Of a stretch of 64,000 nucleotides of DNA, positions 1-64,000 are shown in pieces; position 1 is the stretch's first letter, and every line of letters begins with the position of its first letter. The notes under the pieces are model-generated. The model was not told the DNA's origin. It saw nothing but the letters and a program-made list of their open reading frames with translations, and ran no database searches. The position numbers and the translations under genes were made by a program. Source of the DNA: an uncultured Eubacteriales bacterium (GTDB taxonomy: Bacteria > Bacillota > Clostridia > Christensenellales > UBA1242); contig CABSCS010000003.1 of NCBI GenBank assembly GCA_902476355.1, forward strand, positions 21,882-85,881, written 5' to 3'.

Positions 1-3000
1 TTTGTGCTTGTGAAAGTTCAGATTCAAGTTCAGCCTTTCTTTCGGCTTTATATTGTTCTTTGTTTGCAAGTTTAGAATATTGAGTTTCCATCTTATCAAG
101 GGCTTGTGCTCTATATTCCATTTCCTTCTTAACAGCCTCGGCATCGTTCACATCAAGTTTGCTCATGTAGTTCTTTGCTGTTGCTTCTCGGTCAACCTTG
201 CCGTTTTTGATAACAACTTTGTTCTTTTCGGTGAAGTCTTTGAGTTCTTCTTGATATGTCTTTTCCATATCTTTAAGTTTCTCGCTAGCCTCTTTGCCTT
301 TGCGTTCCCACTTGTCCATCTTAGCGCGATAGCGGTCTTCTTCTTTATCAGTCATCTTGTGGCTAAACATTGCTCTTGGCATTGCAAGAAGTGCTTTTTT
401 GAGAGGAGCCTCATAGATTCCTGCTTCTTTCATTGCAATCTTGGTTTGTTGTTTTGCAATCTTCTTGTCAAGAACATCATCTTTAAATTCAACTCTTGCG
501 GTTGCTTGTTTTACATATTGGTCGGTTGTAAGCATCTTTCTTGCTTCTGAAAGTTGACGTCTTGAAAGGTCTTTAACCTCGGAAACATCAGTTCCTTTCT
601 TCTTGTTATAAAGGTTCAATGCTTGAACGTCTTTCCACTCAGAGATTGCCTTTTCAACAAGTTTTTGATCGTCACTTGCCTTTCCAGTAAGTTTTGTATT
701 TCCTTGTTTGCTGTTCCAAAGTTTGATTGCCTCTTCTTTTACAACTTTCTTGTTGCTTTCGAAGATTGTTTCTGAAACATCTTTGCCTTTGTTGAATTGT
801 TCATATGCTTTTTGACGTTGAAGAATTCCAAGTTTCATGTCTGCATTGCCTTCGGCTTGTTCACGGATTCTTTCTTCACGTTGTTCAAGAAGTTTATCAA
901 GTTTTTGACGATCTTTATCTATGCCACGTTCTTTTCCGCTTGTTGCAAGTCCATATGACTTGTCAATTCTTCCACCAGCAATATCTGCATAGTTTCTTGA
1001 AGCCTCAGATGAAAGTTTAGCCGCTTCGGCATAAAGTTTTGCTCTTTCTGCTGAAATTGAAGCGCCACCATCTGATGGGTTTTCAACATCTTTTGCAACG
1101 TCTGCTGTTTGAGCGTGTTCAACGTCGCCTTTATCTTTCTCGCCTTGTGCTTCTTCGGTCTGCTCTTCAACCTTTTCTTCAACTGTTTGTCCAACAATTT
1201 CTTCGGTCTTTTCTTGAACTGTTGATTCAGCAGTTGCTTGTGCTTCTTGTGTTGCTTGTGCGGCAACATCCGCTTTAAGTCCGTCAACAAGTCCAGAAAC
1301 TTCATTTCTATATGCTGTGCGTTCTTGAATTGTCTTCTCTAAGCCACGTTCCTCTTCGGTAGTGTCTTCATACATCTTGTTATAATCACGAATTTCCTCA
1401 GCAAGTCGTCTTGCTTCTTCACCATGAACATCTTTAAGTTCACGTTCGTCTCTTGGAACAAACTTACCGGTCTTCTCGTTATAGCCATAATATGAACCTT
1501 CATTCTTGAAGAGATCAGATTTTGCTTCTCTGAGACCTTTGAGTTCATCTTTATAAGATTGAATTTCGTTTTCAACTTCTTGAAGTTCTTGTTGCCACAT
1601 TCCAATTTCTTTTTCACCAGAAGCATTTCTCATTTCTTCCGAAGTTGGAAGTTCATTTCCAGAAGCATCAACAGGTCTTTGAGTTTCACCAGTCTTATCA
1701 GCCTCTGCGTTTTGATCTGCGCCTTGGTCTTTCTCTATTGTGGTATCTTTCTTGTCTTCGCCACCAACAAGTTCACCAGCACGTTTAGCATAGTCAACAG
1801 AGCCTTTATTGTTGATGTTAACATCAATTTCAGGTTTCTTTTCATCACCCTCAGACTCTTCGCCTTCTTGTTTTTCTTCGCTTGCAGGTTCTTCTGCTTT
1901 TTCTTGAGGAGCCTCTGCATTTTCGTCTGCTTCTTGACCCTCTTCTTTGTTAAGTGCATCACCAACTGCGTTTTCAATTTCTTCATGAACGCCATCTTTA
2001 ATGCCATCTTCAAAGTTTCTTGCTTGTTCGTCTGAAACAGTTTCGTTGTTTGCGTTTGCTTCTCCGCTTTGACCTGTAATGTTGGTTTGAATTGTTTCGC
2101 CGTTTTCTGGAGTTTTTGGAGTTTCTTGTTTTTGTTCAGCAGGTGCATTTTGATTTGCAGCATTTGTTGCTTCTTCTGCTTCCTGCATCTTTCTGTCTGC
2201 ATCGCGACGTGCTCTTGCTTCTGCTTCTTCTTTTGCAATTTGTTCAGAAGATTTCTTGTCTTTAGGTTTCATGTGACTCTTGATTTCGTCATAAACCGCA
2301 GAGCCAGGAATAAAGTTCTTCAAATCGCCGTTAAAGAATCCACCAGAGCGTTTGCCATCTTTTCTTTCACCAAGTGCAAAGTCAAGCGCTTTTTCACCAG
2401 AAACAGTCTTTTGAACGTCTTTCGACATATCTTTAACATTTTTCTTAACATCCGAACCAGTTTTAACAACATCTTCGGCTCCGCCACCAATAAATTGAGC
2501 AATTGTTGCTGGAAGAGTTTGAATCATTGTCAAAGCAACAAGTGTAAAGAGAACTTCACAAATGCTGTTGATAAATCCTGGGGTCATGCCCGCAAGAATG
2601 TTTCCTTCTGAAATTGTTGCCATGTCATCGGCAGTAAACAAATGTGAAATGCTTCGAATTGCTGGGCAAAGGATAAAGAATATATTCAGTCCAAGCATAA
2701 CGCCATAGGCACCAAATACCTTTTTGATAAGATTTTCTTTCCATTTTTTGAACTGCGACCCACCATCAAGAGGCATCATCGAAGCAATGCCCGGCAAAAT
2801 GATGAAATATAATGTGATATCAAAGATTCTTTGAATGAGACCCCAAACTGCCTTTCCAAGAATGCTGAGCATTAAACATGCTGCGAACACCAAAATCAAG
2901 AAGTTGATTTTAAGTGGAATATAATAAATTTTAAGTTCAAGTGAAGGTGCATTTCTGTTGAAGAAGTTATAGTCCAAACGAAGCGCTGCCCCACGAATTT

Positions 3001-6000
3001 GGAATGCACTTGTTCTTTGCTGTGTTGCGCTGAAACCTTCCCATAAACAAATATTAAATCTTGTCGTGTCGTTTGAACCTGTAAGAAATTTGATATTGAT
3101 TTGGAAGTCAACATAAAATTTATTTGCATCTACATATTCACGCTTAAATTGGATTGTTGCAGTTGCTGAAAGGTGTTTGTCAACAACAGCAGATACACTG
3201 CCACCATCATAATCAGGAAGTTGAGATAAGTCATATCTTCTGTAAACCGAGCGATATGAATCTGTAATGCCATTTTCTTTATCAACAGAATTTGCCTGTC
3301 CATAGGTATAGAAAATTGCAAAAAGTGATTTTTCAGAATCGTCATTATTGACTGTAATTTGCCAAATATATTTTCCGTCATTTTCAGACTCAAATTTGCA
3401 GAAAATCGAATCTTCACTTACATATGAAGTCTTGCTTGCAAGAACATTCATTGTTGTAAATGTTTGTTGGTTTACAGGGTTATATTGCATCTTGGTGCCA
3501 TTATATTTGAAGGCAAACATATTATAATAGGATAAAGAAACCTTATAAACATTTGTTGTGGTTGGCGTGTAAATTTCAACGCCATTTACAACATTATAAA
3601 CAAAACTAAATTGATAGTTGATTCCTTCAACATAGATTGTATAAGTGTGGATTTGTTGTCCATCAACTTCTTTGGTTTCAACCAAATTCATGTCATATGG
3701 ACGAGCGGTGTAAATGCTTCCAGTTCCCGCACCAGCACCAGAAGTTCTCAAAGTGTTTCCATCAATTTTGAATGAATAGTTTTGGTTTGTAAGACAACTT
3801 ACAGAATAATCTTCGGTGTTAAAGCGAACACGATAAACATTGCCCGAAGACTCGTAATAATAAAGCACATCAGAACCAACAGTTTGTCTTGTTCCGCGGA
3901 TTTCTTGGCTTTCGTTGAATTTGAAAATTGCATGTTCATAATCTCTGTGAAGTTCAAGAACTTTTGCCGTTGAATATGAATATGAAGATCTTGAATAGGT
4001 ATAGTCTGTCAAAACATTTGCGTCTATTGAGTTAAGGCTTGTAACATTATCATTATAGGTGAATGATGACGAGTTCATTGAAAGAGTGTTTTCGGTTGAA
4101 ACAAGATTTACAATTGTTCCAACAACTTGCTCCCCACTTGACACAAGCGAACCAATGCCATAGGTTGCCATAAGTTTGTTGTCTGCATATGTAAATGAAG
4201 ACCTCATTCCTGTTGTATTGTTCGTTTTAACCTCAAAGAAGTTTCCACTTGCTCTGTAATATTCAGCAACAACATAATAGATATTAACAGTGTTTTTCGA
4301 TGTGTATGTTACAAATGCGAAAAGTGGCAAATCGTAAAGTTTTGTTGTTTCATCGGCAGAACCATCACGGAAATCTGCATTTTCAACAGTCTTTTTTAAT
4401 GTTACGTTAGATCTGAACACAACTGCTCTTTCTGAACCAATTTCTTGTTCATATGAAGGATAGCCCTCCCATGTCACTCCTGAAATATAGCGAGTTGCAT
4501 TGTTCTCGTCGGAATATGAGAATGAATTTGGAAGTGATGCAGCAATTGCAGAATAGTTGCTTGAAAGATCTGCATAGTTTTCAATGCTGACAACTGATTG
4601 TTTTTTGGTTTTTACAAGACCACCTTCAAACATTGTATAACTTGAATCATAACCCCTGTCTGAAAGCATTGATGATGGGTTCACTGGGGTTGCAGTAACC
4701 TTTTTTGCAGTTGCATCAAAGAACTTTGAAGTTGTTGTTGAAGTTGAACCTTCTTCAATATCCTTGTTCCAGTCAATGTCAATTTCGGTTGGATAGCCAT
4801 ATTGATTGTCGAAAGTTGATTCCAAAATTCCACGAGCAACAATCAAACCATTATAATTTGAATCAAGATTTTCACTTGCAAATGTATGGTCATGACCATA
4901 GTCGTCGGTGAAAGTTTTTCCGTTTATAAGTGGAATAAATTTGTTAGTTGCTGCGCTGTAATATGCAACAATATAGATAACGCCGTCAGATTCAGCAGTT
5001 TTTGATGAGGTGTTGTCAACATCATAAACAACAAAACCTGAATTTTTATAGTTCACAACAAAAGAGTTGATATATGAAATTGTTCCAGAGCCTGAACCAA
5101 GGTTTGAAGAAATATATCTGCTGTCAACATATCCCCCTTCGGTTGCATTTCCATAGGTCCAGTCAATATTTTTACTGCTTGCATTTACATATGCAATTTC
5201 AGCAACATCGCTGATTGCAAAGTCGATAACATCTGCCATAACAAGAAATTCATCTTGAAGAGCAACAAGACCATTTTTTCCACCATCATGCATTGCACCC
5301 CAAACTTGATTATTTGTGTATTTTTTAGCAGATGCATAATTATGACGGCTGTCTGCCGTGAAGCCAACAACTGTTGCATCAAGAGTGTTTTCAAATGATG
5401 CTTTGTGACGATAGTAAATGCTGTTAAATTTCCAAGTGTTATATGCAGCGGTGTTAAGTGCAGAATCTTTTTTATAGGTGCTGAGCGCTGCTTTAATGAT
5501 ATTGTTGCTTGGGCTTACTTTTTCAGTCTGGAAAGTTGTGTAATCTGCAAGGGTAGCGCCCATTATCTTTGTGAAATATTCCTCATAGAAGCGGTAACCT
5601 TGAACGCCATTGATTTCTTCGGTAAGTTCGTCCATTGAAACGTAATAAAGATACCAATCGCCTTTATACGAGAAAGCATAACCAGTGAACTTGTTGCTTT
5701 CGTTATAATCTTTTGGAACTATTGGTTCAACTGATGTTGAAATTTTCTTTTCGCTTGTTCCAATTGTAACTGTAACAGAGTTTGTAACGGCATAACGAAT
5801 GTTTTTTTCAGCATATTTTCGATAGCGGTTTGCGTCATATGCCGAAGATGCGAACACCTGACCACCAAGCGTTAGGCGATTGTTCACGTTCAGCGCATTG
5901 ACAAGACCTGCCAAAACTGCGTTTGATGCCAAAATTCCCATTACAAGCATTACTGGAACCAAAATTACAAGGAAAATTGCTTTGAAGCATTTTTTCAAAA

Positions 6001-6472
6001 CACCCATTGGGTTGTTGTTTGCTTTGTCATCAACCTCAGCAGCAACAGCATATTGGTTTTTGATGATTGCAATGATTGCGAAAATGATAAGAAGAACAAC
6101 GAACAAGCCAAGCATATATTTGAAAACACGTTGAACAGTTTTGTCATAAAGGAATTTGAAAATGATGTCAGATTCGCCAAGCGTTTCAAGTTTAACATTT
6201 CCCTTTTCCCAATAGTCAATTCCAACAAGGTGTTTGCAGAAATATTGCAAGAAGTCAACAATGTTCAAAATCCAACGCACAATTGTGTAGATAAGTGTGA
6301 AAATTGCATTTCCGATTGCAACAAGCAAATTCCACCAGAACTCACCATTCACCAATTGAAAAACTGAACGGTTCTTGACATCTGGCATTCCAGAAGCAGC
6401 AGAATCTGAAAGCAGACTGCCCGGCTTTACTCCCGCTGAAATAAGACTGATAGCATTTGCAAATTTGAACAT
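1..6472 (-). CDS. giant polytopic membrane protein, >2157 aa, C-terminus runs off the left window edge (VirB6/TrbL/TcpH-like topology; candidate T4SS channel/scaffold)
   Basis: The minus-strand frame with codon first bases at coordinates = 1 mod 3 is open from ATG 6472..6470 to base 1. AAAGGTGAGG lies 8 nt upstream of the ATG and an in-frame TAA lies about 36 nt upstream. The ORF is absent from the track only because no stop lies in the window. My translation starts MFKFANAISLISAGVKPGS. It has 3 TM helices (~6350-5890), a ~1000-aa Y/N/T/S-rich ectodomain (~5890-2925), a second TM cluster (~2925-2480), then a >800-aa E/K/Q/A-rich coiled-coil-like tail (2480-1). Confidence 0.85.
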   Translation of the reverse strand, partial: MFKFANAISLISAGVKPGSLLSDSAASGMPDVKNRSVFQLVNGEFWWNLLVAIGNAIFTLIYTIVRWILNIVDFLQYFCKHLVGIDYWEKGNVKLETLGESDIIFKFLYDKTVQRVFKYMLGLFVVLLIIFAIIAIIKNQYAVAAEVDDKANNNPMGVLKKCFKAIFLVILVPVMLVMGILASNAVLAGLVNALNVNNRLTLGGQVFASSAYDANRYRKYAEKNIRYAVTNSVTVTIGTSEKKISTSVEPIVPKDYNESNKFTGYAFSYKGDWYLYYVSMDELTEEINGVQGYRFYEEYFTKIMGATLADYTTFQTEKVSPSNNIIKAALSTYKKDSALNTAAYNTWKFNSIYYRHKASFENTLDATVVGFTADSRHNYASAKKYTNNQVWGAMHDGGKNGLVALQDEFLVMADVIDFAISDVAEIAYVNASSKNIDWTYGNATEGGYVDSRYISSNLGSGSGTISYINSFVVNYKNSGFVVYDVDNTSSKTAESDGVIYIVAYYSAATNKFIPLINGKTFTDDYGHDHTFASENLDSNYNGLIVARGILESTFDNQYGYPTEIDIDWNKDIEEGSTSTTTSKFFDATAKKVTATPVNPSSMLSDRGYDSSYTMFEGGLVKTKKQSVVSIENYADLSSNYSAIAASLPNSFSYSDENNATRYISGVTWEGYPSYEQEIGSERAVVFRSNVTLKKTVENADFRDGSADETTKLYDLPLFAFVTYTSKNTVNIYYVVAEYYRASGNFFEVKTNNTTGMRSSFTYADNKLMATYGIGSLVSSGEQVVGTIVNLVSTENTLSMNSSSFTYNDNVTSLNSIDANVLTDYTYSRSSYSYSTAKVLELHRDYEHAIFKFNESQEIRGTRQTVGSDVLYYYESSGNVYRVRFNTEDYSVSCLTNQNYSFKIDGNTLRTSGAGAGTGSIYTARPYDMNLVETKEVDGQQIHTYTIYVEGINYQFSFVYNVVNGVEIYTPTTTNVYKVSLSYYNMFAFKYNGTKMQYNPVNQQTFTTMNVLASKTSYVSEDSIFCKFESENDGKYIWQITVNNDDSEKSLFAIFYTYGQANSVDKENGITDSYRSVYRRYDLSQLPDYDGGSVSAVVDKHLSATATIQFKREYVDANKFYVDFQINIKFLTGSNDTTRFNICLWEGFSATQQRTSAFQIRGAALRLDYNFFNRNAPSLELKIYYIPLKINFLILVFAACLMLSILGKAVWGLIQRIFDITLYFIILPGIASMMPLDGGSQFKKWKENLIKKVFGAYGVMLGLNIFFILCPAIRSISHLFTADDMATISEGNILAGMTPGFINSICEVLFTLVALTMIQTLPATIAQFIGGGAEDVVKTGSDVKKNVKDMSKDVQKTVSGEKALDFALGERKDGKRSGGFFNGDLKNFIPGSAVYDEIKSHMKPKDKKSSEQIAKEEAEARARRDADRKMQEAEEATNAANQNAPAEQKQETPKTPENGETIQTNITGQSGEANANNETVSDEQARNFEDGIKDGVHEEIENAVGDALNKEEGQEADENAEAPQEKAEEPASEEKQEGEESEGDEKKPEIDVNINNKGSVDYAKRAGELVGGEDKKDTTIEKDQGADQNAEADKTGETQRPVDASGNELPTSEEMRNASGEKEIGMWQQELQEVENEIQSYKDELKGLREAKSDLFKNEGSYYGYNEKTGKFVPRDERELKDVHGEEARRLAEEIRDYNKMYEDTTEEERGLEKTIQERTAYRNEVSGLVDGLKADVAAQATQEAQATAESTVQEKTEEIVGQTVEEKVEEQTEEAQGEKDKGDVEHAQTADVAKDVENPSDGGASISAERAKLYAEAAKLSSEASRNYADIAGGRIDKSYGLATSGKERGIDKDRQKLDKLLEQREERIREQAEGNADMKLGILQRQKAYEQFNKGKDVSETIFESNKKVVKEEAIKLWNSKQGNTKLTGKASDDQKLVEKAISEWKDVQALNLYNKKKGTDVSEVKDLSRRQLSEARKMLTTDQYVKQATARVEFKDDVLDKKIAKQQTKIAMKEAGIYEAPLKKALLAMPRAMFSHKMTDKEEDRYRAKMDKWERKGKEASEKLKDMEKTYQEELKDFTEKNKVVIKNGKVDREATAKNYMSKLDVNDAEAVKKEMEYRAQALDKMETQYSKLANKEQYKAERKAELESELSQAQ

Positions 6473-6592
6473 TGTTTCTTCCTCACCTTTCGTTTTTTAT
6501 GAGTTTATCCTAGTTTGATTTTTGAAGCAAAAATTTATTTGTATTGCGACAAAAACGCGCACAATTCGAGCAATATATATATTTATACTTAT

Positions 6593-6620
6593 AATATACC
6601 ACATACATTTTTATTATCAA
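6593..6620 (-). promoter_or_regulatory. candidate sigmaA-type promoter for the giant gene
   Basis: Minus strand reads TTGATA, 16 nt, TATATT with TGG just upstream of the -10 (TGgTATATT). The context is AT-rich, so chance matches are likely. Confidence 0.3.
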
Positions 6621-7365
6621 AACGATTTTCGAATTTTTTTGATTTTTTTTAAAATGTAAAAAGTGTTTTCAAAAAATCATAGCATTTTATCATAGATAAA
6701 ATGAAATTTTAGCCACTTTACATTTTAACACTAAAAAATATTTGTCATGAAAATAAAAAAATGGTCAAAAAAATTGCCATTTCCCATTTTTTCTACTTAA
6801 AAAAATAAAACAATATAAATCTGATTTTCAAAAAATATTTTTATTTTACAATAAAATGTAAACAATCAAGCAAATTAAAGCAAGAAAATACATTTAAAAC
6901 AATTTTTCAGAAAAATAAAAACAAAAAAAATGAACAACTTTCCAAAATCAAAACACAACCATAATATAAGAAGAGATTTCGAATCTTCCCCTATCACCGA
7001 AAGGCGTTTATACCCCTACACATTTAAAAAAAGGTATATTAAAAAACGGAAATGATGTTCATTTTTTTTACAATTAAGATGATATATAAATCAAATTAAA
7101 ACACAGCATCAACTTTCACTTTGCATGTTTGAAAACGAGCAGTAGCAAGTCGATTTATACCTTGTCATTTTGAGCGGTTTCGTTTCAACGCAGAAGCAAC
7201 AAAATATAGTCGAAAAATCTTAACGATTTTATGATATAAAGCCCAAAACATTGAGCCATTTATCATGCAAAAAACATTTCTGATAAATATCTTATTTTTT
7301 CCCCTAGCCTACTATAAGCAAAAAGCAATTTTAACGAAATTTAACAAAACCCAAAAATTTCTGCA

Positions 7366-7391
7366 TAAAAAAAAGAGAGCCGAAGTTCTCT
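7366..7391 (-). terminator. rho-independent terminator after the proximal pilin-like gene
   Basis: Minus strand reads GAGAAC-TTCG-GCTCTC followed by TTTTTTTT. Confidence 0.6.
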
Positions 7392-7406
7392 TTTTTCCGT
7401 TAGTGA

Positions 7407-7745
7407 TTAACTAAGACTATCTTTAACATCTGGGAACAATTTCTTGATTGCACCTGAACTCAAAATAGCATATACAACCGAAGCGATAACAGCAGCAACA
7501 AGAACACCAATGATCATGTTGATAAGTTGTCCTTTTGCTTTATCTCTGTCTTCTGTTGTTTCAGCCTTTGCAAATTTGATTCCAAGAATGATACCATAGA
7601 TGATACCAAACATAAGAACAACTGCGATGATTACAGGCATAACAATGTTAACAACACTTTTGAAAGTGCCATAAGCAGTGTTAACAACTTCTGAAATTCC
7701 ACCTGTACTACCAGATTCTGCTGCCAAAAGATTGATATAGTTCAT
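7407..7745 (-). CDS. small two-TM membrane protein, pilin-like (VirB2/TrbC-type hairpin topology), paralog 1
   Basis: ATG at 7745 is preceded by AAAGGAGGAGAG. The upstream part of track ORF 7407..7823 looks spurious. The 112-aa product has two hydrophobic helices joined by KFAKAETTEDRDKAKGQLIN. It is clearly paralogous to 7910..8221. Confidence 0.8.
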   Translation of the reverse strand: MNYINLLAAESGSTGGISEVVNTAYGTFKSVVNIVMPVIIAVVLMFGIIYGIILGIKFAKAETTEDRDKAKGQLINMIIGVLVAAVIASVVYAILSSGAIKKLFPDVKDSLS

Positions 7746-7909
7746 GATCTCTCCTCCTTTATTTTCGGGAGCCACCCCACAGGAGGCTCTTTTTATGTTC
7801 ATAGTGTAACACACTAAAAACAATCAATGCAAACGATTTTTGAACATTTTTCGCATTTCTTATAAAATTTTTCACAAAATAGCAATTTTAATTCAATATA
7901 ACACAAATA

Positions 7910-8221
7910 TTACGAGTTCATCCATTCTGAAAGTGGACCACGAATTGCATATAAAATGATAATCAAAATCAAAACTGTGATAAAGCCAATCAAACCATTG
8001 ATAAGTGCTTTTTGAAGTTTTGCTTTGTCCTCATTGCTTTCTGCTTTTGCAAACTTTACACCAAAAATTATTCCATACAAAATTGTGCAAATGAGCACAA
8101 CACTAATTGCATATGGGCCAATTGTTGAAAGCGCTTGATAAATTGGGTCAAGAGAACTTTCTGCATCTGACTTTCCAAGAAGTCTGAAAACGTTTGAAAA
8201 ACCATAAATCAAATTTGCCAT
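7910..8221 (-). CDS. small two-TM membrane protein, pilin-like, paralog 2
   Basis: 103 aa, with a GGAG RBS. Shares LYGII(F/L)G(V/I)KFAKAE..ED..AK..LIN..IG and the TM-loop-TM layout with 7407..7745. Confidence 0.8.
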   Translation of the reverse strand: MANLIYGFSNVFRLLGKSDAESSLDPIYQALSTIGPYAISVVLICTILYGIIFGVKFAKAESNEDKAKLQKALINGLIGFITVLILIIILYAIRGPLSEWMNS

Positions 8222-8248
8222 TTCTTTTCTCCAAGTTTTTATAGCAAC

Positions 8249-8278
8249 AATATAACACTATTTTTTCATGTTTGGCAA
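8249..8278 (-). promoter_or_regulatory. candidate promoter of pilin-like gene 2
   Basis: Minus strand reads TTGCCA, 18 nt, then the extended -10 TGtTATATT. The GGAG RBS and ATG 8221 follow. Confidence 0.45.
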
Positions 8279-8299
8279 GCATAAATTGCATTTTTATGC
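8279..8299. promoter_or_regulatory. palindromic candidate operator in the divergent promoter region
   Basis: GCATAAA-ttgcatt-TTTATGC (7-bp arms) abuts the -35 of the minus-strand promoter. A third GCATAA half-site lies near 8320. Confidence 0.35.
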
Positions 8300-8389
8300 G
8301 TAAAAAAATAAAAAAACAAGCATAATTTGTTTGCAGGATATAATTTGAATGTGTATAATATTTTTAGTTATCAAAATATAGAGGTTACT

Positions 8390-10363
8390 ATGGCAGATAA
8401 AAAAACAATCAAAGATAACATTATGAAATATCTTTTTTTCACAATTCTTGCAGCGGTTCTTTCCTTTCTTATTGCTTCAACATTCGTAACCATGCTTTCA
8501 CCAGAAGGCCTTTCAGTACGAGGAATAATTAAAAACCTTTCAAACAATGACACAGTTTTCTGGGGTCTTATTATGTTTGCAATTTCATTTTTGCTCGTAA
8601 TTTTGATGAAACCAAACAAGTCCAAGCCTAAACTTAAAGGTAAAGACAAAATGGAAAATCAACGTTTCTTGAACGAAAACGAACTTGACAGCAACTTTAA
8701 ACATTGCATGTGGAGCGATCTTCCAAATTTCAGCCATATGGGTCTCCCATTCCGTGCAGTCAGAAAAGGAAACAACATAAAAATCCATTTCACTTCTGAA
8801 TGCCACATTATCATTGTTGGTGCAACTGGTACTGGTAAAACCGTTTCATTCATTGAACCTGCAATCCAAATTCTTGGACATCTTAAAAACAAACCATCAA
8901 TGTTTATCACCGACTGTAAAGGTGAACTTTATTCAAGACACAGCAAAATGTTAAAAGACCAAGGATACAACCTTATGCTCCTTGACCTTTCTGAGCCATA
9001 CAATTCTATCAGATGGAATCCTCTTGAAGAAATCTATGACCACTGGCAAAGACAACTTCATCTTGAAGAAGAAATCTTGCGTCACACAAACGACAACGTC
9101 AAAAACTATAATTTTATCAAAGTTGGCGAAATTGACAATGCTGAATGGTACGAATTTGACGGAAAAGCCTTCTCAACTCTTAAAGCAGCACTCATGGAGG
9201 TTGAACTTAATAAAACCATCATCAAAGATAAGTGCTATGAAGACCTTCTTGATATTGCAAGCACAATATGTACAATTGACAACCAAAATGACCCAAGTTG
9301 GGAAAAAGGTGCAAGAGACTATTTCTATGCAGTTTTAATCGCAATGCTTGAAGATAGTGAAAATGATTCTCTTGGAATGACAAAAGAACGTTTCAATTTT
9401 TATAACGCATATAAAATTGCAATGAATAAAGATGACGACTTTGAAGTTGTAAAACAATACTTCTCTGGCAGAAGCCCAATTTCAAGAACAAAACAACTTT
9501 CAGCAAACATCACTCAAACCAACGCAAAAACCACAAGAGATGGTTTCATGTCAACCCTTAACACTAAACTTGCAATGTTTGCAGACAGTGGAATTTGCTA
9601 TTTAACTTCTAAAAACGAAGTAAATTTCTATAATTTCGATGACCAACCAACTGCATTCTTCATTAAAATTCCAGATGAAATGGCAACAAGATACACCCTT
9701 GCATCCATTATTATCGCAAATTCATACAAAAAGTTTGTTGCAAAAGCAAGAGATAACGGCAAATATATCAAAGGCAACCAAGTATGCCTCAAACGCCCAC
9801 TTATGTATATTATGGACGAGTTTGCAAACCTTCCAAAAGTATATGAACTTGAAAAGAACATTACAGTTTCACGTTCAAGACACATTTTTTTCAATATGGT
9901 TATTCAATCATATTCACAACTTGAAGGTGTTTATGGAAAGGAAAATGCAAGTACAATCAAAGGAAACTGCAAAGCAACTGTATTCCTTGGAACACCAGAC
10001 CTTGAAACAAGAAAATCATTTTCAGACGAACTTGGCTCATATACAATTGAAACATCAAGCATAAACTCTCCTGACAAAAAAGGAAAAGATTCAAGTGGTC
10101 CATCAACAACAACTTCATTTCAAACAATCCCACTCATCTACCCTTCAGACCTCGACAAATTGCCTCTTGGTGAAAACATTACTAAAATCTTTCAAAGTTA
10201 TCCTGTAAGATCAACAATTACACCATATTTCAAATGTATGGACATCTATGAAATTGGTGCATATCAACAACCATATATCCCAGGAAGAAAATTCAACGAA
10301 CAAGAAGTTTATTATGATATTCGCAGAAGAAACCGTATTGTTCTTTCCTATGATGATGAATAG
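8390..10363 (+). CDS. type IV secretion coupling protein (VirD4/TraG family ATPase)
   Basis: ATG 8390 follows a GAGGT RBS. The 657-aa product has two N-terminal TM helices, Walker A VGATGTGKT, and the motifs DCKGELY, RWNPL, YIMDEFANL and VIQSYSQLEGVYG typical of T4CPs. Confidence 0.85.
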   Translation: MADKKTIKDNIMKYLFFTILAAVLSFLIASTFVTMLSPEGLSVRGIIKNLSNNDTVFWGLIMFAISFLLVILMKPNKSKPKLKGKDKMENQRFLNENELDSNFKHCMWSDLPNFSHMGLPFRAVRKGNNIKIHFTSECHIIIVGATGTGKTVSFIEPAIQILGHLKNKPSMFITDCKGELYSRHSKMLKDQGYNLMLLDLSEPYNSIRWNPLEEIYDHWQRQLHLEEEILRHTNDNVKNYNFIKVGEIDNAEWYEFDGKAFSTLKAALMEVELNKTIIKDKCYEDLLDIASTICTIDNQNDPSWEKGARDYFYAVLIAMLEDSENDSLGMTKERFNFYNAYKIAMNKDDDFEVVKQYFSGRSPISRTKQLSANITQTNAKTTRDGFMSTLNTKLAMFADSGICYLTSKNEVNFYNFDDQPTAFFIKIPDEMATRYTLASIIIANSYKKFVAKARDNGKYIKGNQVCLKRPLMYIMDEFANLPKVYELEKNITVSRSRHIFFNMVIQSYSQLEGVYGKENASTIKGNCKATVFLGTPDLETRKSFSDELGSYTIETSSINSPDKKGKDSSGPSTTTSFQTIPLIYPSDLDKLPLGENITKIFQSYPVRSTITPYFKCMDIYEIGAYQQPYIPGRKFNEQEVYYDIRRRNRIVLSYDDE

Positions 10364-10541
10364 AAACAAAAACTCAACCGCTTGGTTGAGTTTTTTTTAT
10401 TGCAAAAATCAAATTTCACGCCTTTCAAAAATGCATAAAAGTTTTTATAAAATGTAAACTAATTGTATATTTATAAAATATATTTCAAAATCATGTCCAA
10501 ATTATTTGCGAAATATGTCGCCTTGTGATAAAATTTGTGTA

Positions 10542-12332
10542 ATGGAAAATAGGAACAAGAAAAATTCTTTGATAGCATCATTGCTTTTGTTTGCAAGTTT
10601 GTTTGCAATCTTTTTCGCATGCATCTCTATTTGTTTCACGCCACTTTCAATATCTGTTGCAGAAGAAACCGTTTCTCCTGTTGCCGATGAAGAACAAACC
10701 AAGAAAAAAGACATTTTTGAAATTTTGGATTATTTCGACATTTCACAAGAAGGCTATATCTTCAAAAAAAATGATTTCATCACAAACTATGGTTCAAACG
10801 GAAACAGCCTTGCGCTCTACACCAACCGAACCGTTACAATAAACACTGTTGAACCAGCAAACGGAAACCTTACATACACCTTTTCTGTTGCAATCAACTC
10901 TCTCACAACAATAAAACAACTTGAAGACAATGGCTATATCTATCGCGACCCACTTAACAATGAAATTATCTCATATGTTCTTGATATCAACGGCAAAACC
11001 GACGACATTGAAAACTATATCTATTTGAACCTTGAAATTCACTATCCTCCTTCCGAGGACAGACCTGGTGGATACAACGAAACACTTGAACTTCCATTTT
11101 ATATTGTTCAAACTCCAACAAACTTTGAAAAAGAAAATTCAAGTGCAACAAACGAGTTCATTTTGTGGAAATATGTATACAACAACCAACCAATTACAAC
11201 AACAGCACCAGGAAACGGCGAAACTTTCACAACCTTGAACCTCACCTTCCCATCTGGAACAAAACTTAACCCAGTTTATGTAAAGTTCATCTATTGCGGA
11301 GAGCACTATGAAATTTATCGCTATTCATATGAAGAAGCCGGCGAAAAAATTACAAAAACATTCAACTCTGCAAACGATGAAGAAATCGACATTACTGAAC
11401 TTTCATTCAATAAATCTGGAACCTATACAGTTCGCATTTTCGATAAAACTGTAAATTCCTCTTGTCCAAACAAGAACTTCTATGAATATAAGTTCATTAT
11501 CAAAAACACTTCCCTTTCAACTGACGGATTTTTCATTAACGCCCAAGACGAAAGCGGAAATCCAATCATGAACGGACAATACACCAACAGCAATGTTACA
11601 ACAATTTTCGAAAACTGGACATCAGATTTCAAAAGCCAAGTGCACAAAATCACAGTGATTCGTGCATATCAACCATCAATCAGTGAAAACATTCCTGTTG
11701 AAAAAACCTATCTTCCAGAAGAACTTCCTTCTTCTCTCACCTTTTCAGAAGACGGAACCTATGACATTAAATTTGAAAACCGCCGTGGCGACATTTTATC
11801 AGAATATAAATTTGTTATCACAAAAAGCATTAAAACCTCTTTCAAAATTGGCGACACAATCTATCGCATTGCCGATGACGAGGCATCAAACGAAACAAAA
11901 GAATTTTCAATTGATAACACAGCAACTTCAACCTATAATGGAATTCTTGGAAAAACAAACTTCTCCTTCAACATTCTTGTTGCGCGAAGCGAACCAAGCA
12001 TTGTTGGTGTTTCAAACAACGAAAGAACTTCAAATGCAGTGAACCTTAAGGTTTATGGCGTTGGAAAAATTGATGTTTACATTTCTTTGAACGGAACTCA
12101 AATGATGCTTGAAACCGAATATGAAAACGGAGGACGCCTTCCAACCCTTACAGAGCAAGGAAGTTATTTCATTAAAGTTACCGACGAAATGGGTTCTGTA
12201 ACAACAAAAACCTTCACAGTTACAATGAAACTTAACACAGCATCTATTATCTTGATTGTAATTGCATCAATCGCACTTGTCGGACTTGTTGTGTTCATCA
12301 TCTTCTCTCGTGGAAAAGTTAAAGTTAGATAG
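10542..12332 (+). CDS. surface protein with N-terminal signal/anchor, repeated beta-sandwich-like modules and a C-terminal TM anchor (candidate adhesin)
   Basis: Starts MENRNKKNSLIASLLLFASLFAIFFA. The module ending recurs three times: SGTYTVRIFDK, DGTYDIKFENRRGD, QGSYFIKVTDEMGS. The C-terminus is ASIILIVIASIALVGLVVFIIFSRGKVKVR. Confidence 0.7.
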   Translation: MENRNKKNSLIASLLLFASLFAIFFACISICFTPLSISVAEETVSPVADEEQTKKKDIFEILDYFDISQEGYIFKKNDFITNYGSNGNSLALYTNRTVTINTVEPANGNLTYTFSVAINSLTTIKQLEDNGYIYRDPLNNEIISYVLDINGKTDDIENYIYLNLEIHYPPSEDRPGGYNETLELPFYIVQTPTNFEKENSSATNEFILWKYVYNNQPITTTAPGNGETFTTLNLTFPSGTKLNPVYVKFIYCGEHYEIYRYSYEEAGEKITKTFNSANDEEIDITELSFNKSGTYTVRIFDKTVNSSCPNKNFYEYKFIIKNTSLSTDGFFINAQDESGNPIMNGQYTNSNVTTIFENWTSDFKSQVHKITVIRAYQPSISENIPVEKTYLPEELPSSLTFSEDGTYDIKFENRRGDILSEYKFVITKSIKTSFKIGDTIYRIADDEASNETKEFSIDNTATSTYNGILGKTNFSFNILVARSEPSIVGVSNNERTSNAVNLKVYGVGKIDVYISLNGTQMMLETEYENGGRLPTLTEQGSYFIKVTDEMGSVTTKTFTVTMKLNTASIILIVIASIALVGLVVFIIFSRGKVKVR

Positions 12333-12338
12333 AAAAAA

Positions 12339-12364
12339 GGCTTGCAAAACGCAAGTCTTTTTTA
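12339..12364 (+). terminator. rho-independent terminator
   Basis: GGCTTGC-aaaac-GCAAGTC followed by TTTTTT. Confidence 0.7.
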
Positions 12365-12690
12365 TTGCCTGTTTTTTTGTCTGTCACTAGCAATTGCTCA
12401 ATTTTTCCACTATGCAAACCCTTACCTTACTATTCACTTTTTGTGATAATCATCTTTTATGCTTCCTCATTATATTTATAGTTCTTCTGCTGTTTTTTCA
12501 AAAACAATATAACAAATAAATGATTTTTTTTGAATTTTGCCCTGAAGAGTTTCAAAAAAACATCTTATTTAAAATTAAAACAACCATTTCACCAACTTTG
12601 CCGGTTTAGCCACGCATATATGATTTCACAATATAAAAAACACTTGTGCATTCAATAACCAGTTTACATTGATATTTCATATCATGAAAC

Positions 12691-13464
12691 ATGGACAAAA
12701 GCATTCTTTTTTATGACAGTGGAATTGGCGGTCTTTCCACCCTTGCAAAAACCATTCAAATTCTTCCAAATGAAAAATATATCTATTTTGCCGACAACCT
12801 GCACGTTCCCTATGGCAACCGCACAAATCAAGAAATTTGCGACCTTGTTTATGCAAATATTTTGGCACTTTTAAAGCGTTTTAAAGTCAAACTTATTGTG
12901 ATTGCATGCAACACCGCAACAAGCCTTGCAATTGACTTTTTGCGTTCAAAAATCCAACTTCCAATAATTGGAATAGAGCCCGCTGTGCGCGTTGCCGAAA
13001 AGAAAAGCAAAACCAAAGAGATTTTGGTGATTGCAACAAAAGCAACAATTTGTTCAAAGCGCTATTTTTTGCTTTCAAAATCAGTTTCATGCAAAGTTCA
13101 CTCTTGCTTTTTGCCATCTCTTGCAAGCAAAATTGAACGTGGACTTATTTTTGGCGGATTGAACATTGATGCTGAAACAAATTTCATCAAAAAAACTCTT
13201 GAAAAATTTCCAAATATCGACCAAATCGTGCTTGGTTGCACACATTATAGCCTTGCCCAAGATAAACTGAAAGAACAAATAAATATTCCGCTTTCAGATG
13301 GCAATTTTGGCGTTGCAAAAAACATTAAACGCACTCTTGAAAAACAAAACATTCTTCGAAAAGAAGGGTTTTTAAACCTTCAAATTGTTTTGTCCAAAAA
13401 CAGCCCTCTTCTTTCAAAAAAATATCATGAAATTATAGAAAAACAAATATTGCACCAGTCTTAA
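12691..13464 (+). CDS. murI: glutamate racemase
   Basis: Contains FYDSGIGGLS, the IACNTA and LGCTHY cysteine motifs, and has the typical length. Confidence 0.9.
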   Translation: MDKSILFYDSGIGGLSTLAKTIQILPNEKYIYFADNLHVPYGNRTNQEICDLVYANILALLKRFKVKLIVIACNTATSLAIDFLRSKIQLPIIGIEPAVRVAEKKSKTKEILVIATKATICSKRYFLLSKSVSCKVHSCFLPSLASKIERGLIFGGLNIDAETNFIKKTLEKFPNIDQIVLGCTHYSLAQDKLKEQINIPLSDGNFGVAKNIKRTLEKQNILRKEGFLNLQIVLSKNSPLLSKKYHEIIEKQILHQS

Positions 13465-13556
13465 CCTAAAAAATTGCAATATTTTCATATTTTACTTGCA
13501 AATTGGCAATGTGTGTGCTAAAATTACACTCGAATTAAAAATAAAGGAGAACAAGC

Positions 13557-14009
13557 ATGCCTAACATTAAATCTGCAAAGAAAAGAGTTGATCTTAATGA
13601 GAAAAATAAAGCAATGAACAAGTCATATAAATCTGAACTTGCAACTGCAATGAAAAAATATGTTAAAGCAGTTGAAGCCGGAGATAAAGACCTTGCAACA
13701 AAATTGTTGCCTGAAACATTTGCTATTCTTGATAAGAATGTTGCAAGAAACATCATTCACAAAAACAAGGCTGACAGAAAAAAGGCTGAATTTAACGGAA
13801 TGCTTCAAAAAATGAACGCAAAAGTTGAAGAACCAAAAAAGGCTGTAAAGGCTGAAAAAGTTGAAGCAACAAAAGTTGAAGTTGAAGAAAAAGCAGAACC
13901 TGCTAAAAAACCTGCAAGAAAAACTGCAACCAAAAAAGCAACTGAAACCGACGCTGAAAAACCTGCAAAGAAAACAACAAGAAAAACTGCAACTAAAAAA
14001 GCGGAATAG
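13557..14009 (+). CDS. rpsT: 30S ribosomal protein S20 with a lysine/alanine-rich C-terminal extension
   Basis: Starts MPNIKSAKKRV after a GGAG RBS. The first ~85 aa are S20-like. A ~65-aa tail follows with a duplicated PAKK.(A/T)RKTATKKA unit. Confidence 0.85.
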   Translation: MPNIKSAKKRVDLNEKNKAMNKSYKSELATAMKKYVKAVEAGDKDLATKLLPETFAILDKNVARNIIHKNKADRKKAEFNGMLQKMNAKVEEPKKAVKAEKVEATKVEVEEKAEPAKKPARKTATKKATETDAEKPAKKTTRKTATKKAE

Positions 14010-14024
14010 TTCTTTATAAAAATC

Positions 14025-14049
14025 GCACTCAAATTTGAGTGCTTTTTTT
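14025..14049 (+). terminator. rho-independent terminator
   Basis: GCACTCAAATTTGAGTGC followed by TTTTTTT. Confidence 0.75.
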
Positions 14050-14290
14050 ATGCCCGTTTCTCCCCCACCAAATCACAAAATCACGTTCCAACGCCGTGTT
14101 ACAACATAAATATATTCAATATGAGAAGAAATTCATAAAAAATAGACCGTTTTAACACAAACAGTTTAACAAAACTTGCAATGTTTCCATATTGCACACG
14201 AACTCACAATGCTTCAATGAATATAAAATTTACAATATTTTCACAAATAAAACGCACAAAAAATAAAGCACCAATTGATGCTTTATTTTT

Positions 14291-15691
14291 CTATTTATTA
14301 TCTTTGTCAGACTTTTCATCTGGTTTTTGATTTTCATTTGAAACCTCTTCAGTGTCATTTTTAAGTTTTTGGTCTATAAAATCGTTCAACTCTTCCGAGT
14401 CGTCACCAATATTTTTTGCAATTTTTATTACGATTTTATCAAGGTTATGACCATTCAAAGTCTTTTTGCTTTTGTTTTGAAGAGCATGGAAGATTAAAAC
14501 GAACACAAACGACATCACCATGAACAAAACAATTGTAATGAACACTGCAAGTTTGTCGTTTAGATATACACCATAAAAATCTGCCGAGCCATTATCCTTT
14601 TCCATTTCAACAACAAAGTAGTTGTCAAAAATCAAAGTTTGAAGCGCAGAATACACATTTGCAAGGTTTTGTTTGAAATTAGCATTGCCCTCTATAACAT
14701 CAATCGTGTCATTTATGGTATATGTAATGTTGTCTTTTCCGTCATATTCATTCAGCCCAACAGTGACAAATTTTTCATATGAACCACTGAAAAAGTTGAT
14801 GACATTTATATTTTTTGCCATGAAAACCGCATGGTCACTTTCAAGCCCAACATGGGTGTATGAAAGTCCGTTTGGGCTTTCTTCTGAAAAGTGCATCACA
14901 TTTTTAAGTTGCAAATTTTTGAAACTTGGAAGCATTTTTGAAACAAATTTTGTTTGTGAAGAAGAAAATTCGTTCACATAGAAATAGTTGAAATCGCCAA
15001 GTCCAATCTTGTCAACATTTATCACCGCAAGAATATCTTTTGCGCTGGCATTAGAAATGTCTTGCATATAGAATTTTGAACCAGCATAAGAATTGTTGCT
15101 TGCGCCAAAGAAAACAATTTCAATTGTGAAGCCCGCATCCTCTGCGCTGTTTAGATATTTTGCAAACGCAAGCAAGGTTGCAACGCTTGCACCGCTTTCA
15201 TTCACACCTTCGCTTGCACTGATAATTTTTCCGGTTTCTTCGCTTTTTTCAAAAGTGTTTTTGCGAGGAGAAGAATCATAGTGCGTTGCAAGAATAATTT
15301 TCTTTTTTGATGCAGTTTCTGTTGGTTTTCTGAAAACAATGTTTTGTGAAACTTTTGTCATTCCATTTGTTTCCGAAACAAACTCAAACGACTGAACGCC
15401 ATCTTTTGTTGAAAGGTTGTTCACCGCCTCAAAGTTTGACAAAAACGACATGCAAGCCCTGATATACATTGCACTGTAATATTCGGCTTTGCTTCCTGGG
15501 GTGCGATATACCCTTTCCCTTTCGGTTTCGCCATGTTGAACAAACTTTAAAAGTTCGTCATATATTTCACTTTCAATTTGAGAAGTGCTTTCTGCCAGAG
15601 CAAAAGTTGTTTGAGGCTTGAAAAATGCAAAGCCACAAACCATCATTAAAAACGCAAACAGACATGCTAAAATTTTTCTTAATCTTTTCAT
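14291..15691 (-). CDS. membrane-anchored M28-family peptidase-like protein (catalytic EE motif apparently lost)
   Basis: ATG 15691 (MKRLRKIL) overlaps the upstream stop as ATGA. M28-like blocks present: ILATHYDS, GVNESGASVATLL, INVDKIG, SDHAVF. The expected GAEE..G block reads FGASNNSYAGS. Confidence 0.6.
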   Translation of the reverse strand: MKRLRKILACLFAFLMMVCGFAFFKPQTTFALAESTSQIESEIYDELLKFVQHGETERERVYRTPGSKAEYYSAMYIRACMSFLSNFEAVNNLSTKDGVQSFEFVSETNGMTKVSQNIVFRKPTETASKKKIILATHYDSSPRKNTFEKSEETGKIISASEGVNESGASVATLLAFAKYLNSAEDAGFTIEIVFFGASNNSYAGSKFYMQDISNASAKDILAVINVDKIGLGDFNYFYVNEFSSSQTKFVSKMLPSFKNLQLKNVMHFSEESPNGLSYTHVGLESDHAVFMAKNINVINFFSGSYEKFVTVGLNEYDGKDNITYTINDTIDVIEGNANFKQNLANVYSALQTLIFDNYFVVEMEKDNGSADFYGVYLNDKLAVFITIVLFMVMSFVFVLIFHALQNKSKKTLNGHNLDKIVIKIAKNIGDDSEELNDFIDQKLKNDTEEVSNENQKPDEKSDKDNK

Positions 15692-16257
15692 AGCACACCC
15701 CACGCAAGAAACACCATTTCAACAATTTCATAGATAAAAACTGGATATGCCAGTGTTTTAAAAACAAACTGTCCAACAAGTGGTTCAACATATTCTTTGC
15801 TTAAATCAAAATATAAAACGACAACCAAAAGCATATTGAAAAGCATTTCAAAAATGCATGCATAGGTTGCAAAATATGGAAAGAAAAAGCGAATGTTTAA
15901 AATGAATCCCAAAATAAGATTTCGAATGATATACCAAAATCTGAACTTGTTTTTCAAAACATCTTTTGGAATCATGAACGAATAAATTGAAAATCCAAGG
16001 CAAAAACGATAAACAAAGAACAACATTTCAAAAACAAGATAGTCGAAAATTCCTTTCAAAAGCACGTTTCCAAACAGATAAAACGAAAGCGAATCTGTTG
16101 GAAAGAAATAATGTACGGCAGTGTTAATGTCTGTCATTGTTGTGTAAAGATTCAGCCAAATAAAAGACAAAAGCAAAAATACTGGCAAAACAATTTCCAG
16201 CACTTTTTGTTTTTTCTTTTGCTCGGCAAAAGGCAAAGTTGATGAATAAACTGACAT
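15688..16257 (-). CDS. polytopic membrane protein, unknown function
   Basis: 189 aa with 5-6 hydrophobic segments. Translationally coupled to its neighbours. Confidence 0.6.
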   Translation of the reverse strand: MSVYSSTLPFAEQKKKQKVLEIVLPVFLLLSFIWLNLYTTMTDINTAVHYFFPTDSLSFYLFGNVLLKGIFDYLVFEMLFFVYRFCLGFSIYSFMIPKDVLKNKFRFWYIIRNLILGFILNIRFFFPYFATYACIFEMLFNMLLVVVLYFDLSKEYVEPLVGQFVFKTLAYPVFIYEIVEMVFLAWGVL

Positions 16258-16258
16258 T

Positions 16259-17233
16259 TTATCCCCTTATCTTTAATATGTTCAAAATAACCTGATACAT
16301 TGCAATGTCTTCTTTAATTTTTCCCATTTTAATGTTTCGGTCGGCTTCATAGAGCATGTCTACAATTTTTTTCAAACTTCTTGGCGAGAACACTTTTGCT
16401 TGGTTTTTCACCATTTTAACGGCATATTCTTTCACCCCAAGAAGCGAAGCAAGTTCAGCATCGGTTTTATCTTTGTTGATGGCAACAAACAAAACACGAC
16501 GATAGTTGTTGTAAAGTGGTGTCAAAATTGAAAAACCACCTTTTTTATCATTTGAAAGCGTTTCTGCAAGGTCAAGAGCCTTGAACTTATCATTTTTCGC
16601 AATGAACTCTGCGAGTTCAAAAACTTGATATTCTTTGTCTTCAACAACAAGTTTTTTCACGGTTTCAACCGAAATTTCCTGTCCGTCGGCAAAGTTTATA
16701 AGTTTGTCTGCCTCGCCTGAAATTCTTGTCATGTCGTTATTGCAAAACAAAATCAATGTTTCAAGCGCTTCACGGGTTATTTTTGCCCCCGCCTTTTCAA
16801 ATTTTGCTTTCAATGTTGAAACAAGGACATCGGTTGACAATTTATCACAATCAATGGCGCAAATTTGACCCAAATATGGCTTTAAAGCGTCTGACTGATC
16901 TGGGCTGAAAAAGATTAAAACAGTTTCTTTCATTGGGTTTTTAAGATATGAAAGAAGCCTGTCTTCTTTTGATTTATTTTTAACCGAAAAGTTATTTATC
17001 TGAACCAAACGATATTGGTCAACAAACGGAAAAACGCTTGCGCTTTCAACAATTTCTTGATGCGAAACATTGCTTCCGTCAAGAATCACACAGTTTAGTT
17101 CTGCAAGAGAAATTGCAAGTGCATTTTTGATTTGTTCAAGCGCACTGAAACAAAGATAACGGTCATTGCCCGAAATCAAATAGGCTGGACGAATTTCTTT
17201 TTGCAAATCTTTTTTCAAATCAACGAATTTCAC
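16259..17233 (-). CDS. holA: DNA polymerase III delta subunit
   Basis: GTG 17233 lies 6 nt after AAGGAGA. The product starts VKFVDLKKDLQKEIRPAYLISGNDRYL. The longer track ORF (to 17506) overlaps comEC and is rejected. Confidence 0.75.
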   Translation of the reverse strand: MKFVDLKKDLQKEIRPAYLISGNDRYLCFSALEQIKNALAISLAELNCVILDGSNVSHQEIVESASVFPFVDQYRLVQINNFSVKNKSKEDRLLSYLKNPMKETVLIFFSPDQSDALKPYLGQICAIDCDKLSTDVLVSTLKAKFEKAGAKITREALETLILFCNNDMTRISGEADKLINFADGQEISVETVKKLVVEDKEYQVFELAEFIAKNDKFKALDLAETLSNDKKGGFSILTPLYNNYRRVLFVAINKDKTDAELASLLGVKEYAVKMVKNQAKVFSPRSLKKIVDMLYEADRNIKMGKIKEDIAMYQVILNILKIRG

Positions 17234-17286
17234 AGCATTTCTCCTTGAAACTATTTTATCACACACAAAATGCAAAGTAAAGAAAA

Positions 17287-18846
17287 TCACAAAACAAAAG
17301 CAAGCACAAGACAAACTGCACAAATTGCAAAGCATGACGATGAAAGCCAGATTTTTGGTTTCTTTTCTAAAAATGTATAGTCTGTCATGAACATTACAGA
17401 CGCAATCAGTGTGAAAGTGAAAGCAATAATCCACCAATAGTTTGCACCCGCAAGTGTAATCGAGCCGAACACTCTTCCTATCAGAGTCACAAACCACATC
17501 AACCACTTAAACGCGACAAGACCAAAGCCAAGCGGTTTGAATATGATTCCAAAAATTGAAAACGAAAACATTATCATGAACGCAATGCTTGCAACAGGAA
17601 TTGCAAGAAGGTTTGCAACAATACTGAAAATTGAAAGATTTTTGAAACACAAAATCAAAGTTGGAAGTGTTCCAATTTGTGCAGAAATTGAAACCGCAAG
17701 CGCCGATGCCAACTTTTTGTGAAAAGCCCTTGCAAAGAATCTTTCAAAAGTTTTTGCAAGCAAAATTATTCCAAGAACCGCGCCAAAACTCAGTCTGAAA
17801 CCCGCACTGTAAATTTGAAATGGACAAACAAGCAAAATCAAAATTGCAGCAAGAGAAAGTGCCGAAAGCGAGTCATATTCTTTTCGCCTCATTTTCAAAT
17901 AGAGCATGACAAAAGTCATTACAAATGCACGAGTAACTGAAATTGTGAAACCGCACAAAAATGCATAGATAAATGTTACCGCCGAAACAACAAAAAATTT
18001 GGTTTTATCCCCTGCTTGGCAAAGTCCCAAGACAAAAGAAAGCAGTGTTACAATAAAACCAACATGCAGACCACTGACCGCAAGAAGGTGTGCAATCCCA
18101 CTTGCAGAAAACACTTCGCTTATATCATCGTCAAGTTCTCCGCGGTCACCAAACAACATTGTATAGGCAAGTTCGCTATAATCCTCATCAAGCCAATATG
18201 ACAAAGAATCTTTGATTGAAAGTTTATATTTCTGCGCAAGATTGCGGTCTTTTGTTCCAACAAGCAACGAATCCGCCTCGCTTCCATAACCCGTGAGTGA
18301 CACGCCTTTGTTTGCATAGTAAAAATAGGTTTGTTTAAACGAAAATTTTGGTTTTGAAACATTCACAGTTGAAACAATTGTAGAACCAATGGCAAAATCT
18401 TCACTTCTTCCGTCATCGGAATCAAGATAAAGCATAACTTTGCCACGAACCTTTTTATAGTTTCCGTTTTCTTCAATAACATAAACGTGGTCAAGCGAAA
18501 TCACATATTTCCCTTTTTTAGAAACATAAACATCGTCTGTAACCCTGCCATAAACTTTGTAAACACCATTAAAATTGTTGTTGGCGGACTTAATTATTTC
18601 CGAATTTAAAAAAGTAAGCCCCGCAAAAAGCACAAAAGCAATAGCAATCGACAACACTTTGAACAACTTTTTGTCTTTCGCCTTCACACATTTAACAACA
18701 ATTGTGCAAATTGTAAGTGCAAGCGAAATGCCCGCCAAAATAAAATGAAAAATGTCTGCAATATAAAAACTGCTTGAAAAAACAATGCCAGCAATCGCGA
18801 ACAGACAAATTGAAACAAGCGGACGATAGTTGAACAATTTCTTCAT
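17287..18846 (-). CDS. comEC: ComEC/Rec2 family DNA internalization channel (short form, no C-terminal beta-lactamase-like domain)
   Basis: Starts MKKLFNYRPL at ATG 18846. Contains the SGIAHLLAVSGLHVGF competence-domain signature and many TM helices. 519 aa. Confidence 0.8.
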   Translation of the reverse strand: MKKLFNYRPLVSICLFAIAGIVFSSSFYIADIFHFILAGISLALTICTIVVKCVKAKDKKLFKVLSIAIAFVLFAGLTFLNSEIIKSANNNFNGVYKVYGRVTDDVYVSKKGKYVISLDHVYVIEENGNYKKVRGKVMLYLDSDDGRSEDFAIGSTIVSTVNVSKPKFSFKQTYFYYANKGVSLTGYGSEADSLLVGTKDRNLAQKYKLSIKDSLSYWLDEDYSELAYTMLFGDRGELDDDISEVFSASGIAHLLAVSGLHVGFIVTLLSFVLGLCQAGDKTKFFVVSAVTFIYAFLCGFTISVTRAFVMTFVMLYLKMRRKEYDSLSALSLAAILILLVCPFQIYSAGFRLSFGAVLGIILLAKTFERFFARAFHKKLASALAVSISAQIGTLPTLILCFKNLSIFSIVANLLAIPVASIAFMIMFSFSIFGIIFKPLGFGLVAFKWLMWFVTLIGRVFGSITLAGANYWWIIAFTFTLIASVMFMTDYTFLEKKPKIWLSSSCFAICAVCLVLAFVL

Positions 18847-18922
18847 GGCTTTATTATAACAGACATTTTTCACACCTACAATTGTTTGCATAAAAAAAGT
18901 GAGGCAATTGCCCCACCTGTTT

Positions 18923-19666
18923 CTATTTTCCTGGTTGATCAGCGTCTTCGTTTTCTTGAATCAAAACTTTCATTTTTCTGTAAATTTCCCTTTGAGAAGG
19001 AGTCAAATCTTCTTCAACTGGCAAAGCGAAAATTTGTGCAGTTTCACCATTTGCATGGCGAACAAAAAAGTTGTCAACTTTTGGATCAACAGAACAATCA
19101 TATGAAAGGTCTCCAACAATCATTGAAACGTTGATTTTTTCTTTGTTATATCTTCCAGCACTTTCCAAAACTCCAGAAAATGAATGTTTTGAACCGTCTT
19201 GATATTTTTTCTCCACAATAATTCGGTCACCAATAAATTGGTTATAAAGTGAATAGCGTGGGTCGTTTGCAATGTCGGTTTCCAAACGATTGTCAACAGC
19301 GCAATTGTGTTCAAACAATTTTGAAGCAGTTTTCAAAGTTTTTGGGTCGTTGTGGAAAATCACGTTTCTTGCATCTGAAATGATTTCTTCAATCAAAAAT
19401 CCAGGGCGAAGAGTTTTTTCTGCAAACAAACCTCTTGTTTTCTTTACAAGATTTGTGTTGAAAATTGCATAAATTTCTTCGCAACATTTGTGTGCACTTT
19501 CAAAAGTTGTATTAAAGTCAAGCATAATAGAATCCGGATAAATTGCTTTGATTCTTGCACGAACCAAACCTTTTTGACCATATTTGTTATAGCAAATCAC
19601 TTTCACGAAATCTTGGTTTCCGTGTGCATTGTGAAGTTCTTGAAGAGCATACATATCAAATTTCAT
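18923..19666 (-). CDS. hypothetical protein
   Basis: ATG 19666 follows AAGGAGA. 247 aa. No motif that I recognise. Confidence 0.6.
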   Translation of the reverse strand: MKFDMYALQELHNAHGNQDFVKVICYNKYGQKGLVRARIKAIYPDSIMLDFNTTFESAHKCCEEIYAIFNTNLVKKTRGLFAEKTLRPGFLIEEIISDARNVIFHNDPKTLKTASKLFEHNCAVDNRLETDIANDPRYSLYNQFIGDRIIVEKKYQDGSKHSFSGVLESAGRYNKEKINVSMIVGDLSYDCSVDPKVDNFFVRHANGETAQIFALPVEEDLTPSQREIYRKMKVLIQENEDADQPGK

Positions 19667-19715
19667 TGGATTTTCTCCTTTTTGTGGCAAAAGCCGAAAC
19701 ATATTTTGTAAAAAG

Positions 19716-19744
19716 ATTATACAACACTTCCGCCCCATAGTCAA
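19716..19744 (-). promoter_or_regulatory. near-consensus sigmaA promoter
   Basis: Minus strand reads TTGACT, 17 nt, TATAAT, about 45 nt upstream of ATG 19666. Confidence 0.55.
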
Positions 19745-19893
19745 TAGTCAATTTTGAAGAAAAAGACAACACTTATATGATTTTTTCCAGCATTGAAAAC
19801 TAAAATAAAAATTTGATTGTTTGAAAAATTGTAAAGGGAAAACAATAAATTCATTCCCTCAAAAATTTTCATCACTAATTCAAATGCAACTTG

Positions 19894-19996
19894 CTATAAT
19901 GTGAACACAGTGAACTATCATGCGAGCCATAGCATACTATCATGCAACGCAGTTGCTATCATTCAAAGTTGTTTCAATCACTTCGCAAAATGATAG
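19894..19996. repeat. phased array of CTATCATG boxes (locus 1)
   Basis: Boxes start at 19894 (CTATAATG), 19915, 19937 and 19956 (CTATCATT), giving spacings of 21/22/19 bp. An inverted copy lies at 19990..19996. Spacers are partly palindromic (GCAACGCAGTTGC). Confidence 0.7.
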
Positions 19997-20018
19997 ACAA
20001 ATTTTAATAAATTTGACA

Positions 20019-20046
20019 TAAAAAAAGTTCTAATTTTCATTAGAAC
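20019..20046 (-). terminator. terminator after tRNA-Glu
   Basis: Minus strand reads GTTCTAAT-GAAA-ATTAGAAC followed by TTTTTTT. Confidence 0.7.
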
Positions 20047-20053
20047 TTTTTTT

Positions 20054-20128
20054 TGGTACCACCACGGAGAATCGAACTCCGGTCCCCAGCGTGAGAGGCT
20101 GGTGTCCTAACCGCTAGACTATGATGGC
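20054..20128 (-). tRNA. tRNA-Glu (anticodon CUC)
   Basis: I folded a 75-nt cloverleaf by hand. Acceptor stem is GCCATCA/TGGTGGT, anticodon stem-loop is CCAGC-CTCTCAC-GCTGG, and the T-arm is CGGAG-TTCGATT-CTCCG. CCA is encoded. Confidence 0.85.
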
Positions 20129-20271
20129 ATATCGGTTAACATGGCAGATTATATCACAATTTATTTTCCTGTGCAATAGTTTTTTAGCGTTTTATGGAAA
20201 CAATTTTATTTTTATGACATGCAAACACCAACAAAAACAATTATCAGGCAAAAGAAAAAGTGCTTTCGCAC

Positions 20272-20577
20272 TTATTTTCTGTTTTTCAGTTTCTTCTTTG
20301 CCAAGATTTTTTCAGCCTCGGCTTCGTCAACATATTTTTTAGCATTTTCTTCTTCTGCCTGTTTTGAAAGCCTATCCACAATTTCGTTGAGTTCAAGTTG
20401 AAGCGGACTGATATATTTTGCATATCTTGCAGTAAGTTCTTGAACTTTTTTCTGATTTTTTTCAGAATAAAGATCAAAGCCTTCGGGTTTCACAAGTTCA
20501 GCATACTCATTTGCGCACGCATTATAAAGTGCATCAAGTTGCTGATTTATTTCGTCATATCTTTCTTGATCGGTCAT
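20272..20577 (-). CDS. hypothetical coiled-coil protein
   Basis: 101 aa and E/K/Q-rich. A terminator hairpin, AAGTGC-GAAA-GCACTT, lies just downstream. Confidence 0.55.
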   Translation of the reverse strand: MTDQERYDEINQQLDALYNACANEYAELVKPEGFDLYSEKNQKKVQELTARYAKYISPLQLELNEIVDRLSKQAEEENAKKYVDEAEAEKILAKKKLKNRK

Positions 20578-20586
20578 GTTTGCCTC

Positions 20587-21315
20587 CTATGCAGGAAAAC
20601 TTTTATTTACAATGTCCAAAATTTCGCAAAGACGTTTGTCAATTTCTTTTTCTTTACCTTCGCCAGCCTTTATTGCAGTTATGAATGCTCTGATATATTT
20701 CACATCGCCATTTTTCACACAGCAGATTGCTGAACCAATAACTTCTTGAAGTTCACCCTTAGTAAGGCTTCCCTTTTTGATTTTTTTCAAACCTTGAACA
20801 TAATCTTTCAAATCTTTAAGCAAAAATGCAAGACGTGATAAAACGTCTTTGTCAACAATCACAACTTCTGGTTTTTTCGCCTCGCGAATTACTTCTGATT
20901 TGGTCATGATTTTTGAAACCAAAGTGTTTTTGAAGCGCACAATGATGCTTTGGCAAAACTCTGAATATGGGCCTGCTGGGTCTTCGGTTTTAGAATAGTA
21001 TCTTGAAAGAAGGTCAGATGCTGAAAGTTTTTTGTCATCAAGATAGTTGAGCAAAGAAAAAGTGAACGCAATAAACTTGTGTGCCTCTTCTGGGGCATAT
21101 AAATATCCCGCCTTTGAGGTTGCTGCTCTGAACTCTTTTTCAAAGTTAAAGTTTATCATGCACTCTTTAATTGCATCAAAAACAAGGTCAACACTTGCAA
21201 TTGCTTTTAAAACATCGCTCACGCGCTTATCAATCATAATAAATTTTGATGCTGTCATCTTGTCACAAGCATCAACAAATGGTTTAATTTGGCTGTAAAT
21301 TTGTTCTTCTGTCAT
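20587..21315 (-). CDS. hypothetical protein
   Basis: 242 aa. Tightly linked to 20272..20577 with a 9-nt gap. Confidence 0.6.
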   Translation of the reverse strand: MTEEQIYSQIKPFVDACDKMTASKFIMIDKRVSDVLKAIASVDLVFDAIKECMINFNFEKEFRAATSKAGYLYAPEEAHKFIAFTFSLLNYLDDKKLSASDLLSRYYSKTEDPAGPYSEFCQSIIVRFKNTLVSKIMTKSEVIREAKKPEVVIVDKDVLSRLAFLLKDLKDYVQGLKKIKKGSLTKGELQEVIGSAICCVKNGDVKYIRAFITAIKAGEGKEKEIDKRLCEILDIVNKSFPA

Positions 21316-21485
21316 ATTTCCACCTTTATCCGTACTCTCATTTTACCATAGTTTGCAGACAATGCAAAATAATTTTTCAAAGTTTAGGCAATAATTCATC
21401 AAAAACATACAAAAAATGTCAGAAACTATTTCCTTTTTTGAATATTCATGATATAATGCTTGTGAATTTTGAAAAGGAGCAAAAA

Positions 21486-22016
21486 ATGGATATCAGTGCA
21501 AACACAACCATAAGTAAACTTGTCTTGTTATATGTGTTCGACAAAATGGAAATGCCGCTCACCGAAGCAACCATCACTGATATGTGTTGCAATCGCAACT
21601 CCTGGATAAGTTATCTCACATGCAAAGAAGTTCTTGCCGACCTTGTTGAAAACAACTTCATTGTTCTGAGCACTTCTTCAAACGGAGACCAATATTATAC
21701 AATCACAACCGACGGTAGGTCTTGCCTTTCATACTTCTTTATGAAGATTCCTGCAAGTTTGAGAGATGAAATCAACGTCTTCATTCGTGAAAACCGCCAA
21801 GTTTTCAGAAGAAAACAAGAGTTTTTCAGCGACTATTATAAAAATGCCGATGGCTCTTATACCGTTTTAATGCGCATTGTTGAACCACTTGGAACAAAAA
21901 TGGAACTTAAAATGAACGTTGCAAACCGTGGCGTTGCCAAAATTGTTTATAACAAATGGGAAGAACGCGCAAGCCAAGTTTATGGCGCACTATATGACAT
22001 TTTAATTGATCAATAA
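21486..22016 (+). CDS. DUF4364-like small putative DNA-binding protein
   Basis: ATG 21486 follows AAGGAG. The N-terminus, ISKLVLLYVFDKMEMPLTEATITDM, resembles the PadR-like winged helix of DUF4364 proteins. This is from memory only. Confidence 0.5.
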   Translation: MDISANTTISKLVLLYVFDKMEMPLTEATITDMCCNRNSWISYLTCKEVLADLVENNFIVLSTSSNGDQYYTITTDGRSCLSYFFMKIPASLRDEINVFIRENRQVFRRKQEFFSDYYKNADGSYTVLMRIVEPLGTKMELKMNVANRGVAKIVYNKWEERASQVYGALYDILIDQ

Positions 22017-22308
22017 AACTCCCCCACTTCACAGCAGAGGAGTTTTTTTATTGCATATCATATCACCTAAAATTCAAATACTATGTGCAATTTGAACAAG
22101 TTTGCACATAATCCCCATTTCCATTGATTTTTTCAGCGATTTTTTGAAAGTTTCACCGCATAATAAATAAAACAAAAATAAAAAAAATAGTCATTAAATG
22201 ATAAAAATGATAAAATCCATTATTTTATGTAAAGAAAAATACAATTTATCATATTTTAATAACTATTTATAAAAAAATTATATAAGTAAGATTTCTTGCT
22301 AAAATTAT

Positions 22309-22809
22309 CTAACCATCCAATCTTTTTTTGTCGAAAATTGCACGTTCGCCATAAACAAGAATTGGAACAAGTGTTCTTTCTTGCAATTGTTCATATGCTT
22401 TTTTGCTGATTTGTTCTTTGCTTTCACAAAGTTTTCCATCATCATCGGTATATTCGAACTTCAAATTATAAACTGTATAGTTATAAACAACGCCATTATT
22501 GTTCTCGGTTACAAGAGTTTCAGACAAGTCCAAAATTTTTCCGTTTTCTGGATGACCTTTTCTTGCAACTTCAAAAGACTTTTTGCCGTCAAGAATCAAT
22601 CTCACGCCATTGTAAACAAAAAAGCCTGATGCACCAAGCATGATAAATCCGATAACAAACATGAAAATTCTTCCAGTTTTGTCATCTGCATCTTTATTCC
22701 CCGAAGCATTAACAAGCACAAGAATCGCAATGAAAACAGCAATTGCTGCAACAACAATTTGAGTGATTCCGCCAGTGACCGTTCCACGATTATACTTCTT
22801 TCTTTCCAT
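22309..22809 (-). CDS. two-TM membrane protein with a C-terminal beta-rich domain (DUF3592-like)
   Basis: 166 aa with an AGGAGG RBS, two TM helices, then a soluble domain. Confidence 0.6.
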   Translation of the reverse strand: MERKKYNRGTVTGGITQIVVAAIAVFIAILVLVNASGNKDADDKTGRIFMFVIGFIMLGASGFFVYNGVRLILDGKKSFEVARKGHPENGKILDLSETLVTENNNGVVYNYTVYNLKFEYTDDDGKLCESKEQISKKAYEQLQERTLVPILVYGERAIFDKKRLDG

Positions 22810-22825
22810 TTTTTCCTCCTAAGAA

Positions 22826-22863
22826 TGGTGCAAGCGAACAGGGACAGAGTTCTTTCGCTTACA
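22826..22863 (-). other. acceptor-stem-mimic hairpin A ending in ACCA
   Basis: Minus strand reads TGTAAGCGAA-(15-nt loop)-TTCGCTTGC-ACCA. The 3' 13 nt nearly match the 3' end of the adjacent tRNA-Leu. Confidence 0.5.
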
Positions 22864-22883
22864 AAATTATATATTATTATTTA

Positions 22884-23016
22884 TGGTGCAAGCGAAGGGG
22901 GCGACGCGTTAAGAAAAGCGTTGATAACGCTTTTTAGCCAAAGCCTGGGAGAACATGTAATGTTCGGTCTGGCACGACAGTGCGAACCCCAGGGGTGCTG
23001 AGTTCCTTCGCTTACA
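22884..23016 (-). ncRNA. 133-nt structured element B closed by a 12-bp terminal stem and ending in CCA (tRNA-Leu 3'-end mimic; function unknown)
   Basis: The 5' TGTAAGCGAAGG pairs with CCTTCGCTTGCA, then CCA follows. Its 5' 19 nt and 3' end are shared with hairpin A. Internal hairpins are GAACAT-TAC-ATGTTC and AAAAGCGTT-ATC-AACGCTTTT. Confidence 0.4.
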
Positions 23017-23035
23017 AAAACCGTACAATTTTTTA

Positions 23036-23122
23036 TGGTGCGAGCGAAGGGACTCGAACCCCCACGGGATTTCTCCCATATGGACCTGAACCATATGCGT
23101 CTGCCAATTTCGCCACGCTCGC
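23036..23122 (-). tRNA. tRNA-Leu (anticodon CAG), long variable arm
   Basis: 87 nt. Acceptor stem is GCGAGCG/CGCTCGC, anticodon stem-loop is TATGG-TTCAGGT-CCATA, the variable arm is GGGAGAAATCCCG, and the T-arm is GGGGG-TTCGAGT-CCCTT. CCA is encoded. Confidence 0.85.
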
Positions 23123-23212
23123 AAACATGAACATTTTATCATTATATAAACAAAAACGCAAGTTTATTATAATGTTTTATCTTCATTCGACACAACTCTT
23201 CTGTTTTTCACA

Positions 23213-23239
23213 CAAAAAAGCACTCAAAAATTGAGTGCT
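23213..23239 (-). terminator. terminator after rel
   Basis: GCACTCAATTTTTGAGTGC followed by TTTTTT on the minus strand. Confidence 0.7.
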
Positions 23240-23254
23240 TTTTATTTTTGATAT

Positions 23255-25411
23255 TTATCTGTAAACTTCATAAACATTGCCGAGAGCGCCGATTTTGTTC
23301 ATGATTTCATCAAGTTGCTTGCGGTCTTGAATGCGAACACCAATTGAAAGAACAATGTCTTCGGTTTCTTTTGCTTTTTCTGTTGTGATATATGTGATAT
23401 CAATATTGTTTTCTGCAATTTTTGTTGAAACCGCGTTGATAACGCCAGATGTGTTTTTTGCAATCACTTTGAAAGAAGCGTCATAAACATTTCCTGTTTT
23501 ATCTTCTGTCCAACGAGTGTCTATGATACGGTCTTCTTCAAGACGTTCAAGCGCCTTGCAGTCTTTTCGGTGAATGGTTACGCCTGCTCCTCTTGAAACA
23601 TATCCAACAATCTCATCGCCCGGAACTGGGTTGCAACATTTTGCAAAACGTTTTAAAAGGTCGTTGTGTCCACCAATCAAGACACCACCGTTTGTTTTTT
23701 GATGCGCTTTTTGACGCTTTGCTTTTTTCTCTTCTTTTGCAAGATTTTTAAGTTTTGTTACAACTTTTCCAAGCATTTGATGACTTGTAAGTCCGCCATA
23801 GCCAACAATGACAAACATGTCATCAACACTTTGCAAGTGAAATTGGTTTTGAATTTCTTCAATTGTGTCTTTCTCGTCAAGAAGTTGTGCCAAAGTGAAG
23901 CCATTTTGCTTTGCATAGTTTTCCAAAATGTCGCGACCAAGTTTGCTGTTTTCATCACGCTTTTCTTTCTTGAAATATGCTCTGATTTTTGAAACTGCTT
24001 CACGACTTTTTACAATTTTGAGCCAGTCACGAGATGGTCCCCTTGTGTTTGAAGAAGTGATAATTTCAACCATGTCGCCAGTTTTAAGCGGAGTTGAAAG
24101 TGGAACCATTTTCCCATTTACTTTTGCGCCCGAACAGCGATTTCCAAGGTTCGAGTGAATTGAATAGGCAAAGTCCAAAGGAATTGAATCTTTCGGAAGT
24201 TCAATAACATCATAGTTTGGTGTGAAAACAAAAATTTCGTCTTCATAGAAGCCTTTTTGAATGTTTTCAAGAAACTGTTCTGCGTTGTCCTCTACCTGTT
24301 TAAGTTTGGTTGACTTTGTCAGTTCGTTTCGAAGGTTTTTAAGCGCCCTTCCGGTTCCAATTGAATGAACTCCCCTTTCCTTATAAATCCAGTGAGCCGC
24401 AAGTCCATATTCGCAATATGAGTGCATTTCTTCGGTTCGAATTTGAACTTCGAAAGGAATCTTCTTTCCGTCTTCTTCATAATAAACCGTTGTGTGAAGT
24501 GACATATAAAGATTTTTCTTTGGGTTTGCAATATAGTCTTTCATTCTGCCAGGAGCAGGTGTGAAAGTGTCGCTGATTGCGCCAAGCATTGTATAGCAGT
24601 CTTTGATATCTTTAACAATAACGCGGAGTGCCAAAATATCAAAAACATTGTCTTTGCCCTTAATTTGCCACTTTTTGAAAATTGAAAAACCACTTTTTCT
24701 TCGGCTTTGAACCCTTGCTTCAACATTGTTGATTTTTGCAAGTTCGCTTATTTTTTTGTGAAGATATTCAATTGTTCTTTCGCTCTTTTTATAATATTCA
24801 TCAAGAAAGTTATTAACATCTTTATAATCTTCTGGATAAAGATATTTAAAGCAATATTCTTCAAGTTGCTTTTTAAACAAGTTCATTCCAAGACGCTCTG
24901 CAATTGGAACAAAAAGGTCGTTTGTAACGCTTGCAATGCGAACACGAATTGTTGGGTCTTTAATTTCAAGCGATTTCATGTTATCGAACTGGTCGGCAAG
25001 TTTCACAAAGGCAACTCTTGCATCTCCGCCCATTGCAAGAAACATTTTGCGGAGTTTTTCGGCGTTTTTAGGCTCGATATAATATGCTTTTTTCACCATT
25101 GAAAGTTTTGTGAGACCTTTCAAAATGTCTAATACTTCATTTCCAAAATTGTCTGAAATTTCTTTTTCGGTTGTATCGGTGTCGTCAAGCAAGTCATGCA
25201 AAAAGCCACAGATAACAGTTTGTTCATCTGCTTTGAAATCTACAAGCGTGTTTGCAATGTTGAAAGAGTGAACAATGCATTCTTCCCCATTTTCACGAAA
25301 TTTGCCGTCCAGTTTTTTGCTTGCAAAATCAAACGCAAGCAAAATTTTTGAAACACCCTCGGGTGAATATAGTTTTTCAATTTTGTCGTTAAATGTTTGA
25401 TTCAGTTCCAT
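23255..25411 (-). CDS. rel: bifunctional (p)ppGpp synthetase/hydrolase (RelA/SpoT family)
   Basis: 718 aa. Contains an HD hydrolase block (HSFNIANTL..GFLHDLLDDT), a synthetase region, and TGS and C-terminal ACT-like regions. Confidence 0.9.
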   Translation of the reverse strand: MELNQTFNDKIEKLYSPEGVSKILLAFDFASKKLDGKFRENGEECIVHSFNIANTLVDFKADEQTVICGFLHDLLDDTDTTEKEISDNFGNEVLDILKGLTKLSMVKKAYYIEPKNAEKLRKMFLAMGGDARVAFVKLADQFDNMKSLEIKDPTIRVRIASVTNDLFVPIAERLGMNLFKKQLEEYCFKYLYPEDYKDVNNFLDEYYKKSERTIEYLHKKISELAKINNVEARVQSRRKSGFSIFKKWQIKGKDNVFDILALRVIVKDIKDCYTMLGAISDTFTPAPGRMKDYIANPKKNLYMSLHTTVYYEEDGKKIPFEVQIRTEEMHSYCEYGLAAHWIYKERGVHSIGTGRALKNLRNELTKSTKLKQVEDNAEQFLENIQKGFYEDEIFVFTPNYDVIELPKDSIPLDFAYSIHSNLGNRCSGAKVNGKMVPLSTPLKTGDMVEIITSSNTRGPSRDWLKIVKSREAVSKIRAYFKKEKRDENSKLGRDILENYAKQNGFTLAQLLDEKDTIEEIQNQFHLQSVDDMFVIVGYGGLTSHQMLGKVVTKLKNLAKEEKKAKRQKAHQKTNGGVLIGGHNDLLKRFAKCCNPVPGDEIVGYVSRGAGVTIHRKDCKALERLEEDRIIDTRWTEDKTGNVYDASFKVIAKNTSGVINAVSTKIAENNIDITYITTEKAKETEDIVLSIGVRIQDRKQLDEIMNKIGALGNVYEVYR

Positions 25412-25464
25412 GTTGTCACCTTAAAAATAAAGGCTTGAACCAAAGTTGTTCAAGCCTTATAAAA

Positions 25465-26823
25465 TTATTCTTTGATTCCGATAAATTCTGCTTCGTAAAT
25501 TTCTTTATCTTTACCGTCGTCATCTTTCTCTCCACGTTCAGCAGGAGTTTTAAGATTGATTCTATAAAGATAGGTTTGTTTTTTAGATGAATCGGTATAC
25601 ATTCCATAAACATAACCATTGTTGATTTCAGGAGCAATCAAATCTGATGCTTCGTCGATTGATGTTGTTGAAAGTTTAGTTTCAACCATTTCATCATCGG
25701 TTGCGTTTTTGAATTTGATTTTGTAAACATTTTTTGAATATAGATAAATCAAATAGTCGCCATCAATACCAATGAATTTTACGTTATCTCCGTTTGAGAA
25801 ATCTGTAATGATTGTTGATTCTTGGGTTCCATTTTTCCAAGAGATTGTGCGAAGTGTGTCGTTATCTACAACCAAAACACTGTTTGCATCATCTTCAAGG
25901 AAAAGGATGTTTTCATAGTTTTTATAGCAAACAACATCTGCAATCTCGAAAGAAAGAGTGTCTTCGCCATTTGTGATTTTTGCAGAATAGATATATGAAT
26001 TCAATGAATATACAAGTCTGCCCGCTCTGATGGTTAAAAGTGTAACACTTTCACCCTCGCTGATTTTTTGCTCACCAGTTCCGTCAGCCTTGATTTTATA
26101 AACTCGAACTCCATGTTGAATTTCGCCATTTTCTTCATATGAAAGTGTAAAGAAAATGTATTGGTCTGCCAAAGAAAGTTCAGTTTTGCTTTCGCCAGCG
26201 TTATCGCTGAAAATTGCACTTTTAACGTTTTCTTTTGTGAAAAGAGTTTGAACTTTGTCGCCAATGCAAATTGATTTCAATGTTGCACTTGTTTTTTCAT
26301 ATACAACAAGGTTAAGATTTTCGCCGTCTTTATAATAGGTATATGTCAAAGTGTCGTCGCTTGATGCTGAAACATAAAGAAGTTGATCTTTATTCTTTTT
26401 AAGGTCATATCTTCTGAACTCAGTTTTTCCAGTAAGCATTTCGCCAGCCTTGTTTTTGTCTCGGCATGGAGTTGAATAATAGAGGAAATCTCCAAAAATA
26501 AAGATTTGTCCGTTTTTGAATCCAACAAGACGATCTACAACTCTTTCATATGAGTCTTTAACAACATTTCCGTTTTCATCAAGTTGTGCTTTATAGATTG
26601 CACCTTGAACAAGTTTTCCTGTGTTGTTATCTTCGTCGTTTGTTTTTGTTCCGTTGATAAAATAAACATATCCATTATATGTTACAGAAACACCACCATT
26701 TGACACAACGCCAGTTGTATCATTTGTTGTTTTGCTTAAATTTGTGTTTCCACATGCAGTGAAAGCAAGCAAACTTACAAAACAGATCATGAATGCAAAG
26801 ATTGATTTTAAAACTTTTTTCAT
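25465..26823 (-). CDS. lipoprotein with beta-propeller-like repeats (DUF5050-like)
   Basis: Signal peptide with lipobox LLAFTAC. Recurrent Y/G-rich repeat blocks (YVYFING, FLYYST, YIFFT). Confidence 0.6.
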   Translation of the reverse strand: MKKVLKSIFAFMICFVSLLAFTACGNTNLSKTTNDTTGVVSNGGVSVTYNGYVYFINGTKTNDEDNNTGKLVQGAIYKAQLDENGNVVKDSYERVVDRLVGFKNGQIFIFGDFLYYSTPCRDKNKAGEMLTGKTEFRRYDLKKNKDQLLYVSASSDDTLTYTYYKDGENLNLVVYEKTSATLKSICIGDKVQTLFTKENVKSAIFSDNAGESKTELSLADQYIFFTLSYEENGEIQHGVRVYKIKADGTGEQKISEGESVTLLTIRAGRLVYSLNSYIYSAKITNGEDTLSFEIADVVCYKNYENILFLEDDANSVLVVDNDTLRTISWKNGTQESTIITDFSNGDNVKFIGIDGDYLIYLYSKNVYKIKFKNATDDEMVETKLSTTSIDEASDLIAPEINNGYVYGMYTDSSKKQTYLYRINLKTPAERGEKDDDGKDKEIYEAEFIGIKE

Positions 26824-26908
26824 TGTAAATTTTCCTTTTAGCCTTATTTAGTACCTAAATAATATTAAACTTCTTTCACCATTTTGTCAACTATAATTTC
26901 AAAATGCA

Positions 26909-27697
26909 TCACACAAAACATATATCTGCGTCTGTTGCACGCCTAAGTTGCAGAAAAATTCCACAATTTGGTTGCTTTTCACATGCAAAAAACTGAAAAG
27001 CACTTTCATTTTCAAGCGAAATGTTTTCAATTTCTCCTTTAAAGCCAATAGTAATTGCAAAAGCGATGTTATTTTTATATACAATGCCAGCAAATCCACA
27101 GTCGTCACCTTCTCCAATTTTAACAAACTTTGAACTTGGAATTTTGTTTTCCAAAGGTTTATAGCGCTTGTTCATCATAAAGATTGTTTGAACTTGTCTT
27201 TTGGTTTGGTCAAAAAACATGTTCTCTTCTTTTTGAAACATTTTGAGCACTATTGAAGAAACAATCAAATTTTTATCAAAACTTGAAAGATATTTTTTTT
27301 GTTTTGAAAGTTCTTGAAACTTGGATATAATCTTTTCATTTTTGGTTTGCATATTTGAAATTGTTCCAATCTTTCCAAATAAAGTTTTTTGATTGTTTTT
27401 AAGCACAAAAAAATATTCATTTTCATTAAAAAAATCGTCATGAAAAATAAATTCTCTTTTCTTTGACAGGTCAAGACAAAAGCATTTTACTTTTAAATAT
27501 ACAAAAAGCCATCCCTGCTTTTCTTTGAAAAGTGAAACACAAAGTTTAACTTTTTCGGCTTCTTTTTTCATTTCAACAAAAGCAACCGGAAGCCCCGAAA
27601 AAGCCAAGTTTTCATATAAAGAAACAATTTTTCTTTCATATTCCATGAAAATATTATATAAAAAAACAACAATCAATATAAAACTGATTGTTGTCAT
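26909..27697 (-). CDS. hypothetical protein (start uncertain: 27697 or 27646)
   Basis: 262-aa ORF. Neither candidate start has a clear RBS. Confidence 0.45.
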   Translation of the reverse strand: MTTISFILIVVFLYNIFMEYERKIVSLYENLAFSGLPVAFVEMKKEAEKVKLCVSLFKEKQGWLFVYLKVKCFCLDLSKKREFIFHDDFFNENEYFFVLKNNQKTLFGKIGTISNMQTKNEKIISKFQELSKQKKYLSSFDKNLIVSSIVLKMFQKEENMFFDQTKRQVQTIFMMNKRYKPLENKIPSSKFVKIGEGDDCGFAGIVYKNNIAFAITIGFKGEIENISLENESAFQFFACEKQPNCGIFLQLRRATDADICFV

Positions 27698-27740
27698 ATT
27701 TTGTATTTTTATTTGGTTTTTTATTTGTTTTTATACAATT

Positions 27741-28532
27741 TTATTTGAAAAGCAAACAATAAATTTCATAAAGACTTGAAACCGAAAGATTGTCGGCACG
27801 GTCTTTTGAAGAAAAATTGCTGTTTTCAAGTTTTTTGTCTATTTCTTCTTTTGAAAGATTATATGCACTTGAAATGTTGTTTGCCAAAGTTTTTCTTTTC
27901 ATTTTGAAAACATTTTGCAAAAACAAAGAAAATTCTTTTTCATATGGATTTTTCTTCAAATCAAAACGAACAATTGCACTGTCAACATTTGGCATTGGTG
28001 TGAACATTTTTCGGTTTACCTGTCTTGTGATTTTTGCCTTTGCATAGGCAGAAACATATGCAGAAAAATAGCCATATGCCGAAGATTTCTCATCTGCAAC
28101 CAAGCGCTCGGCAACTTCTTTTTGAACCATTACAACAACGGTTTCGGGCGCGTGCTCCATTTCAAAAAGTTTTGACAAAATTGGAGTTGTAATATAATAT
28201 GGCAAATTCGCAACAACCTTAAACTTTTCACCAACAAGAGCAAAAATTTCTTTTTCGGAAAAACTTAAAAAGTCACCAAAAACAAACTGAACATTATCCT
28301 TTCCCGCAAATTTTTCATTCAATAGTGGAATAAGTTCTTTGTCAATTTCAAAAGAAACAACCTTTTTTGCATGGCAAGAAAGTGGTTCGGTTAAAGCGCC
28401 AGCACCAGTACCAATTTCCAAAACCACATCATCACTTGTGATTCCCGCATCGTTTACAATGCTTTCAAGCAAATTTTTGTCGGTTAAAAAGTTTTGTCCA
28501 AATTTCTTTTTAAAGTTGTGATTTATTTCCAT
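27741..28532 (-). CDS. rsmA: 16S rRNA (adenine1518/1519-N6)-dimethyltransferase
   Basis: Contains KKKFGQNFLTD and the SAM motif VLEIGTGAGALT. Confidence 0.9.
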   Translation of the reverse strand: MEINHNFKKKFGQNFLTDKNLLESIVNDAGITSDDVVLEIGTGAGALTEPLSCHAKKVVSFEIDKELIPLLNEKFAGKDNVQFVFGDFLSFSEKEIFALVGEKFKVVANLPYYITTPILSKLFEMEHAPETVVVMVQKEVAERLVADEKSSAYGYFSAYVSAYAKAKITRQVNRKMFTPMPNVDSAIVRFDLKKNPYEKEFSLFLQNVFKMKRKTLANNISSAYNLSKEEIDKKLENSNFSSKDRADNLSVSSLYEIYCLLFK

Positions 28533-28533
28533 C

Positions 28534-29301
28534 TTATTCTCTCTTCATCTTTTTATAAACATCATAGGTGTTTTCAATTGTCTGTTTGCAAAATGCATCA
28601 AAGTCCATTTCAAGTTCATCTGCAATTTTTTGTGCGGTATATTTCACCCTTGCAGGCTCGTTATATCTTCCTCTCATTGGTTCGGGTGACAAAAATGGCG
28701 CGTCTGTTTCAACGCAAATGCGATTTACTGGAATGTTTTTAATGAAACTTCTGTCATAATTTTTAAAAGTTGCATTGCCAGCAAACGAAATGTTAAAACC
28801 AAGGTTAAGATATTTTTGAGCATATTCCCCATCTTCGCAAAAACAATGCATCATTGAAGGTTTCACAATGTCTTTTTCGTGTTCTTTCAAAATTTGATAG
28901 GTGTCTTCTGCTGAATCGCGCGAATGAATGCAAACAGGAAGATTGTGCTTCTTTGCAATTTCGATTTGCTTTATGAAAAGTTCTTTTTGCTTGTCTTTAT
29001 TGTCACTTCTTGTGTGATAATCAAGTCCAATTTCACCAATTGCAACAACCTTGTCACTGCTTGCCAAAGAATCTATAATTTCAAGGTCTTTTTCAGTTGA
29101 ATTATTCGCCTCGTCTGGATGAATTCCAACAGAACAATAAATGTTTTCGTGTGTGCTTGCAAAAGCCTCTGCCTCTATTGAACTTTTAGCATCAACCCCA
29201 ATTGTAACAATTTTTTCAAGCCCGTCTTCTTTCATGTTTGAAACGACTTTGTCTGTGTCGATAAAATCATATAAAATGTGGGCATGCGAATCTATAAGCA
29301 T
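28534..29301 (-). CDS. tatD: TatD family metal-dependent hydrolase
   Basis: ATG 29301 follows AAGGAG. Starts MLIDSHAHI, with IGEIGLDYH and CHSRD-type motifs. Confidence 0.85.
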   Translation of the reverse strand: MLIDSHAHILYDFIDTDKVVSNMKEDGLEKIVTIGVDAKSSIEAEAFASTHENIYCSVGIHPDEANNSTEKDLEIIDSLASSDKVVAIGEIGLDYHTRSDNKDKQKELFIKQIEIAKKHNLPVCIHSRDSAEDTYQILKEHEKDIVKPSMMHCFCEDGEYAQKYLNLGFNISFAGNATFKNYDRSFIKNIPVNRICVETDAPFLSPEPMRGRYNEPARVKYTAQKIADELEMDFDAFCKQTIENTYDVYKKMKRE

Positions 29302-29348
29302 TTTCTTTCTCCTTTCATATTTCCGCCATAAAAACCATATCATATAGC

Positions 29349-29939
29349 ATGAACAAAGTTTGGCTTTCTCTTCTTGTTTTGAGCATTGTTGCATTGCTGT
29401 TCGTTGACCCGGGCGGTGTTTTGCTTGGGCTCACAAACGCATCGAACAAAGCAGTTAAACTTTCGCTTGAACTTTGTGCAATTTATGCGGTTTGGATTGG
29501 TATTTTTTCAATCATGGAACAAACTGGAATTTCAAAATGGTTTTCAAAAATTCTTTCACCATTTGTAAACCTTATTTTTGGCAAGAAAAACATTTCTGAA
29601 AAAAGCCGAACCTATATTTCAATGAGCATGAGTGCAAACATGCTTGGCATGGGCGGGGCTGCCACCCCTCTTGGAATAAAGGCCATGGAAAGTTTGCAAG
29701 AGGACAACAAAAACAAAGATGAAGTGTCCTATCCAATGACCATGCTTATTATTATAAGTTCAACAGTTCTTCAATTTTTGCCAACTTCTATCATGGGACT
29801 GATGAGTTCGTCTGGAAGCAAAAATCCAACTTCAATCATTCTTCCCGCAATTTTAACCAGCATTTGTTCATCTGTTGTTGGAATTATTCTTGTGAAACTG
29901 TGGCACCTGATTTCCTCTAAAAGGAAGAAACGCAAATGA
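29349..29939 (+). CDS. spmA: spore maturation protein A (nucleoside-recognition-domain membrane protein)
   Basis: 196 aa with SpmA-like N-terminus and TM pattern. Its stop overlaps the next start as ATGA. Confidence 0.75.
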   Translation: MNKVWLSLLVLSIVALLFVDPGGVLLGLTNASNKAVKLSLELCAIYAVWIGIFSIMEQTGISKWFSKILSPFVNLIFGKKNISEKSRTYISMSMSANMLGMGGAATPLGIKAMESLQEDNKNKDEVSYPMTMLIIISSTVLQFLPTSIMGLMSSSGSKNPTSIILPAILTSICSSVVGIILVKLWHLISSKRKKRK

Positions 29940-30423
29940 GCACATATATCATTCCAATCATTCTTATTCTACTCTTTATTTATTGTTTTGTAACCACTTT
30001 ATTTCGGGCGCAAGAGGCGCGGTTGATCTTTGCATTTCAACCTTTCCATATTTGGTTGCAATTTTCATTGCTGTTGAACTTTTCAAAATCAGCGGACTGA
30101 ACACTCACATTGCAAACTTCGTGCGTCCCGTTTTCAATTTTCTCGGCATTCCAACCGAACTTGTGGACTTTATGATTATTCGTCCATTTTCAGGTTCTGG
30201 AAGCATGGCAATGCTTCGTGAACTTTATGCAACCTATGGCGCAGACAGTTACGTTTCACACTGCGCAAGCGTGATTGTAAGTGCAACTGACACGGTTTTC
30301 TATATCGTTGCGGTATATTTTTCAACCATAAAAGTGAAAAAACTCAAAGCAACCATTCCCCTTGCTCTTATAAGTTGTTTTATTGGAAGTTTGCTTGCAT
30401 GCTTTTTCTGCCGATTTATATAA
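29936..30423 (+). pseudogene. spmB: spore maturation protein B, apparently frameshifted near 29985-29995
   Basis: ATG 29936 gives MSTYIIPIILILLFIYCFV, a typical SpmB first TM helix, but this frame ends at ~30098. The remaining SpmB-like sequence (NHFISGARGAVDLCISTFPYLVAIF...) is in the -1 frame, which is track ORF 29983..30423. Confidence 0.55.
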
Positions 30424-30446
30424 AAAAGCCAGCACAAAATGCTGAC

Positions 30447-31139
30447 TTAAAAACTATCGGTTGAATATTTAAAATCTTCTGCAAAAATTGCCTTTGAGAT
30501 GCGAAGACCTTTTTTGCCATATTTGGTACCCATCATCAGAAAAACCGCCGGTTCTGCCTTTTCGTTTGGATATACAATGCAAAGTTTTTTTGGTTCAATA
30601 TGATGTTTTCGAAAAGCACACATCACATCAACAAGGCGGTCTGCCTTGTGAACAATATAGAACTTTCCGCCATATTTCAAAACTTTTTCGGCGTTTTCCA
30701 AAATCGAATCAAGGTTTGTTTCAATTTCATGGGTTGCAATTGCAATTTCTTGATTGTCGCTGTGGTCGCCACCTTCCATATATGGTGGATTGCAAAACAC
30801 AACATCGGCGAATGCTCTTGGAACAAAATCAAGACACTTTTCAAGCGGTGCATTTATAACTTGAATTTGTTTTTCAAGATTGTTCAGTTCCACCGAGCCC
30901 GCAAACATGTCTGCAAGGCGTTTTTGAATTTCAAAAGCACAAATGCTTGTCGGATTTTGTTTCTTTGAAAGCAAAATGGAAATCACGCCTGAACCGGCAC
31001 AAAATTCAACAACTTTGTCGGTTTTGTGACACTTTATATAGTTTGCAAGAAAAACCGAGTCAGATGTGAAACAATAGCCCTCTGGTGCTTGATAAATTTT
31101 CAGATTTTTAAACCCAAGGTCAAGAATTTCTTGTTTCAT
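30447..31139 (-). CDS. SAM-dependent N6-adenine methyltransferase (TrmN6/YfiC-like)
   Basis: Starts MKQEIL at ATG 31139. Contains FCAGSGV and the NPPY motif (VFCNPPYMEGG). Confidence 0.7.
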   Translation of the reverse strand: MKQEILDLGFKNLKIYQAPEGYCFTSDSVFLANYIKCHKTDKVVEFCAGSGVISILLSKKQNPTSICAFEIQKRLADMFAGSVELNNLEKQIQVINAPLEKCLDFVPRAFADVVFCNPPYMEGGDHSDNQEIAIATHEIETNLDSILENAEKVLKYGGKFYIVHKADRLVDVMCAFRKHHIEPKKLCIVYPNEKAEPAVFLMMGTKYGKKGLRISKAIFAEDFKYSTDSF

Positions 31140-31309
31140 TATTTCGCCTGTGGTGCGCCAACTGGGCAAACTGCTGCGCAAGTTCCGCAAGAAATGCATT
31201 TTGCTGGGTCAATTGTAACTTTTCCGTTCACCATTGAAATTGCCTCAACTGGACAAGAAGCAATGCATGCTCCACATTTAATGCAAGCGTCTGTAATTTG
31301 ATATGCCAT
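31139..31309 (-). CDS. 2x[4Fe-4S] ferredoxin
   Basis: 56 aa, MAYQITDACIKCGACIASCP...CISCGTCAAVCP. GGAGAA RBS. The longer track ORF start is rejected. Confidence 0.85.
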   Translation of the reverse strand: MAYQITDACIKCGACIASCPVEAISMVNGKVTIDPAKCISCGTCAAVCPVGAPQAK

Positions 31310-31328
31310 TTTATTTTTCTCCTGTTTT

Positions 31329-32396
31329 TTATTTTTTGCCAAAATGCCAATGACGTTTTTTGTTTGGCTTTTTGTTTTCGCTTTGTTCTTTATTTTGATT
31401 TTGTGGTTTTTCTCCACCATTTATATTATTGTTAGGCTTTAAATTTTGATTGTTTTGTTTGTTTTCTTCTTTTCTTGTTTTTTCGGTTCTTGCCTTGTCA
31501 TTTTCTTTGACATTTGCTGGTTTTTCTTCAAGAAAAGTTTTTGGTGGTTTATTTTCTTTTGGTTGTTTTTGTTCTTGTTCTTCTTCTGGTTTTTCACCTG
31601 AAAGTTCAACAAGAGTGAAGTCATAAACCGTGAAAGAATCATCACCAGATTGAACTTTTACAGAAACTCTTTCACGCAAAATGTCGTTATAAACAACAGT
31701 TCCTTCACCTTTTGGAGATTGAATTTTGCTGTTCACTTTTGGCATTCTTTTCAAAATTTCTTCATAGGTTTTGTTCTCATATGCCAAGCAACACATAAGT
31801 CTTCCACAAAGCCCAGAAATTTTTGTTGGTGAAAGCGACAAACCTTGATTTTTTGCCATTTTCACTGTCACATGTTCAAAGTCTTTCAAGAACCTTGTGC
31901 AACAGCAAATTTCGCCACAAGGGCCAAGTCCACCTTTAATTTTCACCTCGTCACGTTGACCAACTTGATGAAGTTCAATTCTAACTTTAAGTGCACTTGC
32001 AAGTTCTTTTAAAAGGTCACGAAAATCCACTCTTTCTTCTGCTGAAAATTCAATTACAATTTTGCTTGCATCAAGCGAATATTCAGCTGAAACAATTTTC
32101 ATTTCAAGGTTAAGAGCACGAACTTTTTCACGAATAAGAAAAATGTCTTTTGACGCTTTTTCTTTAAGTTCGGCTTGTTTTTCAAGGTCTTCTTTTGTTG
32201 CTTTTCGAATCACTTTTTTAAGTGGCTCGGAAAGCGTGCTTTCGTCTATATCTTTCAAAAAGGCAACCTCTCCAATGCAAAGCATTGATGCGCTGTCAAC
32301 AACAACTTTGTCTCCCGCTTCAAGAATCAGCAAGCCTGGGTCGAAAGAATATGCCTTTCCGGTTTCTCTAAATTTTATTCCTACTATTTTTTGCAT
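31329..32396 (-). CDS. ricT: PSP1-domain stage 0 sporulation protein RicT (YaaT) with K/E/N-rich C-terminal tail
   Basis: Starts MQKIVGIKFRETGKAYSF. Contains the Cys cluster CGEICCCTRF..CGRLMCCL. The tail is ~90 aa and low-complexity. Confidence 0.8.
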   Translation of the reverse strand: MQKIVGIKFRETGKAYSFDPGLLILEAGDKVVVDSASMLCIGEVAFLKDIDESTLSEPLKKVIRKATKEDLEKQAELKEKASKDIFLIREKVRALNLEMKIVSAEYSLDASKIVIEFSAEERVDFRDLLKELASALKVRIELHQVGQRDEVKIKGGLGPCGEICCCTRFLKDFEHVTVKMAKNQGLSLSPTKISGLCGRLMCCLAYENKTYEEILKRMPKVNSKIQSPKGEGTVVYNDILRERVSVKVQSGDDSFTVYDFTLVELSGEKPEEEQEQKQPKENKPPKTFLEEKPANVKENDKARTEKTRKEENKQNNQNLKPNNNINGGEKPQNQNKEQSENKKPNKKRHWHFGKK

Positions 32397-33352
32397 TTAA
32401 CTTTGGCCTCCACTATTTTAAGCAAAAATTCATCAATAGCCTCGATGCTGTTTGTATTATAAACCAAATCTTCTTTCAGTTGCAAACAATATTCAATGAT
32501 TTTATAAAGTGCAGAAATTGAAAAACCTTCACAAATCAGTTGCATTTGAGAAAGCAAATGGGTGTTTTTCACAAGTTCACTTTGCCCCACTTTCACCATC
32601 ATTAAATCTCTTGCAAGAAGCATGAAAATGTCTGATAACTCTTCTTTGTTCACGTTTTTTTGAGAAAACATGCTTGCAAAGCGAAGAACGTCTCGGCTTG
32701 AATTCATTTCGTAAAGACATTTATAAACATTTTGATAAAGTTCCAAAAACTCTTTGTCTGTTGCCATTTTATATGCCCTGGTGAAAACGCCCGCACTGCA
32801 ACCAGCACAAATTTCAGCAGTTTTTTTGTCTATTCCACTGTTTTCAAGAAGCATTTCAATTTGACGCGAAGAAAGAAGGTCAAGTTCAATTTTCTTTGAA
32901 CGCGACAAAACTGTTTGCAAAAGTTTTCTTTCTGTTTTCGCACACAAAATGAAAAACACGCTTTTTGGTGGCTCTTCAATTGTTTTTAAAAGTTTGTTTT
33001 GTGCTTCTTCTGCCGTGTCGTCAAGATTCAAAAGAACATAAACCTTGAAGTCTTCTTCAAAAGGACGAACAACAACATCACCCGACAAATTGCTTGCCAT
33101 TTCAGTGCTGATTTTTTCGTTTTTCCCCATGATGATAACATCTGGGTGAACTTCTTTTTCAATTCTTGCCTTTGTTTGAGGTTTTTCTTCGGCGCCAAGA
33201 ACAATTTCTGCAACCGCTTTTGCAAAAGCCAAACAATAGTCTTGGTCTTCGCTCACAAACAAATAGGTGTGGCTGAGTTTGTTTTGCTTTTTGTCTTGCA
33301 AAATGATTTGATATGCCTTTGAAGAACTTATAATTTGATTATAATTTGTCAT
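32384..33352 (-). CDS. holB: DNA polymerase III delta' subunit
   Basis: 322 aa. Contains the LSHTYLF block and the clamp-loader SRS-like motif (TVLSRSKKI). holB-ricT synteny is present. Confidence 0.75.
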   Translation of the reverse strand: MTNYNQIISSSKAYQIILQDKKQNKLSHTYLFVSEDQDYCLAFAKAVAEIVLGAEEKPQTKARIEKEVHPDVIIMGKNEKISTEMASNLSGDVVVRPFEEDFKVYVLLNLDDTAEEAQNKLLKTIEEPPKSVFFILCAKTERKLLQTVLSRSKKIELDLLSSRQIEMLLENSGIDKKTAEICAGCSAGVFTRAYKMATDKEFLELYQNVYKCLYEMNSSRDVLRFASMFSQKNVNKEELSDIFMLLARDLMMVKVGQSELVKNTHLLSQMQLICEGFSISALYKIIEYCLQLKEDLVYNTNSIEAIDEFLLKIVEAKVKCKK

Positions 33353-33480
33353 ACTTAAACTTTATCAAAATTGGCATGAAAAGTCAACAAAATCAAAAAC
33401 AAACAACATTTTGAAAGAACTTTTAAAAAAAATTTTTCTTTTCTTTCACACTTTTGACAATTTCAGGCAATTTTTGCATA

Positions 33481-33508
33481 AAAAAACCAGAGCCAAAAAG
33501 GTTCTGGA
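33481..33508 (-). terminator. terminator after greA
   Basis: Minus strand reads CCAGAACC-TTTTT-GGCTCTGG followed by TTTTTTT. Confidence 0.7.
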
Positions 33509-33531
33509 TTCTTATAAATTTTCAAAAAAGA

Positions 33532-33999
33532 CTATTTGATTGAAACGATTTTAACGCTATAACTTCCATTTGGGGTGTTGATAAGAACAGTTTCACCTTT
33601 CTTTTTGTTCAAAAGAGCCTTTCCAATTGGAGACTCATTTGAAATCCAACCTCGGTCTGGGTCGCTTTCAATTGTTCCAACAATTTTATATTCTTCGTTC
33701 TCTTCCATTTCCTCGTCATATACAGTAACGGTTGAACCAACACGAACACGGTCTTTTTTAAGTTCATCATCAGAAACAATAATGCCAAGACGAAGAGTTT
33801 CTTCAATCATGTTGATTTCAGATTCAACTCTGCCTTGTTCAGCGCGGGCTGCATCATATTCTGAATTTTCACTAAGGTCGCCATATTCACGAGCAACTTT
33901 AAGTTTTTCCAAAACCTCTGGGCGACGAACGGTTTTCAAATATTCAAGTCTTTCTTCTTTTTCTTTTTTTCCTGCTTCGGTGATATATATATCTGCCAT
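33532..33999 (-). CDS. greA: transcription elongation factor GreA
   Basis: 155 aa. Contains DLSENSEYDAAR (coiled-coil tip) and is GreA-like throughout. Confidence 0.9.
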   Translation of the reverse strand: MADIYITEAGKKEKEERLEYLKTVRRPEVLEKLKVAREYGDLSENSEYDAARAEQGRVESEINMIEETLRLGIIVSDDELKKDRVRVGSTVTVYDEEMEENEEYKIVGTIESDPDRGWISNESPIGKALLNKKKGETVLINTPNGSYSVKIVSIK

Positions 34000-34211
34000 A
34001 ATAGCCTCCTAAACCAATGTGATTTATTATATGCATACCATCAAAAAATCATTCAATTTTTCATAAAAATCTTACACATTTTTTCACACTGTTTTTCAAA
34101 CATACGAACATTATAAATATTTCTAAAATTTTGTCAATCATTTAAAAAATATTTTTCAAAAGGTTGCTTTGTTTGCTCGGCTTTGATAAAATGTTTGCAA
34201 AGGAAAAAAAT

Positions 34212-34472
34212 ATGATCAGAATATGGGCAAAGATATATAAAAACAATCGCATTGTTAAAGACACAATCTATGAAAGCATAGACAATTTTCACAAGGAAAC
34301 TTTCTATGTTCACGTTCAAGAACTTTGCCACAAACTTGACATTCCAACCCCACTGATTTTGAACTATCACATTTCAAGTTACATTGAATTTAATCGTTGC
34401 ATTTTCAAACCAGCCGACTTTGTTGAACAAGTTCATTTCGACAAACTTGTGCTTGAAGAAGCCAGCCTTTAA
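34212..34472 (+). CDS. hypothetical small protein
   Basis: Starts MIRIWAKIYKNNRI after an AAGGAAAAA RBS. 86 aa. The terminator AGCAC-TTTAAT-GTGCT plus a T-run lies at 34480..34503. Confidence 0.5.
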   Translation: MIRIWAKIYKNNRIVKDTIYESIDNFHKETFYVHVQELCHKLDIPTPLILNYHISSYIEFNRCIFKPADFVEQVHFDKLVLEEASL

Positions 34473-34549
34473 AATAAAAAGCACTTTAATGTGCTTTTTT
34501 TTTGTGCAAAATAAAAACCCACCAATTGGTGAGTTTTATTTTTTTTGTT

Positions 34550-35500
34550 TTATTTGTTATTGTTGATGAGATTTGTCCAATAGGCATATTGTTCTTCTGA
34601 AATTGTTCCGTTTTCTTTTGCAGTGTCAAGATGAGTTTTAAGAAGTGCTTCTGCATTTGCAACTTCTATTTTATAGGTTTCAATAAGAGCATCTTTATGT
34701 TCTTTCATTGCTTTTTTAGCAGCGGCAATTTCATCTTTTCTTTCTTTCAAAAATTCGTCGATTTTGTCGTTAAGTTGCTTTTTACATTTTGCATATTGGT
34801 CTTTAATTTCTTTTGAAACATAGTCTCCACATTTTTTCATTGTTTCTTCAAGTTTTTCCATTTCCAAACGAATTGCGTCGATTGCATCCAAAATTGCTCT
34901 ATTAAAACTGCTTTGAATTGCATCGATTTGGTCGAAAGCAAGATCTTTATAGTCTTTTTGCTTTTTGTCGATAAGTTCAATAAGTTCTGCATCGGTCATT
35001 TTTGAAATTGCATCTTTTGAAAGTTCAGGAGCCAAAACTTGTGCTGTTCCAACAAGAGCAGCGTGTTTTACTTCGGCAGAAACTTCATTGATTTTCACCA
35101 TAACTTCAACGCCAAGTTTTTCAAAAACTTCTTTTGCTTTTGCCTCGGCAATGTTTTTGAGTTCTTCAATGTCTTCACCAGTAAATTCGAAAGTGATTTC
35201 ATCGCCAGAAAGGTTAATGTGACCGCTGATTGCGCTTTGTTCAATCACAATTTGAATTGCATAAGAAGCATCTTTTCCAACAAAGTTCACATTTGCAAAA
35301 ATTGTTCCAGCGTCGCTGTTGCCATATGAAATGCTTGTAACTTTATTGTTTGCATCAAGTGAAAATGTAATTTCTGGGTTGATGCTTGTTTTCATTGTTT
35401 TGTTTGCAGTTGTCTCTTTAGGTTTGCAAGCAACAAAACCAAGCATGCAAGGAATGATCAAACAAACTGCAACAAGAAATGTTAAAATTTTCTTTTTCAT
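34550..35500 (-). CDS. lipoprotein with coiled-coil C-terminal half
   Basis: Signal peptide with lipobox LGFVAC. 316 aa. A terminator hairpin (CTCACCAATTGGTGGG plus a T-run) lies downstream at ~34513..34545. Confidence 0.65.
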   Translation of the reverse strand: MKKKILTFLVAVCLIIPCMLGFVACKPKETTANKTMKTSINPEITFSLDANNKVTSISYGNSDAGTIFANVNFVGKDASYAIQIVIEQSAISGHINLSGDEITFEFTGEDIEELKNIAEAKAKEVFEKLGVEVMVKINEVSAEVKHAALVGTAQVLAPELSKDAISKMTDAELIELIDKKQKDYKDLAFDQIDAIQSSFNRAILDAIDAIRLEMEKLEETMKKCGDYVSKEIKDQYAKCKKQLNDKIDEFLKERKDEIAAAKKAMKEHKDALIETYKIEVANAEALLKTHLDTAKENGTISEEQYAYWTNLINNNK

Positions 35501-35597
35501 GTTATCTTCCCTCCTTTTGTTATTGATATATTACAATATTCAAAATATTTTTGACAAGCAAATTGCACCACATTTTCATTTTTAGAAAAAATCACCA

Positions 35598-35624
35598 AAA
35601 AATAAAAGCCCACAAATGTGGGCA
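35598..35624 (-). terminator. terminator (bidirectional hairpin)
   Basis: GCCCACAAATGTGGGC flanked by A/T runs. Confidence 0.65.
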
Positions 35625-35633
35625 TTTTTTATT

Positions 35634-36767
35634 TTATTCTCCAAGCATGTCGTCAAAACAATTTGAAAGTTGCATCACTTTTTCATTTGACATATGTCCT
35701 GAAAAGCAAACAACTGTGATTGCATCACCTTTTGGAAGTTTTGCAATTTTCGAAACAAAATTACCATAGATGCTTGCTGGATAGGTTTCAAGAACGCTGA
35801 TAAGCCAAGAAAGATTATCAATCAAAATCACGGTTTTATAGCCAAGAGAGGCATAAAATTTGGCTCTTTCAACGCCGGCTTCGGTCATTTCGATTGTTTC
35901 ATATTCGTCACCAACACTTTCTGCATAAAACTCACTTTTCTTGTGTGTTCTGCTTGCTCCAATTTGTGGTGCAATGCGGTCGTAACAAATTTTTACAATG
36001 CTATATCCAATTTCTTCAAAGGCTTTTTCGGCTTTTTCAATCATTTCTTCTCTTTCAACACCACTTGGTGCATAGACAACAGAAGATTTTTGAGTTTGAA
36101 TTTTCACCTTGCTTGAAATCATCACTTCTTTGCAAGACTCGCTGGTTTTCACCTTTTCAGAATTCACTTTCTCAAATGAAACAAATTCGTCATTCACTTT
36201 AATGATTTGAGCAACTTGATTATATTCGCCAAGAAGATATTCGATAATGTCATCTTCTTGAAGACCATAGTGACTTGCAAGTTCATCGCTGATTTTTGCG
36301 TCATAAAGATTGTCAATAAATTTAAGTTTTCTTGCAACAAATTGATCACCAACATGGCACACAACACCCTTTTTGAGCGTTAGTTCATTGTCTTGTTCAG
36401 CATCGTTCACATATTCTTCTTTTGGGCTGGCAACCTTCATTGAAAGCGCGCCAAGATATGAGAATGAACGATCAAAATCGGCATCATCAACATCTATAAA
36501 TGTTGACGAAACTTTTGGAGATTCTACTTTGTCTATCAAATCAACAAACTTCTGATAGGTTTTTTGACCCGATCTTGTTGGACGACCCCTCAAATTTCCA
36601 TCGCTCTTTTTTTCAATAGTTCCATAGATGATTCCAACAATATAATCAATAAGTTCGCCTTTTTTGAGTGCTGTTGGTGATGGAACGCCAACTTTTCTGC
36701 CAATTTCACGAAGGTCATAGATTCCAAGTTTCATCAAATCTTCACGAGTGTATTGATTTGTTTCCAT
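35634..36767 (-). CDS. Rho-like protein with Rho_N domain and degenerate (P-loop-less) RecA-type domain
   Basis: ATG 36767 follows AAGGAG. The N-terminus, EDLMKLGIYDLREIGRKVGVPSPTALKKGELIDYIV, is Rho_N-like. TVILIDNLSWL aligns with the Rho Walker B region. The Walker A position reads APSGVERE. Confidence 0.55.
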   Translation of the reverse strand: METNQYTREDLMKLGIYDLREIGRKVGVPSPTALKKGELIDYIVGIIYGTIEKKSDGNLRGRPTRSGQKTYQKFVDLIDKVESPKVSSTFIDVDDADFDRSFSYLGALSMKVASPKEEYVNDAEQDNELTLKKGVVCHVGDQFVARKLKFIDNLYDAKISDELASHYGLQEDDIIEYLLGEYNQVAQIIKVNDEFVSFEKVNSEKVKTSESCKEVMISSKVKIQTQKSSVVYAPSGVEREEMIEKAEKAFEEIGYSIVKICYDRIAPQIGASRTHKKSEFYAESVGDEYETIEMTEAGVERAKFYASLGYKTVILIDNLSWLISVLETYPASIYGNFVSKIAKLPKGDAITVVCFSGHMSNEKVMQLSNCFDDMLGE

Positions 36768-36821
36768 ATTCGCTCCTTTATGTGCGTATGATAACATATT
36801 TGTAAAATTTTGTAAACTGTT

Positions 36822-37361
36822 TTAGCCAAAGAAATGCTTTATAATTTCAACAAGTTTAGATTTATAGCGAATATTGTTCACATTTTCACCCTCACTTCCA
36901 ATAAAGCAAAGCGGAGGATAAACCACACACCACCAGTTGTTGCCCGTTCCTGTTCCAAGTTCCAAAATAAGTGCGTCATAATATCCACTTTCAAGAGTGG
37001 TTTCTCCATAACTTCTTGTTGGAAAATATTCATCTGAAAGCCTTGCTTTGGATTTATAGCAAAATCCATTTTCAGCAAGAACAGAGTCTGCAACGCTTTC
37101 AATTTCGGTCAAATTGTCATTCAGAATTTTATAGGCCTTGTCAAAGGTTGTGCCCTCGGCAATTTTTGGTGTTAAAAAATCCACAACTGCCGTCTTCACC
37201 TTATATTTAACCGCTTGGTCGGCTTCGGCATTGCTGTTTGCACGAATGTGCACGCGAAGATAGGCTTGCTTGTCATCATCATTTGTTTTAAGTTTAAACG
37301 CAATAATTGTTCCACACACAAGAACAATAAAGGCTGTTAAAAGTGCAAAGATTTTTTTCAT
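36822..37361 (-). CDS. spoIIR: stage II sporulation protein R
   Basis: 179 aa with a signal anchor. Contains LRVHIRANSNAEADQAVKYKV and NWWCVVYPPLCF, which are SpoIIR hallmarks. Confidence 0.85.
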   Translation of the reverse strand: MKKIFALLTAFIVLVCGTIIAFKLKTNDDDKQAYLRVHIRANSNAEADQAVKYKVKTAVVDFLTPKIAEGTTFDKAYKILNDNLTEIESVADSVLAENGFCYKSKARLSDEYFPTRSYGETTLESGYYDALILELGTGTGNNWWCVVYPPLCFIGSEGENVNNIRYKSKLVEIIKHFFG

Positions 37362-37412
37362 GTTTGTTTTCTCCCATGAAAAAATGATTGTCCGAAACAG
37401 AATTTTTACCAT

Positions 37413-37446
37413 AAAAAAAAGAGCAGATTTTGAAAAATTTGCTCTT
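37413..37446 (-). terminator. rho-independent terminator
   Basis: Minus strand reads AGAGCA-(loop)-TGCTCT followed by TTTTTTTT. Confidence 0.6.
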
Positions 37447-37463
37447 TAAAAGAATAATTATGG

Positions 37464-38957
37464 CTAGAAGTTCAAATTGAGCCCCGAATAAACAACAAGT
37501 CTTGTTCCATTTTCAAGATTTTCAGTAACCCCTGGATTTTGCATCAAGATGTCTTCTGGCTTCATTGAAATTGCCTTTGCAACAGCGAAAAGGTCTTCAC
37601 CCTCTTTTGTCACATAAACACGAATTGCAGAATTAGATTTCACCTTTTCTTCTTTTTCTTCAATACTTTTTACAAATCCGATATATTCTTTGCTGTTTTC
37701 TTTATAGTTCACAAGCGCATCAAGTGCAATTTCAAGAGTATTTGCTTTTAATGTTGCATTTGTAACAACGGTTTTAATTGCATATTCATCATTTTCGGTT
37801 GCGTCTGGAACAAAAATTGAAAATGGAGCAAAATTTTTGAACATTTCGGCATTTGCATTTTCGTCAAGCAAAACTGCTTCAACCATGATTGCACCGTTTA
37901 AAAGTGTTCCGTTGTCTGTTTGGATTTTGTCGGTGATTTCAGCATTTGCTTTAAAAACATAGCCAAGGACGACAACATTTTCAGGAGTTTGAATGGTGGC
38001 AGTAATGCTTTCTTTATAGTTTTCAGATTTTTCAAAGTTTGTTGCGGTCACACATTCATAGGTGTTTTCAACTTCTTTCAATGTTGAGAAAGCATCTTGA
38101 ACCAAAACTGCCATTTCTTTTGAATATACAGCAGTGCAAACTGAAAGTTCAACCGAGAAAACAAGGTTTGTTTTTTGGTCGGTTTCGTTTACAGAAGCAG
38201 TAACCATGAGATTTTCAAGATAAACATCTGCATCGGCAATGTTGTTTGGAACAGTTGAAAGTGCAGAAAGTTCACGTTTAAAGTCAATGTCTTTTGCAAA
38301 AGGCACAACTTTTCCTTCTTGAACAAAAGTTCCGTTTGCGTGAACAGTTCCTTCAATTGTAACAGTGTCGATTCCACAAATCACATTTGCAACCTCGACA
38401 GTTCCATCTGAATAAAGGACATCTGAAACAATTGCTGGAACTTCAAGTTCTGCAACCTCGTTGAAACTGTCAGAAGCAAAAGAAACAACATTTTCATATT
38501 CGTAGGTTTTTTCAAGTTTCACAAAGTCTTCTGAAAGATTTTCAACACTTTGAACTTCTTCTTTAAAAATTCCAAAAGCATCAACATTCACAAGTGATGA
38601 AATTGCAATTTCTGTGCCTGAAAAGCCAGTAATGGTGTTTGCCATTACGTTTGCAGTCAAGAACACATTTTCTTCTTTCACATTTTCAAGTTTGCCGTTC
38701 CACTCGACAACTGCAAGTGCAGAGCAAAGAGTGTTGTCTTCGGTTTGATATGCAATATGATAGGTTGTTTTGCCCGAAAATTTCACATCATCTGCAACTT
38801 TTTCTTTTGTTGTGATTTTTGCCATTGCTTTCACAGTCAAAACCCTTTTAACAGGTTTTTCTGGTTGCACCTCGATTCTTGCGGTGCTTTCAAATTGGTC
38901 TGAGGCAACATTCCTTTTGTTTTGAACAAAGAATGCTTGCTGTTTTTCAAACGCCAT
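37464..38957 (-). CDS. DUF3794 (SPOCS) repeat protein with C-terminal LysM domain
   Basis: 497 aa. The C-terminus, IRVYVTKEGEDLFAVAKAISMKPEDILMQNPGV...LVVY, is LysM-like. Sporulation-gene neighbourhood. Confidence 0.6.
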   Translation of the reverse strand: MAFEKQQAFFVQNKRNVASDQFESTARIEVQPEKPVKRVLTVKAMAKITTKEKVADDVKFSGKTTYHIAYQTEDNTLCSALAVVEWNGKLENVKEENVFLTANVMANTITGFSGTEIAISSLVNVDAFGIFKEEVQSVENLSEDFVKLEKTYEYENVVSFASDSFNEVAELEVPAIVSDVLYSDGTVEVANVICGIDTVTIEGTVHANGTFVQEGKVVPFAKDIDFKRELSALSTVPNNIADADVYLENLMVTASVNETDQKTNLVFSVELSVCTAVYSKEMAVLVQDAFSTLKEVENTYECVTATNFEKSENYKESITATIQTPENVVVLGYVFKANAEITDKIQTDNGTLLNGAIMVEAVLLDENANAEMFKNFAPFSIFVPDATENDEYAIKTVVTNATLKANTLEIALDALVNYKENSKEYIGFVKSIEEKEEKVKSNSAIRVYVTKEGEDLFAVAKAISMKPEDILMQNPGVTENLENGTRLVVYSGLNLNF

Positions 38958-39027
38958 AAATTATCCCCCCTTGTGGTATTGCTATATTTTATAGGGGAAA
39001 TGTTAAAAATATGACAAATTTTAAAAA

Positions 39028-39270
39028 CTATTTTTCTTCTGCAGTTTTGAAAGAAACATCACCACACAAAACTTCGGCATAGGAATATGACACACTTTTC
39101 CCGTTTTCTGGCAAGCGCACTGTGAAAATGCTTGGATATATGCTTTCAACATTTCCAAACACTTGAATCGTTTTGTTTCGTCCACGGTTGATTTCAAGCG
39201 AAACATCTTTCCCTTTGAGTGCCTTGATTTGCTCGATAATATCATTTATTGAAGAATTTACTTTTCTCAT
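39028..39270 (-). CDS. veg: Veg family protein
   Basis: ATG 39270 follows AAGGAGA. The 80-aa product, MRKVNSSINDIIEQIKALKGKDVSLEINRGRNK..., matches Veg. Confidence 0.85.
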   Translation of the reverse strand: MRKVNSSINDIIEQIKALKGKDVSLEINRGRNKTIQVFGNVESIYPSIFTVRLPENGKSVSYSYAEVLCGDVSFKTAEEK

Positions 39271-39355
39271 TTTATCTCCTTGAAGCAAATTTTTCCAAAA
39301 CTGCATGTTTTTATACACAAAAAAAAGAACCCCTTTCAAGGTTCTTTAAAAAATG

Positions 39356-39922
39356 CTATTTCTTCTTTTTCTTTCTTGATGAAAGAAAATCTTCACCATC
39401 ATCGTCGTCATCTTTGTTGTCGTCATCGTCGTCATCGTCAATGTCAACATCGTCAATGTTTCCAATGTCTTCGAAATCGTCGTCATCAACAGATGGGCCA
39501 TGATATTCGTCATCTTCTTCCTCTTCTTCGTCGTCGTCATCATCATCACTGAAATCTTCCATGTCGTCAAGATCAGTAAATCCGTCTGGGGTGTCAAGAG
39601 GTTCGTCTTCAAGAGGTTCGTCACTATTAAGCGCTTCTTGCTCAGGAGAAGGCTCATCCCAATCATCAAGAGGTTTGTCGTCATCATCTGGTTCAGAGTC
39701 ATCAACAACATCATCAATTGAAGAACGCTTTTTAGCGCACTCATCACACATTACTTGGTCAACGGTGATAAGATTTTTTCCGCAGATAGAGCAAAGTTCC
39801 AAATCATCATCTTCTGCTGGTGCAAGTTTAAGTTCTGCCTTGCAAATTGGGCAAAGGTCTTCATCTTGCAAAATATAGTTAAGTTCACATCTAGGGCATT
39901 TTTTATATTTTCCCACAAGCAT
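39356..39922 (-). CDS. zinc-ribbon protein with ~110-aa polyacidic (D/E) tail
   Basis: Contains CPRC..CPIC and CSIC..CDEC pairs, then D/E runs. AAGGAGA RBS. A candidate promoter (TTTACA, 16 nt, TATAAT) lies at 39951..39978. Confidence 0.7.
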   Translation of the reverse strand: MLVGKYKKCPRCELNYILQDEDLCPICKAELKLAPAEDDDLELCSICGKNLITVDQVMCDECAKKRSSIDDVVDDSEPDDDDKPLDDWDEPSPEQEALNSDEPLEDEPLDTPDGFTDLDDMEDFSDDDDDDEEEEEDDEYHGPSVDDDDFEDIGNIDDVDIDDDDDDDNKDDDDDGEDFLSSRKKKKK

Positions 39923-40081
39923 ATCTCCTTATGTGTCTTATTTCTCATATATTATAGCGATAGTTTATGATTTGTAAACAGATTTTATAAACTTTTTGCA
40001 AAAATTTTCCACAATAATAATTTGATATATTTTCTTGCATAATATCACAATGATTTATGTAAATATTATTTTATGTTATTA

Positions 40082-40110
40082 TAAAAAAAGAAGCCACCAA
40101 AAGGGTGGCC
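40082..40110 (-). terminator. rho-independent terminator closing the spo0A downstream region
   Basis: Minus strand reads GCCACC-CTTTT-GGTGGC, then TTC and TTTTTTT. Confidence 0.65.
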
Positions 40111-40130
40111 AATAATGCAAACTTATTTTG

Positions 40131-40205
40131 CTATCATGCATGCAAAGCATGCTATCATGTGAGCGAAGCGAACTATCATGCAAAACTTATGTTTTTGCTA
40201 TCATG
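40131..40205. repeat. phased array of CTATCATG boxes (locus 2)
   Basis: Four exact boxes start at 40131, 40152, 40173 and 40198, giving spacings of 21/21/25 bp. Spacers are palindromic (GCATGCAAAGCATGC, GCAAAAC..GTTTTTGC). Confidence 0.75.
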
Positions 40206-40243
40206 CGAAGCCAGACCGGTTCGCAGAGAGCCGAAACATCCTC

Positions 40244-40552
40244 ATTTAATTGAAGGTTAATTTTACACCTTGTGCTAGGCACATAAAAAAATCCAGGCAC
40301 ATTCAGGTGACGACACCTCATTATCTTTACGTGATAGAGGGTTAAGTTTGCGTTTTCTGTGTTAGTATTTGAAAATTTTCACGCACGAGTTGTTCAGGGT
40401 ACGGCAACCCCACATTTCAATTTAATTGAATGTTAATTTTGCACCTTGTGCTAGGCACATAAAAAAATCCAGGCACGAGTTTATATATAATAAATGACTG
40501 TCTGGACTTTTTTATAGTAACAACGCACAAGGTGTAAAATTAACCTTCAATT
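40244..40552. repeat. repeat complex: 57-nt direct repeat (40244..40300 and 40420..40476) plus a 28-nt inverted copy (40525..40552) overlapping the spo0A stop codon
   Basis: DR1 and DR2 differ at 2 of 57 positions. 40525..40552 is the perfect reverse complement of 40248..40275 and matches 26/28 with the DR2 copy. Confidence 0.8.
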
Positions 40553-41331
40553 AGCATTTTGTCGGCTACCAGGGCTATGAACTCTCCATTTGTTGGCTTT
40601 TCGTTATTAGAGTATACCTTTATTCCGAAAACTGAATTGATATTCTCAATTTTTCCACGATTCCATGCAACTTCAATTGCGTGGCGAATTGCACGCTCTA
40701 CTTTGCTTGCAGATGTTGAAAAACGCTCGGCAATTGATGGATAAAGTTGCTTTGTGATTGAGTTTATCACTTCTGGATTGTCGATTGCCATTTTGATTGC
40801 TTCACGAAGAAAATAGTAGCCTTTGATGTGCGCAGGAATGCCAACAGTGATGAAAATGTTTGTGATTTTTTCTTCAAGTTGTTTATTTCTTGCTGTGTCA
40901 ACAGAGCTGACTTCAACTTCTTTTGGTTTAATGTTTGAAATTTCTTTGCTTTGAGAATTTGTTTCGAACAAATCTTTCACACGTTTTAAAACAAGTTCAG
41001 GAGAAACTGGTTTTATCATGTAATATTCAACACCAAAGTTCATTGCCTTTTGCACAAAGGTTTCGCTTGAAAGCGCACTTGTAACAATAAATTTGCACTT
41101 TGCATCATTGTTCTTTGCTTCTTCAATTACAGAAAAGCCGTCAATGCCTGAAAGCAAAACGTCCAAAACAACAACATCTGGTTTGTTTTGAAGAATGTTG
41201 TTTAATGCTTCTTCCCCATTGTTTGCAATAAAGACAATTGAGACATTCTCGTCCTCCTCAAATAAATTTTTTACAGATTTTAAAAGTTCTTTATTTTCGT
41301 CTGCAACCAAAACACTAAATTGATTTTTCAT
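40540..41331 (-). CDS. spo0A: sporulation master regulator Spo0A
   Basis: ATG 41331. Receiver domain (VLVADEN..VVVLDVLLSGIDG) plus the Spo0A-specific effector signature GIPAHIKGYYFLREAI and SKVERAIRHAIEVAW. Confidence 0.9.
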   Translation of the reverse strand: MKNQFSVLVADENKELLKSVKNLFEEDENVSIVFIANNGEEALNNILQNKPDVVVLDVLLSGIDGFSVIEEAKNNDAKCKFIVTSALSSETFVQKAMNFGVEYYMIKPVSPELVLKRVKDLFETNSQSKEISNIKPKEVEVSSVDTARNKQLEEKITNIFITVGIPAHIKGYYFLREAIKMAIDNPEVINSITKQLYPSIAERFSTSASKVERAIRHAIEVAWNRGKIENINSVFGIKVYSNNEKPTNGEFIALVADKMLIEG

Positions 41332-41548
41332 TTCTACCTCTTTTATATGAATATTTTTTTCTTTGTTCACGAACACAGATATATTATCACATAAAACTGC
41401 ACAATCAAACAAAAGCACAGGGCAGTTGGTGCCGAGTTTTGGTGCATAATGGTCGAATTTGTCAAAATTTATAAAATTTCATTTGAAAATTGAAAAAATT
41501 TAAAGCAGATTAAAGAAAAATGAATAAAAACAGAAAATTTTAAAACAT

Positions 41549-41575
41549 GAAAAAAAGAAGCAAAAATCTGCTTCT
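41549..41575 (-). terminator. terminator after valS
   Basis: GAAGCA-GATTTT-TGCTTC followed by TTTTTTT on the minus strand. Confidence 0.65.
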
Positions 41576-41588
41576 TTTTCTTTTGATA

Positions 41589-44201
41589 TTATTTATTTTT
41601 TGCAAGTTTTTCTTCAAGCGCCAAAAGTGCTTTTTTGTTTTGTTCAAGTTTGTTTTTCTCGGTTTCAACGAGTGCTTGTGGAGCCTTTTCAACAAATCTT
41701 GGGTTTGAAAGCATTTTTTCGCTTCTTTCAACTTCGAACTTCACTTTTGCAATTTGTTCTTCAAGTTCTTTCAAAAGTTCTGCTTTATCTTTCTTTTCAT
41801 CAAGCAAAACGAACTCGCCAAGAGAAGTATAGATAACCTTTCCCTCTCCTTTTTCACTTGTCAAAACAACAGTTGCAAGTTTTTCGATTTCTTCTTTTTC
41901 TGCACCAAGCAAAGCAATGTTTGCAAAATATACTTCGCTTTTCACATTTGAAGCAATCTTTGCATCGGTTTTTGCATTTCTGATAAGTTTGATTGCTTCG
42001 ATGATTTTTTCTTGGTTTTCGAAATCTGCTTTATATGCAGTTACAGCAAATGCTTTTGGGAAAGATGACATCATGATGCTTTCGGTTTCTTTCTTATAAA
42101 AGTCCATGTGCTGATAGATATATTCTGTCACATATGGAATGAATGGATGCAAAAGTTTCAAAATGTTTTCAAAAACAAAGTTCAAAACGCTAACGGTGTT
42201 TTGTTTGTCTTCTCCGCCACGATAGATTGATGGCTTTGAAAGTTCAACATACCAGTCGCAGAAATCGTTCCATGCAAAGTTATAAACGTTTGTAAGCGCC
42301 AAACCAACATCAAATTTTTCAATGTTTGCGGTTACGGTTTTGATAAGCGAAGAAAGTTTTGTCAAAATCCATTTGTCTTTCTTTTCAAGAGTTGTGTGCT
42401 TAATGTCTTTCAATTCAGTTCCTTCGGTGTGAAGAGAAACAAACTTGCTTGCGTTCCAGATTTTGTTGATGAACGCACGAGCATTGTCAACCTTTGTCAT
42501 AGAAAAACGGCTGTCAATTCCCATTGCCATGTCTTTGATAAGGGCAATACGAAGGGCATCAGCACCATATTTGTGAGAAACTTCAAGTGGATCAATTCCG
42601 TTCCCAAGGCTTTTGCTCATTTTTCTGCCCTGCTCATCACGAACAAGACCGTGGATAAGGCAGTTTTTGAATGGAGTTGCACCTGCGCATTCAAAGCCCA
42701 TATAAACCATTTTTGTTGCCCATTGGGTTAAAATGTCATAGGCTGTTACAAGCACAGTTGTTGGATAGAAATATTCAAGTTCGGGTGTTTTTTCTGGCCA
42801 GCCAAGAGTTGAAAATGGCCAAAGCGCAGAAGAAAACCATGTGTCAAGAACGTCGCTGTCTTGGGTGAAATGAGTGTGTCCGCACTTTTCACATTTTGTT
42901 GGCATTTGTTTTGATGCAACAACATTTTTGCAATTGTCACAATAGTAAATTGGAATTCTGTGACCTGTCCAAATTTGACGCGAAATGCACCAGTCTTGAA
43001 TGTTTTCAAGCCAGTGGAAATAGGTCTTTTCAAAGCGTTTTGGATGAATTTTGAGAACACCATCTTTAACAACCTTAATCGCAGGTTTAACAAGTTCTCT
43101 CATTTTTACAAACCATTGTTCTGTGAGCATTGGTTCAATTGGAGTTTTGCAACGTTCGCAAAGACCAACATTGTGAGTGTAATCCTCAACCTTTTCCAAA
43201 AGTCCAAGATTTTGAAGGTCGGCTTCAACTTGTTTTCTTGCTTCTGCAATTGGAAGACCAGCATATTTGCCAGCCTTTTCATTGAGTTTTCCTTCTTTGT
43301 CGATAACTTGAATGAAATCAAGATTATGACGTTTTCCAACCTCATAGTCATTAGGGTCGTGCGCAGGGGTGATTTTTACCATTCCTGTTCCAAAACCAGT
43401 TTCAACATAGTCGTCTGCAATAATTGGAATTTGACGATCTGTAAGTGGCAAACAAAGCATTTTGCCAACGATTTTTTTATAGCGTTTGTCTTTTGGGTTC
43501 ACAGCAACGGCGGTGTCTCCAAACAAAGTTTCAGGGCGTGTTGTTGCAACAACAATATAGCCCGAGCCGTCTGCAAATGGATAGCGAATGTGCCACATGT
43601 GACCAGGCATGTCTTTATAAACAACCTCGTCATCTGAAACAACCGATTTGCAACTTGTGCACCAGTGTGTTTGGCGAGTTCCGCGATAGATATATCCTTT
43701 GTTATAAAGGCGAATGAAGGCTTCAAGAACCGCAGATGTGCTCTTTTCATCCATTGTGAAACGATAGCGTTCCCAGTCTGCAGAAAAGCCCATTTCTTTG
43801 AATTGAGTCATGATTCTGTCGCCATAGGTGCCATACCAAGCCCAAGCCTCTTTATCAAAGGCTACACGACCAATCATCTCTTTGGTTTTGCCCTCATTTT
43901 TAAGTTTTTCAACAATTTTATGTTCGGTTGCAATTGCAGCGTGGTCGGCTCCCGGAACCCAAAGAGCACTGTAACCCTGCATGCGTTTTGTTCGAATTAA
44001 AATATCTTGATAGGTGTTGTCAAGAGCGTGACCGATGTGTGCCTGACTTGTAACATTTGGTGGAGGCATAATGATGCAGAATGGTTTTTTATTTTTGTCT
44101 ACTGTGGCATGAAAATAGTGTTTTTCTTCCCATGTTTTATAAATATCTTTCTCAAAACTTTGTGGCTCATAAGTTTTTTCGTCTTTCATTGAGTTATTCA
44201 T
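41589..44201 (-). CDS. valS: valine--tRNA ligase
   Basis: 870 aa. Contains the HIGH-type motif (SQAHIGHAL), KMSKS, and a C-terminal coiled coil. Confidence 0.95.
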   Translation of the reverse strand: MNNSMKDEKTYEPQSFEKDIYKTWEEKHYFHATVDKNKKPFCIIMPPPNVTSQAHIGHALDNTYQDILIRTKRMQGYSALWVPGADHAAIATEHKIVEKLKNEGKTKEMIGRVAFDKEAWAWYGTYGDRIMTQFKEMGFSADWERYRFTMDEKSTSAVLEAFIRLYNKGYIYRGTRQTHWCTSCKSVVSDDEVVYKDMPGHMWHIRYPFADGSGYIVVATTRPETLFGDTAVAVNPKDKRYKKIVGKMLCLPLTDRQIPIIADDYVETGFGTGMVKITPAHDPNDYEVGKRHNLDFIQVIDKEGKLNEKAGKYAGLPIAEARKQVEADLQNLGLLEKVEDYTHNVGLCERCKTPIEPMLTEQWFVKMRELVKPAIKVVKDGVLKIHPKRFEKTYFHWLENIQDWCISRQIWTGHRIPIYYCDNCKNVVASKQMPTKCEKCGHTHFTQDSDVLDTWFSSALWPFSTLGWPEKTPELEYFYPTTVLVTAYDILTQWATKMVYMGFECAGATPFKNCLIHGLVRDEQGRKMSKSLGNGIDPLEVSHKYGADALRIALIKDMAMGIDSRFSMTKVDNARAFINKIWNASKFVSLHTEGTELKDIKHTTLEKKDKWILTKLSSLIKTVTANIEKFDVGLALTNVYNFAWNDFCDWYVELSKPSIYRGGEDKQNTVSVLNFVFENILKLLHPFIPYVTEYIYQHMDFYKKETESIMMSSFPKAFAVTAYKADFENQEKIIEAIKLIRNAKTDAKIASNVKSEVYFANIALLGAEKEEIEKLATVVLTSEKGEGKVIYTSLGEFVLLDEKKDKAELLKELEEQIAKVKFEVERSEKMLSNPRFVEKAPQALVETEKNKLEQNKKALLALEEKLAKNK

Positions 44202-44210
44202 ATTTTTCTC

Positions 44211-44414
44211 CTAGATTTTGATAAGGCTTTGAAAAAGTGCAAGTGCAAATGCGCACAAGAACAAAACATAGCCAATGATTCGAAGTTGCAATTCTTTGCG
44301 GTTTTGCTTGTCTGGATTTTTTCCTGTGAAAAATTTTGAGCAGAAAACCAACACAAGCCCAGCAAGAAGGCAACAAAACATTAAAACAATTAAAATGATT
44401 TTTAAAACTTTCAT
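44211..44414 (-). CDS. small two-TM membrane protein
   Basis: 67 aa and hydrophobic. Lies 9 nt upstream of valS. Confidence 0.5.
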   Translation of the reverse strand: MKVLKIILIVLMFCCLLAGLVLVFCSKFFTGKNPDKQNRKELQLRIIGYVLFLCAFALALFQSLIKI

Positions 44415-44423
44415 ACTCTCCCC

Positions 44424-45008
44424 CTATTCGACTCGCTCTTCTTGTTCAGATTTTATCTTGTCTGAAATTTCATCTGAAACAGCAACTTTTTCGTCAAGTT
44501 CATGACTGCATGCAAGCACAATTTTGATTGCAAGAACACCAATTGACAAAACAAGCGAAATCAAAGCAATTGAAACGTGAATGTTCATTTCAAAGAAAAA
44601 TGGGAAAACACAAACCATGAACAAACAATTCAAAACAAGAACACCAATGTTGAGTTTGCTTTGTTGTTTGTTTCGGTTTTTGCTTAAAAGGTCAACAATT
44701 AAACATGCAACATAAATTCCAAGGCTAACCGCCATGACAGGAACAAAAAGCCCATAATAGATAAACGAAACAAGTGCGCAAATGTTCACAAAGTCTGCAA
44801 TGTAAATTGAAAAGCGATAAAGGCTTTTATAACTTGCGCCATATTTTCTTTCAAGAACAGCAAAAGCAAGCGACACTGCAAAAATTACAAAATAAACAGC
44901 ACCCGAAATTTTTTGACCACCCCAAATGAGTGAAATGGCAAAAAACACCAAAAATGCGGTGTAGATGCTGAACATGATAATTGAAATTATATTTTTCTTT
45001 TCTTGCAT
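44424..45008 (-). CDS. polytopic membrane protein, unknown function
   Basis: Starts MQEKKNIISIIMFSIY at ATG 45008. The longer track start (45086) would run into the divergent promoter region. Confidence 0.55.
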   Translation of the reverse strand: MQEKKNIISIIMFSIYTAFLVFFAISLIWGGQKISGAVYFVIFAVSLAFAVLERKYGASYKSLYRFSIYIADFVNICALVSFIYYGLFVPVMAVSLGIYVACLIVDLLSKNRNKQQSKLNIGVLVLNCLFMVCVFPFFFEMNIHVSIALISLVLSIGVLAIKIVLACSHELDEKVAVSDEISDKIKSEQEERVE

Positions 45009-45119
45009 GATATTTTCCAAATACATTGTACACCAAATTTCAGTTCGAATAAAGTGTTTTATAAACAAAAATATATTTTTTTGCATATTTTAAAGTGTGA
45101 AAATTTAAGGAGGAAAAAA

Positions 45120-46121
45120 ATGAAACGAATTTTTACATATTTTATGTGTCTTGTCATGCTTGCAATTCCGTGTTCACTTTTTGTGGCGTGCAAGAAAGAC
45201 AAGGACATAGTCAGACTCAATGAAGTAACGCACAGTGTTTTCTATGCCCCACTTTATCTTGCAATGAACCTCGGCTATATGGAAGACGAAAACATTAAAA
45301 TTGAACTTGAAAATGGTCAAGGAAGCGACAAGAGCATGGCATCACTGCTTTCAAACAACGCCGACATTGCTTTGCTTGGTGCTGAAACCGTAATTTATCT
45401 TGAAGCGCAAGGAAGCACTTCTCATCCAATGATTTTTGGACAACTTACAAAACGCGACGGCTCTTTCCTTGTTTCAAAAACCAACGAGAAAGACACTTTC
45501 TCTTGGAAAACATCACTTCAAAACAAAAAGGTTATCGCGGGTCGCCGTGGAGGTCTTCCTGCAATGACATTTGAATGGGTTGTGAACAGCAACAATCTCA
45601 TCAATGGCGAAAATATCACCCTTGACCTTGACACATCTTTTGCAATGCAAGTTCCTGTTTTTGAAGCAGACAACACTGCACAATATTGCACAATGTTCGA
45701 ACCAACAGCAACCGAATTTGAAGAAGCCGGAAAAGGATATATTGTTGGCTCGGTTGGTGAATATTCTGGCGAAATTCCATTCACATGCTTCATGGCTCGA
45801 CCATCATACATTTCAAAAAACAGCGAAAAAATTGAAGGATTCCTTCGTGCAATTCGCAAAGCATATGTTTTCATCATGACACATGAAGACCTTGAAGTTG
45901 CAAATGCACTTTTGCCATCGTTCAGCGGTTCAACTGCTGAGTCGCTTGCAAAAGCAATCAAATCATACAAACAAATCGACGCATGGTGCGCAACCCCAAC
46001 AATGACTGAAAGTTCATATAATCGCTTGATAGCGGTTTTGAAAAACGCAGGCGAACTTGAAAAAAATAAAAACGTAAGTTTTGGTTCGGTTGTCGACAAC
46101 CAATATGCGCTCAAAGCATAA
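45120..46121 (+). CDS. ABC transporter substrate-binding lipoprotein (NMT1/SsuA-like)
   Basis: AAGGAGG RBS. Lipobox LFVAC. 333 aa. Followed by a cognate ATPase and permease. Confidence 0.75.
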   Translation: MKRIFTYFMCLVMLAIPCSLFVACKKDKDIVRLNEVTHSVFYAPLYLAMNLGYMEDENIKIELENGQGSDKSMASLLSNNADIALLGAETVIYLEAQGSTSHPMIFGQLTKRDGSFLVSKTNEKDTFSWKTSLQNKKVIAGRRGGLPAMTFEWVVNSNNLINGENITLDLDTSFAMQVPVFEADNTAQYCTMFEPTATEFEEAGKGYIVGSVGEYSGEIPFTCFMARPSYISKNSEKIEGFLRAIRKAYVFIMTHEDLEVANALLPSFSGSTAESLAKAIKSYKQIDAWCATPTMTESSYNRLIAVLKNAGELEKNKNVSFGSVVDNQYALKA

Positions 46122-46157
46122 ACTAAAATGTAGCGAATGCTACACAAGGAGAAACAA

Positions 46158-46919
46158 ATGGAGAAGTTACTATCACTAAACAACATAGAATTGATATATC
46201 ATTCTCCACAAAGTGAAACACAAGCACTAAAAAATCTTAGTTTTTCGGTAAACAGTGGCGAATTTGTAAGCATTGTCGGCCCAAGCGGATGCGGAAAAAC
46301 CACAATCTTATCACTGATTGCCGGAACAATTAAACCAACAAGTGGAGAAATTTTAATTTCAGAAAAAAAAGTGGAAAAACCAACCGGAAAAGCAGGATAT
46401 ATGTTTCAGCAAGACAACCTTTTTGAATGGCTGACAATTTGGAAAAATGTTATTCTTGGCTTGACTTTCAAAAAAAGAAAGACCAAAGAAAATCTTGCCT
46501 ATTCTAAAAGTCTTATTGAAAAATATGGGCTTGCAGGCTTTGAAAAGCATTTTCCAAGTGAACTTTCTGGCGGAATGAGACAAAGAGTTGCACTTATTCG
46601 AACACTCAGCCTTCGCCCAGAAATTTTGCTTCTTGATGAGCCATTCTCTGCCCTTGACTATCAAACAAGGCTGTCGGTTCAAGATGATGTGAAAGCAATC
46701 ATAAAAAATGAAAACAAAACTGCAATTTTGGTTACTCACGACATTTCCGAAGCAATTGCAATGACCGACAAAGTCATTGTTCTAACAAAGCGCCCAGCAT
46801 GTGTGAAAGACATTATCACGCTTGATTTTGACAAAAACCTTACGCCTTTCGAACGCAGAAAAGACAAACTTTTCAACACCTATTTCAACAAGGTTTGGAG
46901 CACTTTAAATGAAGAATAA
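46158..46919 (+). CDS. ABC transporter ATP-binding protein (nitrate/sulfonate/taurine type)
   Basis: Contains Walker A GPSGCGKTT, the signature LSGGMRQR and Walker B LLLDEPF. Confidence 0.9.
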   Translation: MEKLLSLNNIELIYHSPQSETQALKNLSFSVNSGEFVSIVGPSGCGKTTILSLIAGTIKPTSGEILISEKKVEKPTGKAGYMFQQDNLFEWLTIWKNVILGLTFKKRKTKENLAYSKSLIEKYGLAGFEKHFPSELSGGMRQRVALIRTLSLRPEILLLDEPFSALDYQTRLSVQDDVKAIIKNENKTAILVTHDISEAIAMTDKVIVLTKRPACVKDIITLDFDKNLTPFERRKDKLFNTYFNKVWSTLNEE

Positions 46920-47715
46920 ACCAGTTTACTCTCCTGCTCACAAAAAATATTTGAAAGGTTTAAAAGTCAAAGCATTTTCAGTTCACACAGTGCGCATTTT
47001 GCTTTTGGTTTTGATTTTCGGAATATGGGAACTTTCGGCATCTTCTGGGCTTGTTGACCCATTTATCACATCTTCACCATCAAGAATAATAAAGCAACTT
47101 GAAATTTTAATGAAAGATGGTTCACTTCTTCACCACTCTTGGGTAACGCTTTATGAGACCCTTTTGGCATTTTCAATCAGCACCATTATCGGAACACTTG
47201 TCGCAATTGCGCTATACGGCATGCCACCAGTGAGAAAAGTTCTTGAACCATATCTTATTGTTTTGAACTCTCTTCCAAAAATTGCTCTTGGACCACTTAT
47301 CATTGTTTGGATGGGAACAGGCACAAAATCTATTGTTGCAATGGGATTTTTAATCTGCATTGTCATTACAACAATTTCAATGTTGAATGGCTATTTATCA
47401 ATTCCAAAAGACAAGATTTTGCTTTTAAAAACAATGGGAGCAAACAAATTTCAAATTCTTTATAAACTGATTATTCCAGCAACAAACAAAGACTTTGTTT
47501 CGGTTTTAAAAATCAATGTTGGAATGAGTTGGGTTGGCGTTGTAATGGGAGAATATCTCACAAGTAAAGCCGGTCTTGGATATCTTATCGTATATGGCGG
47601 ACAGGTTTTTAAACTCGACCTTGTAATGTGTGCAATTTTAATACTCTGCCTTCTTGCTGGGCTTATGTATGGGCTTGTTGCACTGCTTGAAAAGTTTATA
47701 AACCGCCGTCAATGA
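46909..47715 (+). CDS. ABC transporter permease
   Basis: 268 aa with 6 TM helices. Overlaps the ATPase gene by 11 nt. Confidence 0.85.
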   Translation: MKNKPVYSPAHKKYLKGLKVKAFSVHTVRILLLVLIFGIWELSASSGLVDPFITSSPSRIIKQLEILMKDGSLLHHSWVTLYETLLAFSISTIIGTLVAIALYGMPPVRKVLEPYLIVLNSLPKIALGPLIIVWMGTGTKSIVAMGFLICIVITTISMLNGYLSIPKDKILLLKTMGANKFQILYKLIIPATNKDFVSVLKINVGMSWVGVVMGEYLTSKAGLGYLIVYGGQVFKLDLVMCAILILCLLAGLMYGLVALLEKFINRRQ

Positions 47716-47755
47716 TTCACTTTATTTTTTCTAAAATCAATTTCTATAACAAAAA

Positions 47756-47781
47756 GAGCCACCAATCGGTGGCTCTTTTTT
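47756..47781. terminator. bidirectional terminator
   Basis: GAGCCACC-AATC-GGTGGCTC flanked by A and T runs, between convergent genes. Confidence 0.75.
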
Positions 47782-47784
47782 GTG

Positions 47785-49812
47785 TTACTCTTTATCATCA
47801 TTTGCTTGAACTTTCTTTAAAACTGCATTAAACTTTTTGTCTTCAAAGAACAAGTCTTGCTTTTCGCCTTTTTTAACATTTTGCATTGCTTTTATCTGAT
47901 ATAACTGAATGTTTTCTGTTTCTTTATTTTCTGAAATGGTGTTTTCATTTTCTTTTGTTTCACCACTAACTTCATTGCTTATAAAACTGCTTGTTCCCAT
48001 GTTAAGTGTCAAAGCAGGAGCAATTCCGATTGAGTAGTCATCAACATCATATTCTTTATATTGTTTTCCAGTTTCATTCACACCCCACATCACATCACTT
48101 CCACCTGATGATGGTGAACGCAACCACCAACGTCCTTTGCCAAGACGCGCAGAACTTGTGCTATAATATGCCCCATTTGCACGAGCATAGTCTGTAACCA
48201 ATTTTGCACCAGATGTTGTTGGAAGTTGGTTATATGAAACCGCCTCTATATATCCAAGTGCAAAGATTTTATCTTCGGTGTTGTTGCAAGCATATTCGTT
48301 TGTTGAATCGTCGGTTGTAATGCTTCTGTTATCAACCGTTGTTGTCAAGATATAATTTTTCTCTTCGGTTGAAAATGCTTGATAATAGAAACCATTGAAT
48401 TGATAATATTTATAATCTGCCGTATGATATGAATAGTCAGAAACGTTATATTCTCTTCCATCATAACTGTTCAAGAACGCACGGATATGCGAATATTCAT
48501 AGTTGTTTGCATATACTGTTTCGCCATCAACGGTTCTTTCTCCATCAATAATTTGATAGCATGGAATGTAAGAGGTCAAAATGTTTTCCGAGGCAATGAT
48601 TGCTTGACCATTGCTTTCTTTTCCAATTCTCCATTTGATTGGTTCAACTTTGAAATAATAGTAAGTTGAAAAATCAAGGGCTGTTCCGTCGGTGAATGTA
48701 TAGTCCTGTTCATAGGCATTTCCGTTTTTCTTTCCATATCTTTCTTCATCTGAACCAAGGAAATAACCTTTTGAATCCACATCGGTTTCATCAATTGTAA
48801 CATCGCTTGCTTTGATTGTTTGTGGATATGAACCAAACAAAACAAAGTCGCCAGTTGAACTCTCATTTCCGTCTTCATCAACACGTGTGATGATATTTCT
48901 CCACCAAGCATATAAAACGCAATTGTCATTCACAACATAACTGCGAGTTGTTCTTGTGCTTGTTGTTCCCGAATTTTGAACCACAGGATACCATCCAGTA
49001 AAGATATAGCCACTTCTTGTTGGTGTTGGAAGTTTTCCAATTGCTCCACCCTTTTTAACAGTTCGGCTTGTTTCAGAAACCGTTCCAAATTGTGGGTCAA
49101 ATGTGACAGTTCTTGAAGACTCTGCAAGCGAAATAGTCCAGTTTCCACTTGTGTTTGTTTGAAGCGAAAGTTCATATGAACTTGAAGAATATCCCGAAAT
49201 TGAAAGTTTTGTCAAATCGGGTTTTGTTGAAGAACCAACAAATGTTATAATTGTGCCAGCTGTTCTTGTACTTGAAAGCACAATTGTATAGTTTGGGGTT
49301 GTTCCAGCATAGTTTTGAACAGTGATTGATGCACTGTTTCCAAGAGTTATCGAATTTTTAATGTTGCACGCCACGCTTATGTTTAAATTTGAAGACGAAT
49401 AAATTTTGTCAAAAATTGTTCCGCCATTCAAGTTCATTGTTCCGGCGTTATAAATGCCATAATTTTGTGTTGTTACACCACTTGCGCCAACAATTCCACT
49501 GGTGATTGTGAAAGTTCCGGCATTGTAAATATTGTCGCCATTTATTGTTGCAGTGTTTCCATAAATTGAACCACTTGTCATGTTCAGTGTTCCACCACTT
49601 GCAATATATGCCCCACCACCATATGATGCTGAAATGCCATGCATTGTTCCGCTGAAATTGAATGTTGAATTTTTTCCAACATAAAATCCACCACCACTTC
49701 CCGAAACAGCATCTGCCGTTTGCATTGAAGAAAAAGAGAAAATTCCAGCGGTAAGCATTGCCACAACTGGAAAAATCAACGCAAACAATACTTTTGAAAA
49801 CCTACTTTTCAT
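47785..49812 (-). CDS. secreted multidomain surface protein (beta-helix GGxxY repeats, Listeria-Bacteroides Flg_new repeat, DUF6273-like domain)
   Basis: Signal peptide. Contains YGGGAYIASGGTLNMTSGSIYGN-type repeats, VTFDPQFG..GYIFTGWY, and FGSYPQ...EPIKWRI. Confidence 0.7.
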   Translation of the reverse strand: MKSRFSKVLFALIFPVVAMLTAGIFSFSSMQTADAVSGSGGGFYVGKNSTFNFSGTMHGISASYGGGAYIASGGTLNMTSGSIYGNTATINGDNIYNAGTFTITSGIVGASGVTTQNYGIYNAGTMNLNGGTIFDKIYSSSNLNISVACNIKNSITLGNSASITVQNYAGTTPNYTIVLSSTRTAGTIITFVGSSTKPDLTKLSISGYSSSSYELSLQTNTSGNWTISLAESSRTVTFDPQFGTVSETSRTVKKGGAIGKLPTPTRSGYIFTGWYPVVQNSGTTSTRTTRSYVVNDNCVLYAWWRNIITRVDEDGNESSTGDFVLFGSYPQTIKASDVTIDETDVDSKGYFLGSDEERYGKKNGNAYEQDYTFTDGTALDFSTYYYFKVEPIKWRIGKESNGQAIIASENILTSYIPCYQIIDGERTVDGETVYANNYEYSHIRAFLNSYDGREYNVSDYSYHTADYKYYQFNGFYYQAFSTEEKNYILTTTVDNRSITTDDSTNEYACNNTEDKIFALGYIEAVSYNQLPTTSGAKLVTDYARANGAYYSTSSARLGKGRWWLRSPSSGGSDVMWGVNETGKQYKEYDVDDYSIGIAPALTLNMGTSSFISNEVSGETKENENTISENKETENIQLYQIKAMQNVKKGEKQDLFFEDKKFNAVLKKVQANDDKE

Positions 49813-50257
49813 ATGCTCCTTTCTTCCTTAGTATTTACATTTAAACAGAAATATATGAACATATTTTTATTTTTAACCTGCTTTGCAAAAGTGTGAAATT
49901 GCCTTGTTTTTTTCGCACAAGCAAACCCTTTCAACTCTTTTGCCGATTGTATTTTATCCCACCTGGGTAGGATTTGTCAAATGCTTTTAAAAAATTGGCT
50001 TTATAACACAATTGTGTTTCTTTATTTTTGTGCAGATTGCACATGTTTGCTAGGTTTTTGGGTATATTCAAGGTTATTATTCTCCCGCAATTCATCAAAC
50101 TTTTCAGTCCATAAATACCGATTAAAAATCACAGCAATATTTACAATATTTTTTTATACTTATCTCTTTTTTCTTTCAATTTCCGATTTTTCACAAAAAA
50201 AAATCCCGCAAATGGTGCGAGATTTTATTTTTTATGAATATTTTTTTGATTTTTTTG

Positions 50258-53200
50258 CTAAATTACTTTGATGTTCTTTTCGCCAACAATCATTGCAAGT
50301 TCGCTTGAAAGCGCTGGTGAAACAGTAACGGTTGCTCCAAGCGAATAAAGTTTGCGATTATATTGAACAAAGGTTTCTGTGTCGCCAGGATAGCCCGACA
50401 AAATTTCAAACACTTGATCTTTAAGATGTTGATTTTCAATGTCAAACTGCATATAAAGGCGTTGTTTCTTTTCTTGAACTTTGCCTTCACCAAAAACAAT
50501 TTTTTTGCTTTGGGTTTGCTCTTCGGCTTGCTTTTCATCGTTAATGAACTCTAACTTATCCATAACAATAATTGGTCTTTCACCTGGGCGAAGAGAAAGT
50601 CTTCCAGAAACAACACAAATTGCCTCTTCAACAAGGTCGTTTTTAAGTTGTTCATAGAACTTGTTGAACACCATAACCTCAATTGTTCCATAAAGGTCTT
50701 CAAGTTTTAAAACCGCCATTGGCAGATTTCCAGTTTTTGTGAAGCGTTTGTTTACTTCATCTATAACACCAATCATTTTAACTTTCATGCCATCGGTCAA
50801 ACCGTTGTTGTCAACAACCTGCTCGTCGGCATAGTCTGGGTTATAATTTTCATCTTCCCCACTGCTTGCTTCTGCAACCATTCCAGCATTGAATGTCATT
50901 TGGTCGGCAATTGCTTTATATGGTTCAAGAGGATGACCCGAAAGATAAATTCCAAGAGCCTCTTTCTCTTTTCGAAGTTTGAATTTGGTATCATATTCTT
51001 TAATGTCGGGATAATCAATATGAATCGATTCTTGTTTCGAGAACAAATCTCCAAACATTGAAAATTGTCCGCTCAAACGGCTGTTTTTGTCTTTAACGGC
51101 GCAAGCAAGTGCCATTTCAAAAACTGATGCAAGTTGGCTTCTTGTTTTTCCAAAACAATCAAACGCACCCGAATATATCATTCCTTCCAAAACACGTTTA
51201 TTGATGTTTAGGTCAACTGTTCTTGAAAGGAAATCACCAAGGTCTTTATATTCTCCATTCTGTTTTCTTTCGTTTACAATGGCATCGCAAATTTGAACAC
51301 CAAGTCCACGAACCGCAGAAAGTCCAAAACGAATTTTGTTGTCTTTAACAGTGAAATATGAATCACTTTTGTTAATGTCGGCTGGCAAAATTGGAATGCC
51401 CTCGCTTTTAACAAACGTTACATAGTGTGAAACTTCTTCTGTGTTTGTGATACGGTTGTTGATGATTGCGGTGAAAAATTCTGGTTCATAATAACACTTC
51501 AAATATGCTGTTTGGAACGCGATATATGCATATGCCGCCGCGTGCGACTTGTTGAACGCATATGACGCAAAGGTTGCCATTTGCCCGAAAACTTCTTCGG
51601 CAACTTCTCTTGGAACGCCAAGGTTAACCGCACCAGCAATTGACTTTTTGCCTTCTGGGTCAACCCAACCGTCAATGAACTTTACTTTTTCATAGGCCAT
51701 TTTGTCTTTCTTTTTCTTACCCATGATACGACGAACGTTGTCCGCTTGTCCCAGGTTATATCCACCCATAACTTGGCAAATTTTCATAACTTGCTCTTGA
51801 TAAACAATAACGCCATAGGTACTTTTCAAAACTGGTTCAAGGCATGGATGAAGATATGTAACATGGTCTGGATTGTGCTTGTTGTCGCAGAACTTTGGAA
51901 TAAAGTCCATTGGGCCTGGACGATACATAGACACACCCGCAATGATATCTTCAAGACAGTCGGGCTTCAAGTCTTTCATGAACTTTTTAAATCCACCACT
52001 TTCAAGTTGGAAGACACCATCGGTTTTTCCGTCACCAATCATTTGATAGGTTTTTGGATCGTTATAGTCAATGCTTCCGTCATAAAAGTCGACAGTAACA
52101 CCATGGTTTTGTTTTATATATTCGGTTGCTTTCTTGATATCAGTAAGGTTTTTAAGTCCAAGAAAGTCCATTTTCAAAAGTCCAAGACTTTCAAGTTCGG
52201 TCATTGAATATTGTGTTGAAAGGTCATCACCATTTCGAATTTGCGGAACAAACTCATCAACAGGTTTTGGGGCAATCAAAATTCCGCAGGCATGGGTTGA
52301 AATGTTTCTTGGCATGCCTTCCATTTTTATTGCAATGTCGATAACGTGTTTAAGCGTGTCATCACTGTTATAAATTTCAACAAGTTCTGGCAAAATGAAC
52401 TTGTCATTTTCAGGTTTTCCAGTTTTTCCAAAATAATATTTTAAAACTGGGCCTTTTTTAACTCCTTCTGGTGGCTTCATTGGAATGATTTTACTGATTT
52501 TATCTGCCATTGAATATGGAACTTTCATAACACGCGCAACATCACGAATGGCGTTCTTTGCAGCCATTGTTCCGAATGTGCCGATATATGAAACGTTTTC
52601 TGGCGAATATCTCTGTTTTACATATTCAATCATGTTTCCACGTTGTTCAAAGTCAAAGTCAACGTCGAAGTCGGGCATGGAAACACGTTCACGATGAATG
52701 AAACGTTCAAAGAGCAAATCATAGCGAAGTGGGTCTACAAGAGTGATTGAAATTGCATATGCAACAATTGAACCAACACCCGATCCACGACCAGGGCCAA
52801 CAGGAATGCCATGAGTTCTTGCATAGTGAACATAGTCCCAAACAACAAGGAAATATTCAACAAATCCAAGTTCGTGAATAAGTTTCAATTCCTTTTCTGC
52901 CCTTTCGCGAACTTCTGGGGTGATTTCGCCATATTTTTTCTTTAAGCCTTCCCAAGTCATGTCTTGCAAAAACTCAAAGTTATCTTGTCCGTTTGGGGCT
53001 TGATAATATGGGATAAAGTTTTCAGTTGCTGGCAAAATATATTTTTTGTCAACGCCAGAACCATCTTCAAAGTGAATATCGCCGTGCGCTTTGCAACGAA
53101 TGACAACATCACACTTATCTGCAATTTCAACTGTTCTGTCAAGTGCTTCTTCATAGCCAGGAAGAGCCTCTTGCATTTCTTCATAGGTTTTATAGTAAAA

Positions 53201-53920
53201 TTCGTGAGTGTCAAATTTCAAACGGTTTGGGTCGTCGATTGTTTTTTGCATTTGAATGCACATCAAAACATCTTGAACTTCCCAGTCGGCTTTTTCAAGA
53301 TAGTGAACGTCGTTTGTTGCAACAAGCGGAATGCCTGTTTCTTTGCTCATTCTTGTAAGCCCTTCAATCACAATTTTTTGCTCTGCCAAACCATGGTTTT
53401 GAATTTCAAGATAAAAGTCGCCAGGGGCGAAAAACGAATTAAGTTTAAGAGCAAACTCTTTTGCTTCGTCATATCTTCCTTGAAGCAAAAGTTGAGGAAT
53501 GTGACCAGCAAGACATGCAGAAAGACAAATGATTCCTTCTGAATGCTCTTTCAAACAATCATAGTCAATTCTTGGCTTATAGTAAAAGCCCTCTTTTGAA
53601 GCAATACCTGAAAGTTTCAAAAGATTTTGATATCCAGTGTTGTTTTTTGCAATCAGAACAATGTGACCCATGTCTGCCTTTCCAACCTTGTTGAAGCGGT
53701 CATGGCAAATATAAAATTCACAACCAATGATTGGCTTGATTTTCTTTGCAAGGCAGGCTGCATAAAGTTGCATTGCGCCATACATGTTTCCATGGTCGGT
53801 GATTGCAACGGCTTTCCAACCACGCTTTACTGTTTCATCAACAAGTGCACCAATTTTGGTTGCACCGTCAAGCAAACTGAACTCTGTGTGCAAATGAAGA
53901 TGTACAAACTCTTTTCCCAT
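50258..53920 (-). CDS. dnaE: DNA polymerase III alpha subunit
   Basis: 1220 aa. PHP N-terminus (FVHLHLHTEFSLLDG), polymerase core and OB fold. The terminator TCTCGCA..TGCGGGA plus a T-run lies at ~50198..50235. Confidence 0.95.
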   Translation of the reverse strand: MGKEFVHLHLHTEFSLLDGATKIGALVDETVKRGWKAVAITDHGNMYGAMQLYAACLAKKIKPIIGCEFYICHDRFNKVGKADMGHIVLIAKNNTGYQNLLKLSGIASKEGFYYKPRIDYDCLKEHSEGIICLSACLAGHIPQLLLQGRYDEAKEFALKLNSFFAPGDFYLEIQNHGLAEQKIVIEGLTRMSKETGIPLVATNDVHYLEKADWEVQDVLMCIQMQKTIDDPNRLKFDTHEFYYKTYEEMQEALPGYEEALDRTVEIADKCDVVIRCKAHGDIHFEDGSGVDKKYILPATENFIPYYQAPNGQDNFEFLQDMTWEGLKKKYGEITPEVRERAEKELKLIHELGFVEYFLVVWDYVHYARTHGIPVGPGRGSGVGSIVAYAISITLVDPLRYDLLFERFIHRERVSMPDFDVDFDFEQRGNMIEYVKQRYSPENVSYIGTFGTMAAKNAIRDVARVMKVPYSMADKISKIIPMKPPEGVKKGPVLKYYFGKTGKPENDKFILPELVEIYNSDDTLKHVIDIAIKMEGMPRNISTHACGILIAPKPVDEFVPQIRNGDDLSTQYSMTELESLGLLKMDFLGLKNLTDIKKATEYIKQNHGVTVDFYDGSIDYNDPKTYQMIGDGKTDGVFQLESGGFKKFMKDLKPDCLEDIIAGVSMYRPGPMDFIPKFCDNKHNPDHVTYLHPCLEPVLKSTYGVIVYQEQVMKICQVMGGYNLGQADNVRRIMGKKKKDKMAYEKVKFIDGWVDPEGKKSIAGAVNLGVPREVAEEVFGQMATFASYAFNKSHAAAYAYIAFQTAYLKCYYEPEFFTAIINNRITNTEEVSHYVTFVKSEGIPILPADINKSDSYFTVKDNKIRFGLSAVRGLGVQICDAIVNERKQNGEYKDLGDFLSRTVDLNINKRVLEGMIYSGAFDCFGKTRSQLASVFEMALACAVKDKNSRLSGQFSMFGDLFSKQESIHIDYPDIKEYDTKFKLRKEKEALGIYLSGHPLEPYKAIADQMTFNAGMVAEASSGEDENYNPDYADEQVVDNNGLTDGMKVKMIGVIDEVNKRFTKTGNLPMAVLKLEDLYGTIEVMVFNKFYEQLKNDLVEEAICVVSGRLSLRPGERPIIVMDKLEFINDEKQAEEQTQSKKIVFGEGKVQEKKQRLYMQFDIENQHLKDQVFEILSGYPGDTETFVQYNRKLYSLGATVTVSPALSSELAMIVGEKNIKVI

Positions 53921-54894
53921 TAGCCGATCTCCTTTGAAATTTCGATAATCTTTTTAAAGCGAAGAGCAATTGCCCCCTTGCTTACCTTTACTGGCAAAAC
54001 CTCGGCAATATCGTTCAAACTTCCTTCTGGATTTGCAAGACGTGCAAGCGCAACTTCAAGCAAATTTTCAGGAAGCGATTCAAGCCCAATTGTGTTTTTA
54101 ATGTTTTCAATTGCAACAATTTGCTCTGTTGCAGCCTTTATTGATTTATCAATGTTTGCAGAAATGCAATTGGTTTGACGATTCACAAGGTTTCGCATTT
54201 CTCTTCCTGCCCTTTCGTTCTCCAAAATAAGCAAGTTTTTATGCGCTCCAAAAAGTCCAAGAAGTTTAGAAATGCTTTCTGCTTCTTTCAAATATACAAC
54301 AAAACTTTCGTTTCTTTCAACCTTACGCGAAATTACATCAAAGTCTGCCAAAAACTCGCAAATGTGGTCGGCTTGAACATTTGATTGAACACTCCATTCC
54401 ATGTGATATCCACTTGTTTTGCTTTGGTTTGAAAGATCCATAACGTCAAGGTGTTCAGGAATAGAAATGCTTCCTGCACCAAGGAAAAAGCCTTTCAAAT
54501 AGTCAAGTTTGTCGGCAGTTTCAATTGTAAGTGCACTGTCTCCAAGACGATTGATTTCATAGTTTCCAGATTTTGAAAAACTGATAATTCCAAGGTCGGT
54601 CAAAATTTGTCTTCCCGAAACATGGTCAATTGAAAGTTCATTTCTTGTTTTTTGTTTAAAGTTCACATTTTGCTCGGTTTCGCTGAACTTTGCTTGTGGA
54701 TAACTTTTCAAAATCACTTTTTTAACAAAGCCAATAAAATTCGCATTTTCGCTTGAAACAGTAAAAGAAAGCCCCCCGCCTGAAGACAAAACAAGGCTTC
54801 CTGCTGATAAAACCATTCCGCACAAAAGAGCAAAGTTGTTTCCTTCGCTCATGGTTTCGCAAATTTCATTTTTAACATCTTGTGAAAAACTCAT
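53920..54894 (-). CDS. whiA: DNA-binding protein WhiA
   Basis: Starts MSFSQDVKNEI. LAGLIDADG-like degenerate domain plus a C-terminal HTH. 324 aa. Confidence 0.85.
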   Translation of the reverse strand: MSFSQDVKNEICETMSEGNNFALLCGMVLSAGSLVLSSGGGLSFTVSSENANFIGFVKKVILKSYPQAKFSETEQNVNFKQKTRNELSIDHVSGRQILTDLGIISFSKSGNYEINRLGDSALTIETADKLDYLKGFFLGAGSISIPEHLDVMDLSNQSKTSGYHMEWSVQSNVQADHICEFLADFDVISRKVERNESFVVYLKEAESISKLLGLFGAHKNLLILENERAGREMRNLVNRQTNCISANIDKSIKAATEQIVAIENIKNTIGLESLPENLLEVALARLANPEGSLNDIAEVLPVKVSKGAIALRFKKIIEISKEIG

Positions 54895-54919
54895 ATTATT
54901 CCTTTGTTATTTTGTGTTT

Positions 54920-55633
54920 TTATTGATAAATTTTGTCAATATTTACAATTCTGTCAAGTGGCACATTATATTTTTCAATAAATTCAAGAACTTTTGAAAC
55001 ATTTGCAACATTTACTTTTCTGTGTGCATCTGAACTTACAATAAAGTTGCAACCACTGCCTATCAGTTGTTTTGCCTCTTCATCTGAAAAGTCAATGTGT
55101 TTGTTGTTTAGTTCAATCAAAGTGCCTTTTTCTTTGGCTTTTTTGCAAACTTTTTCAAGGTCAACTTTGATATAGGTGTTAATGTGTGAAATGATTGTGA
55201 CATTATATTTTTCAAGACAGTTTAAATATGCCTGGGTGTTGATTTTCTTTTGCTTTTCTGGCGCAAAAACTTTGCGAAGCGGACAATATATATTGTTAAT
55301 GGTTCCGCGATGATAGCCAACAATCAAATTATCAAGAAGTTTAATTTCGTCTTCGTCAAGGTCAATTTTGCCGTCTTTTCCAATTAAATTTGCTTCAACA
55401 CCAAAAAATAAATTCAAATTGGTTTTATCTTTCAAATTTTCAAGTTCGGCTTTTGCTTTCTTGATGTTTTTCCTTCTAATTCCAAACAAATAATGTGCTG
55501 GGCCATGGTCGGAAATTCCATATGACGCAAGCCCTTTTTCTTCGGCACTTTTCACATTTTCAGCAATTGTGTTTTTGCCGTGATTGTTCTTGCTATATTT
55601 GCTGTGGGTGTGATAGTCTCCCGTAATTCTCAT
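54920..55633 (-). CDS. PHP-domain phosphoesterase (histidinol-phosphatase family)
   Basis: Contains GDYHTHSKYS, ISDHGP and SSDAH motifs. Confidence 0.75.
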   Translation of the reverse strand: MRITGDYHTHSKYSKNNHGKNTIAENVKSAEEKGLASYGISDHGPAHYLFGIRRKNIKKAKAELENLKDKTNLNLFFGVEANLIGKDGKIDLDEDEIKLLDNLIVGYHRGTINNIYCPLRKVFAPEKQKKINTQAYLNCLEKYNVTIISHINTYIKVDLEKVCKKAKEKGTLIELNNKHIDFSDEEAKQLIGSGCNFIVSSDAHRKVNVANVSKVLEFIEKYNVPLDRIVNIDKIYQ

Positions 55634-56516
55634 GTTTTTCTCCTATAATTTCAATTTCGGTTTCAAGCCAAATGCCAAACTTGTCAAAAACAGTTTTTTG
55701 CACAAGGCTGATAAGTTTTAAAATGTCCTCAAATCGAGCGTTTTCAGAAATGATAAAGTTTGCATGCTTGTCGCTTATAAACGCATTTCCAATTCTTGTA
55801 TTTTTCAACCCGGCAAGGTCGATAAGCCTTCCTGCGCTGTCACCCTCTGGGTTTGCAAACACACAACCGGCACTGTTTCCTTTTGGTTGCTTTTCGAACC
55901 TTTGATTTGAAACACGCCTTATTTTTTCTGCAATTTCTTCCTCGCTTGACAAATCAAGTTCAAAAGTTGCCGACAAAATTGTCACGCCCGAGCCGAGCAG
56001 TTCAGTGAAATGATTTCTTTTTTCAACGCTTTGTGGGTCTATCATCACAATTTTGCCATTGTAAAATGCTTTAATGTTTATCAAATGATCAAAAATGTTT
56101 GTTTTAAACGCACCAGCGTTCATTGCAACCATGCCACCAATTGTTGCAGGAATGCCAAACAAATTTTCCAGCCCCGACAATTGATGATTTTTGCAAAACA
56201 AAATCACTTCGCTTGCAAGTGTTCCCGCACTAACCGTAAGGTAATTTTCGTAAAGATTTAAAACACTTTGCATGTTTTTGGTGCAAACGAAAATTGTTTT
56301 ATGTGCGCTGTCACTTGCCAAAAGATTGCTTCCATTGCCAATCACTTTATAACAAATTTTGTTCTTTTCAAGCGTTCTCAAAGTTTGCACAAGTTCTTTT
56401 TCGTTTCGTGGACAAACAACTTTTGCTTTTCCACCAACTTTGAAAGTTGTGAACTCTGAAAGGTTCGCTTTCTTCAAAATATGTTTTGGCAACAAAGTTC
56501 CAATTCTTTTACACAT
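55593..56516 (-). CDS. murB: UDP-N-acetylenolpyruvoylglucosamine reductase
   Basis: 307 aa. Contains FKVGGKAK, IGNGSNLL and SAGCVFANP motifs. The 3' end overlaps the PHP gene by 41 nt. Confidence 0.9.
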   Translation of the reverse strand: MCKRIGTLLPKHILKKANLSEFTTFKVGGKAKVVCPRNEKELVQTLRTLEKNKICYKVIGNGSNLLASDSAHKTIFVCTKNMQSVLNLYENYLTVSAGTLASEVILFCKNHQLSGLENLFGIPATIGGMVAMNAGAFKTNIFDHLINIKAFYNGKIVMIDPQSVEKRNHFTELLGSGVTILSATFELDLSSEEEIAEKIRRVSNQRFEKQPKGNSAGCVFANPEGDSAGRLIDLAGLKNTRIGNAFISDKHANFIISENARFEDILKLISLVQKTVFDKFGIWLETEIEIIGEKHENYGRLSHPQQI

Positions 56517-56616
56517 CTATTCTACCCCAAAAATATAAAAATTTCAAACTTATACACATCTTTTTCGTGTTTTTATGCAATTTTGTTTTTCTTTCGCATA
56601 TTTTGTAAATTTTTCA

Positions 56617-57816
56617 TTATAAACTGGACTTTACAATAATTTTATCATCAATAACCTTTTCAATTTCTTCAAATGGCGAAGAGTCATATATCTTTTGACC
56701 CGTAACCGAAAACATTCCTATTGATGCAAGCATTTTTTGGCATGCTGGTTGAAGAACAAAACTGATAAAATCTGCGCAAAGCGCCCTTTTCACTTTTTCG
56801 TTTGCAAGAACCCCAACATATTGCACCAAATCGGTGAACTCTTTAATCGGCTCATAAAGCGCCCCAATTTCTTTTCCCGCACTTTCACGATTTTGCATTC
56901 TAAATACATCTCTTTGCGTTCCAAGAAGCATGTTCGCCTTTCCAAGAACAAACGCTTCATAGGCAGAATATGGACTTTGCAAATTATAGTTTTTGTCCAC
57001 AATTCCGCTCTCTGCAAGAGTCACGACGCTTGAAGAAGTAAATTTTCTTGAAAACGCATCAAGTGCCGAAACATGCTCACCCACTCCAAAAGTGATAGAA
57101 TAAGTGTGGACGGCTCCCTTTCGCTTTTGAACATCGGTTGCAAGTGCAAAAGCAAGTGTTGAAAGCAATGCTTTTTTGTCTTTGCCCGCGCGTTCAATTC
57201 GTTCGGTTGAAGAAATCAAACAATATGCCCCACACATAATTGGAACCGCAACAAGTGCACCATTTTGAAGCCCCGCACCATAAAAATTTGGCAAAAGCGA
57301 AACGCCAATGCTGTCATCAAGCCTTGCAAACTTTCCATTAAAATATTTATTCATGCCGGTTCCAAAACAAACCATGTCTGGATAAATGCCCGACTTTATG
57401 GCAGAAACAACCTCATCTTCGGTCATGTTCTGAACCATTATATAAACGCCCTTGTTTTTCTTTTCAAAAAGCCTGCTCATTTTTTCAAGAAAGTTCACTT
57501 TTGGCAGACTTCCACCCTCGAAACTGTCAATGTTCCACAAGCGAATAATGCCTTGATATGCCGACTTTTTTCCAAAAAACTTTTCAGAAAACTCGCTCCC
57601 ATGCTTGTCATAAAGAACTTTTGCAAGCGGAAAAAACATTAAAACTCCAATCAGCAAACACACAAGAAAAAACCGCGAAACAAAAATAAAAACAAACTTT
57701 TTCCCCACCTTTCGCTTTTTCTTTTTTCCGCTATCGCTCTCGCTTTCACCAGAACACTTCTCTTCTTCGAAACCCAAAACCATTTTCCCACTTTCTTCTT
57801 TTTCCATATTAAACAA
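56617..57816 (-). CDS. membrane-anchored extracytoplasmic protein, unknown function (solute-binding-protein-like fold possible)
   Basis: Charged N-terminus, one TM helix (FVFIFVSRFFLVCLLIGVLMFF), then a ~330-aa ectodomain. Confidence 0.55.
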   Translation of the reverse strand: MFNMEKEESGKMVLGFEEEKCSGESESDSGKKKKRKVGKKFVFIFVSRFFLVCLLIGVLMFFPLAKVLYDKHGSEFSEKFFGKKSAYQGIIRLWNIDSFEGGSLPKVNFLEKMSRLFEKKNKGVYIMVQNMTEDEVVSAIKSGIYPDMVCFGTGMNKYFNGKFARLDDSIGVSLLPNFYGAGLQNGALVAVPIMCGAYCLISSTERIERAGKDKKALLSTLAFALATDVQKRKGAVHTYSITFGVGEHVSALDAFSRKFTSSSVVTLAESGIVDKNYNLQSPYSAYEAFVLGKANMLLGTQRDVFRMQNRESAGKEIGALYEPIKEFTDLVQYVGVLANEKVKRALCADFISFVLQPACQKMLASIGMFSVTGQKIYDSSPFEEIEKVIDDKIIVKSSL

Positions 57817-57873
57817 TATGCTTCACGGAATTAAAAAATTATAAAGATTTATTCATATAAAATTTTAAACAAA

Positions 57874-57908
57874 CAAAAAAACAGCACCTGAAATAAGTAC
57901 TGTTTTTT
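57874..57908 (-). terminator. terminator hairpin, twin of 58252..58286
   Basis: ACAGTAC-(loop)-GTGCTGT followed by TTTTTTT on the minus strand. Nearly identical stem to the other copy. Confidence 0.6.
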
Positions 57909-57970
57909 GATACTATTATAATTTATTATTAAATCCACATTACTAATCATTTATCATATCTCACACCAAT

Positions 57971-58210
57971 TTGAAAACGAAGAGTAGCAGGTTGGCATAG
58001 ATTTTTGAGATAAAAACACCGAACAAGGTTTCTGACGTTATGTTTCGCCTCTCTACCGAGCCAGCGAAAGTTGTAATCGCACCTTCACTCACCTTTTTGG
58101 CTAAAACTCTAAAATAAAAACCCCGATGTAACACAAGATACAATCGGGAACTTTATTTTAAAGTTTTATCTCAAAAATTCAAGCAAATCTGCTACTGTGC
58201 GTTTTCAAAC
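57971..58210. mobile_element. 240-bp MITE-like element or structured ncRNA with 46-bp imperfect terminal inverted repeats
   Basis: 57971..58016 (TTTGAAAACGAAGAGTAGCAGG...TTTTTGAGATAAAA) against the reverse complement of 58165..58210 (TTTGAAAACGCACAGTAGCAGA...TTTTTGAGATAAAA), about 37/46 identical. Internal hairpin CCCGAT..ATCGGG plus a T-run. A related end lies at 7128..7150. Confidence 0.5.
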
Positions 58211-58251
58211 TAACAAAATTTATTTATTACAAATTTAATTTTTGATATTTA

Positions 58252-58286
58252 AAATAAAAAAACAGCACTTAATAAATAAGTACTGT
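58252..58286 (-). terminator. terminator downstream of rpsI
   Basis: ACAGTAC-(loop)-GTGCTGT followed by TTTTTATTTT on the minus strand. A second hairpin, CCGGC..GCCGG, lies at ~58331..58354. Confidence 0.6.
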
Positions 58287-58362
58287 TTAATGTTTTTAGC
58301 CAAAAAGATGTGTCAAAATGCGGATATAAAGCCCGGCGGTTCGTAGAGAGCCGGCACAATTT

Positions 58363-58776
58363 CTATCTCTTTGAGAATTGTGGAGCCTTACGTGCTTTTT
58401 TAAGACCGTATTTCTTTCTTTCTTTCATTCTTGGGTCACGTGTCAAGAAGCCAGCAGATTTGATGTCTGCTTTGTATGCTTCGTTTGAAAGAACCAATGC
58501 TCTTGCAATACCATGACGGCATGCGCCTGCTTGACCTGAAAGTCCGCCACCATAAACATTGATGATAACATCATATTTATTTTCTGCACCAACCAAAACA
58601 AGAGGTTGTTTTACAATGTTGATGAGTGTGTCAAGACCAAAATATTTTTCAACTGGTTCTTTGTTTACAACAATGCTTCCCTCACCAGGCATGATTCTTA
58701 CTCTTGCAATTGCTTTTTTTCTTCTTCCAGTTCCCCAGATTTGTTCTTTTTTAGATACAGTTGCTTTCTTTGCCAT
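58363..58776 (-). CDS. rpsI: 30S ribosomal protein S9
   Basis: 137 aa with the C-terminus ...[17 protein letters not shown]. Confidence 0.95.
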
Positions 58777-58781
58777 TACTA

Positions 58782-59222
58782 TTATCTCCTTCCATCAAGA
58801 TTGATAAGTTCTGGATTTTGTGCTTGATGTTCATGTTCTGCACCTTTATAAACTCTCAATTTCTTGATCATTTGTCTGCCGATACGATTTTTAGGGAGCA
58901 TTCCTTTTACTGCTTCATAAACAGCCTTGTCTGATTTGTCTCTGAGCATTTCTTTATATTGGATTTCTTTAAGTCCGCCAATATACAAAGTGTGGTATCT
59001 ATAATATTTTTGCTCCATTTTTTTACCAGTCAAAACAACTTTGTCTGTATTGATAACAATTACATGGTCGCCAGCGTCAACGTTTGGAGTGAATTCTGGT
59101 TTATTTTTTCCACGGAGAATTGCAGCAACTTGGCTTGCAAGTCTTCCAAGAGGCATGTTTGTTGCATCAACCAAATACCATTTTGTTGATTTGTTTTCTG
59201 GATTGTGAATATATGTTTTCAT
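58782..59222 (-). CDS. rplM: 50S ribosomal protein L13
   Basis: 146 aa. Contains KWYLVDA..LGRLAS..LRGK. Confidence 0.95.
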
Positions 59223-59312
59223 TTTTCTTTATCCTTACCTTTACTGTATTTTTTTGAACGACTTTGCCCGAGATGTTAGACATAATCATTGAAATTTATC
59301 ATACGCTTTGTT

Positions 59313-59341
59313 ATTCTATAATAATTTGCCAAATAAGTCAA
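59313..59341 (-). promoter_or_regulatory. candidate sigmaA promoter of rplM-rpsI (about 95-nt leader)
   Basis: Minus strand reads TTGACT, 17 nt, TAGAAT. Confidence 0.45.
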
Positions 59342-59379
59342 TAATAATTTTTATTTTTTTTGTTTTTTTTCAATTTTTT

Positions 59380-60120
59380 TTAATCATAATCAACCGAAAG
59401 CAGATATAGCCCACAACTTTTCACAGTTTTTCCTGCTTTTGTTCGGTCTTTTGCCTCGATAATCTTTTTCATGTCCTCTTCTTCTATTCTTGAAAGCCCA
59501 ACATTTATAAGAGTTCCCATGATGATTCGAACCATGTTATATAAAAACCCGTTGCCACAAATTTTAAATTGATATTCATTTTCCGCAGTCTTTTCAATTT
59601 TAGCATCATAAACAGTGCGAACAAAGTTCGTTTTTCCGCTTTTTCTTGCAACAAACGAGCGAAAGTCATGCTCACCAATCAAATATTTGCAAGCGTTGCT
59701 CATTTTTTGAACATCAACCCTGTCATCAACCATAAGCGCATAGTTCCTTAAAAGTGGACGCTCAAATGGTGATAAATAGAACTTATAAACATAAGTCTTT
59801 CTTTTAGACGAAAAACGAGCGTCAAAATCGCTTGAAACTTTTTCAAGGCGAACAACCTTCACATCTTCAGGCAAATAGGCATTGATGCTTTCTTGAAGTT
59901 TTGGATTTTTCAGTTCTTTTGGCTGGTCAAAATGCAAAACTGCACCATAGGCATGAACACCTGCATCAGTTCTTCCAGAAGCAAAAGTTTCAACTTTTTG
60001 TTGATAAAGTTTTTCAAGTGCCTTTTCAATTTCGCCTTGAATTGTTCTTTTTTCTGGTTGAACTTGATAGCCCGAAAAGTTGGTTCCGTCATATTCAATT
60101 GTAAGTTTAATTCTTTCCAT
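59380..60120 (-). CDS. truA: tRNA pseudouridine(38-40) synthase
   Basis: ATG 60120. Starts MERIKLTIEYDGTNFSGYQ, with the GRTDAGVHA catalytic Asp motif. Confidence 0.9.
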   Translation of the reverse strand: MERIKLTIEYDGTNFSGYQVQPEKRTIQGEIEKALEKLYQQKVETFASGRTDAGVHAYGAVLHFDQPKELKNPKLQESINAYLPEDVKVVRLEKVSSDFDARFSSKRKTYVYKFYLSPFERPLLRNYALMVDDRVDVQKMSNACKYLIGEHDFRSFVARKSGKTNFVRTVYDAKIEKTAENEYQFKICGNGFLYNMVRIIMGTLINVGLSRIEEEDMKKIIEAKDRTKAGKTVKSCGLYLLSVDYD

Positions 60121-60263
60121 AGTTTCCTTCCACACCGATTATAACACACTCCGCAAAAATTGAAAATATTTTTTATAAAAAAATATAAACCATTCAAACA
60201 TTTGACTTAAAATTTGTAAAAAGAATATAATTGTTTTATAAATCTATCAAAAAGGACGAAAAT

Positions 60264-63200
60264 ATGAAAAAATATATCACAACCGATGGCAACACCGCTT
60301 GCTCAAACATGGCATATGAACTTTCAGACATGGCGCTTATTTATCCAATCACGCCATCATCTCCAATGGCAGAAAATGTTGACACTTGCTCGGCAAAAGG
60401 CAAAACCAACATTTTTGGCGAAACCGTAAGCCTTACTGAAATGCAATCAGAAGCAGGTGCAGCCGGAGCCCTTCATGGTGCCCTTTCAAGCGGAAGCCTT
60501 GCAACAACCTTCACATCTTCGCAAGGTTTGCTTTTGATGCTTCCAAACATGTATAAAATTGCGGGCGAACTTTTGCCATGCGTGATTCATGTTGCAGCAA
60601 GAACAGTTGCAACCCACGCACTTTCAATTTTTGGTGACCACAGCGACGTTATGGGCGCTCGCCAAACAGGATTTTGTTTCCTTGCAAGTTCTTCTGTTCA
60701 AGAAGCACAAGACATGGCACTTGTTGCACACATTGCAAGTTTAAAAGCAAGCCTTCCTTTTGTTCACTTTTTCGATGGTTTCAGAACCAGCCACGAAATC
60801 AACACAATTGAAGCAATTGATGAAGAAACCATAAAATCACTTGCACCATATGAAGCAATTGCACGTTTCAGAAATCGTGCTCTTTCACCATCAAAACCAA
60901 CCCAACGCGGAACTGCTCAAAACGAAGACGTGTTCTTCCAAGCAAGAGAGGCTTCAAACATTTTTTATAACAGCGTTCCAAAAATTGTTGATGGCGTGTT
61001 TAAAGATTTTTACAAAGCAACCGGAAGGAAATATTCTACATTTGAATATTATGGTGCAAAAGACGCTGAAACCGTTGTTATTGCAATGGGCTCAGGTGCC
61101 GACACAGTGATTAAAACTGCCGAATATCTTGCAAATCAAGGCAAGAAGGTTGGCGCAATCAAAGTTCGACTTTATCGTCCTTTTGACAGCCGTGCACTTC
61201 TTTCAAAACTTCCTGAAACAACACAAATTATAACCGTTCTTGACCGCACAAAAGAAAGCGGAGCAACCTTTGAACCTTTGGCACTTGATGTTATTTCTGC
61301 ACTGAACGAATATGGACTTAACATTCCAGTTCTTGGCGGAAGATATGGTCTTTCAAGCAAAGAGTTCACCCCAACCGACGCACTTGCTGTTTATGAAAAC
61401 ATGTATAAACGCGCGCCAAAAAATCACTTTACTGTTGGCATTGAAGATGATGTTACAAACACATCACTTGAAAGAAAACACACTCTTGACCTTTCAAACG
61501 GCGAAATTTGTTGCAAGTTCTTTGGACTTGGTTCAGACGGAACTGTTTCGGCAAACAAAAACACCGTGAAAATTATTGGCGAAGAAGCAAAACTCAATGG
61601 TCAAGCATATTTTGTATACGACTCAAAAAAGTCTGGAAGTGTTACAACCTCCCACATGCGCTTGTCTAAAAATAAAATTGTTGCACCATATCTTATCTCA
61701 TCTTCCGACTTTATTGCTTGCCACAACAAATCTTTCCTTTCAAAATTCAATGTTCTTGAAGGAATCAAAACTGGCGGAACTTTCCTTTTAAACGCACCAT
61801 GGAGCGACGAGGAACTTGAAAAAGAACTTCCAGCATCGGTGAAAAAACAAATTGCTGAAAAGAAACTTCGCTTTTATATTATTGATGCCGAAAGCCTTGC
61901 TAATAAAGTTGGACTTGGAAGAAGAATCAACCTTATCATGCAAACTGCATTCTTTGCACTTGCAAACATTTTGCCAATGAAAACCGCAATTGAAATGATA
62001 AAATCTTCTGCAAAAAAGACCTATGCTTCAAAAGGTGAACATGTTCTTCAAATGAACATGACAGCAATCGACAACGCACTTGCCTGCCTTCACGAAGTGA
62101 AATATCCATCTTCTTGGAAAGATGTTCAAATTTTGCCAGAAACAAGCAAAGTTGACAATGCCTATTTTAACCAATATATCAAGCCAATCATCATGCGTAA
62201 AGGTGACACTTTGAAAGTTTCAGACATGTCACCAACCGGCGAAGTTCCAACCGCAACAAGCCAATTTGAAAAACGAAACATTGCAACCGCTCTTCCTTGC
62301 TGGAACAGCAAAAACTGCATTCAATGCAACATGTGCTCGCTTGTTTGCCCACATGCATGCATTCGCCCATATCTTGTGAAATCTGGAAGCAAAGAAAGCA
62401 AAGCCGTTGGTGCCGTTCCTGCTCTTGGCGTTCCGGGCTATGATTTTAAAATGCAAGTCAGTCCAATGGACTGCACTGGTTGCGGAAACTGTGCACATGT
62501 TTGCCCAGCAAAAGACAAAGCAATTGAAATGGTTTTGCCAGAAACAATCATTGAAAGCGAAAACAAAAACTATAATGTTTTGAAAGACATTGAAAATGTT
62601 AAAACAATTTTCAAAAAAGAAACAATCAAAGGAAGCCAGTTCGAACGCCCACTCTTCGAGTTTTCAGGAGCATGCGCCGGCTGTGGCGAAACACCATATA
62701 TCAAACTTTTAACCCAACTTTATGGAAGCAAACTTATTGTTGCAAACGCAACAGGTTGCTCTTCTATCTATGGTGGCTCTTCCCCAACCTGTCCATATGC
62801 AAAAAACAAAAACGGACACGGCCCTGCTTGGGCAAACAGTTTGTTTGAAGACAATGCAGAATTTGGACTTGGACTTAAAAAATCTGCAAACAAAAACCGT
62901 GAATATCTTGTTTCACAAATCAATGTTGCACTTAAAGACAAAACAATTCCTCTTGCTCTTCGAAACGCACTTGCATCTTGGCTTGAAATGCCAAACAAAG
63001 ACGATGATTTGGCAGAAAAAATCAAAAATATGCTTTCAAAACTCATCACCGAAACACAAAATCAAACAATCAGAAATCTTTACAGCGTTTCTGCAAGTTT
63101 GTTCGATTCAACCGTTTGGATTATTGGAGGTGACGGCTGGGCATATGACATTGGCTTTGGCGGTCTTGACCATGTTCTCCACTCGGGCGAAAAAGTTCGC

Positions 63201-63731
63201 GTTTTGGTTCTTGACACCGAAGTATATTCAAACACTGGCGGTCAAGCAAGTAAAGCAACACCAATGGGCGCAGTTGCAAAATTTGCAGCAGGCGGAAAAA
63301 CAACACAGAAAAAAGACCTTGGCGCAATTGCAATGAACTATCCAAATGTTTATGTTGCATCTGTTTCAATGGGCGCATCAATGCAACAAACAATCACCGC
63401 TCTCAAAGAAGCCGAAGAGTTTGACGGACCATCACTTGTCATTGCCTATTGCCCATGCATCAACCATGGAACTGATATGTCAACCGCACAAGAACAAGAA
63501 AAGAACGCAGTTTTGTCTGGATATTGGAACCTTTATCGTTACAACCCTGAAACTGGACTTGTGAACGACCCACCATTTGCAAACATGGCATATGCCGATT
63601 TCATCAAAACACAATCACGCTATTTCACACTTGCAAAGAACAATCCAGAAACCGCAAACCGACTTTTCGCATCTGCTGAAAACTATGCAAAAAATCGCTA
63701 TCAAAAATATGTAAAATTCGCACAAAAATAA
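60264..63731 (+). CDS. nifJ: pyruvate:ferredoxin (flavodoxin) oxidoreductase
   Basis: 1155 aa. N-terminus is DGNTA..AYE.SD...IYPITPSS. Two ferredoxin-type CxxCxxCxxxCP motifs and a TPP-binding GGDGWAYDIG block. Confidence 0.95.
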   Translation: MKKYITTDGNTACSNMAYELSDMALIYPITPSSPMAENVDTCSAKGKTNIFGETVSLTEMQSEAGAAGALHGALSSGSLATTFTSSQGLLLMLPNMYKIAGELLPCVIHVAARTVATHALSIFGDHSDVMGARQTGFCFLASSSVQEAQDMALVAHIASLKASLPFVHFFDGFRTSHEINTIEAIDEETIKSLAPYEAIARFRNRALSPSKPTQRGTAQNEDVFFQAREASNIFYNSVPKIVDGVFKDFYKATGRKYSTFEYYGAKDAETVVIAMGSGADTVIKTAEYLANQGKKVGAIKVRLYRPFDSRALLSKLPETTQIITVLDRTKESGATFEPLALDVISALNEYGLNIPVLGGRYGLSSKEFTPTDALAVYENMYKRAPKNHFTVGIEDDVTNTSLERKHTLDLSNGEICCKFFGLGSDGTVSANKNTVKIIGEEAKLNGQAYFVYDSKKSGSVTTSHMRLSKNKIVAPYLISSSDFIACHNKSFLSKFNVLEGIKTGGTFLLNAPWSDEELEKELPASVKKQIAEKKLRFYIIDAESLANKVGLGRRINLIMQTAFFALANILPMKTAIEMIKSSAKKTYASKGEHVLQMNMTAIDNALACLHEVKYPSSWKDVQILPETSKVDNAYFNQYIKPIIMRKGDTLKVSDMSPTGEVPTATSQFEKRNIATALPCWNSKNCIQCNMCSLVCPHACIRPYLVKSGSKESKAVGAVPALGVPGYDFKMQVSPMDCTGCGNCAHVCPAKDKAIEMVLPETIIESENKNYNVLKDIENVKTIFKKETIKGSQFERPLFEFSGACAGCGETPYIKLLTQLYGSKLIVANATGCSSIYGGSSPTCPYAKNKNGHGPAWANSLFEDNAEFGLGLKKSANKNREYLVSQINVALKDKTIPLALRNALASWLEMPNKDDDLAEKIKNMLSKLITETQNQTIRNLYSVSASLFDSTVWIIGGDGWAYDIGFGGLDHVLHSGEKVRVLVLDTEVYSNTGGQASKATPMGAVAKFAAGGKTTQKKDLGAIAMNYPNVYVASVSMGASMQQTITALKEAEEFDGPSLVIAYCPCINHGTDMSTAQEQEKNAVLSGYWNLYRYNPETGLVNDPPFANMAYADFIKTQSRYFTLAKNNPETANRLFASAENYAKNRYQKYVKFAQK

Positions 63732-63763
63732 TCATAAAAAATAATAAAACACTCACAAAAAAA

Positions 63764-63792
63764 ACACTGGGAAGATTCCCCAGTGTTTTTTT
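63764..63792. terminator. bidirectional terminator
   Basis: ACACTGGG-aagatt-CCCAGTGT flanked by A and T runs, between convergent genes. Confidence 0.7.
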
Positions 63793-64000
63793 ATTTTTTA
63801 AACTCTATTTTAATTTCATTTGGATTCTCTTTTTCAGCATCTTTGAAACATTTTAAAATTTGTGAAATTGCATTTTCGTTATATTCATTTTCTTTTTTAT
63901 CAAAACCAACAAATTCAATTGTTATTGGCGTTTCAATGAAACCAGTAAGCATGTCCCAAAGTGCATCAAGATTATTGCCAAACCAATTTGGCAATAACAA
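63791..64000 (-). CDS. barstar-family ribonuclease inhibitor, N-terminus cut by the right window edge
   Basis: FGNNLDALWDMLTGFIETPITIEF closely parallels the barstar YGENLDALWDCLTG helix. The M shown by the ORF track is a TTG at the window edge, not a real start. Confidence 0.65.
   Translation of the reverse strand: MLLPNWFGNNLDALWDMLTGFIETPITIEFVGFDKKENEYNENAISQILKCFKDAEKENPNEIKIEFKK

Follow-up and report, generated by a model that had tools for sequence, protein, structure and literature searches.

Gene content of the locus

The 64,000-nucleotide stretch of DNA that we analyzed (the window) comes from an uncultured, spore-forming gut member of the Clostridia; the 64 kb read is of ordinary housekeeping content and gives no sign of a reduced or dependent lifestyle. 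It holds the right-hand third of a complete though atypical T4SS module of ~28 kb that lies between murI and gap (GAPDH), in the order murI / p605, T4CP / pilA, pilB, giant1, VirB4, giant2, giant3 / gap. The three giants (2776, 2057, and ~1290 aa) are mutual paralogues. The features of the module within the window are as follows.

1..6472, minus strand: giant1, an extended VirB6-like polytopic protein (putative); first 2157 of ~2776 codons, running off the left window edge
6473..6742, minus strand: conserved leader/promoter region directly upstream of giant1
7407..7745, minus strand: pilB, VirB2-like (candidate), two-TM, 112 aa, strong RBS
7910..8221, minus strand: pilA, VirB2-like (candidate), two-TM, 103 aa, paralogue of pilB
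8222..8389: control region from which pilA and the T4CP gene diverge
8390..10363, plus strand: T4CP, VirD4/TraG-type coupling ATPase, 657 aa, two N-terminal TM helices
10368..10395: terminator with a 12-bp stem, after the T4CP gene
10515..12332, plus strand: p605, surface protein of 605 aa with a C-terminal TM anchor

An earlier note on this DNA had read five of these genes as one compact apparatus with a Mollicutes ICE-like gene order. The apparatus is real, but the description was imprecise on strand, adjacency, and compactness: ~16 kb more of the module lies left of position 1. Its remarks on the surroundings were accurate, in that rpsT follows murI beside the p605 end of the module and both spo0A and murB lie within the window.

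The two small proteins are 48% identical over 58 aa (E = 1e-6) and have the loop motif G(V/I)KFAKAE in common; TM helices are predicted at residues 38-56 and 77-95 of pilB. They are indeed paralogous two-TM proteins, as claimed, but their genes are not mutually divergent, since both lie in tandem on the minus strand, co-directional with giant1, and diverge only as a pair from the T4CP gene. A divergent small-gene pair is found in a related lineage (L026 and L042-L044). Nor does the giant gene follow directly, because an AT-rich gap of ~930 nt separates it from pilB. The proposed membership in the Mbov_0395 pilin-like family holds as a match below the NCBIfam cutoff of 40 (pilB, 31.6 bits; pilA, 34.7 bits), and against Pfam T4SS_pilin (PF18895; GA 26.6) pilB scores above the threshold at 28.3 bits and pilA below it at 26.1 bits, so that both are putative pilins at or just under curated cutoffs. 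An alternative label, VirB3-like, has been given to the Mycoplasma homologue CDS15 (PMC12857230). Orthologues of pilB occur in loci L026 and L013. For the exact pilA protein, the index of the public assembly collection lists 101 blocks; 23 contigs were read. The control region 8222..8389 has promoter-like sites at 8278..8249 (minus strand) and 8330..8359 (plus strand) and a within-species diversity of 0.0076.

The T4CP has predicted TM helices at residues 15-33 and 55-73, and its translation contains VGATGTGKT, DCKGELY, RWNPL, YIMDEFANL, and VIQSYSQLEGVYG, all as first described. It is a coupling protein rather than an FtsK, scoring 158 bits against Pfam T4SS-DNA_transf, 106 against TraG-D_C, and 98 against TrwB_AAD_bind; it belongs to the general Firmicutes CD1115 family, with 268.5 bits against NCBIfam conju_CD1115 (cutoff 250). 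The VirB4-like ATPase predicted to lie left of position 1 was found there, directly after giant1. It matches the NCBIfam VirB4_plasma / Mbov_0397 family ICE element conjugal transfer ATPase over its full length, with 581.5 bits in the same species, 8.5 short of the cutoff of 590, and 591.5 in a sister species. Two TM helices are fused to its N terminus at the same positions as in Spiroplasma VirB4.

Same-species contigs give giant1 a full length of 2750-2799 aa. Its predicted layout is three TM helices, an extracytoplasmic loop of ~1000 aa, three further TM helices, and a cytoplasmic tail of ~1450 aa that is 35-45% charged by charge profile; this 3TM-loop-TM-tail design, with a huge extracytoplasmic loop, is common to all three giants. 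The suggested kinship with Mollicutes ICE families was borne out by giant1 scores of 127.8 bits against NCBIfam MMCAP2_0566_fam (cutoff 90) and 79.1 bits against ICE_Mbov_0396_TM (cutoff 70). The label VirB6-like is a putative one that draws on NCBIfam family, topology, and gene position; the TM domain of the giants showed no relation to pCF10 PrgH (hhalign, probability 0.1). Residues ~30-380 of the loop were modeled by AF2 at a pLDDT of ~90, and the model had no fold match in the PDB, leaving a conserved loop domain without a recognizable fold. By region, pN/pS of giant1 is 0.01-0.05 in the TM parts and 0.24-0.48 in the distal loop. Upstream, the leader 6473..6742 has a nucleotide diversity of 0.006-0.014, versus 0.04-0.10 at synonymous sites of the flanking genes within the species. 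It has no Rfam match and includes a predicted sigma-70-like promoter site at 6620..6591 (TTGATA-16-TATATT with an upstream TG).

The surface protein p605 is membrane anchored, as had been noted, but is 605 rather than 596 aa long, the shorter figure having been counted from the second Met. TM helices are predicted at residues 19-37 and 578-596. The ectodomain of ~540 aa was modeled by AF2 as a string of Ig/FN3-like beta-sandwiches (all-beta, mean pLDDT 82.9), for which the best Foldseek matches were ICAM-1, the GhpA grappling hook, and complement MG domains (E = 5e-8 to 1e-5). The family is narrow, with 142 representatives among 1.84 billion. Many distant loci have a p605-like gene adjoining that of the T4CP, so the pairing of the two genes is conserved, and p605 is present on all contigs with this exact murI wherever the upstream sequence suffices.

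Fixation in the chromosome

L026 retains the murI border, with identities of 66% for VirB4, 59% for the T4CP, and only 37% for murI; L029 and L030 retain the gap border. GAPDH identity (92% and 83%) tracks that of VirB4 (89% and 75%). Codon use and GC3 of the module genes are those of housekeeping genes, as the codon style had suggested by eye. All module genes are under purifying selection, with pN/pS of 0.027 for the T4CP, 0.07 for p605, 0.08 for pilA, 0.16 for giant1, and 0.26 for pilB (comparison genes: holA, 0.026; murI, 0.18). Taken together, the retained borders, the co-divergence of VirB4 and GAPDH, the selection against amino acid change, and a codon style native to the genome support a chromosomally fixed, vertically inherited block rather than a recent ICE, in agreement with the earlier view of an ancient or domesticated transfer or secretion machine.

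Neither a relaxase nor an integrase was found among the module genes or in the 6-10 kb of flank beyond each border, and in the window species no mobility gene occurs in the ~45 kb examined around the module. The window part has no relaxase, integrase, or hydrolase, matching what had been reported for it; the module and fetched flanks likewise yielded no dedicated wall hydrolase, and no VirB8-like component was found, even though the machine has a thick wall to cross. The borders lack att-like repeats (no repeat of at least 12 nt is common to both) and tRNA genes, the only tRNA genes in the window lying at ~20 and ~23 kb. This lack of mobility genes of its own suggests a former DNA-transfer machine that the cell now uses for its own purposes.

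The same data bear on whether the block serves as transfer module to an actual or recently immobilized ICE whose integrase, relaxase, and oriT lie outside the stretches read. Every characterized relative of VirB4, of the TM protein, or of the T4CP is an ICE or plasmid conjugation protein (PMC6030558). The T4CP gene often has a relaxase gene beside it, which may be distant from virB4 (PMC12102498). A relaxase could lie elsewhere in this genome, beyond the module and flanks. A tyrosine-recombinase-like ORF lies within 10 kb in 1 of 80 related loci. Against this stand housekeeping borders on both sides that persist across species with so divergent a murI, the missing att-like repeats, native codons, VirB4 that co-diverges with GAPDH, the ~45 kb without mobility genes, selection as strong as for holA, and the splitting of module genes among different housekeeping neighborhoods in other lineages. 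We consider an ICE, intact or recently immobilized, very improbable.

Relatives and distribution

A census of 80 metagenome loci, given a shallow relaxase screen with one relaxase query sequence and the 25 commonest of 62 Pfam families, showed the gene set to be widespread in gut Firmicutes, mostly beside housekeeping genes. The TM-family gene directly precedes virB4 in 62/72 loci; where at least 8 kb of upstream sequence was available (n = 37), a pilin-like gene was seen in 26, a T4CP gene in 18, and a p605-like gene in 13. Across the 80 loci, small, giant, and T4CP genes co-occur with virB4. Each outcome that the earlier note had named as refuting its interpretation was checked, and the results all favored that interpretation.

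The Mollicutes-like character stood for the families (VirB4 and the TM protein) but not for the order: prgF-G-H-I-J of pCF10 has the same succession of small-TM protein, polytopic protein, and VirB4, so that order alone is not Mollicutes specific. The link comes instead from sequence scores. VirB4 aligns end to end with that of Spiroplasma (S. citri) at 316 bits, compared with 76 bits for pCF10 PrgJ, and the T4CP scores 198 bits against S. citri and 64 against pCF10. The best plasmid-borne VirB4 relatives are on Spiroplasma and Mesomycoplasma records, 25-33% identical and annotated as Mbov_0397 family.

Proposed function

The best explanation, which we hold to be probable as a whole, is a fixed, vertically inherited ~28-kb T4SS belonging to the monoderm MPF_FATA lineage, with the ICEs and plasmids of Mollicutes as its nearest mobile relatives. 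The observations cover the genes present, their families, their fixation in the chromosome, the selection on them, and their spread among loci; topology, assembly, the role in contact, and cargo are inferred. VirB4 would energize assembly of a membrane channel made of the VirB6-like proteins, whose outward loops would span the thick wall, perhaps together with a short filament of VirB2 type, and contact a neighboring cell. The p605 protein would assist as an adhesin, and the T4CP would recruit cargo at the cytoplasmic face.

As to that cargo, chromosomal DNA exchanged between related cells is our leading but tentative candidate. Such exchange would resemble conjugation, in the manner of chromosomal transfer in mycoplasmas, without serving any self-transmissible element. 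Mycoplasma conjugation requires ICE CDS15, 16, and 17 (PMC6030558), and chromosomal transfer there is driven by those same ICEs (PMC12857230).

Next in order, and in our judgment rather unlikely, come proteins or other molecules passed to or from another cell, by analogy with what has been proposed for Patescibacteria. The same hardware would then carry proteins, toxins, or nutrients between this bacterium and another cell, bacterial or host, and would be the Firmicutes equivalent of an effector T4SS or of the T4SS that Patescibacteria use in epibiosis; this account too we regard as somewhat doubtful. The system is most like the T4SS that Patescibacteria carry on their chromosome without a relaxase, and like the extended VirB6 proteins that are multiplied in Rickettsiales. 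Several extended VirB6 paralogues beside virB4 are otherwise typical of the obligately host-associated Rickettsiales (Bao 2009, as cited in PMC12857230), and their presence here favors translocation of this kind, as do the huge, fast-evolving outward loops and the putative Ig-like adhesin. The module also resembles that of Patescibacteria in being chromosomal, without a relaxase, and with VirB2-like genes, which in those bacteria form arrays (PMC12102498); epibiotic growth there requires both the T4SS and the pilin array (PMC12102498, PMC12857230). However, no candidate effector or immunity genes adjoin the module, and a dependent lifestyle is unsupported in the 64 kb read from this spore-former. 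Furthermore, the module keeps its T4CP gene in close linkage and under strong conservation, whereas Patescibacteria usually have theirs unlinked and S. epibionticum can do without it (PMC12102498).

The machine might instead import DNA, pulling it from other cells like archaeal Ced/Ted or Helicobacter ComB, which strikes us as improbable. The Ced system consists of two two-TM proteins (CedA1 and CedA2), a polytopic protein (CedA), and a VirB4-like ATPase (CedB), a set that the module parallels, and both are chromosomal and relaxase-less. Yet scores against NCBIfam CedB (16.7 bits; cutoff 700) and CedD (19.1 bits; cutoff 600) are negligible. The linked T4CP is under strong constraint here, whereas to our knowledge ComB has none and no separate one has been described for Ced. 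The organism also already has a competence gene, for ComEC, 5 kb from the module.

A complete, chromosomally fixed type IV secretion module

The left end of the window carries part of a T4SS gene set (VirB4, VirD4, VirB6-like, VirB2-like and surface proteins) that is complete, of monoderm type, chromosomally fixed, conserved and under selection. Window genes were called by six-frame inspection and open reading frame (ORF) listing, which gave the following features.

13557..14009, plus strand: rpsT
12691..13464, plus strand: murI
10515..12332, plus strand: p605, a 605-aa protein
8390..10363, plus strand: T4CP, a 657-aa coupling ATPase of the VirD4/TraG type
8221..7910, minus strand: pilA, a 103-aa protein
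7745..7407, minus strand: pilB, a 112-aa protein
7406..6473: AT-rich gap of ~930 nt between pilB and giant1
From 6472, minus strand: giant1, an ORF with 2157 codons inside the window that runs past its left edge

An earlier note, made from the window sequence alone, had read five adjacent genes here as one apparatus with two divergently transcribed small proteins. The five genes are borne out, but the small ones lie in tandem on the minus strand and it is the pilA/pilB pair that, as a unit, diverges from the T4CP gene; the extent of the apparatus had also been underestimated. The left flank was reached through a 55-aa VirB4 fragment, by homologue search and exact look-ups, and the whole module reads murI / p605, T4CP / pilA, pilB, AT-rich gap, giant1, VirB4, giant2, giant3 / gap (the GAPDH gene), with proteins of 2776 aa (giant1), 919 aa (VirB4), 2057 aa (giant2) and ~1290 aa (giant3). 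The same synteny was found in all 23 contigs read that encode the exact 103-aa pilA protein, which is indexed in 101 blocks of a public assembly collection (gut-type samples).

The two ATPases and the surface protein

A VirB4-like ATPase had been predicted just left of position 1, and a VirB4 gene with Pfam P-loop_TraG, DUF87 and AAA_10 matches does directly follow giant1. Against the NCBIfam model VirB4_plasma (“Mbov_0397 family ICE element conjugal transfer ATPase”), the protein scores 581.5 bits (cut-off 590) over profile positions 2-891 of 894; in relatives, full-length matches reach 591.5 bits in a sister species (locus L011) and 568 bits in a distant one (L016), and the Firmicutes CD1110 model gives 172 bits (cut-off 325) for the VirB4 of the window species. 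Two N-terminal transmembrane (TM) helices occupy the same positions as in the Spiroplasma citri VirB4 and, going by this topology, look like a fused VirB3-type anchor. The VirB4 of uncultured Clostridia bacterium UMGS1774 matches at 85% over the 55-aa N-terminus and at 92% full-length. Across species, VirB4 is 60-92% identical in more than 100 clusters; the giant polytopic proteins evolve fast, at 25-55% identity.

T4CP matches Pfam T4SS-DNA_transf, TraG-D_C and TrwB_AAD_bind and scores 268.5 bits on NCBIfam conju_CD1115 (cut-off 250), and its translation contains all of the ATPase motifs that the earlier note had quoted. Its best plasmid matches, at 26-29% identity, are CD1115-family proteins of Clostridioides difficile, Spiroplasma and Bacillus thuringiensis.

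The p605 precursor has TM anchors at both ends, and a lipoprotein-type signal was not noticed by inspection. In an AF2 model built with 28 homologues (mean pLDDT 82.9), a string of beta-sandwiches separates an N-terminal TM/signal helix from a C-terminal TM anchor. Foldseek matched the model to ICAM-1, the Aureispira grappling-hook protein GhpA, complement MG domains and DSCAM (E = 5e-8 to 1e-5, with low global TM-score), and the predicted architecture is that of a generic Ig/FN3 adhesion molecule. The family is narrow, with 142 representatives in 1.84 billion. The reading of p605 as a surface repeat protein stands at the level of the fold but not at that of the DNA, where only trivial tandem repeats occur.

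Three giant polytopic proteins and two pilin-like proteins

The giant1 protein, 2750-2799 aa long within the species, exceeds two curated NCBIfam cut-offs, those of MMCAP2_0566_fam (127.8 bits, cut-off 90) and ICE_Mbov_0396_TM (79.1 bits, cut-off 70), through a match split into one N-terminal and one C-terminal stretch. Its paralogues giant2 and giant3 score 88.8 and 82.6 bits on MMCAP2_0566_fam, just under the cut-off of 90. All three have a common design of three TM helices, a large loop (about 1000, 1580 and 400 aa in giant1, giant2 and giant3, respectively), two or three further TM helices and a tail, which in giant1 comprises ~1450 aa and is 35-45% charged. Helix counts and composition would place the loops outside and the tails inside, given an N-terminus in the cell. 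The Mycoplasma member of the giant1 family, CDS16, has been called “likely VirB6-like” (PMC12857230). Pfam TrbL/VirB6 did not match giant1, and hhalign found no relation of the giants' TM domain to pCF10 PrgH (probability 0.1) or PrgI. Genes for larger giants occur in relatives, encoding 3571 and 3607 aa in L034 and 4128 aa in L028.

Sequence searches of the PDB with giant1, giant2 and p605, and profile searches (A1, A2), returned nothing significant. An AF2 model of the giant1 loop (22 sequences, mean pLDDT 68) contains, at about residues 30-380, a conserved alpha/beta domain predicted with pLDDT of ~90 and with invariant D, E and R positions. The loop has no PDB or Pfam sequence match, and the best Foldseek hit to the PDB (E-value 7e-3, TM-score <0.1) assigned no fold. 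No module protein has a Pfam or NCBIfam match to a VirB8-like scaffold or a VirB1-like wall hydrolase, and phmmer queries with PrgK and PrgL found no match across 80 related loci; a divergent VirB8-like or hydrolase domain could be hidden in the giant loops.

The pilB and pilA proteins score 31.6 and 34.7 bits on the NCBIfam Mbov_0395 “pilin-like conjugal transfer protein” model (cut-off 40). On Pfam T4SS_pilin (PF18895, gathering score 26.6), pilB exceeds the threshold at 28.3 bits and pilA, at 26.1 bits, falls 0.5 bit under it. The two are paralogues (48% identity across 58 aa) with a common hairpin topology and loop motif, G(V/I)KFAKAE, and hhalign gave only 12% probability for a relation of the pilins to pCF10 PrgF. 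The family names Mbov_0395, Mbov_0396 and Mbov_0397, which the earlier note had given for the small, giant and ATPase proteins, are in line with the NCBIfam and Pfam searches.

Several further observations concern these genes. Two old orthologous pairs, one for pilA and one for pilB, are recognizable across species; the lineage of L026 and L042-L044 has its pilA orthologue inverted, and the pilin genes there are divergent in the manner the earlier note had described. Within the species, the ~300 nt of the AT-rich gap (6473-7406) beside pilB are hypervariable, with indels and a nucleotide diversity (pi) of 0.08-0.17 that exceeds synonymous diversity, and the ~270 nt beside giant1 are near-invariant (pi 0.006-0.014). 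The 930-nt gap matched nothing in Rfam at the gathering or E-value threshold, and a tblastn search for a pilin-gene remnant in it found none. Within-species synonymous diversity is ~0.10 in pilA and pilB and 0.06 in giant1, against ~0.035-0.04 in T4CP, murI and holA; recombination or balancing selection at surface-exposed parts could account for the raised values. Beside virB4, L061 encodes a 3320-aa protein, and L034 and L035 also carry larger genes there; L097 encodes a p605-like protein of 2442 aa and a downstream protein of 2908 aa.

A probably resident locus rather than a mobile element

Genes for a relaxase, an integrase, a transposase or replication are absent from among the called genes of the module and the 6-10 kb past each of its borders in the window species. 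The two borders have no direct or inverted repeat of at least 12 nt in common, and no tRNA gene is adjacent to the module. A relaxase search with the PcfG query was negative in all 80 related loci. In third-position GC content (GC3) and in synonymous-codon likelihood, the module genes lie within the range of dnaE, valS, relA, PFOR, murI and comEC, in agreement with the codon style noted by eye in the earlier note.

The setting of the module is conserved across species. In L026, a related metagenome locus, the order recG..murI, p747, T4CP, pil, pil, giant1, VirB4, giant2, giant3 is kept at identities of only 37% for murI, 59% for T4CP, 66% for VirB4 and 33% for giant1. In L029 and L030, gap again follows giant3 (55% and 39% identical), and GAPDH identities of 92% and 83% parallel those of VirB4 (89% and 75%). 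Elsewhere in the clade the core occupies other housekeeping settings, after yajC in L025 and before lspA, tig and clpPX in L028, and in L016 virB4 stands alone beside gpmI. Among contigs with this exact murI, p605 is present on every one that has enough upstream sequence.

Selection was assessed by comparing nine same-species metagenome loci, with holA and murI as comparison genes.

Ratio of nonsynonymous to synonymous polymorphism (pN/pS) in module and comparison genes
holA (comparison): 0.026
T4CP: 0.027
p605: 0.07
pilA: 0.08
giant1: 0.16
murI (comparison): 0.18
pilB: 0.26

Within giant1, the ratio is 0.01-0.05 in the TM parts and 0.24-0.48 in the distal loop, and indels fall in the tail. 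The idea of a decaying remnant was rejected, since intact ORFs of 1.3-2.8 kaa under purifying selection recur across many samples and species. Conserved borders, co-divergence with GAPDH, purifying selection and native codon use together support the proposal that the module is ancient or domesticated rather than a recent integrative and conjugative element (ICE).

Co-occurrence of the components

A metagenome scan with a VirB4 alignment yielded 80 loci with VirB4 proteins 41-100% identical, which were screened with local HMMs for the giants' TM domain, the pilins and p605 and by phmmer with T4CP.

Components found upstream of virB4
MMCAP2_0566-like protein ending at most 700 nt before virB4: 62 of 72 loci with at least 1.5 kb upstream
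Pilin-like gene: 26 of 37 loci with at least 8 kb upstream
T4CP: 18 of 37 loci with at least 8 kb upstream
p605-like gene: 13 of 37 loci with at least 8 kb upstream
TM protein, pilin and T4CP together: 17 of 37 loci with at least 8 kb upstream

The commonest compact order, all on one strand, is T4CP, p605-like, pilin, (x), TM protein, VirB4 (for example in L068, L074, L084, L092 and L116), with one TM protein of ~460 aa or two of 450-800 aa. Because p605-like genes recur in this order, p605 is a conserved component rather than a bystander. Two features set the window lineage apart: an inversion puts T4CP and p605 on the opposite strand, and the TM protein is triplicated and gigantic. Ten compact loci have housekeeping genes as neighbors (NadE, MnmA, SpoIIE, GAPDH, Obg and PlsX), and a shallow phmmer screen with the pCF10 relaxase, hydrolase, PrgL and PrgI and a Tn916-type integrase detected a single integrase-like ORF across the whole set of 80 loci. 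Directly after virB4, several compact loci encode an SBP_bac_3 protein of ~270 aa (L071 12769-13581 and L089 12791-13606, also L092 and L098), which may be another conserved component and is absent from the window lineage.

Relation to known systems

In a set of 72,556 plasmids, VirB4 found its best matches (25-33% identity) on Spiroplasma plasmids and a Mesomycoplasma record, annotated as “Mbov_0397 family.” In pairwise comparison, VirB4 aligns end-to-end with the S. citri protein at 316 bits and reaches 76 bits with pCF10 PrgJ; the corresponding T4CP scores are 198 bits (S. citri) and 64 bits (pCF10). Mbov_0397 is numbered TraE/CDS17 (PMC3365025), and by locus-tag order Mbov_0396 and Mbov_0395 should be CDS16 and CDS15. 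Conjugation of the Mycoplasma agalactiae element ICEA requires CDS15, CDS16, CDS17 and CDS5 (PMC6030558); CDS16 is the likely VirB6 of the mycoplasma machine, for which VirB1 and VirB8 are not known (PMC12857230). Mollicutes ICEs and Spiroplasma plasmids (CDS15-CDS16-CDS17 plus CDS5 in ICEA) have, in the same order as the module, what are probably the same families (small two-TM, polytopic, VirB4), and common to both are a minimal set without VirB8-like or VirB1-like parts and a surface protein partner.

The earlier note had taken this order to match the core of Mollicutes ICEs, as it does; it is not specific to them, however, since prgF-G-H-I-J in pCF10 has the same order, which is therefore a trait of MPF_FATA systems and not a Mollicutes speciality. 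Unlike Mollicutes ICEs, the window module is vertically inherited and fixed between murI and gap, and it lacks the DDE transposase (CDS22), the terminal inverted repeats, the CDS14 lipoprotein, CDS1/CDS19 and the rest of the Mollicutes ICE backbone. Its host is walled and sporulating, its polytopic protein comes as three paralogues 4-9 times longer, its VirB4 is only ~27-33% identical, its T4CP belongs to the general CD1115 family and p605 is TM-anchored. Judged by sequence, the closest relatives would be the channel genes of Mollicutes ICEs and plasmids, at a locus without the features that define an ICE (transposase, element ends and mobility).

Plasmid systems of the pCF10/CTn2 type (PrgF-G-H-I-J-K-L, PcfC) have the general order of small TM, VirB6-like and VirB4 proteins and a CD1115 T4CP in common with the module, which is without their PrgK hydrolase, PrgL and relaxase. 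Archaeal Ced/Ted systems were also considered, but a CedB/CedD-type ATPase is not among the module proteins: scores were a negligible 16.7 bits for CedB (cut-off 700) and 19.1 bits for CedD (cut-off 600).

The chromosomal T4SS of Patescibacteria, as described in Quinonero-Coronel et al. 2025 (PMC12102498) and in Wang et al. 2023, cited there, resembles the module in being monoderm, MPF_FATA-derived and without relaxase, in having more than one copy of PF18895 VirB2-like genes near virB4 and in its largely vertical inheritance within lineages. The window module differs in its host, a spore-forming member of the Clostridia, in a T4CP that is linked and strongly constrained, in having only two pilin genes and in its three giant VirB6-like paralogues, and homologues of VirB3 (PrgI), VirB8 and the hydrolase were not seen in it. 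In the Rickettsiales rvh T4SS, virB4 is flanked by several VirB6-like paralogues of very large size with extensive hydrophilic domains, and VirB2 paralogues are multiple, as in the module. The rvh machine is a diderm system with VirB7, VirB9, VirB10 and VirB11. Its resemblance to the module would be convergent, because the giants of the module have no detectable sequence relation to its proteins; they also reach 2.8 kaa (up to 4.1 kaa in relatives), with an insertion in the middle of the TM domain and a long cytoplasmic tail. “Extended VirB6” is a recognized subfamily (PMC12857230). By analogy, the Patescibacteria system would be the closest functional counterpart, and rvh, with its multiplied extended VirB6, the closest architectural one.

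Possible function and significance

In the machine that we propose, VirB4 would drive assembly, the VirB6-like proteins would form the membrane channel, and their outward loops, possibly with a VirB2-type filament, would bridge the wall and contact a partner cell with the help of p605; T4CP would feed in the cargo. We tentatively rank DNA exchanged between related cells first as that cargo, because the characterized relatives all move DNA, mycoplasma ICE machinery also transfers chromosomal DNA (PMC12857230), and T4CP is linked and constrained like a replication gene. Exchange of protein or nutrients, as proposed for Patescibacteria, ranks second and is doubtful, and DNA import, in third place, seems quite improbable.

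According to a December 2025 review, almost every Gram-positive T4SS is a plain conjugation machine, these systems lack VirB2-type subunits outside Patescibacteria, and MPF_FATA VirB6 proteins have ~300 residues (PMC12857230). The window locus departs on all three points, being fixed with no relaxase found in or beside it and having two VirB2-like genes and three VirB6-like proteins of 1.3-2.8 kaa (4.1 kaa in relatives), and the host of this unusual T4SS is a walled, sporulating gut bacterium. A literature search for the system in Clostridia returned no description. It would be a second, independent domesticated monoderm T4SS, tied by sequence to the minimal mycoplasma machine. How such a machine crosses a thick wall without a hydrolase or VirB8-like protein, and what role the extended VirB6 domains play, are questions that it raises, as is whether chromosomal DNA passes between abundant uncultured gut Clostridia, or whether these bacteria rely on contact with other cells.

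On a broader and rather unlikely view, an entire clade of spore-forming gut Clostridia not yet in culture, and in a looser sense many gut Firmicutes, would maintain a T4SS that can make a pilus and has giant channel proteins exposed at the surface, as a core organelle of cell-to-cell exchange that is inherited vertically. This would be a counterpart, in walled Firmicutes, of the epibiosis machine of Patescibacteria or an ICE-free “chromosomal mating” apparatus like mycoplasma MCT; it could also be the chromosomal stock that gave rise to the Mollicutes ICE channel, or the reverse.

Other features of the window and its flank

Beyond gap, the left flank encodes a 343-aa protein, a class-I tRNA synthetase (Trp/Tyr type), a 134-aa protein, a zeta-toxin/AAA_33-like kinase and proS. 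In the metagenome locus L024, the region at 15147-18207 carries the 343-aa and 134-aa ORFs, which have no Pfam match, and the kinase (229 aa) among tRNA-synthetase genes; a repeat or an rRNA operon is suggested ~2 kb beyond it, after proS, where several long contigs stop. Ordinary core genes make up the remainder of the window (comEC, holA, relA, spo0A, spoIIR, greA, holB, valS, dnaE, whiA, murB, rplM/rpsI and PFOR). The rpsT gene (13557-14009) is called as 150, 167 or 184 aa among same-species assemblies, all unusually long for ribosomal protein S20, and either an ambiguous start codon or a genuine extension may account for these lengths. A gene at 47785-49812 on the minus strand, located between an ABC transporter and dnaE, encodes a 675-aa protein with Flg_new and DUF6273 domains, which is probably another surface protein.
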